Below are positions 1 to 64,000 of a stretch of DNA of 64,000 bases, piece after piece (within the stretch, counting starts at the first letter, position 1; every line of letters starts with the position of its first letter). The stretch is from Eutreptiella sp. 'Long Island Sound 2002' (taxonomy: Eukaryota; Protista; Euglenida): assembly GCA_964036045.1 (NCBI GenBank), contig OZ038379.1:10974001-11038000 (forward strand), in the 5' to 3' direction. The notes under the pieces are model-generated. The model ran no database searches and was not told the DNA's origin. It worked only from the letters and a program-made list of their open reading frames with translations. The translations under genes were made by a program, and so were the position numbers.

Positions 1-133
1 CACTTTGTGACGGATTGCATTTGTACATCCACATTAGAACAACAAGCTTCAACACAAAATAAACAAAGTTCTCGCTTCTAATTCACCGCATGTCCGTACG
101 CATTACCATAAATAGATAGACAAAGCCTGAACT

Positions 134-2240
134 TTGCTGTTTCCTGTGTTTGTCCAATGTGCCAGAAGAATTATCATCTCTCGTCTTCTTGTTTGTTTAC
201 CCTTCAGACCCTCTTTTCCTATTTCGCATCTCGGGATGGGTGGTGATGTATGGATGCGCCGCCTCGGTCCGGTCGCTCCCGAGGGTGCCGATTGGATGCA
301 TTTCAGCAATGCCGCGGCTGCCCTCCGGTACCTACACTCCCCCGACGGTGGGTCATTGACGAAGTTGGCCCACATCCAAGTCATGCGCGCCGCCAAGTCG
401 GATGGCACGCGCGATGGCTGGGCCTTCACCCTCAAGAAGCCGGCGTCTAGTTCAGGCGCATCGGCTGCCCCACCTCCGTCGTCCTCACGTGCCACCCCCT
501 CCCTAAGTCCTTTTCTTCTTGTTCCGGTAAGGTGTGCATGTTGTGGTGCAAACATTTGTGGCACCAAGTATTCTTGTCAGAGGTGCCACAAGGTGGTTGA
601 TGAGGCGTGCATGACCATGGTTGGATCAACCGTGCATTGCTTCTCGTGCACCTGCCGTGCCTGTGGACAGGAAGTGTCCACGCCTGATGTGGAATGCCAC
701 ACGTGTCATTTCCGCGTATGTCCAGGGTGCACCACAGATGGTATTTGCACCTCCTGTGTTGAGAGGTGCCGGCCGTCTGACCCCCCTCCCCCAAGAAACG
801 GCAGTTCAGAAGGGAGTGGCTTCTTACCCGGTCTTGGCTAAGGTATGAGGCTACTACGGACAAGATGTGGTGCATTGCATGTAAACAGTATCCTCAACTT
901 GGCCACTCTGTTCCCTTCGTGCAAGGTACTTCAAACTTCATGTTGTGCACCCTTAAGCATCACCAGCGGTCGGGCTCACACGCTGTGTCCTTGGCCTTGT
1001 GGCAATCAGGTGGTCGGGTGACGTCGGTCATTAAAACCTTGCCCCCTCATGTGCTACAGGGCATCCTGGTCCTATTCAGGACCGTGTACAGGATTGTGCA
1101 CCGCGCTGGTCCCCTCAGTCATGTGGAAGGGGATGCCGAGCTCGTGTCACTCAATGGAGGCACAATTATCCCAAGTTATCGTTCACCCTTCTCGGCTAGG
1201 GAGGTGCTGCGCTTTATTTCCCAACCATTTCGCATTTCCCAGGGTCTAGTAATCAAGGAGTCTTCTTTTTTCTCCATCGCATCAGACTCGTGCACAGACC
1301 GCGCAGCAAAGAAAGAAGAGCTTTTTTATGTTCGTGCCGTCGTTGATGGAGTGATGGCTACCAATTATTTCTCTTGCCAACCCCTCCCCTCCGGCACCGC
1401 TCCAGGAATAGTTACTGCATTGAAACGGGCAATGGCCCATGCAGACGTGGATCTTGATGTTTGGATCCGTAAGCTCTTTTTCTACTGTGGGGATGGGGCC
1501 AGTGTGGTTCAGGGCGAATGTGGTGGGATTATCCGCATCATCGGCGACTTGCAGAAGGAGATCGCAGGCTATGATGTGGTGGTGCCATATCACGCATCGT
1601 GTCACAGATGCGAGCTGGCCTTTAAGGCCGCCATCGCCTCCGACCATGCGTTTCTTGATCTACTTGCTGACACGTTGCAGTGTGTTGCGCTGTTTTGGAA
1701 TAATGCTCCCTCTAGGCTCAAGACATTGCATGCATTGGCTCTCGCCCTCGATGCCGCATTCTTGAAATTAGGGGATCTGCACACTCGTCGCTGGTGTGCT
1801 TTTGCAGCAGATGCCTTGCGCCGTATGAAGCGGTGCTATGTGATTGTTGTCCTTGGTTTGCGTGAGGTACACCTGAGCAAGGCAGTCCACAAAGAACAAA
1901 GAGATGCTTTGCTTTTTGCACTCACGAACGAGGTGTTTCTATGTGGTCTGTTTTTTATGCTGGATGTTGTGCAGGCTTCAGCCCTAATGTCCCAGGGAAT
2001 CCAGGTGACGAAGAGGTGCTCTGCTCTGATTGATCACAGTGTGGAGGCATGCGTTGCTGAGTTGGACAAAGTAGCGCGATGGGAAGGTGATGAGTGGCTA
2101 GCATTCAATGCCGCTCTGGTTTCTCACGAGGGCTCCCATACACGGTTTTATGGTGTCCCCCTGCACAACAGCACCGGGCGCACAGAATTCATGTCGCAGG
2201 CAAGTGATTTTGTGGCGAGGGCACGTGATGAGTTGTGCTT
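134..2240 (+). mobile_element. Defective hAT-superfamily transposase (ZNF862/DUF4371-like) with N-terminal Cys-rich PHD-like fingers and a TTF-type zinc finger; frameshifted at ~781-792 and 3'-truncated
   Basis: The frame of ORF 865 is open from 781 and reads KKRQFRREWLLTRSWLRYEATTDKMWCIACKQYP...LKHHQRSGSH (ZnF_TTF). It continues through FSIASDSCTD (first catalytic D), YCGDGASV (second D), HASCHRCELA (CxxH-like motif) and LHTRRW. ORF 134-841 carries CACC-x9-CQRC...DEAC-x9-CFSC plus a second C4C4 cluster. The two frames meet in the C-run at 781-792. No SxxxERxFS (catalytic E) or dimerisation motif follows; the ORF runs into an acidic low-complexity tail after ~2240. Confidence 0.8.
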
Positions 2241-2656
2241 CTCAGGCCCCCCGGCGAGTCAATGCGTGGCGCCAGAGGACAACGTTATCAATGTGGACGA
2301 TGACGAACAAGACGAGGAGGAGAACGAGAGGGACGAGGGTGGTGAAGGGGAGGAGGGGCAGGAGGAAGAGGAGGGTGAGGGGGAGAGGCGCTTCTGCCTC
2401 GGGCAGGAGCACGACAGCAGGGCTGTCAGGGAGCGGGAGGGGAGTGAGTGGCCACCGGACTTCTAAAGCAACTGCAGTGGGGCAGTGGAGCCCGCGCACA
2501 TAAACAAATACAAAGATGTTCCGCATGTTTATGTTGTGCTCTTGTTTCATGTGCAGGGTATGGATTACAGGAAGGGATGAGCCAATATTATTATTCAGAT
2601 GCAAGCGCAAACAGCGGGGGAAAAAAAAACAAGGCACAGCGGAACAATCATTTCAG

Positions 2657-2736
2657 TTGAATGAAGGTCCCAAAAATAAACATTTGAATGAAGGTCCCAA
2701 AATTAAACATTTGAATGAAGGTCCCATAAATAAACA
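2657..2736. repeat. 27-bp tandem repeat x3 (TTGAATGAAGGTCCCAAAAATAAACAT)
   Basis: Copies start at 2657, 2684 and 2711. Confidence 0.95.
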
Positions 2737-4059
2737 AGGATTGGGAGCATCCAAAAATAAACAGCATGGGATTTGTTTTGTACCAAAGTTGAAGGCATAC
2801 AGACATATCTAAACATGTAGTAGAGAATTATACAGACCTCAATGGTACCAGCCACATGGAACAAAGTTGTGTCCTATGAACCTGCAATGAAAGGAATGGG
2901 TATAAGGAGGCAAGCAGCTGCAGAATGATCATTTTTGCAAACAATTTGTTTAAAAAAAACGGTAAAAAAACAACCAATTTTCACCAAAATAAACAAGTTA
3001 CTAGTCACTAGTCAAATGGCCTTTGGATAGTGTTTAATTAGAGCTTGCATCGTGGGGTCCACAACGGACATGGGGCACCCATTGAACGGCCAAGACGAGC
3101 CATCCGAACCACATGAGGTCCATCAACTAGCGCTGTAAGGCAATGGACACGTACATAGTGGCAGAGAAATTGGAGCAGCCGGGTGGGAAGATTGATGCCG
3201 TGGGGTCCACAATAGACATGGGGCACCAATTGAACGGCCACGACGGGATTGTACCCACGCGGGGTCCACTAGTTGCTTGCCCGGGTTCTCGCCCCTGTGC
3301 ATGGGGCCGACAAGAGACCCGGGTGGGGCGCTGCAACACGATACGTAGCTAAGAGTACTCAGGGGGTTTTGTAACCCTTAACGTTAATGCCACCCAACAC
3401 ACATAATCATGGTGTTCCCATCCATGGCATGACATGACTTTGGCACTAGTTGGCAGTCCTAATGGGCTATCCAAGGTACTAGCCCATCTCCTACATGCCA
3501 TTTGTGACATGTAGCTATCGGTGGCCCCTTTTCCATAGCATGCATTGCAGCACAAGTTCACGATTGAGCGAACAACATGCATTGCTGACGTGGGAATGAT
3601 GATGTGTGACATGGGAAGAAAAAAAATTTTTTGTAGGACCAACTTTTTTTTGTACCCCCCCCCCGCTCCCCTAGGGCTTCGAAAAAATATCCCACCCGGT
3701 AAAAAATCCCCCCCCCCCCAGCTGTCCGCACCACCTTTGTTTCCCATGTACTTGGTCCACACCACTTTATGGTGCACGCCTTTAATGCACAATTGGCATA
3801 ATGTGGACTTAGCAAGCATTGCTTTTGAGTGCAAACAAAATAAAATTGTGGCGGTGTTGCAAAGCACCGCAAGCACAAAAAGAACAAACAAATGTGATAC
3901 CAATGAGACATGCGTAGATAGCGGGTGTGACTCAAGAAGGCAAACGGCCCTCCATCCAATTCAATCCTATTGAATTGAAAGGTAGAGTCTAGCAGCCTTG
4001 TAAGAGTTCCCCAACACCAGTACCATGCTGTGCCGGCATAGCCTTGTGCCACAAAGCCC

Positions 4060-4590
4060 CTACTGTGTTGGGGTGTTTATGGCAGGGAGGGATCACAAAG
4101 ATCAAGAGTGGTAGCATAACTACTGCCAGCTTGGGGTCCCCAAGATGCAGAGGAATCAAACGTGGCTCCAAAACCTGTCCCATCTCAAGGTCCATAGATG
4201 GGGAAGAATCACAAGTGGTTGCATAACCCCTGCTGTACATAACCCTTGCCGTCTTGGGGTCCCTAGACTGGGGAGAAATCACAAGTGGCTACATATCTCT
4301 TGCTATCTAGGAGTCCCTAGAATGAGGAAAAATCAAAAGTGGTTGCAGAACTGCTGCTGTTTCTGAGTCCCTAAATTAGGCAGGAATCAAAGAGACATGA
4401 CCCTTGCCGTCTCGAGGTCCCCAAAATGGGGGGAAATCAACAGTGGTGGCAGACCCCCAACTTTCTCCGGGTCCAAAGAGCCTTCATATCTGCTGCCGTC
4501 CTAGGATCCCCAAAGTGGGCTGGAATCAAAAGTGGCTACATAACCCCTGCTGTCTTGGAGTCCCCGAGATGGGGAGAAATGAAAAGTTGC
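4060..4590. repeat. Degenerate ~55-60-bp tandem repeat (AATCAxAAGTGGCTACATAACCCCTGC...GTCCC family)
   Basis: AATCA(C/A)AAGTGG(T/C)T(G/A)CA...GGGGTCCC units recur throughout. The motif is related to 23620-23850 and 42157-42545. Confidence 0.75.
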
Positions 4591-5173
4591 TGCATAGATC
4601 AGCTGTTTCGTACTCAGTTCGGGGTGTGACAGTCGTGGATATTACTGAGTGGCACGTACGGCGGAACCATTCCTCACAAAACTGAGTTTCTTGCAGGCAC
4701 TGGTCGAAATTCAGTCTTGAGTGTACCGGAAAAAAACAAGTGAGGCGTCAAACAACAATCATGCCGGATGCTAGTAGGCTTCGTTCTGCTAGAACGTATC
4801 CAGAGCGTGAATTCGTTGTCAGCCAAGCGCACAGTGTGCAACTCTGCAAGGCATGTCTGCTGGGGCGGTGCCTGTTGACCAACACCAGTGCATCGCTCAC
4901 CCCTCATATCATAGTGCCCCCTTGAGATCCCAGCGCGCAGCCCAGGGCATTTGTTAGTGAACGATTTCTGGAAGAAAAAAAAAACAACGCCGACCTCCAA
5001 CCGCTATCGGGTACCTTCTTACTGCTATTGGATACCCCTGTCCAATTGTGTACCTAATGAGGCGGTGACTGGATCGCCTGATTTGATGTTGTTTCGATGA
5101 AAAAGCGTCCTGTACAGCCCCCTCTGCTTTGTTTGTCGCAGCTGTCTTCCTCCTGGGGGTACAGGCGTCACTT

Positions 5174-5494
5174 ATGATTGGTACCCGTTTCTCTTGGAGG
5201 CCCTACAGGGCCGCCGCGAAGCTCATCACGCGGGCTAGCTACACCACCGACAATGGCACCACAAAGTTCCCGACCACCGAGTCCAAGGCCAGTTATGGAC
5301 TGGGGCTGAAGATTGGGGTCGATCTGGCCAACACCTCATTCAAGGGCGTGGACGAGACTGCTTTGTACGAGGGGATCTCCGATGGTTTGCACGGTCGTAC
5401 AACACAGGTGGAAGTGGAGACGCTCCGGGCAGCGTTGACTAAGGTGCAGCAGGCCATGCGCGAGGCTGATGCTGAGAAGAAGCAGCCCGAAGAG
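5174..5494 (+). CDS. Mip/FkpA-type FKBP peptidyl-prolyl isomerase, exon 1 (presequence-like N-terminus plus FKBP_N dimerisation domain)
   Basis: ATG at 5174. TESKASYGLGLKIGVDL...VDETALYEGISDGL matches FKBP_N. The exon ends KKQPEE at a phase-0 GT donor (5495). Confidence 0.85.
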
Positions 5495-6489
5495 GTGACA
5501 AATCCGGTGCACACGGCAAGGCTTTTTGTGTTGTTTTTGATGTTAACAAACGCCGACCTCTGCCGTCAGTTACCACCTTCGGTGAATCTTCAACTGCCGT
5601 CGGTTTTCCTCCAACCGGCGTTGTTTGCCTTTCAAGTGCTGTCCAATTGTATCCCCAAATAATAAGCTGGCTACTGAACAGCCCGAGTTTTTTTTTGTCT
5701 TAATTAAAAAACATCATGGCACACAGGAGGCCCCTTGGCCTTCAAGCAGCCCCCATCCCCATCCTCTTCCAACCACCTGACGTCTAACCCACAGGGGGGG
5801 TATCACGTGTGGGGCCGGATCCCCACCCCTCAAAGACCCCCCAACCTGCACCCGTGGGCAACAGCAGGTGCCAATGGGGCGGGGGAGGGGAGTGCGTCAG
5901 ACATGCCACAGACGGCACGGGCGTGGCACAGGCCTGTGGGGCAACAGAGCTGACGAAGGTGTGGCAGGTGGAGAATGGAAAAATGGGATTTTACTCCCCA
6001 ACGTGTGTGTATTCACAATGCTCAGAGCAAAACGGCGAAGTCAAAAATGTCGTCAACAGAAAATTATTTTTTGGGGCCCCACCCCCAACCCCCCAACTCT
6101 CTCCGGAACCCGACAGTTACTGCTTGTAGGGAGGGAAGCCCGTAAAGAGGAGGCATTTCAGGGAGCTCACAGGTCTTGAGCTGTAGCTGGTTCGGTGGTT
6201 TTTGGTTGGTTGCAGGGTGTTTGGGCAGCATTTTGCGCTTTCAACCGCAATTTGGCCCATTTGATCCTGTCCGTGCATTGTGCATGCTGGTGTCTTTTTG
6301 TGTGTGTGGCCCCCCCTTCCGTAGGTCCTGTACGTTGTGGTTCTGTGTTGAACCCCCCCCCCCCCTTTGCGGCCCCTAACAGAGCCAACCACCAAGGCCT
6401 TGTGCCAACCCCCCCCCCCCCCCCTTGCGAGACTCTGACAGTGCGGTTTCGACAGTGCGCCTTTCGCACACCAATTTGCACTGTCCCTC

Positions 6490-6625
6490 CTGCCACTCTT
6501 TTTTGAAGTGATGTGCCTTTGAGTGGTAGCAATCCAGTATCTCTTGGTAGGTGAGGGTGTTCAACATGGTAAGTCTACCAAAGGTTCCATCTACACCTTC
6601 GCTTAGCTCACCGTCATTAGGTTGT
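6490..6625 (+). repeat. Dispersed intronic repeat (~135 bp); also at ~57792-57930 with a partial copy at ~57580-57625
   Basis: The copies share CCACTC..TTTTTGAA...GCCTTTGAGTGGT.GCAATCCAGTA...AACATGGTAAGTCTACCAAAGG..CCA.....TTCGCTTAG.TC. Confidence 0.85.
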
Positions 6626-7444
6626 ACCTCCTCTTGCAATACCCTGAACGCCCCCTCGCCATTGTAGGGGGTCATTTGCCCTTTTGTTTTTGGCAGTCAT
6701 GGCTTCGTCTCATCTCGTAGCCACCCATGGGGGACATCTGACGCGGTGCAGCGCAAGCACCGCAAATATAAGGGCAACTGGGGGCAGCCCGGCAAGAGTG
6801 GTAAGAGTAAGCACAGTGGCCGGTGCAAACCCCCTTCTGACCAGTGCTATTTCACCCAAACAACTCCAAGTGTTGCCTTTTTCAGATGCCCGCACCCCAC
6901 CTCACTCCTGGCAGGGGTTCTCAAGTTGGTAGGGCAACAGGGCCCTGCAGACACCTGCACTGCATCATGACTCATGCGCCCTTGTTTCCGGGTTTGAATC
7001 TCAAGATTCGAAGGTCGCACTCCATCGGCGCCAGGAGTAAAGCCGCGGCCTCCGAACACTCCAAAAGACCCCCCTGGTCGAGAGTCCGCACCCGGGGGTC
7101 TGACACTGATGGTTAGACACATGCCCTGTCGTGCGCTCGTATGTCGGCGGGTGGTCCTCAGAGGGGACTCATGCCCCGAAGTCAGGCCTGCGCTTGAAGG
7201 GGGTGTTGTCCCCCCCATCCCCCCATTCGGTGATGATCGTCAGTTCCGCCCCAACCACTTCTGACTGCCCCCAAATGCCCTCCAATCGTTTTGCAACCGC
7301 CAGCACGGCTACTGAAACTGCCTTCCAACCGCCAGTAACCGCACCGGCAGGCCCCTTTTTAAACTCCCCTTCAGCCTCCCTCCCCCTCAACCGCAGCCCC
7401 TCCAGAAGTGCCCACCCGCTCCACCTGCCCAACGCCTCCGGCAG

Positions 7445-7813
7445 GACTTCCTGAGGATCAATGGTGCTCGGGAAGGGGTGGCCACCACCGCCTCCGGGCT
7501 GCAGTTCGAGGTCCTGCAGACCGGCACCGGGGCGACCCCTGGGGCCACGAGCACCATCAAGGCCCACTACAAGGGCACCCTCATCGACGGCACCGAGTTC
7601 GACAGCTCCTACAAACGGGGCGAGCCCATGACGTTTCAGGTGGACCGGGTGATCAAGGGCTGGACGGAGGCCCTGTGTCTGATGCAGGTTGGCGCCACGT
7701 GGCGGCTGTACATCCCCTCGGACTTGGCGTACGGGGAGCGCGGTGCAGGGGACGTGATCCTGCCTTTCAGCACACTGATCTTTGACGTAGAGCTGCTGGA
7801 GATTGTGGAGTAA
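7445..7813 (+). CDS. Mip/FkpA-type FKBP, exon 2 (catalytic FKBP_C domain)
   Basis: A CAG acceptor at 7442-7444 is followed by [24 protein letters not shown]...[21 protein letters not shown]...VIKGWTEAL...IPSDLAYG...LIFDVELL, then TAA. Phase 0 matches exon 1 (intron 5495-7444, GT..AG). Confidence 0.92.
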
Positions 7814-10800
7814 GCATTGCGGGGGGGCACTGAGGCTTCCCTGGCAAATCTGCCGTGTCCAGCAACTCCAGGGCGTGGGGATCCCTCCTCCGGGGCCACA
7901 GATTGGATGTGGGCAGATCATCCTGAGTCTGAGATCCGATGCGGGTGGGTGATACTGAGACTCGTATCGGACGTGGGTGGATCCTACTCAATTTGAGTCA
8001 GATGCGGGCCGGGCCCCCACCAGACTGTCGGACAGCTTGCTCTGAACGGCTTAATTGCAGTGGCAACAGACCCTTTAGACCCCAATGCTCCAACGATCCC
8101 GATGGAAGGTGTGCACAACAAAGCGTCTCAAGAGATTTATATCTGACGCGCGTAACACTCACGCGGCGTTATGCCACAAGCGCATGTGTTCTGCATCAGG
8201 ACAGTGGCTTTCCGCTTCTGTCGCCCAAACTCCTGAATACCTTCTGGGGCTGCGCCACATCTTCAACTGGGGTGCTCTCCCGGCGGCTCTGCGGGCCCTT
8301 CAGCAGCATTTGTGTTGCTTCAGCATAGGGCCCACTATTCACTCGCTCTGGGCCTGCTGGGGCCTTCATGGCACTACAGGGGTCATGTCCACGGTGCACA
8401 TCACTATGAGCTCTCGATAGCAGCAGATTTTACTGAGTGGCCCGTGGCACTAATGCCTACCAGAACTCAGTCCCCCTGCCGGACACTAGACCCCCCCCCC
8501 CCCCCCCACACACACATAGTGCAGTGCAGTGCGCGGATATCAGTGGTGCTGGTGGAGGATCCACACGCACACACAGCGACGAAGGGGGGAAGGTCTCCAG
8601 CCCCAGGCTGCATTTGGAAACAAGAGGCCGAAGGAAACAAGAGGCAATTGTGAGCAGTGGCACAGACATTCCTGAGGCCATCCCCAGCGCTGAGGTGCAC
8701 GCACGTTGCGCAACTCTGTGTCTCCATGGCATCCTCATGCTCGACCAGCAACAACCTCCAACGTATGCTTCTCCATTTCCTGCATGCTTGGTCACACTTG
8801 GGCCGACATCCCACGAAGAACTTTGCTCCACTCAGTCTGGAGTGGGAAGATGTCTATGGGTTGTCCCATGGTTGATGACACTTGGGCCCATTTTACTACC
8901 ATGGCGTGTGTCCGCGTCTTTGTTGACAAGTATGATAGTTCACTCGTTTCTGAGGCCACAGAAATCCTTCCAACAGATTGCAGGTCCTGCCTGACATGTC
9001 ACATGGCGCCACAGAGTCCAACGCGAGAGTATCATTGGTGTGTCAGAAAAGTTCACTGACCAGCTGATGCGCCCACCTAAGCTGATCTTGGCACAACAAG
9101 GAGCGGGACACGGGGGAAAGGGGAACTGTCAGTTGGTGTAGGATTTATGGCCTGTGCTGCTGGAACGGATTATAATTGTCGCTTGGCAAGGGTGATTGTA
9201 CCATTCTATCAGGCCTTGGAATCATCTGCTAGGGTGGACTTGGTGCTAGAGGAGTGCCCTGCAGGGGAATGCATACAGTTTGGGAAAGGGATGGGGTAGA
9301 GGCTTGGGACAAGCTTGTGGACAGGATTTGGGGGTTTCCTGACAGGGTCCAGGCCACGGTTCGGGATTACAGCCAGGGGGTGGGGCCAGTGAAGGGGTTG
9401 GTATAGGGATTGGCAAAGGTTTGGGCAAGGGATTGGTCTGGGGCTTTGGACGGGGTTGCTGAGAGGGCTGTGTGGATGTGTTTGCAGAAGGGTTTCCGAT
9501 GGGATTCCGGATTGGGTTTGGGACAGGGACTCAGCCTAGTTTGGCACCAGGATTACTGACATGGTTTGGGATGTGGTTTGCACCGGTGTTGGGTATGGGG
9601 TTAGGGCAGGGTTTCATAGTCTGGGACAGCACCTTGCTTACCCTTCTACAGTTGCGTGTCAAGTCTGCTTTGTGGAAAGTTTGAAGCTTTTGGTAAGTAG
9701 GGAGCAAATAAATGGCTTCTCAATGGGAGCCCCCGCATGGATAGCATGGAGGCAGAGAGCAAAGGGAACATGAATCAGCAAAACTGGTTGTTTTTTGTAA
9801 AGATAAGATAAGTAGTTCCGTAAAATAAGAGACATGATCTCAGTATACATGTGTTGCAAATTCGCATATCCAATTATGCACAATGTAGTTGAGTAAAATT
9901 TGCATTTGGCAAGAGATTTCCAAGAAGTACAATCCTTATTTTTTTTTTTGCATTCCAAAATGCATGTTTGTGCAATATGGACAATTGTATGGAGCGATAT
10001 CATGGAGCCAAATCCTGTTTTGATGAGTGGAAGGACAATTTGTACAAAAACATGCAGCCTATAAATGTCATGGTGTTAACACACAAGCTGCCGCCACCAA
10101 ATGTTATCACAAAGGATCATACTTAGGTGACAAAGTTTTTGGCAGACATAAGTTAACTTACTACGAAACAAAAACTCGTTGGAGGTCTACACGCAATGGC
10201 CAAAAGAATTTCATGTGTGAGTCTGTGCTCTCCATTGGAGCATGGTAAGGCTTGATTCATGTTTAGAGAACCTTCTGCATGTGGTACAAAAAGGTAGGTT
10301 ACATGCTACACAAAGGGAAAAGTGCGGAGATATGTCCAATCTTTGTATGTAAAGATGTGTTGAACAGACATCATGTGTTGGTGAATGCTGCAATCGTAGC
10401 TTATGTTCTAAACAGAAGCACTTCTGAAAACAGTACAAGTGTTAAACCTGCGCTGCATTGGACGGTTTCCGGCGATGGTCCAAATTGGTGTCTTTGATAA
10501 GGGGCAATTGAATGTGTTCTACAAAACATCTCTCTGTTTTTTGCATTCCGAAGGACAAGTTTAGCGCAAAGAGATGTGTATCACCAACCCAACCACCAGC
10601 GCAGCTCGCACATTGTTTTGACCAATACGGCCGAGTACCCAGCAACATGCAACCCTTTTTGACCGCCGGGCATTATGCCAACCTTGCAGTATAGGATGTT
10701 GTTGCCAAACTAGTTGTCAACCCGCTCATCCTTGGCTCACGGTGTGAAATCTTCGGCATTTCGTAGAAAGGCTGCTTTTTGGAGCACACCATGACCCCTA

Positions 10801-13800
10801 TTGGCCCAGTAATAACTTGTGAGTTGCAAGCTAGGGTAAGATCTCAGTAAGAAAAAGTGTATTTCAATGCCTTTGGGGATAGCTTTAGTTGTATTAAAGA
10901 TGCCTTGAGGCTGTTGATGTGAGAGATATATGGCAAATGTGGAGCAATGTTGCTCATGCCAATGGTGAGTGGAGGGCATGCATAGAAATGGATGCATATA
11001 TGGGAATGGAATGGCAATACATACATGACATGACAATATCATACAAGCATGCACATGATATGATACATGGTAGATGGACAGGCCCTAGTGGAGCACATGT
11101 GCACTCCTATAGGTGGCAACTATTGCCAGGCATTCATGGGTAATTCCTACCCAAGTCAACCGACACATCAAGATGTATAACAAGATGAAATCATGGTGCA
11201 TGTGGTATGAGGTCGATTCATTTGTTGTTATGTCATTTTTTCCATATTATTATAACTATGCAGCCCTTTGTTGATGATTCTGGACCTATTTGAATTTCGA
11301 GATCGTGTTCTGGCCTTGCTCGTCGCCGCCGCCGCTCCTGCGCTTCATCTTTTTCTTGCTTGTTTTTGGAGTTTTAACAGAGGCATATCACATTTTTATC
11401 TTAGCATTGGCCCCACCAAAATGAGGATAATGCATTTTCACCTATAAAACCAAGCACTAATCAATGGATGTTGTGAGGACCAAATACTGGACCCCTAACC
11501 CTCCAACTATTTTGATTTTATCATAGGACCCTGAGATTACTGAGGCACTGCTCTGGCTCAGAGCATATAAATTTTTATCTATTTTTTCATGAATGCCTAC
11601 TTATCCTAGTGGTGTGCATCCTAGAGGGCTGTGGTACCTCTTTTGGATGGGTCCTAGGTTCAATTCCCAGCCAGCCTAGCTAAGTAGGAAGATCGCAAGT
11701 GACATGGCAGTGACCTCAGTGCCACAAGCTATGCCACCTCAGCACCTAACGGACCAAAAACAAAGGCTACACTGACCCTGCCTCAGAGAGGATACCCATG
11801 AGGGCAGTTTTCTATGTTGATTTGTTTGTTTTCTACCTATCTTTTCTAATAGGCAGTCACAGTTTGATCCATTGTTGTGAATACTTTGTACATGTATTTC
11901 CCTTTGACTGCAGCCCTTCATGTCTGGAGTATAAGATCCTGAATTGTGCCGTACTCGGACCGTGGATTGGGTCTTTTCCCTGGTTTCCAAAGTACGCAAA
12001 AACAAGAGGAGCAGGCAAGCAGCAAGATACAAGCAGAAGCACATCAACACAAAAACAATCATTGAAAGCATAACAATTTCTGTCCCATGGATGCATCATG
12101 CTACCCTCTTTGTCTATGGCTTTGACCATTTTGGGTCTTTGTGAAACTTTGGAAAAGGCGCCTTTCTGATTCTCTATTGTCACGTAGCTTGATACGGATT
12201 TAAGATCTCTTTCAATATATGCGCCAAAGGCAAAGAAGTTAGGTTTTCAGAACTGCTCCGGGCCTCACAGGCCATACGCTAGATTTGGGACAAATGAACA
12301 GCCGAGCCACTTGCACTACTTAGCGTATTCAGACAGCATAGTTCAAAATGCTATCGTCATAAGATTCCAAACTAAGCTTACAAAGTCATAGAGGTAAGAT
12401 TATGTATGTCATCACAAATGCCGAATATTGGACCGGCAAGAATGATTGCACGGTTCGATCAGCCTCAACGGGGCTCATCTGCACTCTTCCTGCCTTTTCG
12501 ATGAAAAACATCGGTCCGGCATTCGCACCCCCTTCATCCTTCAACTCATCCCCCCGCCCTCCGGACATTGTTGCAACTCAAGTTCATGACTAATACGGAA
12601 AAAATTATTGAAATAATGCGGGTAGTTAGATTGTAGCTGTATCCGTCCAGGCTATTGTTCCTTAATTTTTTTTGGTGTGCATAAGTGCTTTTCGGTGATA
12701 CATTGTATACATTTTTGTGGGCCGTTTCTTTGATTTGTGATGCATGGGCATAACTTTTTGGGGTGCACAACACGAAAGCAACCTTAGTAGGGGTGTAAAA
12801 GTGGTCATGGCGAGCTAAACTTCATCAAGGACAACAACCATATGTATGGCAACTCAATGGATTAGACCCTGCAACATAGCAACAATCTTTTGAATGGTCT
12901 GGGTTGTCATGCCATCGGCTTCCTATTTTTATTGAGCGCAGAAAATAAAATGGTCCAAAAATTTTAGGTACATGGTGGCGGCAGAAGGGGTGGGAGGGAT
13001 GACTTTGGTGGGGTATGTGCAAGATGAACAAGAGATCATGTTTCGAGAAAGAAAAGGAGAAAACCCCCAAAGTTCCTATAAAATTAGTTTGAGGCGGAAA
13101 CTTGCCTGTCACAAGTAGAGCTTAGGTTGCTTCTATTTTGAAGGGTTGGGAGTTTGCGTCTTGTGTCCTTTGGTGGCAGGGGTTGGTGGGTAGATGCGGT
13201 GGGTGCCTTGGCAAGGGGCTTTAGGGCTTGGTGTTTCAATGTTTTTTTTTCTTTTATACTATGGACCTTGCTGAGTAGAGGTGTTGGTTGTGAGGATGTG
13301 TTAATGTTGTTTCTGTTGGAAAAGAGAAATTGGTGCGGGAAAGGAAGTGCTATAGATGGATGGGGATATTTCTAATAGTTGCTAACAAAGTCTCGTTAAA
13401 GTGTGTAGATGTGTGCAGACTTTAGTGTGCATTTGTGTTGCAAATAAGGAATATTTGGAGATAATACGGGAGTAGGTTGCCGAACGAGAACATTTGGAAT
13501 GAGAATTCGGTCGCAGTTGCTTCTGTCACCTAGTGATGCAACGGTCCCCTATCCTGTGTCAGTTTTGATGAAGAAAAAAAGTCCAAACATGCAATCGCAT
13601 TTGTTTGAGGTGTTCGGCATTGTAACATTGCAAAACATTGGTTATTGGGTCCAGGGAACGGTGTAGAAAGCATTTGGGGTGGTGGACAATGTTGCGAACA
13701 CTGGCCCGGTACCTTGCACAACAATGGACGGTTTGACCATTGAAAACGGAAATGAGAGAACCAAGATATGCATGAACACAAATCACTGCAAAAGCAGAGA

Positions 13801-15859
13801 TGTAAATTGTCGTGTGCGTAGGAAAAGAGTTAGCTCCTTGACAGTTGTTGAAATGGTTTTCCAAGAAAAATGTGTGGATATGCTTGAATTGTTTCTGTGT
13901 TGCTTTGTACCTCTGCAACTGCCTTTTGCCCGGTAAAGCCCGCTCCTCCCTTCAACTCTTGACCTCCCGTCCTAACAAACCAAAAGCATCCCCCTCAACT
14001 TCTTTTTGGTCAACATCTTTTTGGAATATGCCCTAAATTCCCCTACCATATCGCTGTGGGCTATGCCATTAGGTGGAAAACGTGTACATGCATTTGTTGT
14101 ATCACGATAATGTACTGTTTGCCGTTTGTGAAAACCAATATCCAGCTTGACAAAAAAAACCCACTGTGGGTATCTTGGGCCATGATGGTTTTTTACCATT
14201 TCTTGCATCAAAATTTCTGATTGATGTCCTCGGCTGTCCTTTGGTGGTGTGTCAAATACGCTGCCCTGGGTGCTTTGGTGTCTTTCTTAAATATTAACAA
14301 AATATTAAACATTAACAAAGAATGATTCTACATGCACCATTTTCTGTCCATCAAACAAATCTAAAAGCATTCCATCTGCAAAAAAACCCAAAAAAAAACA
14401 CATGGTAGCCAATTTTTCTAATGTGCATGTGGTTGTAGATGCATGTGCTGATTTGATTCATGCAATCACTGTTTTGTGAGAAATAAAAGGTTACACATGC
14501 TCTATAGGGTTGTGCTGTGCTAGACTGATCCAACACTGCTTCATCAAATGACAAAAGTGATGTGTTTTAAATGTGTTGGCCGCACACAGGTCAAAGAGCA
14601 CTCCACACATGCACGTCCTGGTATGCATATGCAGCAATGTTCGGCAGCTTTCACAGCTGTACTCAATGCACAGCTCTCCAATGTAGCTCCATGTTCTTGA
14701 GATGGCCGTGTTTGTCAGCCACAAACTCTGGCTTGCCTGCTATGTACATAGGATACCTCTATCTTGCCATCAGGTCCCTGCACATAGGCAAATGTGTTGG
14801 CGAGGCGTGTGCTGTCTCCCCTGCATACTGACCTGTCGCCACTCCCTGTCTATTTACCGCTGACAATTGGCAGCTCTGCCAGGCGCTGAGCCATCCATCA
14901 TGGATCGAAAATGTTTCAAGCCAAAAAGACAAACTCCATATCCAGTGGCGCTCGGGAACACCATTAACAACCAGCATCAGCCAATATCAATAAAATCAAT
15001 GCATCACAGGCAAATACAATTTGCTAGCATAATGGGTACTCAGGGAAATGTGATATTGATACACCGTATGTGGAAAAAAAACTGCACTGTCCAGTAAGTG
15101 GGTCGAGAAATCAGAGCTTTCAAAACAGTGGTTGGCCAACACCACAGACGATGCATGCAGACTGTGAGGCCACGTAGACTGCCCGTATTCCCACACAACA
15201 GTTGGGTCTCATGGCATTCTGTAAAATTATTACATCACATGTAGAATAAGGCTGCACTGTCCAGCAAATGGGTTAAGAAATTAGACCCCTCTGCAGAACT
15301 TTCAACCCAGTGGTTGACTACAATACCACAGACAATGCATGCATACTGCGGAGCCATCATGTGGAGCGCTCATCGATCCCCTCATACATGACGGGACGGA
15401 GAGCACTATGGTGCTGCACCACAGGCTTTGTGCTGTTCCATGCAGAAGCGGGAGACAGCCAATAAGGAGATACTGATCATCAAACAGATCAGATGTGGGC
15501 CGACCTCACACGACCACAGATCAATGATGCAGATGGACCCAAAACTGTGGGTCATTGTGGAGCTGTTGGCACATGAAATGTTTTGCCAGAACACCAGAAT
15601 CAGGATGAATGTACTGGTCAGCCCCAAAGCGAAGTCTACATGCCTACACCCGAAATTGGCAGCACCGTCTGGGCAGGGGGGGGGGAGGGGGGCTGAAAGG
15701 CCTGGGACTTCTGACTTGATTGGTGCTGAAAATTGCGGCATTGATATGACTTTGCGTGTGTCAGGCAGTTGGGCCAGGAGAATGCTTCACACGAGCAAGC
15801 GCTGACAAGCCCCCTACAAAGTGGCACCATTGTTAGGATTGGGTCAGTGTCCAGTAGGG

Positions 15860-17029
15860 TTAGGGTAAGGGTCACCGAGCTGGTGGAACCAGTCTTGGTT
15901 TTATAACCCTTTTTAGTGTCTAGGGTGGACCTACCAGGTTTAGCAAGCAAGCAGCAAGCAAGCAGCAAGCAAGCAGCAAGCAGCAAGCAACAAGCAAGCA
16001 GCACGCGCGAAATGGGAAAAAATCAGAACTCCGTCGTGGTGCTTTGGATTTGAGTGAAATTTTGGTGCATGATACCTATGGGTGTGAAGTACAATCACAC
16101 AAAGTTTGAGCAAGAAACTCAACGGTGGTGGCCGGGAACGGGATCCGCAAGTGGCGGACCTCAGTTTCAAAAACTGCACTTTAGGGCCAAAAATAGTCAT
16201 TTTTGGGCCAAAAAAGCCCTGGAACACATTCAAAACGGCCAAACGAAGGGAAACGGTGGGTGCACTCCACGTGAGTCTTGACTTCCCCGTGTCAACGAGC
16301 TCTTTGCGGCCCTCTAGCTCCATGATATGTCTGAGAAACGGCCCAAAAAGGCCCCCAGAAGCTCCAAATGCCGACAGCCACAAACCAAGAATAGGCCATA
16401 TCTTTGGCTACATGGCTCAAAATGCAATTCCGAGGGCACCTACTCCACCCGCAACCCCCCGCTTTTTGTGGTTTCCGCCCCTCAGAATTGCCCAAACGGA
16501 CGCCTAGGCCCCCATACCTAGGCCCACTAGGCTGCAACAAGCTGCAAGCTCAAGCCCAAACACATGGGTGCCCAAATGGGTCAACAGGGTCCAATAGGGG
16601 CAAAAAGATGACTTTTCTCAAAAATGATCCTACACCATGTGCGACGCTAAAACAAGTGTTTTTGGACCGTTTTGAGCCTGTGGTGGCCCATTTTGGTCCT
16701 CCGAAAATCCCAAAATGCCTTGAAAATGGGCTGTTTTGGGACCAAAAATGGGTCAAAAATGGGTCAAAAACGCAGTTTTCCAAACCTCATCCTAGACCAT
16801 TTGGGGTGCACCAACGGGTGAAATGAGCCCATTTTGAGCCCATTTTGGGGCATTTTGGCCCCTCAGAAGTCCAAAAGGCCTTGAAAGTGGGCCTCGTGGT
16901 GATGGGGTTCACTTGCAAGCTGATTTCACTTTTCAAGAGCCATCAATGTGTGAATCATTCTTGATGTCCCTCACCAGTCATAGCTAATGTTCCCCCCCCC
17001 ACCAGCTCGGTCCCAATATTCAATCTTGA
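15860..17029. mobile_element. Non-coding 1170-bp unit 1 of a head-to-tail pair embedded in a telomeric (TAGGGT)n tract
   Basis: Begins TTAGGGTAAGGGTC. Carries a 13-bp subterminal inverted repeat (ACCGAGCTGGTGG at 15874-15886, CCACCAGCTCGGT at 16999-17011) and an (AAGC)n microsatellite at ~15943-15999. Colinear with unit 2. Confidence 0.75.
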
Positions 17030-17120
17030 TTAGGGTAAGGGTCACCGAGCTGGTGGAACCAGTCTTGGTTTTATAACCCTCTTTAGGGTCTAGGGTGGAC
17101 CTAACAGGTTTAGCAGCAGC

Positions 17121-17159
<39 letters not shown>

Positions 17160-18189
17160 GCACGCGCGAAATGGCTAAAAATCAGAATTCCGTCGTGGTG
17201 CTTCGGATTCGGGTGAAATTTTGGTGCATGATACCTATGGGTGTGAAGTACAATCACACAAAGTTTGAGCAAGAAACTCAACGGTGGCGGCCGGGAACGG
17301 GATTCGCAAGTGGCGGACCTCAGTTTCAAAAACTGCATTTTACGGCCAAAAACAGCCATTTTTGGGCCAAAAAAGCCCTGGAACACATTCAAAACGGCCA
17401 AACGAAGGGAAACGGTGGGTACACTCCACATGCATCTTGACTTCCCCGTGTCAACGAGCTCTTTGCGGCCCTCTAACTCCATGATATGTCCCAGAAACGG
17501 CCCGAAAAGGCCCCCAGAAGCTCCAAATGCCGACAGCCACAAACCAAGAATAGGCCATATCTTTGGCTACATGGCTCAAAATGCGATTCCGAGGGCACCT
17601 ACTCCACCCGCAACCCCCCACTTTTTGTGGTTTCCACCCCTCAGAATTGCCCAAACGGACGCCTAGACCCAAATATCTAGGCCCACTAGGCTGCGGCAAG
17701 CTGCAAGCTCAAGCCCAAACAGGTGGGTGCCCAAATGGGTCAACAGGGTCCAGTAGGGGCAAAAAGATGACTTTTCTCAAAAATGATCCTAGACCATGTC
17801 CGACGCTAAAACAAGTGTTTTTGGACCGTTTTGAGCTTGTGGTGGCGCATTTTGGTACTCCGAAAATCCCAAAATGCCCTGAAAATGGGCTGTTTTGGGA
17901 CCAAAAATGGGTCAAAAATGGGTCAAAAATGCATTTTTCCAAACCTCATCCCAAACCATTTGGGTTGCACAAACGGGTGAAATGAGCCCATTTTGAGCCC
18001 ATTTTGGAGCATGTTGGCCCCTCAGAAGTCCAAAAAGCCTTGAAAGTGGGCCTCGTGGTGATGGGGTTCACATGCAAGCTGATTTCACTTTGTCAAGAGC
18101 CATCAATGTGTGAATCATTCTTGATGTCCCTCACCACTCATAGCTGATGTTCCCTCCCCCACCAGCTCGGTCCCAATATTCCGTCTTGA
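17030..18189. mobile_element. Non-coding 1160-bp unit 2 of the telomere-embedded tandem pair
   Basis: Same structure as unit 1 (subterminal IR at 17044-17056 and 18159-18171). Followed by TTAGGGTTAGGGTT at 18190-18203. Confidence 0.75.
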
Positions 18190-18482
18190 TTAGGGTTAGG
18201 GTTGTTGTGTGGCTTGGCAGAGCTAACAAGAGCTAACAAGAGAGGTTGCTACAGATTCATGATGGTATGAGGTTAGGTATGGAAGCAGAGGCCAACATCA
18301 GCCCGAGGGCTGGAAACCAAACCAGGCCTAAGCAAAAGGTCCTGGCGGGGCTGCTGCTGACACCATCGGCAGTACAGCTCCAAAAACGTGCAAAAAAAAA
18401 ACTGGTACTTAGTTTGGCAGACGCGTCGAGTTTGCCGGGCGTGCCAGCGGGGACACGCAAAGGCAGAGCGCATGAGCCGGCA

Positions 18483-18766
18483 CCTTGCCCACAGCCTCCA
18501 AACAATCCATGGTGCATGGACGTGCCCCTCAGCCTGCTTACTGCGCGACTTATGGGGATCACGTGTCCTTGCCCACAGCCTCCAAGCAATCCTTGGTGCA
18601 TGGACGTGCCCCTCAGCCTGCTTACTGCGCGACTTATGGGGATCACGTGTCCTTGCCCACAGCCTCCAAGCAATCCTTGGTGCATGGACGTGCCCCTCAG
18701 CCTGCTTACTGCGCGACTTATGGGGATCACGTGTCCTTGCCCACAGCTTCCAAGCAATCCATGGTG
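18483..18766. repeat. 84-bp minisatellite, ~3.4 copies
   Basis: CCTTGCCCACAGC starts at 18483, 18567, 18651 and 18735; the whole unit is repeated, with no unique spacers. Confidence 0.95.
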
Positions 18767-19224
18767 TATGTCAGACCTTACACCAAGTCCCCTGTGAAGC
18801 CCAGTTTCTAATGCACTGCATGTTGTGCACACCAAGATGTGCCATTAAGCGACCTTGAGAGAAAAACCTAACATGTGCAAATTCAGCTTGTGTGTCGCTG
18901 TCCTATATGGAACACCCAATACAAAAATGATAAGCAAGGCATCTCCCCTTCAATAGCATTGTGGAAATGGGGAGGAATGGGCCAAAACCAAATGCTTTGC
19001 TTGCCCAAAAGCAAGCGCTCAACGTCCATATATTCAGCATCCAATATGCTACACAGTATGCACATGGAAAGTGTAACACATGCTCCCACCCAAAGGGTTC
19101 AAACTGGGTGAGAAACACAGAAATGCTTTTCTGTGCACAAATGGCCAGAGACAGTCCGCCAGCAGGTCGAACTTACGCACATACGAAGGGTGATGACACG
19201 CATTATCATCCCATCCCGAATTGA

Positions 19225-19527
<303 letters not shown>

Positions 19528-19771
19528 TCAGGCCTCTGAACGCCGAAAAGAAATCATTGTTGATGAACGCACCCATCAGAAACATTCCACCAGCAGTACC
19601 TAAGCACGTTTGTTCATGGAATCCTGCGGAAACCCCGCAGATTTTAAAGCGGGCGGTAGTTGGCTGGCAAGCAGGCTGTGATTGCATCCCCCTCTCGGGC
19701 TCTGAGGCCCTCATGGCATCAATGCTACCAGCAGCATGCTCGGCACTGGGCCACAGCGTCATTCAACACAC

Positions 19772-19916
19772 CTTCCGGGACGGTATTGAATGTCTCGTCA
19801 AAAGGAAAGGACGTATGGGTCGCATCGCCGTTGATACCAACAACTAAGGGCGTCTTGGCTTTCTCACCCAGCGAGAGGTTCTGGAAAATAAACAACGGCT
19901 GGCCAGGAGTAAATTC
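19772..19916 (-). pseudogene. PFOR: PFOR exon (end of domain II), copy 1
   Basis: TTGCAG acceptor, then EFTPGQPLFIFQNLSLGEKAKTPLVVGINGDATHTSFPFDETFNTVPE-G|GT. The phase-1 GT..AG intron (19410-19771) restores [13 protein letters not shown]. Confidence 0.8.
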
Positions 19917-20499
19917 CTGCAAAGAGCAGCGAGCAGGCAAAGGTGGCCGCCTGTGTGCACACCCCGAGGTTTTCGCATTGCACTGTTTTTCGGGCTACGT
20001 GCACACACTCCGTCGAATATGACCATCGACCGTCGATCACGCACCGCATTTCTAACTCCGAGTCAACTAGTTCAACAGACTTAACAAGATAGCTACACAA
20101 ATTGAACAACATTTGGGGATGGGTGTTATGTGGCAGCCTGTTCGGAATTCGGTGTTTGTTGTGCTGCAGTGTGGTGGAGGAGAGCATGCTTCAGACAGGC
20201 AATGTGACAAATGAGCCAATGATGAACATACTTCTGATGAGTTGATAAGAACCCCAATTCGCATTCGAATCGTAGTAAAATGCGCTCCTGGTGATGCAAT
20301 CATTTTCGCGAGGTTTGCCTGCTGTGCCAAACTGAATTGCTGTGCAGGAGGGGTCTGCATAACACGTCTCCGCACATCCATGAAAGGTGTTGCTCTAAGC
20401 GTTGGTCTCATCATAGCTATTCAAGGATGCTCCAACAGACCCAAGACAGCCAATAGTGAACGGTCCGTCAAGGGAAAACCACTCTGTGTAGAGAGCAAC

Positions 20500-20682
20500 C
20501 GATGTTGTGCACAAAGGTTCAGGGTATCAAAGGATGTTGTGCAAGAAGGTTCAGGGTACCAAACAATGTTGTGCAGAGGCTGGGGTACCAAAGAATGTTG
20601 TACACACTCGGGACACCAAACGATGGAGGGCATGTTGTGCAGAGAGGTTCAGGGTACCAAACGATGTTGTGCAGAGGTTCGG
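20500..20682. repeat. Degenerate ~30-bp tandem repeat (ATGTTGTGCA..GGTTCAGGGTACCAAA), ~6 copies
   Basis: GATGTTGTGC and GGGTACCAAA motifs recur in tandem. Confidence 0.85.
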
Positions 20683-21217
20683 AAAAGGCTGAACTTTAAA
20701 AACATTCTACTGCCTTTGGCAAGTCCACCTCACAGAGAATCTACCACGAGCAATGCACTGTGTTCAACCCTACAAAAAAAAAACGCCCTCTTTATGCGTA
20801 CGTTGCTCATCACATTTCAAAAAACAACAGTAAGTGGCGTGAAACTGGTGCACTCTGGTTTGAGTTTGAGAAATAAATTGACTCTGTTGCTTGTTGTGGT
20901 CAGTGGGAAAAATGTTTTATGAAATGAGAGTGGGAGAGGTGCTGATTCTGGCTCTTGGCGTCTCCAGATTTGCCTCTATTTGAGCTGTTGGCATGCCATG
21001 CTCTCTCCTAAAATTTCCCTCTTTACGGAATAGGTCTGCACTCTTGCACTTGGTGGAGCTGGTGTACCTAAGCACGTCTGTTCATGGAAATCCTGCGGAA
21101 GCCCCAAAGATTTTAAAGCTGGTCGTAGTTGTTTGGAAAGCAGGCGGTAATTGCTCTGAGGCCCTCATGGCATCAATGCTACCAGCAGCGTGCTCGGCGC
21201 TGCGTCATTCAACACAC

Positions 21218-21362
21218 CTTCCGGGACGGTATTGAATGTCTCGTCAAAAGGAAAGGACGTATGGGTCACATCGCCGTTGATACCAACAACTAAGGGCGTC
21301 TTGGCTTTCTCACCCAGCGAGAGGTTCTCGAAAATAAACAACGGCTGGCCAGGAGTAAATTC
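21218..21362 (-). pseudogene. PFOR: PFOR exon (end of domain II), copy 2, with splice sites intact
   Basis: Lies in the duplicated block 21064-21392 (other copy 19596-19946). Same 145-nt exon, reading EFTPGQPLFIFENL...GINGDVTHTSF...TVPE-G|GT. Confidence 0.8.
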
Positions 21363-22690
21363 CTGCAAAGAGCAGCGAGCAGGCAAAGGTGGTGGCGGTG
21401 CACATGGGTCATAGCTTTGGTTTTGGCTCTGAAATCCGTAATTTCCTTGAAATAATTCTCCCATATGCAACGAGGGACCGCCAAACACACGGAGGGACTT
21501 TGGCCAATTCCCACTCCAGTCAATTGGCGCCAAAGGCACCAGAGAAAGTTTTTTGATTGGCCGAAGGCCCAGAGGAAAATATGGTCCAATATTTTCGGGG
21601 GGGATTGGTGGGTAGATCTAGGTGGGGGGGGGGGGGGACCCCACCCCCAGTGGTACCGAGTGCCGAGCAGCCCTGGGTCTGGCCCAAGCCCCCCTGCCTC
21701 CTACGGTTGTCCATCCCAACCTGCTCTCTTGGCCTCCTTGAGTGCCTGGGCGTCCTCTCCTCCCCCCGTTGCGGGCAGAAGTGAAACCGGCCTGCCCAGG
21801 CACCCATGCATCACACAGGACCTGTTGAACAACCAACTGAGAGGGCCCAAAACGAAAACGTAACATTTCCAATTGGTGCTGTCAGTGACCCCCTGTGTTT
21901 GGCTGACTGTTGTCTGTTCCCTTGACTGTGGCTGGTTGTTTAACGGAGGTTCGGGGAAGGGGTCGAGAGCAGGGGGGGAGTCTCGAGGGTTTGTTGGCGT
22001 GTGACTGACCATTGAAGTGTTAGTTGGTAGCGCTTGACACCCCCCCCCAAAACTCCGTCCAGGTCTGTCACTGATCAGCAATACAAACACGAACACTGCG
22101 GAGGCCCAGCACAAGCAGCTGGGCACAAATTATGAAAAGCAAATTGCAGCCGAAGCCTGTGTCTCCCCTGACACCAGGGGCAAAGTAATGATTATTGCTA
22201 AACATTAGATAGGTGGGGGAACCTGTAGCGAAGAGTGCAATCCCCCCCCAACGCATGAGAAGGGGAGGAGGTGGGGGGAGGGGGCCCAAGGGGCGGGGGA
22301 CCCTCCACCTACGGTTGGCAGCTGTTCTAATACATCCACGGGGGTGCGCTTGAAGAGGGGGGAGGGATCCCTGCCCCCGCCCCTCTTTGGGGTGCCGGTC
22401 AGCTGTGCTAACCGCTTCTGGCCCCCTTCAACGGCCCTGACACCGCTTTGTACCCGACCGAAATTGCCTCCCAACCGCTTTCCAACCGCCTGCAACCGCT
22501 CCCAAAGCCTCCCTTCGGCCCCCTCCTCCCCCGCCACTCCGCTGCACCAGTCGGCCTGCCCGGCCCCTTCAGAAAGGGCCCCCATCCGCCACACCGGGCA
22601 CGGCCCGCGGCCCAGACCCAACGGGGAATGGGGTGGGGCTTGGGGGCAGGGGGTAGCGGTCCGGAGAAACGGAGCACAGGCCACACCAAC

Positions 22691-22829
22691 CGCTCGCCAT
22701 CCCAATACGCCCGCAGCCCGTCGTACTTCTCGGACACCCACCAGCCCTTCAGCGCCGCCGCCTCGTCCAGCCGCTGCAGCGTCTTGGCCAAAAGAAACTC
22801 AGGGGCCTGCGGCATCTGTGCCACGTCCT
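22691..22829 (-). CDS. ATP-dependent DNA ligase exon, minimal (phage/proteobacterial/kinetoplast-like) type, containing motif I
   Basis: CCCCAG acceptor (AG at 22831-22830), then (E)DVAQMPQAPEFLLAK...GWWVSEKYDGLRAYWDGER, ending at a GT donor (22690). WxSEKxDGxRAYWDG is the adenylation motif of minimal ATP-dependent ligases. Confidence 0.88.
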
Positions 22830-24142
22830 CTGGGGAAGCGGGTCACAGACTTCGTTGTGCAGGATTGAACAATGCAGGGGAAGGGGCCCTCAGTAGGATT
22901 TGGATATCGCACCTACAAATACCAAGAAAAAAGGTCACACATGAATTGGGGACATGATATGTGGCGGGGGAAGAGAGAAACAAGATGGACGGTCAGAGGA
23001 CTCAAACAAACGCCGATTGCACCCCAGGGGTGCAATTCACAATGTCCCGATCATGCTTCACAAAGCTGAGTGACATATGGTTGGGTGACAACACGCCCAA
23101 ATCCACACACATCGATGACAGTCGCAACTGCAACTGTCCCCACATTGGAATGTGAAGGGGTCGGTGCTGGAATGCCTTTGTTGCTTGGGCCATCCACAAG
23201 AGCTTGCTTGTACAGCTGATTGCGCTTGGGGTCCCACAAGTACAAATGACAGGCGGGTTCAACGGCCACCCCACAAGAAAAAAAAAGAAGCAGGCCACAG
23301 AGCAAGCTTTTTTTTCTCAAACGTGCAAGGCGCGGAGACACACCAGCATCGCATGTTTCAACACATGCCTTGAACTGCAAACACCAATCCCATGTGTTTG
23401 ACCATACCCGCAGTGCAAAGAACCGGTGATGTCACACCCAGGCCACTAACTTAAAGCGGGGGTTGTGGCGTGGGGTTGTGTTGTGTCAAGTTTTCCTGGG
23501 CAATGGAGTCACTTGAGAGATATCCAACATTTGGCGCTTTGGAGTGGCAGGTGGCACGCCTTGAACACGTGGTGTGAGTTAAGGGGAGAAATTCTCCTTC
23601 ACAGATTTTTACCAGGGTCCCCAAGCGGTGAGGAATCAAATGACTACATAACTCATGCATTAACCTGCCCAAAGCAGCATGCAGCATCAGGGTCCTCAAG
23701 CCGGGAAGGAGTCAAATGGCTGCACAACCCATACCGTATCAGGGTGCCCAAAGAGGGGAGGAATCAAATGACCGCCTAACCACCACCATCCACTACCATA
23801 TGGAGTCCCCATCGTGGGAAGGAGTCAAACGACCACCTAGCCCATGTTGTAACCAGACCGGCAAACAAGGGGGTGATGGTGTTTTCAATGGCTGTGATTC
23901 TTTCAAGCACATTTGCAAATACAGTAAAAAAAAAAAAATCAGGTGCAATAAACGGTGCTTGGAAACAAACTCAAAATTTTTCTAGTCGGAAAATGTCACG
24001 TTTTTGATTCCGTTGCACCCCAAGGACGTTCGATGCGCCCTGAGGCAGAGCACCGGCTGATGAGGGAGATTTGTGCGTCACCAACAGTGTGCAGGACTCC
24101 TCCCGATGAACACTCATAAGTGGAAGCTGACCCGATGCAATC

Positions 24143-24325
24143 CAGAAGACCGTGTTCATTTATCTGCCGTTGTTTGTTTGTTTTGCCAACTGAATTTCTG
24201 CAATGGTCCTGGCGTCGCAAGATACTTCATTTTTCCTGTTTTTCCTGGGCAGCATTTTTGTGAAGTTGACCTTTCTGTGAAGGATGTTTGGGTGCCCTTC
24301 TCCTGTTCATAACAAGAAGTGCGGG
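24143..24325 (+). repeat. 183-bp direct repeat, copy 1 (copy 2 at 25138-25320), flanking the BRCT exon at 24567-24750
   Basis: CAGAAGACCGTGTTCATTTATCTGCC...AACAAGAAGTGCGGG appears twice, 995 bp apart. Confidence 0.95.
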
Positions 24326-24566
24326 TTACTGCGTCGCCAACCACTGTCGGGTTGCCACAAAAATGCCACCCCAAAACCTGAGGCTTTCCTGGAAAAACGA
24401 AAGAAAGAAGAAAAGAAATAAATCCCCGTGGCAACCAACATTTGTCCAGCCCCACCACCCCTCGGCCCACACGGGAGAAACCGTGACCCAACGAACCCCT
24501 GCCAGTGAGAAATTCCCTCGCGGCAGACATCCCCTCCGGACCTGCCCGACCCAATCATCCCCATAC

Positions 24567-24750
24567 CACTGTCCTCGGCCGCCACAAATGTGGACTGCAA
24601 CTCCTCCCCAGTCTCCACAAGGTGGACCAGGAAATCCTCTGTAACAACCGCAACCTCAGCTTTTCTGTGGGCTGCATTGTGCAAAGCGGTGCCAGCCCCG
24701 TTCTCGCACACCACCAAATGCGTCACCTCGGAGGTCAGCGTCCGGGCCAC
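24567..24750 (-). CDS. BRCT-domain exon B (5' boundary uncertain)
   Basis: VARTLTSEVTHLVVCENGAGTALHNAAHRKAEVAVVTEDFLVHLVETGE follows the BRCT THLV...A....V.VV...(W/F)L pattern. It ends EDS-G|GTATGG (phase 1), compatible with the AG-GAC start of the ligase exon. Confidence 0.65.
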
Positions 24751-25137
24751 AGATCAGCCACGACTCCCCAGTTCCTGTATAATAGAGGAAACGGTTCAAT
24801 GGGCACAAGTGCAGCAGACCTAACCTCCTGCGGTCAACTGGATATCCCCGCCATGGAGGCCGGTAGACACGGCGTAGATTGCAACCAACAGAAACGCCAG
24901 ACTGCGTAATTCAACCCCTTTCAAGTTTGGGTGAAATGACGATAAGGTGGAGGACCATTCACAGCAAGGTAAAACACCCTTTCAACACAGCAGCAGCTGA
25001 TGCTGCAACAGACCAAGATATTCGACACCGGCCCGATCCAGTGTCTCATCCAGATAGACTGTAGCGGTGTCAGAGAATACGCGGGATACCAATTCTGTTG
25101 AATTCTATTTTCGCAATTTTTGAAGGCCGCCAGAAAA

Positions 25138-25320
25138 CAGAAGACCGTGTTCATTTATCTGCCGTTGTTTGTTTTTTTTGCCAACTGAATTTCTGCAATG
25201 GTCCTGGCGTCGCAAGATACTTCAATTTTCCTGTTTTTCCTTGGCGGCATTTTTGTGAAGTTAACCTTCCTGTGAAGGATGTTTGGGTGCCCTTCTCCTG
25301 TTCATAACAAGAAGTGCGGG
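25138..25320 (+). repeat. 183-bp direct repeat, copy 2
   Basis: See 24143-24325. Confidence 0.95.
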
Positions 25321-25689
25321 CCCTTGGACTATGGGATCGCACGCAGTCCATGCCACACACATAGGTTGGTTGAACTCGAGGAGTGCCATACACTTTCCAA
25401 TCCGTTTTCGGGCACTTTCAATCTTGGTGTCACTCAAAGTCTTCATCGCTGCTGATGTGACAATGAGGCAAGCAAACCCTTCCACGTTAGAAGAGCCACA
25501 GGGTCCCACAACTGGGCAACAAGGGTGACTGCTGCAGGGCCAGCAGCAACATTCAAAATCCCAACAACCATGGCTCTACAGAAATCAGACAGAATGTCCA
25601 AATCTCCTCCAGCAGCAAAACGAAGGGCTGCAATGTCATGGGGCACAACGGACCAACCAATACACTTGCTCCATCTGAACACAATGCGA

Positions 25690-26110
25690 CATAAACAACC
25701 CAGCAATCAGGGTTTGTAGAATGACGTCTTCCAAAATTGCTCCCAGACCTCTTGGGATGCCCAAAACGAGTGTTTTCAGCCTGTTTTGAGGCCGTCCTGC
25801 CCTGTGTGGCCCCCGAACAGTCCCGAAACCCTTTGAAAACGGGCCATTTGGCGCCCATAAGTGCGTTAAAAATGGGGTCAACAACGGATTTTTCCAGAAA
25901 TGATGGGGCTGTGTTGGTCCCATGTTCAGTCGGTTTTGCCATGTACGTATGGCATGCCCATGTTTGAGGAGTCCCAGGGTGAATCCCCTCTGTTTTGAAA
26001 ATAGAGGGGTGGGGAATCCATTTTTGAAGATTTTGGGGCCTGTCCGTAAATCCTCTGCCCAGAGATTCCGATTTTGTATCATTTTTGCCATGTTTTCACC
26101 AACATCTGGC
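25690..26110. repeat. Diverged repeat related to the internal part of the 1.16-kb units
   Basis: Shares AAAAATGGGGTCAA...TTTTTCCA.AAATGAT and CCC(T)TTGAAAA.GGGCC motifs with 16540-16900. Confidence 0.5.
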
Positions 26111-28681
26111 AAGGCTGCATCCCGGGCATCTTACAGGCCCGATTCCTTCAAAATAGTGTCAATGGGAGGTCATATTCATTCAGAGTAGATTTGTTGCGTC
26201 TGATGTGTAGAAGCCATGTGCAAAGTGGCTCGACTCAACTCAACAATACTTGGCACAACCATCATGGGCACCCCCCATGGTGCTGCCAGTTCGCATCAGG
26301 CTGCACAGGGGTGTTAGTGTTCAGATTAGCCAACATATCATTGGGATGAGGGGAGCTACTTTGCACATGGCTTCTAAACATTAAAATGCAACCAATCCAC
26401 CCTCAATGACTTGACCACTCACTGACAATATGTCGGAGGATTTGGGGGGGGGGGGGGGGGGGAGCAAGGTCGAGACGCCGGGAGCTGAGCCAACAGCAGG
26501 TCGAAACCATGAAAAGTTCAAAATTGCGTCTTCGGTACTCAAAAATATGGCCTCAGGACCCCCCATGACGGATACCTCTTCGAATATCCCTTTTTTTGGA
26601 GATTTCAGCCCCCCCCCCCCCCCCCCCAGTGACAATAATCTTAAGCAATTCGGCCGAAAAATTGACAACCCGTTTTGTGGATTACCCCCTCCCGTTTCTA
26701 CAACGCGTATTTCTGTGTTCTACAATGCACAGTATTGCCTACACTGCATATTTCGTTTTCTACAAAATGACATGACACACACTATAATTTCCACAATACG
26801 TAGTAAAGCGTTCTCCAACGCGCGATATATTTTCCACACGGCATAACAAATTTCATGCAAAAATGTTACATTCTCTACAATGCGCATTCAATTGGCTACA
26901 ATGCAGATTACATCTTCTACAACACACACTACATTTTCTTCGACATGCATTGACCTTTCTGCAACACACGCTACACTTTCGTTCGATTGTGTACCATTTC
27001 CACAACACGCCTTGCATTTTCTGCAGCACATGTCAACCACATTTTCTGCACTCCACATTGCAATTTTTGCAACGTGGTACAGCCTCAACTGCTGATGGTG
27101 CATACCTCGATCCACTCCTTGCGGGTCTTCTGCTTTGGATGCCCAGCAAAGATGAAGCCATATCCTGAATAAGACACAGTCAAGATGGCCATTGGTTTTG
27201 AGAGAAATACCATGACCGGAGATTCGTTGCTCTGGGATTGCTCACCAAGTAATGGGGCTAAACCACAGGAACTAGAGGAAAAGTGTGGTGCATAATTGTG
27301 TGTGTGTGGGAAATTGCCAAAAAGGCTCAGTAAATGTGCTGGTGAGTACTTCTGGGCGTATTGGTGGGTGAGAGTGTGTCAGTTGTCCATGTGATCACAA
27401 GGGGTGCTTCTGCCCCTGTGGCATCCCTGCCATGCTGGCGATGGCAACCTGTTCATGAAGGCCCTCCCAAGACTGTGAAGATATAGAGGGGGCTCGCCAC
27501 TACCACTGATGTGGCAAATGTAGCACCGGGCCAGGAGGTTCCGGGCCACTGAGTCTTCTGAGGGGGGAGAGGAGGGGAAAGGGGCACAGGAATTCGGGAA
27601 CGATGGGTCATTGAGCCACCAAATATCCCGTCAGATATTACAGTCTGCATTACAACAGCCCTCTGTCCTTCACTACAGCAACGAAGCAAGCAAGCAACAA
27701 GCAAGTCCACTGGCAGCTGTGTCAATCACCCCATCCCAACGCTGTGGGCTCAACTCTACTCCTGTCCCCTTATGCAACCACATGTGCCCTGCCCTGCCGT
27801 AACCTGCCCTGACCTGAACAATCGCTGTGGGCTCCAAATTGGGAAAACACCCTGTGGAAACCGTCCAGTTCGGCGACGTCCGTCCAGTCAAGTGTGCCCC
27901 AAACCGGCCACAGCGCAGATTTAGCGGTGAGTGTGCCACAGTTTCACTTCCCTTGCTGCGCCATTGAGGGTTGTTCCAGCCTCTACCTCCAAGACAACTC
28001 TGGGTCACGCCTCAATAACTGCCCCACGTGTCACAGGCCGCCCAACTTGTCCGATGGTGCCTCGAAGGCTCCTTGTGTTTGCAGTTGTTGCATCCAACAA
28101 AGGCGAATCTGCTAATTTGTGCTTGAATGCTGCACATTTGGGACTTTGGTGCCAAAACTTCCGCCGTAGTTTTGTGGCATATGCCTGTGGCAGGCGTTTT
28201 TCTTTTGTCAAGTGCCTTGAGGTCCTCACATGCACAACTCCCAGCGATGGACTTGGACACTTGTGCTTCTCCTTTTGCTTGATCTCACTTGGGGTTCCGC
28301 CCACTTCAGAGGGCAAGTCGCAGATGAAAAAACCAACCTTGTTCAGCGACTAGCCACAAGTTCCAACTTTCAACACGGCTCCGCAGAGCGTGAGGCGACC
28401 TATTTCGCCACGGTGGACGATATCTTTGGCTGTATGGCTCGGAATCCGAATTTGACGGCACGTACTCTGACCGCCACCACCCCCACTTTTTGCAATCTGG
28501 ACCCTGTCCAGCGTGTCCCTAACCCCATCCCAATCGCTGGACATACCCTGCCCAAATGACTCTCCAAAGGTGCCCCAACGCGGACCATTGGAGCTATATT
28601 CATGCGCCAAAGTGCACGCACAAGCGCATACATGCAAGCCTACCCGCACCTAGGCCGAACATGCACATCGCGCACTGATAC

Positions 28682-28851
28682 CATTCAGGTGGGGCCCACG
28701 CGAACTCTGAGATCATGCTGCTGCTGGGCACTGTGCCGTGGTCCAGCAGATGAGCCACGAAAGCCTCCGTGACGATCAGAATGTTGTTGTGCACTGCTTT
28801 GTCGTAAGCTTGGGTGGTGTGCCCTTTCTCACCACAGACCAAGTGGGTTAC
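28682..28851 (-). CDS. BRCT-domain exon A
   Basis: GGCAG acceptor, then VTHLVCGEKGHTTQAYDKAVHNNILIVTEAFVAHLLDHG...PPE-TG|GTATCA. This is the second half of a BRCT domain, with canonical splice sites. Confidence 0.7.
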
Positions 28852-30272
28852 CTGCCAGGACATTGGGACGGAGGCTGTTGGAACGATTCCATCATCTGAC
28901 ATGGGCATGCAACTCAAAGATGTGGTACTTTCGTGTCCTCTCTACAGCTTCGTATAGTGCAATGAAAACGCATTTTTTACGATGGCTGCTGGTAAAGAGG
29001 TTGCGGATAGGTGTTATTGCAACGCGTAGACACAGGTCATGCTTTTGCACTTCGCGCAGCACACGTCTGCGCTGTCCCCAGCATCCAGGGACGAATTTGG
29101 TGAAAATAACATAAAAAGAAGAGAAAGATGATGCACAAGCAACTTGCACCACCATGCATGGCAAATCTGTTTCAGAAATTTCGATTATTCCACTCTTGTG
29201 GCTCAAAACAGCCAAGCCCTTTAGGATCACAATGGCAAGGGTAGAATCCTGTGCCGATAGCTGAACCCCCCCCTTGCCCGAAAAACAGCTGTCGAAAATT
29301 TCATTATTTTTCGGGCCCCGGCTTGACAACACCTTAGTCTCCTTTGGGCCATTGTCCTATGTAATAAGGTGGTGCTCATATCTAGACTCAACATTTACAT
29401 AGCCACTGATATTGCATGCTCTGTGTGTTGCGTCTCCCCCAATTGTTGTGTCCGTGGTCAACAATGATGTCCTAGGTGCAAGCACTTCCATTTTGCAAAC
29501 TTCGCTCAAGTTTGCATACCAACAATCCCAGATTCCAACATTGTGCCCAAATTTCCCATGCACAGTTTGGTGTCAAAGCACAAACCTCAATGTGATGACG
29601 CTCATGCACTGTACCTATTCTCAAGTGCCTGGCACCTTTTGGCCCAAGTGGGTGGATGGCTAACACAAAATGTGCGGCATGTGTGTGATTGAGCATTCAA
29701 GCATTGTCTACATAGGCTTTGCAATGATGCATCTACACTCCATCTACCACATACACACACGAGCAAGAGGATAAATAATGGCCAAATGAGTCACACAAGG
29801 TAGCAACAAGGCCACTCACTGCCTTGTCCAATTGGCAAGTCAAACACACACAACACTCAAACAACACAATACCAACACAAAAAAAAGACAACACAAAACA
29901 AGAAAGCACAAAAGGTGGTAAGCATGCAACTTATTCTAGGACACCTACAAACCGCCACAAATACCCAAACTCAACAAACAACAGACCACACAAAGAAATT
30001 ACGCCTGCATAAAAAAAGGGCCAGCAACTATTAACTCCAACAGCTGGCGGGCAGGCTTGCGGCGGAATTGACCTAACGGCTGGCCACCACCAACAACACT
30101 ATGTTGACATAGCCCAAAGAAAGACCGCCCATGTGGTTCAAGGTCATGCCCATGTTATAGCAGCCCCGCCCCCCCCAAAAAAATTGGGCATCTATCCTAC
30201 CACACATTGCAACTGTGGAGTCTTTTGCATTGCAAGCTGGACAGGTTTTCATGAAAGTAACCAAAAAAAGAG

Positions 30273-31060
30273 CAAATTCGTGCTTCTGCTTTGGGGAGCA
30301 AGCTCTTTCCTCGCTGTGTCTTTTTCCCAATCAGGGTCTTTGGTGGCTTCAACACAGAGCACGAGGGCATCTGGTGGCCAAACGCGACTCCTTGAGTGTT
30401 GAACGGAATATTGAGAACGACTTGGAACTGTACACAAATGTGCAGTGCACATAAAAAAAGAGCATCCTCCAAGCATCCGTCCGACGCAACGACACAAACA
30501 ACGTGCGCGAAACAAGCTTCACCTGCAAGGAACGAGTGGAAGCACGTCCTCGTCAGGAATAGTCGACGTACGATGTGCGAAAGCCGTCGAAGAACTGCAG
30601 AGACGAATTCACGACCTTGTGGCGGCACTCTGAAGACAAAAACAACATTGTGGACTTCTCTGGCACTTGGTAGAGCTGGTGTTTTGTGTGCATTGCTGGA
30701 TTCGGACCCCTTGGAGCTACATACTGGATGCAAACAAAAAAAGGATGCATTTGAACTGTGTTGAACTCTCCACTGTTTGAACACAAAGCAACACAAAAAA
30801 GGTAACGACACAAATTCGTGCTTCTGCTTTGGGGAGCAAGCTCTTTCCTCGCTGTGTCTTTTTCCCAATCAGGGTCTTTGGTGGCTTCAACACAGAGCAC
30901 GAGGGCATCTGGTGGCCAAACGCGACTCCTTGAGTGTTGAACGGAATATTGAGAACGACTTGGAACTGTACACAAATGTGCAGTGCACATAAAAAAAGAG
31001 CATCCTCCAAGCATCCGTCCGACGCAACGACACAAACAATGTGCGCGAAACAATCTTCAC
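30273..31060. repeat. Direct duplication of ~250 bp, period 538 bp (30273-~30520 and 30811-~31060)
   Basis: CAAATTCGTGCTTCTGCTTTGGGGAGCAAG...GTGCGCGAAACAA is present twice. Confidence 0.9.
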
Positions 31061-31379
31061 CTGCAAGGATTCGCGAGGCACGAATGGAAGCATGTCCTCG
31101 TCAGAAATAGTTGACGTATGACGTACGAAGCCGTCTCGTACGAAGCCGTCTAAGTGAGAGTTCGCGACCTCGTCGAGGCACTCTGAGCGATGAGAGCTAG
31201 CCACGTCTCGGACCTCTTGAACGTTGAAGGAATCCGTCTGGTGGCAAGCCACCACGTCGGTAGGCACGTCGGAGTGATCGTTGAAAACAGACAACCCGTA
31301 CTTGGAAATGGTCCGGGCCAACACGTGTATCTCGTCACCAGCAATCAAATACAGAATGGGAATCCCCCGAGCTCCCAGC

Positions 31380-31565
31380 TCCCCCGAGTCTCGCTTTGCC
31401 TGCTTCCCCAAGCGTAGCTCGGGGCATAAAAAGGTACGGCGGATCCCCCAAAATTCGCTTCGCCTGCACGGCTCCCCCAAGCGCAGCTCCGGCCATAAAA
31501 AGGTAAGGCAACTCCCCCGAGTCTCGCTTCGCCTGCAAGGCTCCCCCAAGCGCAGCTCTAGGCAT
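31380..31565. repeat. Three diverged ~65-bp tandem units (CCCCCGAGTCTCGCTT.GCCTGC...CCCCAAGCG.AGCTC)
   Basis: Unit starts at ~31381, ~31445 and ~31514. Confidence 0.8.
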
Positions 31566-31875
31566 CTCCACAAGTCCCATGTTCTGGTGGAGAGACCTTG
31601 AGCAAAAAGGTAAGGTGAAGGCACACCCAACAAAGAGCAAAGGTAAAGGTCAGAGGTAAAAGGTCAAAGTGCACACAACAAAGAGCAAAGGTCAAGTTCC
31701 AAGGTCAAAGGTCACAAGGGTGCAAGTCAGTTTGGAGATGATGCAGGTCACTGTGGAGAAGGTGTAACTGACAGCAAGCAGTAAAGGCAAAAGAAAGCAC
31801 CTAGCAGCCTACAATGCGACGACCAAACATGCCAACTAATTTGCCTAACTGCAATAATTATGTATTATGTATACA

Positions 31876-33192
31876 TGAACTAACAAGCGTAGCGTCATGA
31901 CACAAGAACTTTTGCGGAGTAGCTGCGGAGTAGCGGCACGAGCAGACAATTGGGTTTACGGTGGGTGCAAAAGTATTGAAATGCCCTCCCTTTAGCATTT
32001 ACAGCATGAGGGCAAACACCTACGTACTATGCAATTGAACTTTATGACACTTGCTACTAACATCGGTGCTTGCACTCCATCATTTTGCGTTGATTCCAAA
32101 GCACAATATGCGGGTGAGACACATGCAGCCCATCCATGTCCTCAAAGCTTCACGATGCGTGACACTCAGATGGTTTATGTTCATCCTTGCTTCAAGAGAC
32201 AAATACAAAACCTTAAGGCTCCCAATTAGGAGGTGTGTTCAAATTCACCCGGATAGTACATGGAAGGGTGAATTGTACAACACAATGCAAAGCAAGCGAG
32301 CAGCGCTCAAAAGCTCAAAGACATGGAACTCGATATAGACAGCAAAATGCGGTGCCCCATGTGCTGCTGGTCTCAACACCAATAATCTGATGGGGGGCAC
32401 GGTACAAAAGGGATTGAAAACAGGAAAATGGACGACCCTTGGACGTCTCAGTTTGAATGGCATCGCATCTATACCATAAACAATTTGTCATTTGGGGCAC
32501 GCCAACTCTTCGGCAATCGCGAAGTCTCCCGAGGCAGAAGGAATACCTTCTCGAGCCTTCCGTAGGATGGGATCAAAATTTTACCCGCGCCCGCAAGGGT
32601 CGGCCAAAACCAAAACCAAACAAAACCAAAATTTGGTGCCACGCACAGGTTAGCAGCTGCTACAAGCGGAAAAGTAAGGATGCGGGCTTCAATGGGGGAG
32701 AGCTGATGAAAATGTTCTCAAATAAAATGCATCCGGGCTGCACCCGTGACAAGTGGTAAAAGAGCCTTCTCCGTTCTCAAATTGTGCAATGCCAGTAAGG
32801 GAAACCACTTCAAGTGATAGCGACATCCACACGATGCAAGCCAATCCACCCTCCACCATTGAGTGCAAAAAGTCCAAGATATCGCACTTTTGATGCCAAT
32901 TCAAACGAAAGCGGATGGTTCGCCGCTGCTGTGCATAGCGCATGACGTCGTGCCTGCAAAATCGTTCAAAAACCCAGTTCAGCCGCAAACGGTGGTCACT
33001 AGCGAAAAAACATGAACACGACTCTCCAATACGGCCATGTGGTTGGTCGGCATGGCAAATCCCTGCTCTGGCACTCCCGGGAACCTAGTGACTTGGGAGG
33101 GAATGGGCCCAATTGTGGTGGTAGCTCACGTGTTCCCTTTGCAAGATTTTGTCCTTCATGCAAAACGGAAAATCTTTGAATCTTTGAATTGA
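31876..33192. repeat. Left arm of a ~1.3-kb inverted repeat; contains the empty YR-element target site at ~32216-32217
   Basis: Reverse complement of 35109-36010 plus 41058-41399. The mirrored ORFs in the track (e.g. 32457-32759 + and 35467-35769 -) are identical. This arm has an extra ~75 bp at ~33040-33110. Confidence 0.95.
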
Positions 33193-36008
33193 GCCGCCAA
33201 CCTAAGCTTGGTTGGGGTTTGGATACATGTGAAAAATTCCTAGATCATCGAACAAAGGTTCTGTACTCCGTTTCCCATCCGGAGCCCCCGTTTGGCGTGA
33301 AGATTTCCCCGACAACTTTACCACAAGAGCACACACCCGAGGCATTCGTTTAGCGGAATTAGACGCAAGGTTTTGGTGGAAGCCCCGTTTTTGGTGCGGG
33401 AACATGCATCGAGTTTACTGAAGACGTGCCGCGAGGTACATGTTGCTTCACGGATGAACTTACCGTGACCGGCAGTGCTGAGGATGGCCTGAAGGGAGAC
33501 GGGGCACGCAGTTTGCGCTCTTGTTGCACCGTGAGAGCGTGTGCTGGTGAGGGTTGTACTTGTTGGGGTACATAGGCTCACCACCACTAGCGGAACACCA
33601 CTCCGCTGTTGGACAGAGTGTTTGCACTTCGTGCTGAAAGGGGTATTGCCGTGTGGATCCCCAAGGGAATGTGCATATCCCAAGATGTTCCCTTCATAAA
33701 GTCCGTTCCGGACCCTGGCAACTCATTCCATTTGAAAAACTCCGTTCCAGCTAAACTCCATTCCATTCCATTTTGAAACTCCTATCCCAAGATCTCGAAT
33801 ATTCTTGTCGTACTGCAGAATTTGTGTTAAATAAGGAATAATAATGGCCTCGGCCACCGCGGGCTTTTTTCCTTATCCTTATGTTCTAATAATGTGTTTT
33901 GTAGAGCCAGGATGTTTTCCTAATTTTCTAATGGAGCCCAACCTCAGGGATGTATTTTGATGTGTTCCTCATTCTTTGCTTCGCCGCCTTCGGCGGTATT
34001 GTTCCTTGAATGAATGCACATAAGCATGCATGGGCACAAAGCAGGCACAAAGCGTAAGAGGGAATTCTGAATGTGCTAAGCACGGCTAACCAAGGACGTG
34101 CAGCGAATCACGTCGCACATCTGCTCCCACCAAGTATGTCAGAGCCGACTTGTGCCGAGGCTGAGCCTTTTGGGCAGTGATCGAGTAAGGCAAGCCCAAG
34201 GCACCAAAACCAGAGCGGCAATTTCATGAACGCAAATTCGGGGTGCGAAGCACAAAAAGTTTTTTCCCACCTAGTGCTGTAGTGTGTCTCCAAGCACTTG
34301 TTGTGGAATCCGTCCCCTGGAGTTGAGGCACCGGCACTTTAATGAGGATAGTGATGAGGATGATGAGAATGACCCAGCTTGGGTTGATTTCATGGTAGAG
34401 ATGGGGAGGAAGATGAGGAGGTTCAAGAGGAGGAGGACGATGACAATCAATTGCCGACCAATCTTGCTGATTGATAGCTTTAAAGCTACTACCACCCGCG
34501 GTGGACGAAGTACATGCATTCGACCCAAGTACTCATGAGTTTAGTGTCACATGTGGACAACGCCGATGTTTTGGCTGCTGTCGGATCTGTGGCAGATTGA
34601 AACTCAGGTATCACACCTGGGTGATCGATCAATCACTCTACTGTATATACAGGTCAACACAGTCAGGCACCGTTTTGGTGCCTTTGCGGTCCCCACAGTA
34701 GCCACAGAAACGGTCAAGCGGGTAACCGGGCAGATCACGGAGTGTCAAACCACCAGGTGCCAGTATGCAATTTGCAGCCTATAGAACGGCGCTGGGGCCG
34801 CCAGCGGCAAGCTGTGGCAAAGCGCGTACAAAAGTACGAACTAGAGTCTCTGTACACAGAGCGCAGACGCTACGTAATTCGCGGTCGTCTCTGGACGATG
34901 TCTGTGTTGCGGCGTTCCTGACACATTTGTGGGATGCGGTTAAGTAAGGGATAAGTCCCTTACTTAGCCGCGTCATCTTTTCTCCTCAGTATCTGACAGG
35001 ACTTTCAGAAATTGACACAATGTTGGAACCGGATTTTTTAGGATCACATTTCTGATTCTGATTTCTATCTATTGCAGAAATTTGGCAATTTCAGAATGCA
35101 TTTTTTTATCAATTCAAAGATTCAAAGATTTTCCGTTTTGCATGAAGGACAAAATCTTGCAAAGGGAACACGTGAGCTACCACCACAATTGGCCGTATTG
35201 GAGAGTCGTGTTCATGTTTTTTCGCTAGTGACCACCGTTTGCGGCTGAACTGGGTTTTTGAACGATTTTGCAGGCACGACGTCATGCGCTATGCACAGCA
35301 GCGGCGAACCATCCGCTTTCGTTTGAATTGGCATCAAAAGTGCGATATCTTGGACTTTTGCACTCAATGGTGGAGGGTGGATTGGCTTGCATCGTGTGGA
35401 TGTCGCTATCACTTGAAGTGGTTTCCCTTACTGGCATTGCACAATTTGAGAACGGAGAAGGCTCTTTTACCACTTGTCACGGGTGCAGCCCGGATGCATT
35501 TTATTTGAGAACATTTTCATCAGCTCTCCCCCATTGAAGCCCGCATCCTTACTTTTCCGCTTGTAGCAGCTGCTAACCTGTGCGTGGCACCAAATTTTGG
35601 TTTTGTTTGGTTTTGGTTTTGGCCGACCCTTGCGGGCGCGGGTAAAATTTTGATCCCATCCTACGGAAGGCTCGAGAAGGTATTCCTTCTGCCTCGGGAG
35701 ACTTCGCGATTGCCGAAGAGTTGGCGTGCCCCAAATGACAAATTGTTTATGGTATAGATGCGATGCCATTCAAACTGAGACGTCCAAGGGTCGTCCATTT
35801 TCCTGTTTTCAATCCCTTTTGTACCGTGCCCCCCATCAGATTATTGGTGTTGAGACCAGCAGCACATGGGGCACCGCATTTTGCTGTCTATATCGAGTTC
35901 CATGTCTTTGAGCTTTTGAGCGCTGCTCGCTTGCTTTGCATTGTGTTGTACAATTCACCCTTCCATGTACTATCCGGGTGAATTTGAACACACCTCCTAA
36001 TTGGGAGC

Positions 36009-36083
36009 CTCGTGTTTTGTGCTTGCTCAAAACACTGGTTTAACTTAATTACCTCTTCATTAGGCATTTGTCAGTTTGTTCCC
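36009..36083 (+). repeat. Split direct repeat A1
   Basis: CTCGTGTTTTGTGCTTGCTCAAAACAC...GTTTGTTCCC. Confidence 0.95.
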
Positions 36084-36091
36084 TTTTTGCC

Positions 36092-36769
36092 ATGTCTGGG
36101 CTTCACGGGAGCAGCGGGATGCAAGAGGACGCAATTTTTGTGTCCGACGATTCACACGCGGAATCGGGTACGGCCAAGGAATTGGCCGAGTTGAAGGCCA
36201 TGCTCCGTCGACAGGATGCGGAGGTGGAGCGCTTGAGGGTACAATTAGCCGCCACGGAGATTGAAAAGCGCGAGGACACGGAAATCCCGGACCTCAACTT
36301 GGATGGGATAGAGGAGTTTTTGAAGAAGGAAAGAGTCACGGTTTGGATGAAGGATGCATGTGCGGTATTAAAGCAGTATGTGACGGCGGTTCCGAAGCCG
36401 AGTAGGCCAGCAGACGTGGGAGGTAAGCAAGGAGAACAATTAAGTCTCGGAGATGCGTTGGCGTACAGAATGTGGAAAGTCCTCATTGTTGCACATGCGA
36501 CTTACGTGAAGAGGTATTCGCCGGGACAAGCATCGGGGCCCAAAGGAAAGTCGGAAAATTTTGATGAGGCCATGGCGAGTGGCGGGGATTCCTGGAGATA
36601 CAAGAGTATTCAATTCAAGAAACGGGACGGGGTAGCCTACTGGTTATCCAAGGCCGGAGACTGGATACCGGTGGACGCACAACCCAGCGAAGATTGCCGT
36701 AGATGCACGGCGGCGGGAAAGCTGGAGAACTTGCGGTACTGGTGTTTCCGGTGCCCATTGTGGTCGTGA
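36092..36769 (+). CDS. gag: Gag-like ORF of the YR retrotransposon
   Basis: ATG at 36092, directly after A1. Has a coiled-coil segment (ELAELKAMLRRQDAEVERLRVQL) and a C-terminal CRRC-x10-YWCFRCP knuckle resembling CxxC..HW...C. It occupies the ORF1 position. Confidence 0.7.
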   Translation: MSGLHGSSGMQEDAIFVSDDSHAESGTAKELAELKAMLRRQDAEVERLRVQLAATEIEKREDTEIPDLNLDGIEEFLKKERVTVWMKDACAVLKQYVTAVPKPSRPADVGGKQGEQLSLGDALAYRMWKVLIVAHATYVKRYSPGQASGPKGKSENFDEAMASGGDSWRYKSIQFKKRDGVAYWLSKAGDWIPVDAQPSEDCRRCTAAGKLENLRYWCFRCPLWS

Positions 36770-38488
36770 CGAGAAAACCCGTGGCGGTATCGGGATGCCG
36801 TCGCGGGGATCGAACCACCGGGAGAGCAGAGGCCGACGTACCGGTGGTTGGCGCTTGAGTTTGAGTCGCACCGACGTGAGGAAGAACCCACAACACCTGT
36901 GGGTGTTGCAATTCGGGGTTGGAAGCCGTCTACGACGGCTGGATACGCGTCCAGTTTGCGAAGGTTGGGAGACCTTGAGGAATCCTTGGGAGAAGAGGGC
37001 AACTTGCCTTCCATCCTATCTCGGAAACTCGCTCAGCACGTTCAAAATGGTGGCAGCTCAAGTGGGGCGAGAGGCATCATCTCGGTAGTGCGGGCTTGTG
37101 AAGACCTCCAAATGGTTGCAGGGGTCGTCAAACCACTGCATTGGCGGCTTGCTAAAGCGGGGGCCCAAGCGGGAGTCCAAGAATATGCAAGTCCTGTACT
37201 GCTGCGTCATTTGGTGGATAGAACGACTTCGGATGGCGAAAGGGCGGTCGTGGCAATGGCCCTGGTGTCATATGTTTGTTTTCTTAGAGTGGCGGAGGCT
37301 GCTAGCGTACGTGTTGGGGATGTACGTGACAGCAGTTATTTGGTTTTTTGGAATAGTAAGACAGGACATGAAGGGTGGCAGAGGAGGCCGGTGCCTCCTT
37401 GGGTCAGGCCGTTTGTTGAGTGGCTTCACGACTGGGCTGAGGGACGAGGGTGCGCCAGGGACGACTTGCTCTTTCCTGCAGGGGCTCCTCAGCTCGAGAA
37501 AACAATGGCGGACTTGGTGCGTGGGACGGCATGGTCCCGACATCGGTGGCACTGTTTCCGACGTGGAGGAGCTGCAGCGTGCTGGAAGAGAGGACCGGCC
37601 CTGCCTCATTTTAAATGGTGGGGCAGATGGGCAGCAACGGCGACGGCAATGGCGTATGCGCTTGGGTACCGAGATGAAGAGGTTGTGGCCCCGCTTTGTC
37701 TACCACAGGTTTGGGGTTCCGTATCAGCGGCAGCTTTCGCGGATCCGCAGCAAGTATGGGGAGACATCATGTTCGATGAGCGGCATCAGGACAAAAACCG
37801 GCCGGTGTGGGGCCGGAGCGAGCGACGCCGAGCAGCGCCCAGTATGTTCAGGGGTAAGAGATTTGCAGGGGAACCGAGATCTGATGCGGCAGACTTGGGC
37901 AGTTCATCGGAGGACACGGGATCAGGAGTATCGGCCGATGATGGGCCGAGTGTGCGTTCGGGTGTCCGGAGGACTGCAGAGGTTGTTCCAGCGCCAGAGG
38001 CAAGAAGGAGTTCAAGAGCAGGACCGACGATGGGGAGGCCAGGTGTCGCTGAGCGGGGACTTGCGGGTCCTGCCGGTCCACTCCCCAGCGGGGGATCGGA
38101 TGCCAGCGATGCAGCGAGTGCTGGGCAGCAAGTGCCCGGCAATGGAGGAGAGAGGGCAAAGTTCAGATTCACGGCGCCGCCGCCGGGACGACCAAAGGCG
38201 CCAACGAAGTCGGGGCCATGGCGGTCAGCCGCTGAGCCTGCCCGAGGGCACCGAGGAGTCAAGCGTACGGTGGGTGGCAGAGCCCTTTCAGTACCAGCAG
38301 GCCGGAAGGGTGGCGCGGCGGTGGCGGTGGCGACGCCTTCAACGAGACGCCCGGTTACCACAAGGGTGGCGGGAGCTACACGACGACCGCGGCACAGCGA
38401 TGGAGAGTCCGGACCGGGACGGAAGCGATCCAGGACTCTACCCAGTGGAGCCGGCAGCACCAGGGGGGGGGCTCGCCAGCAACGGTGA
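36770..38488 (+). CDS. Tyrosine recombinase, in frame with gag across a single TGA
   Basis: WKPSTTAGYASSLRRL (core-binding helix), FLRVAEA (R), NSKTG (K), WHCFRRGGA (HxxR), WGRW (W) and AMAYA (catalytic Y), followed by a long low-complexity tail. Confidence 0.9.
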   Translation, partial: RENPWRYRDAVAGIEPPGEQRPTYRWLALEFESHRREEEPTTPVGVAIRGWKPSTTAGYASSLRRLGDLEESLGEEGNLPSILSRKLAQHVQNGGSSSGARGIISVVRACEDLQMVAGVVKPLHWRLAKAGAQAGVQEYASPVLLRHLVDRTTSDGERAVVAMALVSYVCFLRVAEAASVRVGDVRDSSYLVFWNSKTGHEGWQRRPVPPWVRPFVEWLHDWAEGRGCARDDLLFPAGAPQLEKTMADLVRGTAWSRHRWHCFRRGGAAACWKRGPALPHFKWWGRWAATATAMAYALGYRDEEVVAPLCLPQVWGSVSAAAFADPQQVWGDIMFDERHQDKNRPVWGRSERRRAAPSMFRGKRFAGEPRSDAADLGSSSEDTGSGVSADDGPSVRSGVRRTAEVVPAPEARRSSRAGPTMGRPGVAERGLAGPAGPLPSGGSDASDAASAGQQVPGNGGERAKFRFTAPPPGRPKAPTKSGPWRSAAEPARGHRGVKRTVGGRALSVPAGRKGGAAVAVATPSTRRPVTTRVAGATRRPRHSDGESGPGRKRSRTLPSGAGSTRGGARQQR

Positions 38489-39560
38489 CCAGCCCCTGGG
38501 CTCCCCCTTGAGAGTGCCTGGGATTCTGGGGGGTTGGGTGGGCACGGAGGCTGGCCTGCATCTTAAAGGTGGAATTCTCCTGACCATCATGGCTGTGCTG
38601 ACCCAACACTTCTGGTGGCTCAAGTGTAGGCTACAGTGTGCAGTAGGGGTTCTGGTGCGTCGTCTGTGGATACTGTTGAATCACATTATTTCTGTTTGTG
38701 AGGACTTTCGGTTGGATGAGCCACTGGGGATTTGCCTGATGGCAGTACAGTACCTCTCGCCAGGGGTTTGGGATTCTGTTAATCACCTCTCCACCTCTCC
38801 CAAGCCTAGGGAAGCGAAGGTCACCCCGGAGATTTTGGAGGCTGGTATAGGTAATGTGGGGTGCTATGCGATGTCTGAAGCGGAATGGGATGCTGCGGTG
38901 CCCCCGGAGTTTTTGGAATTCATGAGAACTTTTGATCTGCGGGAGGCTGACAGGGGAAATGGGAGGGTGCGAGCAACGGTGAGTGGAATGACGGACGCCA
39001 TTCGAAGGACTGGTGTTTTACATGATGAATCACCCTCTCTACCGCCAACCTGTTTTCCTTTTGTAATACCCAAAAATGATATTAAGTGCTCCTTGATTTT
39101 AAGTTGCGTGGGTATTCACAGGGGATTGCATCTCAAGCCACCAAAGTTTTCACTAGCGTCTTGGGAGGGAATAGGTAGATGGATGGCGGAGCAGCCGGCT
39201 GGGGTGGAACTGTACGGTACTCATATCGACCTCTCTAATGCCTTCTGGTCGTTCCTGTTACCCAGAAAAGCGAGGCGAATTTTCCGCTTCTTTACCCACC
39301 AGAAGGGGGGGCTCGTGTCGCTGGACCGCCTCCCGTTTGGGTGGGCCTTTTCGCCCTATCTGTGTCAGGAGATATTGGGGCGGGTGGTGGGAGATGCAGT
39401 GCCGGATGGGGTCTTTTTGGTGCATTACTTGGATGACTTTATTTTGTTATCCAGCGACAAACCCCTGCTTGGGACAACCACGAGTCACTTGAAAGATCGT
39501 ATCGTGCGGGCGGGATTCTTGGTTAGTGCTAAGAGCACACTGAGCCCCGTCCAGAATTGC
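38400..39560 (+). CDS. Reverse transcriptase (frame open from 37098; plausible ATG at 38400)
   Basis: FVIPKND, HIDLSNAFW, RLPFGWAFSP, HYLDDFILL and GFLVSAKSTLSP are DIRS-type RT motifs. Confidence 0.92.
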
Positions 39561-40429
39561 TACAGGCCTTGGGGAAGGTGGTTGATTTGAAAGAACGTTC
39601 CATCCAAGTGCAGCCTTTTGTGTTCCTCCAGTTCCTGGTTGCGTGGTTGCGACTGGCCACGGGGGGGTACTCGAAGCGGCGGCTGGACAAGCTGCTGGGT
39701 ACCCTGCAGTGGCATTTGCGGCCACGACGCGGGTTTTCAGGGGTGCTCGCAGGAGCGTATGCCTGGTCGAGATTTGGACCGGAAAGGGCGCCAGCCACCC
39801 CTGTTAAAGTGTTGGAGGGATTGGCGACAGCAATTGCGCGCATAGGCCAGAAGTGGAGACCGCTGTCGGAGTCGCGCATGCGAAGGGTATGGCAGCTGGG
39901 AGGTTGGTGCCTCTCTGAAAGGCCGGCATCTAGAGGCGATTTGTTTGGGGCTGTGATATTGGTGGATGCCGCCAAAGACGGTGTTTGCTACAGGGTGGGT
40001 GGTGTGTTGCCTGCTAACCAGTCTGTGCGAACATGGGTATGCCCGGACGGACCCTGTAACCAGCAGGTGGCGGAGCTCATGGGCATAGCGTGGGCGGTGA
40101 GATTGGCGGTGCGGTTGGGTTGGAAGGTTTTCACTGTCTTCGCCGACAGTATGGTGGGCATTGCTCAGGTGAGGGGTTTGAAGGCAGCATCCCATCTGCG
40201 TACCCAGTTGCGTGTGTTGCGCGCACTGACGTGGGTGCTGTATAACACAGGAGTGATAGTACGTCTAATTTGGGTGCCGTCAGAGCTTCATCCTGCCGAT
40301 CCAATGAGTCGAGTGGACATGGATTTCGGGGGGCGGGTGCACCAAGCTGAGTTGGAGGCGTGGGAGAGATGGCGAGTATTGCAGAAGTATCCTGAACTCT
40401 GCTGGGTGCAAGGCCTAGCTTATGTATGA
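39557..40429 (+). CDS. RT connection plus RNase H (DIRS-type), shifted -1 relative to RT
   Basis: LQALGKVVD, LLGTLQW, ILVDAA (D), QQVAELMG (E), VFADS (D) and WVPSELHPADPMSR (D). Confidence 0.88.
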   Translation: MLQALGKVVDLKERSIQVQPFVFLQFLVAWLRLATGGYSKRRLDKLLGTLQWHLRPRRGFSGVLAGAYAWSRFGPERAPATPVKVLEGLATAIARIGQKWRPLSESRMRRVWQLGGWCLSERPASRGDLFGAVILVDAAKDGVCYRVGGVLPANQSVRTWVCPDGPCNQQVAELMGIAWAVRLAVRLGWKVFTVFADSMVGIAQVRGLKAASHLRTQLRVLRALTWVLYNTGVIVRLIWVPSELHPADPMSRVDMDFGGRVHQAELEAWERWRVLQKYPELCWVQGLAYV

Positions 40430-40480
40430 CGCCCACCTGGGTCGCGCCGCGGGTGTCAGAAGCCAGCCTGGTAAAGCTTT

Positions 40481-40612
40481 CCAGTGAGCCGAGGCAAGCA
40501 TTGTTTAGTATTGTTTCGTGCATGCACTAGGGTTAAACTCGTGTTTTGAGCTTGCTCAAAACACTGGTTTAACTTAATTACCTCTTCATTAGGCATTTGT
40601 CAGTTTGTTCCC
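40481..40612 (+). repeat. Internal B1-A2 junction (copy of the circle junction)
   Basis: CCAGTGAGCC...TAGGGTTAA-A-CTCGTGTTTTGAGC... Confidence 0.93.
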
Positions 40613-41000
40613 CCCCCCCCCCACCCCCTGCCACTAATCGGGGCGGGTTTCTGCCACACTTCATAGCTGTTTTGTGGAGTGGGAGCGGTGGGATGTCCAG
40701 CTTAAGAGCGACAGTAGTGGGCGCAGGGGGGGGGGTTTGAAGGTGAGAGGGTGGCCTGCTCTGACCCCACCCACCCACCCCCTGCCGCGATTGAGTTGCA
40801 TCCGCGCATGACCAGCTATGATGGGCAGGGACGGGGCACTGTATGTTGAATGTATCTTTGCTTTCGTCGGCGGGACATGACAGAATACGCGGGTGAGTGA
40901 GTGCGTGAACGTGTGGGTATTGGTCGGGTCCCCTGCGGGGAGGCGAACGCTGTCGGTCACAACGATGTTATACTGGCCACTACGGTGGCAACTGAACAGG

Positions 41001-41056
41001 CCAGTGAGCCGAGGCAAGCATTGTTTAGTATTGTTTCGTGCATGCACTAGGGTTAA
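41001..41056 (+). repeat. Split direct repeat B2 (right terminus)
   Basis: Identical to 40481-40536. Confidence 0.95.
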
Positions 41057-41574
41057 GCTTAAGGTTTTGTATTTGTCTCTTGAAGCAAGGATGAACATAA
41101 ACCATCCGAGTGTCACGCATCATGAAGCTTTGAGGACATGGATGGGCTGCATGTGTCTCACCCGCATATTGTGCTTTGGAATCAACGCAAAATGATGGAG
41201 TGCAAGCACCGATGTTAGTAGCAAGTGTCATAAAGTTCAATTGCATAGTACGTAGGTGTTTGCCCTCATGCTGTAAATGCTAAAGGGAGGGCATTTCAAT
41301 ACTTTTGCACCCACCGTAAACCCAATTGTCTGCTCGTGCCGCTACTCCGCAGCTACTCCGCAAAAGTTCTTGTGTCATGACGCTACGCTTGTTAGTTCAC
41401 AAAATCATTGTTTTCCATTATTTAAATTATGTATTATGTATGTTCATGTATTACATATTATTCATTTCGTTTATTTACATGTAAAACGTGCAAGTAACCC
41501 GTTTTACCGGCACGAAAACGGGCTATTAACCCGTTTTTCTCGGCCATGTAACCCGTTTTACTGCCGAAAAAATA

Positions 41575-42160
41575 GGTGCTGTTTCTATTTTGTTTTTGGT
41601 TGCAAAGGCAATGCCATAGACTCCGGGTACCATGGACGCATCCCTACAACCCTTGGACTCGAGTCCGGAGACTCCACCCCAATAGGCTATGGTCCGACAG
41701 TCCAATCCCCCATCGTCCTCAGCATATGTATGCCTTGCAACAGAAGACATATTAAGGATGACTCTATGTATCTGGCATATTCATCACCAAGACCATGTCT
41801 TATGTGACTGCACTACATTTGGTACCGAATTCAAGTAGGTTTGAAATAAATACGGTCCCTACTTACTGTGGCATGGACAAGGGCGTGGCTATGACAAAGG
41901 CGAGGGGTACCTTGTTACCTTGTTTGACACAGCCACCTACCATGAGCTACTGCATCACTACTACGGAAACCTACTATGGAAAGGCACACAAACGGTGTTG
42001 TTTCTATTTTGTTCCTAGTTGCAAAGGCAATGCCTCAGACTCCGGGTACCATGGACGCATCCCTACAACCCTTGGACTCGAGTCCGGAGACTCCACCCCA
42101 ATAGGCTATGGTTCGACAGTCCAATCCCCCATCGTCCTCAGCATATGTTTGCCTTGCAAC
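41575..42160. repeat. ~165-bp direct duplication (41575-41740 and ~41994-42160)
   Basis: TTGCAAAGGCAATGCC..AGACTCCGGGTACCATGG...CAGCATATGT.TGCCTTGCAAC is present twice. Confidence 0.9.
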
Positions 42161-42545
42161 GCCAAGCGCAGGGAGCAAAAATTCAGAAGTGGTCCCCAAC
42201 AAAGGGGAGCAAAATCAGAAGTGGCTACCTCACCCCTGCCTTCTCGGGGGCCAAAAAGGGGGCGGAAATGCTATGGTGCCCCTGCATTCTCGGGGATCCC
42301 CAACGCCAAGCGCGGGGAGCAAAAATTCAGAAGTGGTCACCAACAAAGGGGAACAAAATCAGAAGTGGCTACCTCACCCCTGCCTTCTCGGGGGCCCAAA
42401 AGAGGGCGGGTATGCTTTGTCACCCCATTCTCGGGGATCCCCAACACCAAGCGCGGGGAGCAAAAATTCAGAAGTGGTCCCCAATAAAGTAGAACTAAAT
42501 CAGAAGTGGCTACCTCACCCCTGCCTTCATGGGGGCCCAAAAGAG
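42157..42545. repeat. ~143-bp satellite, ~2.7 copies, with internal AAATCAGAAGTGG subrepeats
   Basis: Units start at 42157, 42301 and 42442. Confidence 0.9.
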
Positions 42546-45500
42546 GGTGACGTATTCTTTGTGGCGTTTTGGCGACATTCTCGAATCCCCTCTTAATTCC
42601 ATTTGAGTCCACACGGGCAAGGGAATGGTGACACAAGTGGGCGGTCAGGTTCACGCAAGCCGGGGGTCAGAACCCGCTCCCCAGTCGCCACGTGTGAAAC
42701 CGAAACAGGGCATTCCCGCAGACATACAAATGAACCCACGAGGCACACGCAGAGCGTTGCTAAAGGGTGGGGCTGAGCTGTGCGGGGGGGACCCCAACCC
42801 CGCAGAGGATTGTGAGGCCTTTGTCTTCACATGGGACGGGGCACAACAAACCCGACTGAAACCCCCCGTTCCCAGAAGACCAACAAATGCCATACTACTG
42901 CAGCTGTACATTGGGGGGGGGGGGGGTGGCAGGACAGGGCAGACAGGGGACTAGGGCCCGAACCCACTCCCATGTCCCATCTCCACCCGCGCTTCTTATT
43001 GCCATCCCTGACCGTCCTTGTCGGCCAATGGACAATGCGGCCCAATCACTTACCGGGGGCTTTGGGGGGGGTGTTAGATCCCCCCCACCCCACCCCCCAC
43101 CCGCGAGATGTTGAGTTGTGAAGCAAAATTCTGGGCACCCGCCTAAAATGGTAAAAAAAAATCAACCAATTGAAGACAGCCTTTGACGAAGGTGTGGGGG
43201 TCTGTAAAGGGGGGACGGGGTGCGGACGTACTCCGCGGCCGCCATCTCCATCGTGGCTAAGCGCCAGTGAACATCAAAGCCCAGAGGAACCCACGCCCAC
43301 GGCAGGTATTCGTCTCCGCAAAGCACGGGGTCTCTGGGGCTGAGGTGATCGTACAGTCGACGTGCTCCAGGACCCCTACAAGCTGCCCCATGACTGCCAA
43401 GCGGTGGATACCGATGCCTTCGACTTCATCCAGCGTCATCTCAAAGCACGACCAACCCTAGGTGCACCCGGGGGGCCTCTACCAGAGATGTATTGGATAT
43501 ACTGGATCCTTGTATGGTCCCCCTGACCCCGGCGTCAAAGGTGCCAGAAAAAAATTTTTAAGCTTAAATCCTGTTGCACCAAAGGCGCAGAAGAAAATTC
43601 TGCCTCAAACAGTGGAACGGGAGGAGGGGCGGGGGGGGGGGGGGAGAGGGGTCCAGCCGGGGGGGGGGGGGATCCCCCCTCCTCCGACGGTAAACGGTCG
43701 TTCTAATACATCCCTGGCCTTTACACCATCTCCAGCAGATGCCTGTACATCAGCCCCCTCTCTTTCTGGCCCTCTTTCTGAAGGTCATGCCGTGCCCATT
43801 GCTGCACCCCTGCGCAACCCCATGCTGCGCCCTTGCGCCACCTTGCCCTGCGCCCCTTCGCGGTCCCACCCTGCGCCCCTGCGCAGCTCTGCACTGTGCC
43901 CCAAGAATTTGTACGCTGCCCCCGTGTGCGCCTTTCTGGTGCGGTCCTTCAGGTTTCGACGCAGAGTGGCTTCCTATGAGCAGCCATCTTCACGATCCGC
44001 CTCCTGTAGCATGGACTGCAAGCCGTTCCGAATTGGTACCGCCTGCTTGCTCCGCTCGCATGTCCCATCGCCAACTGTAACCCCTCTTCCAGGACCCCAG
44101 GGTCAGTCCTCCTCCACCACGGATTTGCACGTGGGCTGTGCATCCGCCGGCTCCATTCTTCGCCTGAGAAGAGCGGGTGTGCGACTGAGAGACAGGGGGT
44201 TCCTTCGAAGACCTCTGGTATTTGTGGTCTCCCCCCCCCGGCCCAGAACCGTCCCCCACCCTCTTCCCTTTGCTCAGTGCCGAGTGTGCGCATTGGCGTT
44301 GCTTGCCGATGCTTTTGAGGTCTACCACGTTTTTGGGGGGTTCTTTTGACCCCCTCCCCTGAGTTTTGCTTAAAAGGGGGCGCGGGGGGTCTGGAACCCA
44401 AAAGTCCAACAGTTTGTGTACCAAAAAAATTAGCCCAAATCAATATTTCCTGTTGTACATTTCACTTTTTTCCCACAATGTTTCAAATCGCATCACTGGC
44501 TTCTGTAGGTTTGTCAGATGCTGCCTGTCAAAAAAATCAACCTCCTAACGCTTTGACGGCACTATTAACCGCAAAAGCCAGGTACCACATGACTACGCGT
44601 ATAAAGGCAACTTTTTTGGGACGAAATTTGAATATGTGCTCGCAATGTTGATGCTTCTTATGAACAGATATGCAAGTTGCAAAGCTCGAAGATCATGAAA
44701 TCATGGGTGTTGGTCAAATCGGGTCCGAGAGGGAGGGGTGTTAGCCCCCCCCCCCCCCCAAGGAGATGCTGAGTTGTTAAGCAAAACTCTGCCCCTCCCC
44801 CACAAAAAAATTCTTAATGAATTGCTGCCATGACCTGCCACCCCTCGAGAAAATGGTGGGCTAACAGCGGTGTCCGAAAATGGCTAAGATCGCCAAAAAT
44901 TAATCCAAATAACGCTGTGCAAAAACGGCCGAAACGCCTGAAAACAATACAACTACCGCCATCCGAAAACGGCCAAAGCTGTGTCTGCGGCATATTGCAC
45001 ATCACCGGTCCCGCCCCCGCTCAGGCGCAAGATGTGAAGCCAATGGGTGTCCGTTTGTGGCTGTTGTGGAATCCGGGGATATCCGTGGCCTCCTGTTAAA
45101 TCGGACACGAGCGTGCGGTACCGCCTTTGCTGGAAAAGATCACGGAAAGGCGTGCCAAGTGGTGCCGGCAACAATGATCACTTGGCAATGATCATCGCGG
45201 CATCATGGCAGGGGGTGGTGTCTTCTATGCATGTTGAATTTGTGTTTTGCTTTGCGCTGCCTATGTTACCAATGCAACCTAAGTCTTGAGACTTGTCTCA
45301 CCCCGCCCCCGCCCCCCCCTCTGGCAACATTCGGAACTGGTTGGCAATGGCCATATGCCTTGGGTGCTGTGGACGGGAGTCCCCAAGAAACTGGTGCACA
45401 AATTGCTTAACCAGTTTGCTGCCCCAATAGCACAGCAACCCGTACCTTCAACATGTGACCACGCACCATGTTCAAAGCTCATATATGAAGGTGCGTAGTC

Positions 45501-45659
45501 TTGCCGCATTCATGTGAGTGGTACTCGTCGTGTGCCCACAGGTAACACAGTCCCCTCTACGCTTCGAGGTGTGTTGCCGAAGGCAATAGAGGTTTGGTTC
45601 GGCGCCTTTGGCCCCGGATTTCATGGCGAGTGCTGCATCGATGGTGGTTGGCGGTCAAC

Positions 45660-45790
45660 GGCAGTGGCGGCAGGCGTTCACACCACGGATGGTTGGAACA
45701 GGGCTGTATGACAGTGCGAGGGCCGACTGCAAAGACCATAGGCTGCAGTCTTGGTCTTGACGCGCACACGATGCCTCGCGCCAGACCTGG
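45660..45790 (+). repeat. Dispersed ~125-bp repeat (second copy at ~48992-49117)
   Basis: Both copies share AACAGGGCTGTATGACAGTGC.AGGGCCGACTG.AAAGACCAT.GGCTGCAGTCTTGGT...GCGCCAGACC. Confidence 0.85.
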
Positions 45791-47399
45791 GCCGGTCGGC
45801 ACAGACGAGGGTGAGTACTTGAATGCTTGGCAGGAGCCTACTACTGCCAAACTGAGGAAACTTGTGCTGTGTGCATGTCAAATCACATCATATTTTTTGT
45901 AGTGCGCTTTGGCCTGTGGTGGTGGGGCTACGAGAATATGCCACACAAGCCCTACACAACTGTCGTGCAGGATTCGTTCCACAGAATTTCTCACCTGGAA
46001 ACCCCCCCTTGGCCCAGAAAGAAGACTGGGTTGTGGCAGTAAGCCGGCAAGCGTTAGCAGCGCATGAAGCAGAAGAAAGCCCCGTCAGTGGCTGTGGAGG
46101 ACCATGGGTACCTTTCTGTCACAAAGAGGGACGGATTGGTGGGCCCTCGATGAACAGGGGCAATCAGCGGTTCAACAGCGGCGGTTGGCGGTCAACTGAC
46201 GACGGTTGGCGGCTGGCAGGACGGTGCACCAGGTGCAGGGGGGGGGGGGGCTCCCGAGGGCAGAAAGAAGAACAAAAAGGGCCCCCACAAGACCCGTGGC
46301 AACGCACTTTGCACAGTGCCCAACAAAGAGCATCATGCCGGTCCCCAAGGCCCCCCTTGTGGGCAGCACTTCTTTTCACGTAGGCACACACACACATACC
46401 GTCCCATGATGGTGCCCTCGTCAGGGCTCTGCAGCAGATCACTGGATTCGGGGTCCGCCCACGTCAGCTCCACCCACTTACATTGTGTAAGCACCAGCTG
46501 CTCCTACAACACGCAAGCCGTGCAGACTGGCGAGCGTTGGCCACGCAGGAGATCAAAGGCCGGGGTTAATCTCCAAGATCAGCACAACTCATTTCACAGC
46601 CCATATCACATCCTGTACACATCTCTTGTGGCGCCCCCCCCCCCCTTTTGCAGGTGCACGCATTTTGTGTGCACTAGGCAACCCCCCGCCCCCTTGTGGT
46701 CTGCCATGTGACAGACCCACTCGCCGGCCCACACATATCACACGCTGTGCAGATCCATTGAAGGGAACACCCGCTGGTGGCATCGCACAGTAAAAAATGA
46801 GCCAAAAGCGCACGAGTAACCCAAAAGCGGGCCCATGGTGCTTTAAACCTGGGCGGGCTTGGAAGAGGGAGTGTGGTAGGCGCAGGGGTATGCCCCTCAA
46901 TCCGCACTATAAAATTCGCATTATTTTTCTGGGTTCACTTTTTCAGGTTTGGAGTAGTGTTAGGCCAAAAGAAAGGCCCTGATAACCCCAGCCCTACCCC
47001 TACTCCTGGAACACGGACCCTTCTTTGATTCGGATTAGCGGTCAGTGGTGGGGTTGTAGGAGAAGCAAAGTGAAGCACAGAGAAAAGGTCCTGCATTGGA
47101 CAATGACACACAACAAAATTCTGTGCTGGGCAACTGCATTGACTTTGGTGTTCGCTAATCCTACGCTTACTCAACTTTCCTCAACGTTGAAATGTGAAAT
47201 CAGCAGCACCATTGGTATCATGATCCTGAAGCTACAATCTGTCAAACATAGGGCAAGGTGGGGGGGGGGGGGGGTCCGCATACAGGGAATGGGCCCGCCT
47301 CCCGCCTTATGACCACATAATCTACATGGCATTGACAAAACCAGCATCAACATGGTGATTGTCCCGGTAAAGTGTGCAAGATTCACGCAAAAAAAATTA

Positions 47400-47705
47400 G
47401 CTGCCCGCCCCGACACGACCGCCCATCCACCCTGACACGCCTACCAGCCAGCCCCAACATGCCCGCCTGCCCACCGTGACACGCCCGCCTGCCCACCCTG
47501 AGACACGTGCCTGCCGGTGTAGACACACGTGCCTGCCCGCCCCACTGCGCCCGCCCGACACGCCCTCCCGCCCACACCAACACGCCAGGCTGCCCGCCCT
47601 GACACGCCCGCGACACACGTGCCCACCCGCCCGCCCACCTACCCTGACATGTGCATGCACCCCCACATGCACGCGCTCCCGGACACGCCCCCGGCCACAC
47701 ACCCG
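47400..47705. repeat. GC-rich low-complexity (GCCC/CACGCC) repeat
   Basis: CCCGCC, CACGCC and GACACG motifs are reiterated. Confidence 0.8.
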
Positions 47706-49469
47706 CCTCATTTTGAGATAATAGGAAAATGAGGGGCTCAAAACCCGACCCCAGAGTTTTGCTTAAGGGAGGTGGGGGATGGGGGGGGTCCAAGGGGGGG
47801 AGGGGGGGCTCACCACAAATGTGTACCATAGTATCACAGTGCAGGTCAGCTTCGGCGCCTTGTAGAAATTTGCTTTGGCGCCTTCGGCGCCTAGTATTTC
47901 CTATGCTTTCTGGGCCAAGGTGACGGTTCCCCCCCTGGGGGCGGGGGGATTTCAAAGGGGGTAGGGAAGGTACCATTGACGAAGGGCAGTGGCAGCCTTC
48001 GTAGCCCATGCACTCCACCGCAAAAACTCTTTCGCCACATCTTCATACCCCATGCTTTGGCTCCGGGTCTGGCACTATTTCGGCTCATTTTCAACCCAGG
48101 GGAATCGCCCTTCAGCCACTACACTCTAAACACATACGCTGTGTAGAGGGGTGGAGTGCACAAAACGTAGTGTGACGCACAGTCTGAAAGGCAGTCAACC
48201 TGCACTTTAGGGTCCATCACCTTTTTTGTCTCCTTGGTCTCCTGCTGCTGCAGGGCCAATTTCTCGTTCAGCATGTCAACAAACTTCCGTTTGGCCTCGG
48301 CGTGCGATGGATCAGTGGATGCAACCTGAAAACACAGACAAACATGCTTGCAGTAAATCCGAACCCAACAGTGACCTCCTGAGCAGACCCATGGGGTGCG
48401 TGCAGGAAAGGCTCAGTACGTGTGCCGGGTGATACAGATGTAGGCAGAGGGTTGGGTTTCACCAGGAAATTGTCCGGATTTTTTGTCGACAGACGGTCAG
48501 GAAGTGTTTTTTGGGAGATGAAAATGGGCCTTATGCCCACAGATGTGCTTCTGCCCCTTGGTGTTCCTCCAGTGCTGGCGACACCCATGGGGGGAGAGGG
48601 GGGGGGGGGTTCTGGATATCATGAAGCACTTCTACCCATGCGCAGACCGCGGTGCTGCTGCTGAGCACATTCCACTCATCCAACATCAACGCCTCTGAAC
48701 TATCACTTTGGTGAGCGAGAGACCGGCCAGTCTGAGGCTATGAAGCGACAAACATCGAAACAGTCTTGAGAGCAATCAAAGCAAACACAGCGGGGGGGGG
48801 GGGGGCTGTGCCAGGGAAATTCTGCAGCAGCTTATTCTGATGGACGGGGGGGGGGGGCTGTGCCAGGGAAATTCTGCAGCAGCTTATTCTAATGGCACAC
48901 ATTCTATGCAAATTGTACAGTAGCCAGAATATGCCCATGGATCGTCACCGAGGTGGTCCCCTCCGTTGGGCAAGCCACCGTCGGCAGCCCCAAATGGCGG
49001 CAGCCGTTCAAATCACGGATGATTGAAACAGGGCTGTATGACAGTGCTAGGGCCGACTGTAAAGACCATCGGCTGCAGTCTTGGTGTTGCCACGCAGGCG
49101 ATGCCCCGCGCCAGACCTTGAAAAACCTTGAGTGAGAGCACCTGGTCACACTCAACGTGATCGGGGCACGGTGCCAGTCACTGCAACACACACTGTAGGC
49201 TAGGAAACTGAACCCGAGGCTGGGAGATGGCCCACGCTACCCACAGCAATGCACACCCTTCTACCCACCGCTGTGTGCAGGACACTATTCACATCATGCC
49301 ACATCGTATCCAGTACCACCTCCCCCACCTCGCCTACATGCGATGACAACACTGCACACAGTGCCATCGCAACGGTTCAGCCTTGCAACCCCAGAAGTGT
49401 GGTCGTGCAATTTTGCTTCCGGTGGGGCTTTGCGTCATGTACGAGGGGTTCGTTCCACTGCCACGTCTT

Positions 49470-51050
49470 ACTGCTGTTAGTCGCGTTGTTGGTGGGTAGT
49501 GACGAGGAATGTGGTGTGGTGGTGGGGGGGGGGGGGGGGGAGGCATTTTTCTGGTGGTGGGGGTTGTAACCACAGGTTGAATCTGGGCCGGACGTCTGGG
49601 GCAAGGGGAAACAGGCTATGAGCACTCGGGAGTCCCCATTGGCCTACGTCCACCGTTGCCTCTTCTGTCAGGCCCTCTTCTCGCTGTGAGTCACGTTGTT
49701 GGTGGGCAGTGACGTAACGTGGTCTGATGGATGGGTGGGGGGGGGGGGTGGCGCAGTTTTCTGGTGGTGGGACTTTGGAAATGGAGACATTGTGACATGT
49801 TGGTTGACTCCAAATGATTCATGCTGCACAGGGCATGTTCGTCGCTCGCTGGCACTTTCAGGTGCACAGTGCAGGTGCCAGAATTGAAATGGGAATGGGA
49901 GAGCCCTGTGACACGCTGGTTACCCTAAATGATTCATGCTGCATAGGGCCGGCTTGCTGCGCGATGGCTCATGCAGGGCGTAGTGCGGGCAGTCAAATCG
50001 ATTGAGTGGCATCCTACGGTTCGTTGAGTCCAAATCATTCACGCTGCACTAGGCAGGTTCACTGTGCGCTGGCACATGCAGATGCATAGTGCAGGCACCA
50101 GTAGAAATGGGAATGGAAGAGCCCTGTGACTTGTTGGTCAACCGAAAGGTTCATGTTGCACAGGGCCGCTTTGCTGCGCGATGGCACATTCAGGGCACAG
50201 TGCAGGCATCAGAGTTGACTGAGGGGCACTCACCAGTTGGGAATGGGAGAATCTTGCGACGTGTTGGTTAACCCAAACGATTCATGCTGCATCGGATTGG
50301 TTCGCTGCACGCTGGTACTTTCAGGTGCTCAGTGCAGACATCAGAATTGACTGAGAGGCACTCAACCGCAGGAAGTGGGAACTGGTGTTAAATGAATTTC
50401 GTGACGTTGGGCAGTGATGAGGAATGTGGCGTGACGGGGGGGGGATGGCAGTTTTCTGGTGGCGGGACGCTGCAACCACAACTGAATTTGGCCCGGACGT
50501 CCGGGGCAAGGGGAAACGGGCTATGAGCACTGGAGAGTCCCCATTGGCCTACGTCCACCGTTGCTCCTTCTGTCATGCCCTCTTCCCGCTGTTAGTCGCG
50601 TTGGTGGTGGCCAGTGACGAGGAATGTGGTGTGGTGGTTGGGGGGGGCGGGGTCGGCATTTTTCTCGTGGTGGGGCTTGCAACCACAGGTTGAATCTGGG
50701 CAAGACGTCTGGGGCAAGGGGAAACAAGCTATGAGCACTCAGGAGTCCCCATTGGCCTACGTCCACCGTTGCCTCTTCTGCCAAGCCCTCTTCTCGCTGT
50801 GAGTCGCGTGAGGGGAGGGGAGGGTGGCGCAGTTTTCTGGTGGTGGGACTTTGGAAATGGAGACATTGTGACATGTTGGTTGACTCCAAATGATTCATGC
50901 TGCACGGGGCATGTTCGTCGCTCGCTGGCACTTTCAGGTGCACAGTGCAGGTACCAGAATTGAAATGGGAATGGGAGAGCCCTGTGACATGTTGGTTACC
51001 CTAAATAATTCATGCTGCATAGGGCCGGCTTGCTGCACGCTGGCACATTC
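49470..51050. repeat. Composite minisatellite block: a ~220-bp unit x3 interleaved with ~110-bp AATGATTCATGCTGCA units; 49474-49990 is largely duplicated at 50589-51040
   Basis: GTGACGAGGAATGTGG...GGACGTCTGGGGCAAGGGGAAAC...CCCCATTGGCCTACGTCCACCGTTGC and GAAATGGGAATGG.AGAGCCCTGTGAC recur. Confidence 0.85.
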
Positions 51051-53066
51051 CAATAGCTTGCGGCGTCAAAATCTTGTGTCAATAGCTTGCATCAACAGTT
51101 GGTGCCAATGTCTTGTGTCAAGAGCTTGCGTCACTAGCTTGTGTCAATAGCAGGTGTCAATAGCTTGTGTCATGGTTTGCACTGGTTTGAAAATGTGCGG
51201 CAAGCTGACTAGCGCGGAGCCAAGGGGCACCCTGGTTCATCACCCCCCCCCCCACCCACCCCCAACCCCCCAACTCCCCAAAGTTCTTGAACCCAGTTTG
51301 AGGCAATTTCAGGTTTTGGCTAATTGACACAAGCTCAGCACTGCCCTTTTGTGCAGGCTCAGTTCACAGGAGCCCCTGCAAACCGCCCAAACCTTCAATT
51401 TTGAGGGGGCTTGACACTCCCCAGCCCTGTCCCCCTCTGTGTCTGTGTCCCACTCCCCTAGTACCAGGGCTATGTCCTATGTGCCCCTGAGCTGAGCCGT
51501 CCGTACCGCATCCCCGCCGTTGACCATATCTCTGCTGGAACTCGCCTCACGCTTGACCAAACAACACATACCGCTGCCGGGGACGAGGTACCCTTTGGGG
51601 TACTGTTGGCCTTTGCATATTATCGCGAGCTCTGCCCGCTGACTAGGGGCGATTCGGTGGTGGTGGTGGAAGTGTTGGCTTTGGCATGGACTTCCTGGCT
51701 CTACTTCTGCACGGCACTGATTCCATGTGAACCCACCATCGCAGTCATGGCAGCTGTAATAAGAACGAGCGGGCGCCCTCATGACAAACCCAGTCTGTCT
51801 CCATCGATAGCCCCACCTCCTGGTGGAGACTCGACGGATGCGTTGTTTCATGGTGACTGTTGGAGTCTTGCTTGCCGGAGTTAGTGAGACTTTACGTTTG
51901 CTAAGATACTCAGTTTTTGTTTCTAGGATACACATTGGGTACGCCCTTTGGAGAGTTGGGGGACACAAGGGATGGGACACCGTAGCACACACACATTGAT
52001 ATCTTTGCAAAGAAATATCGTCGGGGGGGGGGGGGGGGAATAATTTGAAGGGGGATTTTTTTTGGGAGGCCCCAAATTAAGGTGGGAAAATTGTGGACAT
52101 TTTGGCACATAGCATCCTTAATGTTGAAGAAGATATTGGCTAGGAGGGAGGGCTTCCACACAAGTACTGCACAAGAACCAACAAAAACCACTAGTGTGTT
52201 TCAAAGCCGGCCCATCCCGCCCAAGTCTCGTTGCTTAATCAAATGGAGTTGGTGTCAATGTTACGCGGTGACGTTTCATCAGGTGAAATCCGGCCCTTTG
52301 GTCCATGCCTCATGGTAGTGATCGCCGTGTTTGTCAAGCTAGTGTGGTTGGGCGTGTAGCCCTTGTTCTTGGATAGCGATAACATGTGGCTCACGCTAGG
52401 TTTGGGTGGAGGTGGTGCAACGGCAAACCCGCTCGGTTGAACCAGCCTTTGCCCCCCCCCCCCCCCCCTCCACCCGCCCCTAGACCCTATGCTTGGGTCA
52501 ACTTCTTCTGCACACCACCAATCAACACCTTTGATGTGCAACTCGCGGAGACTCGGTGACCACAAGCTTCCAATAGCGCCTAGTACTCCGATCTCGATTT
52601 GGAATGTCCGCAAAACACAAATGGTATTGTTCTCCATGCTTCGGCGAAGTATCCGAAGCATCATCTACACATGACAAGTGAAAAAGACGAAGGCCGAGCT
52701 TTCTTGAGTTGAACACGAGCAACTAGCTTGTCTTGCAAAATTCCCGACGTTACGATCATTTTGGATCGGTTCGGCATGGCAACCAAAACCCGTCAAACCA
52801 AGTGGCCGCGGAATTCGGGTTCGAGAAGGTGAAAAGATGGCTTCTAGGACTAGAGGACTACGAAGGTCACACAACAAATGACGCGACACTACGTGCGGTG
52901 TTGGTTACCTTGAAGCTTGCCGTGTGCACTTGTTTGGCGATACCATGAACGCACTTCGTGGATCCAAACATTGTCTACATCCCAGTCTACACAACAGAAG
53001 AAAATTGGTGGCCACTCGGCGTTCCCAATGCTTTAGGACCACTTTCTTCTTGCTTTTTCATTCGTT

Positions 53067-53071
<5 letters not shown>

Positions 53072-53133
<62 letters not shown>
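53072..53133. repeat. (CT)n microsatellite
   Basis: Uninterrupted TC run of ~62 nt. Confidence 0.98.
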
Positions 53134-53135
<2 letters not shown>

Positions 53136-53154
53136 CTGCCGAAAAATCGAATCC

Positions 53155-53359
53155 AAACTATACTCTATGCATTTTGGGCGACCGGCCTACTCCCTCTAGC
53201 AAAGGAGAAGAGGGAAAGAGGGTAGACGAGTGAGAGGAGCATCGGGATCATAGAAATGCCGCAAACTATACTCTATGTATTTTGGGCGACCCGCCTACTC
53301 CCTCTAGCAAAGGAGAAGAGGGAAAGAGGGTAGACGAGTGAGAGGAGCATCGGGGTCAT
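53155..53359. repeat. 97-bp direct repeat x2 (53155-53251 and 53263-53359)
   Basis: AAACTATACTCTATG.ATTTTGGGCGACC...GAGGAGCATCGGG.TCAT. Confidence 0.95.
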
Positions 53360-56072
53360 GAAATGTCGAAGTCCTTGTTGCGAGGAACCACGTCTCCTAG
53401 TGCTCCGGATTGGGCAAGCCTATTATTCTAGATCAATGCCCACCATGTATGCGGAATTCGAGAATTATTGTAGCTACATCTCGATGGCCGAGTTTCCTAA
53501 GAGGCGAAGCACGTCAACACGTAGAAATCATTAGGAAGCTATAGCCTCTATTATGAGCCGTCACGCAAGGAGCTACACTCGCTACAGTAGTTACATTAGG
53601 AACCCTTGTTATTTAGGTCCCTCTCGTGGACGTTCTACGAAATCTATACACGAAGAAGGCAATATCCATGGGAAGGGTTACCGGCCTGAATTGTTATGCA
53701 AAGGAAAGGGTTGCATCTCAATAGTCCCAGTTGGTGAGGCCTTTTTGTGTGATATTTTGGATGTGATCACCCAAACCGGAAAAACGTCAAGAGGCAAAGG
53801 AACAGATGCTGGCTATCCTTGTGGCTAGGATGGTTGAGCATACGTAGCACGTACAAAAATATAGGCGCAAAGGAAGGCGTGTAACGCTTAAAGATTGAGA
53901 AACAACCCATTTGTGGGTCGGGAAACACTGGATGATGCAATGCACAAAGCACTCACTCATCTGTTTCAGCTTTTTGCTAGTTGAACGCTTTCTCTTTGGG
54001 TTTTGCAACAACTTGACCCCCCTTGTTTTGGTGTTGTGATTGTTGGACCTTCGTTGGCTCCCCTTGTGTCTTCATTCACTTGGAAGACAGCCCAAAGTAG
54101 TGACAAAAGTTTCGATATGCAGCACTCCTGCGATGAATTATTTCCGGATTTCCCGATATCGATTACTTCGTGTGAAAATGCAACTTATGTTCGACAGCAC
54201 ATCTAGCAAATAAATTTTCAATCGGAGAAAAAATTGGCATGCCTTCCGAATAACAAAATTTACCTGAGTAGTTGTTCTGTGCAGGCCGCGCACGCGACTC
54301 GAGTACCGTTACTTTTGGTTCACTACCACGTGTAAATCACCGTTCAGCATCTTTGTTTTTCAATATATATATCTATATATATATATACATATATATCTTT
54401 TTATTATTAGTATTTATGTACATTTTTGTGTTGTTCGTCATGGTAATTAATTGGCCATGAATTGGGAATTTAGCATGCATGGCTTCATGCATGGGCGTGA
54501 CACATTCTTTGGCATCTTCACACAACTTGACACATGTGGATGCGCCAAGTGGCGGTTGCTGACACGCAATTTCAACCCATTTTGAGGAAAATGTCAACAT
54601 TAGACAACGGGAATGCATTTGTTTATTATTTAGTCGTGTTGACACTGCAAATTGAGTTGACCAATATGCCGCAAACATGCAGATCAAGACCCGCCTTTCA
54701 AGTATTACACCTTCTCTTCGGGGACTAGGCGATGTGATCCCCCCTGGATTAGAGTGGTGGAACCCTCCCAATGGACCGGATCACAGATTGGACATGGATA
54801 TGACCCCCCACCCTCCTAACCCCCCCAAAATGGATTAGAGAAAAAAATCCAACAAAGACCGTACGCGCGTGTACTGCCATGGAAGCCCCAACCACCAAGT
54901 CTTCCTGAACTTTCCAACGTAGAGCCACGATGGGAGGCCACAAAGAGACAGGCACATGGCAAAGCAAATACATCCTTGACCATGCTAAATTTGAAAATTC
55001 CAAATTAGGTGCCCAAAGATGAACTTGCCAAGCAGCATTGGGCAGATCACTCATGAGTCATGCTATCTTTGGGGGTCTTGAAGATGATGCGAGCACTACA
55101 AAGAACAACAAAGTTCTCGATCCATAAAGCAAAACTGAAGCAAGTTCCTAATGGACAACAAATGCTTGGTTTGCAACATTGCACACGTGTACACACACCA
55201 CACACATGCACACACAACACAACAACGGTGAATGAGAGCCAAGGAGCCATGGACACCGCACACACCCCCACACAACACACGCACGGCGCACCGCAACAAA
55301 CAATCACCAAAGTTCTTGATGCACAATAAAGTTCCTCATTCATAAATGCAAAATTAATGACATGAAGACACGTTACCACGAAGCACACAAACTAATTGCC
55401 CAATGAAAGTTCTTGATTCTTCCAAAAAAAAACATAGCTACTATCCACACATCATCCACATCATCAACTTGCCACAATCCAAAATGCATCAAACGAGATT
55501 GGAGGGCTAGATTGGATTGATTGGAGGGCTAGCAGATAGCACAAAAGCAAAAGACAGTGCACATTGGACCAGGCGAAAAAAATTAGACACTCAAAAAAGA
55601 CAAGCGTGCACGCCCATAAAAATGGATCAGGGTGTTGACCCCCCCCCCCCCCCCCACTCCCCAAGGACCAGATCATGAATCGGGATTCCCCCCCCACCCA
55701 TTCGACTCCCCTTCAAAATATCCTTCAACCATCTTTGCTACCACCCAAGAAATGATGCCCTCTGCCACATCTCCACGGAAAACCTTTTGTACCTTTTGTA
55801 CCTTTTGTTGTTGCACGTCGGAAGACGTGTTGGCAAGGGTTTGGATTGTACTTGCCTATTCCTATAACCTTCTACAGATTACACGGTGGGGGGCGGCAAA
55901 CCGGGGCATGTTTATTTTGTTTATTTTGGTTGATTGGCTGGTGGTTGGTGGTTGGTATACATGACCAGTTCGCTTGCCTTTCATCGTGTTGCACGCGACG
56001 TTTTGTCAATACCTTCACACTTTCATCAAGATTTTGTGCCATGGGGTCGTGCGGATCCACTTCGTAGACCAG

Positions 56073-57392
56073 ATGGTTCATGGGCGTGCGGCATGGGTAC
56101 TCTTGACGTGGTTGTTCGTGAGCGCCTCGGCAAGCCCATTCCGATACGCCACGATCAGTTACCAACGCGTGAAGGAGCCGGGGCACACTTCTTGGCAAAC
56201 CTCGAACACGATCGAATTCTCGTCGACCTTTGCTTTTAATGCCTCGGAATTCGGGGAGGAAGACTTTGCGCCTGGGGACCCCTTTTCATACGGTGACCTT
56301 GTCATGCACTTCGGCGACGCGCAGTCAACCGCTTTTTCCAACGAAACTTGCGTCGTTACGTTGCACGATGACGTGGAGGACGTGGTCATCACGCAATGCA
56401 AGGTCACGCACACATACAGCCCCGTAGCGGTCGCGGCCTTGGACAACAAGGCCGCGGCGTACGTGGAGACGTGCTGCCGGCCGGTCGAGTTGCAGAACAA
56501 CCCGAACACCACAATGCGGATTGCCGCCGGGGTCGATTTCCGGAGCAACGCGACGTCCGGCATGGTGCTGGGGACGACCCCCACGGTGCGGATCTTCGTG
56601 CCGGTGGGGGAGCACAACTTCACGTTCACTCCGGTGCTGATGGCCGACCCCTTGGGGCGGATCCCTCACTTTCGGTTCGCCACGAGCCAAGAAATGAGCG
56701 GCAGCGCAGAGGGCTCGGGGGCCCCGGACGGCATGACCATCGACCCCGTCACGGGGTCCATCACATGGGTCAACGCCACGGGGACGGTCAACGGGGGCCT
56801 CTACAGCCTCCAGCTCGTCGTCACCGACGGCGACCGGACCGCCGCCGTGGACTTCCTCGTGGAGCTGCACCACCTCGGCCGCCGCTGCGACGACGCCTCC
56901 GGGGCCTTCGCCGGGGTCGCGTGCGGCACCTCCGCGGAGTGCGGCGCGGGCGGCTGCGCGCTGCCCGACATCCCGACGTTCGTCGCCCCGTCACCGCCCG
57001 CCGGGACGCGGTACGTGGCACTGGTGGGCGCCGCGCGCAACCTCTCCGTTGCCGCGCGCTCGCTGTCCTCGCATCCCGGCGGATACCTGGTGATGTCCCC
57101 GGGCTCAATTCCGCTGTATTTCGGGCCTCCCCGGCAAACCGGGCGCAACCCCCTGCAGCATGTCCACACGCTGTCGCCCTCTGTCAACCACACGAGCCCT
57201 GAGATCGTGTGCTGGACGGCCACGTGGGTGAACACGTCGGTGTGGGAGATGACCACGTCGCTGCCGTACTGCCTGCAGGTCCAGCCCCTACTCGCCCCCT
57301 CGTACAGCACGGCCCCGCCGTCCGTGCACGGCTCCCAGGAGTTCGCCATCTATTTCGAGGGCCAGGCCTTTGCGGAAGGCGATCTGTTTCAG
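56073..57392 (+). CDS. Large secreted/surface protein, exon 1: signal peptide, PKD-like region, He_PIG/cadherin-like Ig module and short Cys motif
   Basis: MVHGRAAWVLLTWLFVSASA is signal-like. It is followed by SPFRYATISY, YVETCCRPVELQNN, PDGMTIDPVTGSITW...YSLQLVVTDG and CDDASGAFAGVACGTSAECGAGGC. Third codon positions are strongly G/C-biased. The exon ends at CAG|GTGAGT (phase 0). Confidence 0.8.
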
Positions 57393-57928
57393 GTGAGTCG
57401 CCTCCTTCGCCTCCTTTGGCCCGTTGTGAGGGCTGCGGTGTGGCTATCCATTTAGTGCCCCTTACCCCCAAAACGTAATGCCCCCACCCCCTTCGCAATG
57501 GTGCCCCGGTCCTTTAAAAGGCATGCGTGCCCAAAAACACATGTACCCCCCCCCACACACACACTACCCCTGACAAGGTACGTCTACCAAAGGTTCCACC
57601 TACACCCTCGCTTAGCTCCCCGTAATTCGGTTTTACCACACACACACACACACACACCGCAGAAGGGGAGGGTCCAACGTTCCACAGAGGCCTCAGCAGT
57701 CCTGAGCCAAATGGGGCGTCCTGCCCAGCGCTGCACAAGGATCCACCTCTATAAGTACAGATCACACACACACACACACACACATTTCATTCCCACTCCT
57801 TTTTGAAATCATTTGCCTTTGAGTGGTTGCAATCCAGTAGGTGGGTGGGTGGGTAGGTGGGTTTGTGAAACATGGTAAGTCTACCAAAGGGCCCACCTTC
57901 GCTTAGTTCCCCTTCATCAGGTCTCAAC

Positions 57929-57934
<6 letters not shown>

Positions 57935-58000
<66 letters not shown>

Positions 58001-58109
58001 ACGCACGCGCACGCGCACGCGCACGCACACGCACACGCACACGCACACGCACACGCACACGCACACGCACACGCACACGCACACACGCACACACGCACAC
58101 ACGCACACA
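57935..58109. repeat. (CA)n / (CACGCA)n compound microsatellite in intron 1
   Basis: Directly visible in the sequence. Confidence 0.98.
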
Positions 58110-58942
58110 CCGAAAAAAAAACGAATGTAACCCGCCCCACGCACACACTTACTAACACCCAAAACAATTCAATGTACCACCCCATCCCCCAGACACACGC
58201 TTGATGTCTCTCACCCCCCAACTCAAAATAACCCCCACGTCCCACACGCACGCACACCAACGCAACCCCTTTTGTCGCGTCGCGATGCCGGTCTCTGTCC
58301 GGCTCCAGCCCAGAACCCCCGTTGCTGCCAGGGGACCATACCGGCCACACGTCAAGCCTCACCCATGTTGTGTGCAATGCTCAGAGCTTTTACAGTTTCC
58401 TGGCTGACACGGGGGATAAGTGCTATTGCACAGTGCAATTCATGGGCGCCACAAGAAACACAGCTGTTGTTGAGATAAGACGCAACGAAATGGAAGCCCG
58501 GGACCTGGGGAGCTGGTGCACACCTCCTGCCTGATGAACACCCCCCCGCCCCCGTTGTCCAACACACCGTGCCCAACGAACAGTAGGCGTTCGGACGATC
58601 TGGGACCCCGTTTGATGGGGTAATGGTTTTGAGATAACAACATTTTGGGCCGAGAACTCCGAGGGAATGGCGCAACGGATACCACGTGTCTGTGGAATGA
58701 TCGTTGTGCCATTGATGGTGAGCGGAGTTGGTGACCGGCAGGTGCTGTACGAACAACCATCACCCGTCGACCCCTGCGCCCCCCATGTCCAGCGAACACC
58801 CGGTGTTGCGACCCATTTCAGGGGGGTCGCATACAGGTTTGCAGGGCAAACGGCCCTAGGCCTGGTCAGCAGTGGCGCCAGCAGCGCTAGAACCCGTGGG
58901 GGGGGGGCTGGGTCCATCTTCCCATTGCACCGCTTTCCACAG

Positions 58943-59980
58943 CTCGTCGACGCAGCCCACAGCCCATGCGGGAACTATTCAGAGCCGTTCTACGCCGTGA
59001 CCCAGGGCATGCTCAACCCCGAGCGCACGCGCGTCGACGCCAGCGCGGTCACCCTCGAGTCCCGCCCGATGCGCGCCACGGTGTGCTACCGCTTCGGGGA
59101 CAACCCCTGGTTCGCCCTCGATGCGCCGCTCGCGATCGCGGGGCCGCACGGGTACGCGAGCGCCGAGGCCCCGGTCCTGCAGCTGCGCAACGGCACGATC
59201 GTCGTGCGCGGTGTGGGGCTGGCGGCCGCGGATCGCGTCGCGGTGGCGCTGCAGCCAGACGACGATTGCGACTCGCCCTCAGCCGCGTTCAACGTCACGG
59301 AGGAGATGGTGCTGGACGATGAGACCGTCGAGCTGCGGGACCTGCGGCTGACCGCCGGGGTATACCACCTCTGCTACCAGTCCCACACGTGGCATGCGCT
59401 GCAGCCGCCGCTCGAGGTCACCGGGACCGTCCGCTTGCACACGGTCCCGGCCGTCCCCGTTTCACGCGCCAACTTGACGCTGGTTGTCGAGGGTGTCGGG
59501 CTCTCGACCGCGGACCATTTCGCGATCGCGCTGGAGGCGGAGGAGTGCACCGCCGTCGCGCGCACCAACGTGACCAGCGGCATGTTCACCGGCGCAGACC
59601 CCCCGCGGGCCACCCTCACAATCCCGGTCTACCCGCTGGTCGCGGGCGCGTACCGCGTGTGCTACTTCTTGAAGGGGGAGCCGGACCTGTTCGAGCCCGC
59701 GTTCTCCGTCCAGGGGGTATACGGCTATGCCGTGACCCCGGCACAGCCCCAGCAGACCACCAATTTCACCCTCTCGATGCTGGGGATCAGGCTGTCGACC
59801 GAGGACACGTACGGCTTCTCGGACGAGGCCGCGGGGTGTGACTCCCTCAGTGACGGCGGCGTGTGGTCAGTGCATAGCGGCCTGCTCACGGGCTCCACCG
59901 GGTTTCTGGAGGGAGGGCTGCAGCTTCCGGCAGGACGCTACGTCGTGTGCTACAATGTGAACCGGACCGGGTGGCTGCAG
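58943..59980 (+). CDS. Surface protein exon 2: about three ~110-aa beta-rich repeats ending G-x-Y-x-(V/L)-C-Y
   Basis: TTTCCACAG acceptor; reads LVDAAHSPCG...; repeat ends ATVCYRF, GVYHLCYQ, GAYRVCYF and GRYVVCYN; CAG|GTATGG donor (phase 0). Confidence 0.85.
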
Positions 59981-62510
59981 GTATGGACGGGCCTCCTCTT
60001 CCATCTTTTCTCTGCACTTCTGCTCGTCTGCTCGCTCACTGCCTCTTCTCACTTCTCGTGATGGGCGTTCTTCGTGGGCATCGGCGGCATTCACGTTTCT
60101 TCGTGCTTTTGGACGGACCCCCCCTTGGTCCCGCTTCCGTGCGTCAGGATGGGGCGCAAAGCAGAACCACCCGCACCCGCCGGCTGCAGGAAGGGGGGGG
60201 GGTTCCGGAGCGGTTGACCGGGCAATCTCTGCACGCCAGCTATCCCTGCAGTGTCCCTCCCCTCGTGGGGTCACCGACACCCTGGCGCCTGAAACAGCCG
60301 TGCGTGCCAACTTACCACCCGGCCTGGGACTCATACTTGGGACCTCTAGTTCAAGTGTCAGGGGCATCACCAATTCGCTTTTGCGTGGGGGGGGGTCCCA
60401 TGCTAGGCAACCTTACGGCGGGGGGCCAAGAAGGGGGGGTTTTGCCATGGCATGGGAGGGTGCAATTTGTCATTTGCAATTTTTTTTCACAAAGGGTTTT
60501 TTGTGGTGCGGCAGGGCAGGAGGGCTTTATTGTGCCACCGCAGGGCAGCAGGGCTGTTTTGTGTGTTTTGTCTATGTCCCTTTTGTTTTATTGTTTTATT
60601 TATTTTGTTTTTTTTTGTGCTGCCATCGGGCAGTAGGATTATGTGAGCTGCCATAGAGCATCCATCCAGAGTGCACCAAGAAATAGCAGCAACCATCCAA
60701 AGCACACCAGGAAATAACAGAAATAACATCCAAAGTGCACCAAGAAATAATAGTAACCATCCTGAGTGCACCAGGAAATACCATGAACCATCCAAAGCGC
60801 ACCAAGAAATGTGAGCAACCGTTCAGAACGCACCAAGAAATCATGGCAACCATCCAGGGCCCTGTGGGACTAACAGTGTTTGTCCAAAGCAATAGCAATG
60901 TCCATCAAGGACTTTGGACGTTGGCCTGCACAAAGATGCAATTTTTGTGGACAATGGACAGCAATCATGCGGAAGCCTTCGGAAATAAGAAACAGTAATA
61001 CGCGGGGCAGGGGTTGTGTGGCGCCGCCGTATTGTTTTGTCCACTACAAAATGATCCCCCATTGCCCATTCGGGGTCTTGACTGGTGTGCCCAGCTACCA
61101 TAGGTTATGAGGGGGATCACATTTAGCACATATGGGAAGCAACAATGGACGATGTAGACCCCCTCCCCCTTGTCCATCTCTGCCCTTCCCCTTCAGATAG
61201 AAAAAATATTTTTTGGTTATTGTATTGGTTTCCAATCACCAGGTAGATGATTTTTGTTTACAGTACTGGCACCGTAAACATTTTTGCAGGGAGATTTCGC
61301 ATTGAGAATTAATCTCTACACCAAACATTACAAAAAATGGGAGCATTGACAGTGTGTTCGGGTTTCATTTGATCAATGTTTCCCTCCTTGCAGTTGTGCA
61401 ATTAGGGAGATGTCTTTTAAATTGTCTGGAGAATGCAACTTATAACTATCTGTCTTTTTGTGGATCTGCTTTACACATTCCCCAAGGGTTGCCAATGACC
61501 CGTCGTACCATATCCAAACAAGGTCCACATCGTGCGCTACTAGTTTCGGCTGTTGCTAGAACTGTGTTTTTCAGATACAACTCGGTGTAGAGAAAATGCA
61601 AAATCACCTCGAAGAGAGATCAAGCGTAGTTGCGGACACCATACACCCCCTTTTGGGGTGTCATTCGCGTATCCCTGACTGACTGCTTCCCTGACTGACT
61701 GACGGATTGGCTGACTGTCAGCCTCTCTTCGAGGCCCCTTGCCAAAGGCAATAGAATTTGACCGAGATTTGTCAATGTTTACAGCGCCACCGCCGTAAAA
61801 TTTTCATTGGTCATACATTTCCGTTCCAGTCAGTTGGTGCCTTGTCGTGCGCATGTTTTCAAAAAGAGTGCATTTTTTACGGCGCCCTTGGGTTTGGGGG
61901 TTTACGGCTGTACGTGTGCGTGTGGTGCACCCCAAGGCCAAAGTAGCGCATCTTCATGCAGAGCCCCCCCCCCCCCCTGCCAACCCACCAAACACCTTGA
62001 GGAGGGAGGAAATGGGCAATGATGCATTTTTGGGGACGGGGGCGGGTCCCCTCCCCATACCATGCTCCTTAGGGGGGGGGGGGGGGCTTAGCGGGGGGTG
62101 GGGCGTTTTGCCATGGCATGGGAGCCCCCGCCCCCCTGTAAACGCGAATTGGAAGGGAGCAGTGTGACAGGCAAAGACACCCGAGGGTTTGGTCGGGGTA
62201 CTGTGCAGGCATCGTTTGCTGAGGAAGTAAATTGGAGAGCGCGCGGGGAGGCGGGGGGGGGGGAGCCGAGCTGCTGGCAGCCCAGATGCATGACGACTGA
62301 GCTATGTGACCTCATTGAAGTAGAGGAAGAGGAGCAGGGGAGCGGACAGAAGAAGGAAAAGGGCGGGGGATGGGAATGGAGGGACCAGCGCACCGGGCAG
62401 GCGGTGCTGATGCGGCTCCTCAGGCTCCGCCGCGTGTGCGGGCGGCCTCTACGCCCCCCTGCCCCTCCTCGCCTCTGGCCCGTGGGGCCTATCCCGCGCC
62501 CCTCTCGCAG

Positions 62511-63671
62511 GTGGGGCCGGCATTCGTGGTCCTGGGGCCCACCGGCTATGTCACCGACCCGGCCCCGGTGCCGCAGGACGTGCCCTTCACTCTGACGGTG
62601 GCGGGGCACGGGCTTTCCGAGTGGGACCAGTGGGACGTGGTGCTGACCGCCACCGAGGCCTGCGGCGACCACGCCCGAAACGTCACGGGGGCGGGCCTCA
62701 ACGCCACCAACGACACGGTGCGCGTCGTGCTGGAGGCCCGGGACGCGGAGAGCTACACCGTGTGCTACAAGTTCCGGCACATGGCCTGGCAGGGACTGGG
62801 CGCGCCCCTGCTGGTGCGGTTCGGCGCGGCGGCCATCGGGACGGACCCAGCGCCGCTGCTCCCGTACCAGCGCTTCAACCTGACGCTGACCGCGGCCGGC
62901 CTCGCGGCCGGGGACAGGTACGCGCTGCGGTTCTACGCGGACGCGTGCCGCGACGCCGGGCCCGGCACCAACGTTACCGGCGAGATGCTCAACGGCACTG
63001 CGCTGACGGTGCCGGCCCTGAGTCTACCCGCCGGCGAGTACACTGTGTGCTATCAGCTCGGCGACCGGCTCTGGGTGCCCTTTGGGTTCCCCGACCTCGG
63101 CCCGGTGGTGGTGCGCGGCGCGGCGTACTTCCGCACCGAACCCGAGGAGGCCTCCAACCTGCTGGCCTTCACCCCGATCGTCACCGGCAACGGCATGTCG
63201 ACCGGTGACCGGTACGCGGTGGTCGGTGGTACCGGGGACGTCGGCTACTGCGAGTCGCAGCTGAGCCCCACTGGCGGGGCGCCCGCGGCTCCCGTCGACA
63301 ACACGACCGTTGTGCTCGCGGGAATGACCAAGAGCCCCGGGGATTTCACGGTGTGCTACCGCTTGGACGGGGACGTGTGGAACGCGGTGCCCCGGCGCAC
63401 CGGCGAGCACCTGATTGTCGCCGGCGCGGTCTACGCCCTGAGCGACCCTGTGCCGGTGCTCGTGAACAGCAGCTTCAACCTCTGGATCGTGGGCTTCGGA
63501 TTCGACGTGGCGGCGGACCGATACGCGATTCGGTCCGGGGCGGAGGGCTGCGCGATGGACTCCGGGGCAAACTTCTCGGCGGCCCAGGTCTCCGAGGACC
63601 GGACGCGCGTGTTCGTGCAGGGGGCGTTTGTGCCCGCCGCCGGCATGCGTGTCTGCTACAACGCCCGACAG
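62511..63671 (+). CDS. Surface protein exon 3: further ~110-aa repeats; the gene probably continues beyond the window
   Basis: CCTCTCGCAG acceptor; repeat ends SYTVCYK, GEYTVCYQ, GDFTVCYR and MRVCYN; CAG|GTAGCG donor (phase 0). Confidence 0.85.
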
Positions 63672-64000
63672 GTAGCGCCTCTTCTTCTCCGTGGGTTGTG
63701 CACACGTGCTCATCCCCCCTGGAGGTGATGGATGACGGGCATGCCTGCCATCTGGAGTGTCTGTCCCCAACACCCAATCCGTGAGTACGTAACCAAGAGG
63801 ATGTTCCTGGTGCGGGGTGTGTGTCCATGCGCGCGCGCGCGTGCGTGTGTGCGTTTGTTTGCGCGTGCGCGCGCGCGCGTGTGTGCTCTCACCTTTCTCC
63901 CTTGTGACTGTCTTGCCTACAGGTACACCTGTAGGCCTGCGTGTGCGCGGTCGCCCCCCTGCTACTCATTCAGGCAGATTCACGACAGTTCTTGTTGTGT

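Follow-up and report, generated by a model that had tools for sequence, protein, structure and literature searches.

The 64,000-nt stretch of DNA analysed here (the window) carries a tyrosine recombinase (YR) retrotransposon at positions 36009–41059 of the plus strand. In this element a 5′ terminal repeat (A1) and the ORFs are followed by two adjoining internal repeats (B1A2), a 388-bp spacer and the 3′ terminal repeat (B2). We consider it likely (probability roughly 0.8) that this is a non-autonomous copy, carrying one 2-base frameshift and having the architecture of the VIPER/TATE elements, from a large unnamed clade of elements in uncultured microbial eukaryotes. Such a gene order is rare and has hitherto come only from relatives of trypanosomes; here it occurs in what appears to be a different kind of microbe.

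Split direct repeats and a junction hairpin

The ends of the element consist of the following parts:

36009..36083, plus strand: A1, 5′ terminal repeat (74 of 75 positions match A2)
40481..40539, plus strand: B1, internal copy of the 3′ terminal repeat (58 of 59 positions match B2)
40530..40575, plus strand: hairpin (palindrome) of ∼46 nt across the B1–A2 junction
40538..40612, plus strand: A2, internal copy of the 5′ terminal repeat (74 of 75 positions match A1)
40613..41000, plus strand: spacer of 388 bp between A2 and B2, with C-rich and G-rich tracts
41001..41059, plus strand: B2, 3′ terminal repeat (58 of 59 positions match B1), ending in TTAAGCT

The split repeats claimed in the original prediction were thus borne out, with the corrections that B measures 59 nt instead of 56 and that the element ends at 41059 instead of 41057. 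The repeats are direct, not inverted, and are not simple LTRs. B1 and A2 have the dinucleotide CT in common, and the last CT of B2 is the same as the first two bases of A. The element is single-copy within the window, in which exactly two occurrences of a 30-nt piece of B were counted (shuffled sequences expect 0). A1 is ∼89% conserved in sister subfamilies whose coding sequence is ∼68% identical. Other copies are bounded by A and B as anticipated, namely L005 and L002, and L003 and L009 of the sister families. The flanks of the window copy, L002, L003, L005, L008 and L009 show no target-site duplication other than the 1–4 nt (C, CT or AAAC) that B, at its end, has in common with A at its start.

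The spacer belongs to the element, as it aligned at 80–91% with the spacers of L005 and L006 and at 74% with that of L002. It had been regarded as unusual, but it is normal: all relatives have one (94–388 bp) and so does VIPER of Trypanosoma cruzi, in which SIRE is made of A2, spacer and B2 (PMC6681497). The supposed youth of the family fared in two ways: the repeat pairs differ by only 1.5%, which speaks for it, whereas the copy is broken and its nearest sampled copy is 96% identical, which speaks against it.

The hairpin across the B1–A2 junction (−23.7 kcal/mol, z = −7.0) has a lower stem in which the end of B pairs with A and an upper stem that lies inside A. Because the first ∼30 nt of A1 (36009–36038) form the upper part of this hairpin, the element starts at the base of the stem. 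L003 (z = −5.2) and L009 (z = −6.7) have hairpins of the same design and of other sequence at their B–A junctions, and the feature is kept across lineages whose RT/RNase H (RT/RH) proteins are only 25–43% identical. Since the hairpin is off-centre relative to the B–A boundary, it is unlike a simple Cre-type core site. It is a candidate cis signal that may act in circle formation or in recognition by the YR.

A gag-like ORF and a YR ORF flank an in-frame TGA

Four domains follow one another on one strand in the order foreseen from the letters alone (gag-like, YR, RT, RNase H), not only in the window copy but also in L002, L003, L008, L009 and L010. The first two are encoded as follows:

36092..36769, plus strand: ORF1, gag-like, 225 aa
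36767..36769, plus strand: TGA between gag and YR, in frame; candidate read-through stop
36770..38488, plus strand: YR ORF, with a catalytic region at ∼37280–37669 and then a poorly conserved tail

ORF1 matched no Pfam or NCBIfam model. The codon-position pattern of its substitutions relative to L002 and L004 is that of frame 2, and it has an N-terminal coiled coil (36173–36253) and a C-terminal CX2C-X12-CX2C motif (36695–36754), in the position of which the sister family L009 has a CCHC knuckle. The TGA that ends gag stands in the identical place in all six lineages compared, each time with the YR ORF next in the same frame, and conservation of the amino acid sequence, indicating coding constraint, begins directly past it. 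In-frame TGA was found in 0 of 3688 other codons. The YR may also start on its own, given that its domain opens with an ATG in the L002 subfamily.

We identify the ORF at 36770–38488 as a predicted tyrosine recombinase from conserved residues, a sub-threshold Pfam match (Phage_integrase, E = 0.015) and a fold model. The catalytic positions, which are conserved among the relatives, are R at 37280 (FLRVAEA), K at 37352 (NSKTG), HxxR at 37544, W at 37619 and Y at 37646–37669. In the structure model, which is of low confidence (mean pLDDT only 52), the best 44 fold matches in the PDB, and 49 of the best 50, were tyrosine recombinases, with Cre at the top. Box II of the YR reads RRGG, as in the VIPER/TATE copies of Bodo and in Cryptons.

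The RT/RNase H frame overlaps the YR ORF

The remaining coding sequence comprises these features:

37089..39590, plus strand: RT/RH, read in frame 0, which is +1 to that of gag and YR, and overlapping the YR ORF
39557..39558, plus strand: 2 extra bases relative to L008, L002 and L004, a frameshift in the RT thumb
39559..40429, plus strand: end of RT and RNase H, in frame 2 in the window copy, with TGA as the stop

The conserved RT domain lies at ∼38580–39556 (RVT_1, 1.4e-12), with motif A (IDLSNAFWS) at 39225, motif B (LPFGW) at 39330 and motif C (YLDD) at 39426–39437. RNase H gave an RVT_3 match (3e-4) and a weak match to the NCBIfam RNase HI model, and its D/E/D/D motifs lie within 39962–40312 (VDAAKDG 39962, QQVAELMG 40061, FADSM 40139, VPSELHPADPMSR 40274). 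Compared with L008, which is 96% identical and has an intact RT/RH ORF, the 2 bases at 39557–39558 are the only indel in the coding sequence, which agrees with the description of the copy as near-complete; they shift the frame and thereby separate RT from RNase H. No Pfam match to a methyltransferase was obtained in the element, as had been predicted, and there is no room for one because RNase H ends at 40429 and B1 starts at 40481 (51 nt between them). Neither a DDE integrase (rve) nor an endonuclease domain was found in the element.

The RT/RH ORF is the +1 frame that spans the whole YR ORF, also in lineages with RT/RH only 25–43% identical, and in the distant families L009 and L010 the YR ORF is nested inside it. 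In the window copy the +1 frame contains 1 stop over the YR ORF versus 13.8 expected, and in all six lineages this depletion recurs (0–3 observed versus 8.5–14.8 expected) but not over gag. The codon-position pattern changes to the RT/RH frame at ∼38150–38260. A +1 shift at the very end of gag cannot be how this subfamily as a rule enters RT/RH, because the intact copy L008 carries a stop in the +1 frame 82 nt past the gag stop; in the window copy, another +1 stop stands at 37086.

The overlap bears on whether the element could be a chance chimera, in which an unrelated RT element had received either a YR gene or a Crypton-type YR transposon, or else an artefact of assembly. The RRGG box common to the YR and Cryptons would agree with a chimera, and so would the lack of detectable similarity between the YR and that of a DIRS1-like element in the same assembly as the nearest copies (L011, 5041–9722), which the YR profile of the clade did not detect. 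However, six lineages, among which RT/RH identity falls to 25–30%, and a second data set as well show the gag-TGA-YR arrangement within a +1 RT/RH ORF; the same nucleotides encode YR and RT/RH in two frames, an overlap that a nested insertion would not produce; and independent copies end identically. We regard this explanation as close to refuted. A Crypton proper (YR only, no RT) was rejected since the element also encodes RT/RH, partly in the very nucleotides of the YR ORF.

Relatives, phylogeny and host

A single metagenome assembly (ENA ERZ25074135) yielded further copies (80–96% identical) and deeply diverged sister families, and a Logan run yielded a relative. Among the proteins, P0191, a 1051-aa RT/RH, is 96% identical to the window copy and belongs to a cluster of 40 members. 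Protein searches gave no named or described relative, in keeping with the suggestion that the family may be undescribed, and no kinetoplastid protein was among the relatives whose origin was looked up.

In the RT/RH tree the relatives form a 28-row clade (100% SH-aLRT), in three subclades of which the YR-first architecture was verified. The clade stands apart from the DIRS1-like and Gypsy elements of the same assembly; L011, the DIRS1-like one, is at most 22% identical in RT/RH and falls outside. A Gypsy-type LTR element (with LTRs, a DDE integrase and a 4–6 bp duplication) was rejected on account of the missing rve domain, of the RT_RNaseH models, which matched 0 of 30 relatives, and of the long branch between the clade and Gypsy Pol. 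The C-terminal model of the hepadnavirus polymerase weakly matched 6 of the 30 RT/RH relatives.

Several observations suggest a host of another kind than a kinetoplastid. The window has only 10 ORFs of at least 250 aa, three of them in the element, and no long same-strand gene arrays in its 64 kb. Alongside the 96% identical copies, their assembly contains a chromovirus of the Gypsy type, a DIRS1-like element, TIR DNA transposons and a transposase of the piggyBac type, together with split genes that include a cNMP-binding gene in pieces. From the low ORF density, the transposon classes and the split genes we conclude that the host probably lies outside the kinetoplastids; the latter two lines, both from that assembly, lend indirect support to the non-kinetoplastid host of the original prediction. 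That the element is instead an ordinary VIPER or TATE copy in a kinetoplastid, for example an unsampled free-living bodonid, would fit its identical architecture and the diverged VIPER and TATE copies of Bodo saltans (PMC6681497). We consider this very unlikely, as both the ORF content of the window and the transposon classes and fragmented gene of the assembly argue against it, surveys of trypanosomatids and Bodo list only four clades of retroelements (PMC12278014), and motif C is unlike that of all kinetoplastid copies, Bodo included.

Motif C also raises the question of whether the clade is a look-alike, i.e. a fifth superfamily-level group of YR retrotransposons that has the gene order and split repeats of VIPER/TATE by convergence or from an ancestor and is not their closest kin. 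Motif C is YxDD in all 120+ relatives in which it is recognisable (one fragment, P0041, has YLDN), whereas the VIPER/TATE RTs of the published alignment all have, as we read it, [WMY]IDN and other motifs A and B; the form of motif C is no formal criterion of the group. The clade has its own motif A, D[LI][ST]N[FA][FY]WS, and motif B, LPFGWxxSPx[IL][AC]Q, and these words occur in 0 of the published VIPER/TATE rows. The origins of the relatives agree with such a separate group, and repeated emergence of structural traits is known among YR elements (PMC4157794). On the other hand, every architectural trait matches VIPER/TATE, including the overlapped YR and RT/RH ORFs and the absence of a duplication, and the RRGG box, the G-aromatic-xx-SP pattern of motif B (seen in VIPER too) and the weak hepadnavirus matches, an affinity already reported for VIPER-like RNase H, point the same way. 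That the clade is such a separate lineage is possible, although less likely than not.

Proposed mechanism

For the VIPER/TATE-like element that we favour, a life cycle can be proposed from the sequence. A full-length RNA would run from A1 to B2. Gag would be made from it, and occasional read-through of the UGA would give a Gag-YR fusion. Ribosomes would gain the RT/RH frame either through a +1 shift or by starting internally, and would translate it across its overlap with YR. Reverse transcription would then yield cDNA, the ends of which would be joined with the internal B1A2 junction as the guide into a closed circle with one B–A junction. A circle model guided by an internal junction has been proposed for DIRS1, PAT and Ngaro elements. 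Finally, the YR would recombine the B–A junction with a target that shares only 1–4 bases (C, CT or AAAC), so that nothing would be duplicated at the target.

Comparison with known elements

The element has the defining combination of the DIRS order, RT and RNase H with a tyrosine recombinase and without a DDE integrase or endonuclease. With Ngaro- and PAT-like elements it shares the A1..B1A2..B2 split direct repeats, a presumed circular DNA intermediate and YR integration without duplication, and Ngaro likewise has no methyltransferase, whereas PAT-like elements carry one. In both groups the YR lies downstream of RT/RH (inverted in Kangaroo), followed in Ngaro by the internal repeats, but here it is upstream, where the 5′ part of the RT/RH ORF encloses it; a Ngaro-like identity was rejected because the YR (36770–38488) precedes the RT motifs (39225–39440). 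DIRS1-like elements are similar in being YR retrotransposons with a gag-like ORF and overlapping ORFs, but differ in their inverted terminal repeats, internal complementary region and gag-RT/RH-YR order. DIRS1-like and PAT-like identities were rejected given the missing methyltransferase and the direct, not inverted, terminal repeats.

As in gammaretroviral read-through and the +1 shift of Ty1 and Ty3, a leaky stop or a change of frame after gag would determine how much structural protein is made relative to the enzymes. In contrast to the gag-pol of retroviruses and LTR elements, however, YR and RT/RH would here branch from one point into two frames of the same DNA.

VIPER and TATE make up the VIPER-like group of the DIRS order and are known from Trypanosoma, Leishmania, Crithidia and Bodo saltans. 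Their RTs are reported to be monophyletic (PMC6681497), and the elements are described as having overlapped ORFs for YR and RT/RH after a gag-like ORF, repeats of the form A1..B1-A2-B2 and no duplication of the target (PMC6681497, PMC12278014). The published descriptions considered mention neither an in-frame TGA between gag and YR nor a hairpin at the junction. The element differs from VIPER/TATE in motif C (YLDD here versus [WMY]IDN in all rows of the published kinetoplastid alignment), in RT motifs A and B, and in its apparently non-kinetoplastid host, the genome of which is rich in other transposon classes. The repeats of trypanosomatid VIPER/TATE are also longer (136–414 and 219–308 nt versus 75 and 59 nt here), but those of Bodo saltans VIPER are close in size (83 and 57 bp). 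In common with VIPER/TATE, the element has a gag-like ORF, YR and RT/RH in succession on a single strand, overlapping ORFs for YR and RT/RH (here YR at 36770–38488 and a frame open from 37089 to 39590), a 5′ A1 and a 3′ B1-A2-(spacer)-B2, and neither a methyltransferase nor a target-site duplication; to this are added the Crypton-like RRGG box in the YR, as in the Bodo copies, and the weak hepadnavirus-like affinity of RNase H. Judged by its sequence features, the architecture is VIPER/TATE-like in each respect compared, as the original prediction held for the gene order and split repeats, and the clade may be kin to VIPER/TATE.

A recombinase-first element lies between split direct repeats

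The retrotransposon at window 36009-41059 carries four coding parts between A1 and B1, all on the plus strand, and is delimited by two pairs of direct repeats identified with a repeat finder.

Repeats and coding parts of the window element (all plus strand)
36009-36083 with 40538-40612: A1/A2 direct-repeat pair, 75 nt, one mismatch
36092-36769: gag-like ORF with a coiled coil and a C-terminal CX2C-X12-CX2C motif
36770-38488: tyrosine recombinase (YR) ORF, Pfam Phage_integrase match below threshold (E = 0.015)
YLDD at 39426: reverse transcriptase (RT), RVT_1 E = 1.4e-12, in a frame other than that of YR
between 39962 and 40312: RNase H (RH), with D, E, D and D motifs
40481-40539 with 41001-41059: B1/B2 direct-repeat pair, 59 nt, one mismatch

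The repeat pairs and the four coding parts confirm the gag-YR-RT-RNaseH order with split direct repeats of the original prediction, and its statement that there is no methyltransferase domain holds as well, as the element contains none and has no room for one. A2 directly adjoins B1, with the dinucleotide CT common to both, and 388 bp separate A2 from B2. A 30-nt piece of B occurred exactly twice in the window and in none of 100 shuffles, and the element is present as a single copy within the 64 kb. TGA closes the gag, YR and RT/RH ORFs (window 36767, 38486 and 40427) and also those of the relatives, with the sole exception of the YR of L010 (TAG). A database match to the gag-like ORF was sought and none was found, an exact look-up of the window gag returned no record, an NCBIfam search returned nothing except a weak RNase HI match, and Rfam at gathering thresholds and tRNA scans were blank for both the window and the related loci.

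Since the Pfam match to YR is sub-threshold and a PDB sequence search with YR, both as a single protein and as a profile, gave no match, additional support for this assignment was needed. We therefore aligned YR with relatives down to 38% identity. The Arg in FLRVAEA was kept in all aligned rows save the degenerate fragment P0185 (Gln), the Lys in SKTG was invariant, the H and R of RWHxxRRGG were present among the expected residues, and the GRW motif and the Tyr-bearing AMAYALGY segment were seen in the rows that reach that far. The AlphaFold model of YR was poor (mean pLDDT 52); when it was compared with the PDB by Foldseek, the best 44 matches, and 49 of the best 50, were tyrosine recombinases (Cre, XerA, lambda Int, XerD, IntI). 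Taken together, the conserved residues and the fold matches of this poor model lead us to regard the recombinase assignment as sound.

Relatives of the element in metagenome assemblies

With the RT piece as query, a full HMMER search found 677 matches at E ≤ 1e-3 among 1.84 billion representative proteins. The best RT matches and all close word-indexed matches to YR and RT/RH came from one ENA metagenome assembly, ERZ25074135, on contigs of 50 kb to 5 Mb with 31-45x coverage.

Related loci and their ends
L008: 96% copy with intact RT/RH; A1 at start, ends after a single B
L005: 91-93% copy with a 4-kb TIR transposon inserted in it; A1 and B2 at its ends
L006, L007: partial copies, 80-86%; ends incomplete
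L002, L004, L001: subfamily ~68% identical in coding sequence; full A1, B1A2 and B2 in L002, incomplete in L004 and L001
L003: family, RT identity 41%; own A1, B1A2 and B2
L009: family, RT identity 28%, RT/RH and YR ORFs intact; own A1, B1A2 and B2, no mismatch in either repeat pair
L010: relative in the Logan assembly of run SRR31154554; contig too short for ends

The L009 element (4744-9820) has an A of 96 nt and a B of 45 nt, each pair 100% identical, a 94-bp spacer and a 4-nt end overlap, AAAC; its gag has a CCHC knuckle, and from its sequence the element looks recently active. In L005 the inserted DNA transposon of ~4 kb (3971-7973) has perfect terminal inverted repeats of 36 bp and, subterminally, many GTTATCGCG repeats. 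In L001 (6400-10760) an internal deletion fuses the RT thumb directly to B. Past the single B of L008 (9269-15156) there is no A2-spacer-B2 within 5.9 kb; the copy may be a deletion form, A..B, or its end may result from an insertion into the junction. The L008 flank contains GGTAACA-type repeats and, from 13965 onward, a piggyBac-type transposase (DDE_Tnp_1_7).

Cluster look-up of 20 distant matches gave no named relative, all being ENA, Logan or JGI proteins, and a word-indexed search with the RT/RH profile returned only the ENA kin and a few Gypsy Pol proteins (E ~1e-7). Contaminated MAGs are reported to hold VIPER/TATE elements; a scan of bacterial and archaeal genome contigs found no relatives. 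Kinetoplastid proteins were likewise not returned by protein searches with the element.

Genomic setting

The window has few long ORFs, and a Pfam scan of 148 of its ORFs matched only three: an exon-like ORF at 7316-7810 (plus strand) for a Mip/FkpA-type FKBP (FKBP_N and FKBP_C), whose closest solved structures are Legionella Mip, E. coli FkpA and then T. cruzi MIP; at 55965-57452 (plus strand), a SIBA-like (integrin-beta-like) ORF that includes a He_PIG Ig domain; and at 781-2463 (plus strand), an ORF of 561 aa that has a zf-C17orf113 zinc finger and may be transposase-derived. The FKBP, being nearest to bacterial Mip and FkpA, gives no clue to the host, and a search for the dinoflagellate spliced leader was negative. 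The stretch directly 3' of the element (41575-42563) is repetitive: 41575-41741 recurs at 41994-42160 (167 nt, 95% identical), and a 141-bp unit is repeated in tandem 2.8 times. Another array (84 bp x 3.4) occupies 18483-18770, and an 83-bp array adjoins A1 in L003. ERZ25074135, the source of the near-identical copies, also carries a chromovirus, a DIRS1-like element, a piggyBac-type transposase and TIR transposons, and one gene there is split into pieces. The 96% identity suggests that the window and ERZ25074135 come from the same species. The host of the window element is likely non-kinetoplastid; for trypanosomatids and Bodo, surveys list only CRE, INGI, VIPER and TATE (PMC12278014).

One frame switch is shared by all subfamilies and the other is a lesion of the window copy

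We compared substitutions per codon position between the window and related copies. Frame 2 was constrained from the gag start to ~38100, frame 0 from ~38150-38260 to 39556, and frame 2 once more after 39556. The first switch is not a lesion; all subfamilies have it. At the second, the window has two extra bases (39557-39558) that are absent from L002, L004 and L008, the 96% copy; they fall in the RT thumb (KSTLSPVQ / LQALGKVVD) and are the only indel in the coding sequence between the window and L008. Judged from this alignment, the second switch is a lesion of the window copy. The RT/RH ORF of L008 is intact (P0191, 1051 aa, the representative of a 40-member cluster). A frame change at ~37820, read from the L001 protein, was also considered as a window lesion and was rejected, as the alignment places a 2-nt insertion in L001 instead. 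This insertion merges YR and the downstream frame of L001 into one ORF (P0006).

YR follows gag in frame behind a TGA, and the +1 frame across YR is open

In the window, L008, L002, L003, L009 and L010, gag ends in TGA and YR follows directly in the same frame. Right after the TGA, 22 of 28 residues are the same in the window and L002, most of the changes between the two being synonymous, and the similarity to L003 begins 22 codons past the TGA, upstream of the ATG found there in the L002 subfamily. TGA is a real stop in these elements: the intact ORFs (3688 codons) have no further in-frame TGA vs 119 TGG. RT/RH is read in the +1 frame, its ORF extending over that of YR, where a codon-shuffle test revealed a strong shortage of +1 stops.

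Stops in the +1 frame over the YR ORF
window: 1 observed, 13.8 expected
L008: 1 observed, 14.8 expected
L002: 1 observed, 13.9 expected
L003: 3 observed, 9.9 expected
L009: 0 observed, 14.3 expected
L010: 0 observed, 8.5 expected

Neither gag nor the +2 frame was depleted of stops in the same test. The +1 stretch is not conserved at the amino-acid level; what is maintained seems to be its openness and not its sequence. The RT/RH gene as called in L009 and L010 begins 23-29 nt ahead of the gag stop, and the YR profile found the recombinase only in the overlapping frame and not in the RT/RH protein itself.

Termini, spacer and junction hairpin

The spacer between A2 and B2 belongs to the element: every family has one (94-388 bp), and it is kept among copies. 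The original prediction called this spacer unusual, a view that does not stand: besides its presence in all families, there is an equivalent in T. cruzi VIPER, whose SIRE consists of A2, a short unique piece and B2 (PMC6681497), the window spacer corresponding to the unique piece. The expectation that other copies would be bounded by A1 and B2 was borne out, as full copies end in A and B. Between the L002 subfamily and the window, identity is ~90% in the A repeat and at the end of B, far above that of the coding sequence.

No target-site duplication was seen in any copy examined. In every case the B repeat finishes with ..TAAAC(T), whose last 1-4 bases (C, CT or AAAC) are also the first bases of A. 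Each end of an integrated element therefore carries this short string, which occurs a single time at the internal junction. Recombination between a circle junction and a target with a few shared bases would leave such a pattern.

The B1A2 junction folds into a 46-nt hairpin (-23.7 kcal/mol, z = -7.0), in which the end of B pairs with A in the lower stem and the upper stem lies within A, so that the first base of the element is the base of the stem. Because a MAFFT alignment misaligned the distant families, junctions were folded individually; those of L003 (z = -5.2) and L009 (z = -6.7) share its design but not its sequence. The palindrome was also considered as a Cre-type core or a telomere-resolvase site and was rejected, since the two ends of the element lie 15 nt from its centre. 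As the hairpin is not centred on the B|A boundary, it is no simple Cre-type site.

A possible replication cycle

We propose that an RNA would span A1 to B2. Gag would be its main product and read-through of the UGA would yield Gag-YR, while RT/RH could be made by a +1 shift or from an internal start and be translated through the YR overlap. Guided by the internal B1A2 copy, the cDNA ends might then be joined into a circle whose one B|A junction would read ..TTAAACTCGTG.., and YR could insert this circle at a target with 1-4 common bases. Cappello and colleagues, and likewise Goodwin and Poulter, reportedly put forward the circle-junction model for DIRS1 and split-repeat elements. Details of this scheme are weakened by L008, which has a +1 stop 82 nt past the gag stop, by the L002 subfamily, which has its own ATG for YR, and by the off-centre position of the hairpin.

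Significance of the clade

YR retrotransposons are, to our knowledge, the least understood retroelement order, and the recombinase-first (VIPER/TATE) layout has so far been treated as a kinetoplastid peculiarity. A diverse clade with this layout now comes from a genome that is probably of another kind, and from several metagenome sources, and some of its copies, such as L009, look intact. The recombinase-first layout would then either be of long standing and wide distribution or have arisen more than once. Could the clade represent a deep, undescribed lineage of superfamily rank, widespread in uncultured microbial eukaryotes, with a dual-frame and hairpin signature and an ancestry shared with the hepadnavirus polymerase? 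We give this reading about one chance in four. If it were true, the signature would consist of a recombinase in the gag frame (UGA read-through) and an RT/RH N-terminal extension in the +1 frame of the same DNA, with the terminal-junction hairpin as a further part; SPxLAQ (motif B) and the RNase H tail VPSxLxPADPxSR would point to common ancestry with hepadnavirus polymerase, and the clade would be a candidate cellular relative of the lineage that gave VIPER/TATE and the hepadnavirus RT/RH.

Four findings are added here: the clade is large and deep, YR follows gag in frame behind a TGA, the +1 frame is stop-free across YR, and the junction hairpin covaries. The clade offers clean material on expression, with two products branching after gag, and on the rebuilding of circular junctions by split repeats; we know of no member of the order for which either is settled. 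The element and its clade should be of interest to transposon specialists and can be tested by ordinary experiments.

Comparison with known YR retrotransposons

In an RT/RH tree, in which the window RT and RH pieces were joined by XXX at the break, 28 relatives formed one group (100% SH-aLRT) apart from the DIRS1-like element and Gypsy Pol, and the recombinase-first layout was confirmed in three of its subclades. The DIRS1-like element of ERZ25074135 (L011, 5041-9722) has the order gag, RT, YR, with two inverted-repeat pairs. Its YR matches Phage_integrase strongly and is missed by the YR profile of the clade, and its RT/RH falls outside the clade (at most 22% identical to it). The same locus holds a chromovirus-type Gypsy Pol (1-3258, minus strand), and both elements adjoin the L001 copy. 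In Ngaro, PAT and DIRS1-like elements YR is downstream, or inverted in Kangaroo, unlike the YR-first order of the window element, and PAT and DIRS1-like elements carry a methyltransferase (PMC4157794).

VIPER and TATE have a gag-like ORF, two overlapped ORFs (YR then RT/RH), the repeats A1 ... B1, A2, B2 and no target-site duplication (PMC6681497; PMC12278014), and the window element shares every one of these published architectural features. For the motifs, we read the published alignments by eye. All VIPER/TATE RTs in the published alignment, Bodo included, have [WMY]IDN at motif C (PMC6681497), whereas all relatives with a recognisable motif C, at least 120, have YxDD instead (one fragment, P0041, has YLDN), and RT motifs A and B differ too, which speaks against close kinship. 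Some affinity is suggested by RRGG at YR box II, common to the clade, Bodo VIPER/TATE and Cryptons, and by the G-aromatic-xx-SP pattern of VIPER motif B, which also occurs in the clade. The Pfam model of the hepadnavirus polymerase C-terminus (DNA_pol_viral_C) weakly matched 6 of 30 relatives and Gypsy RNase H models matched none of the 30; the former is a further hint of affinity, as it echoes the RNase H affinity to hepadnaviruses reported for VIPER-like elements. The RNase H tail VPSELHPADPMSR (window 40274-40312) and RT motif B, LPFGWxxSPxLAQ, resemble hepadnavirus polymerase motifs in a comparison with HBV made by eye. As the motifs point both ways and the architecture is shared, we term the window element, a possible member of the VIPER/TATE clade, VIPER-like: it is so in architecture, and probably also in the way it works.
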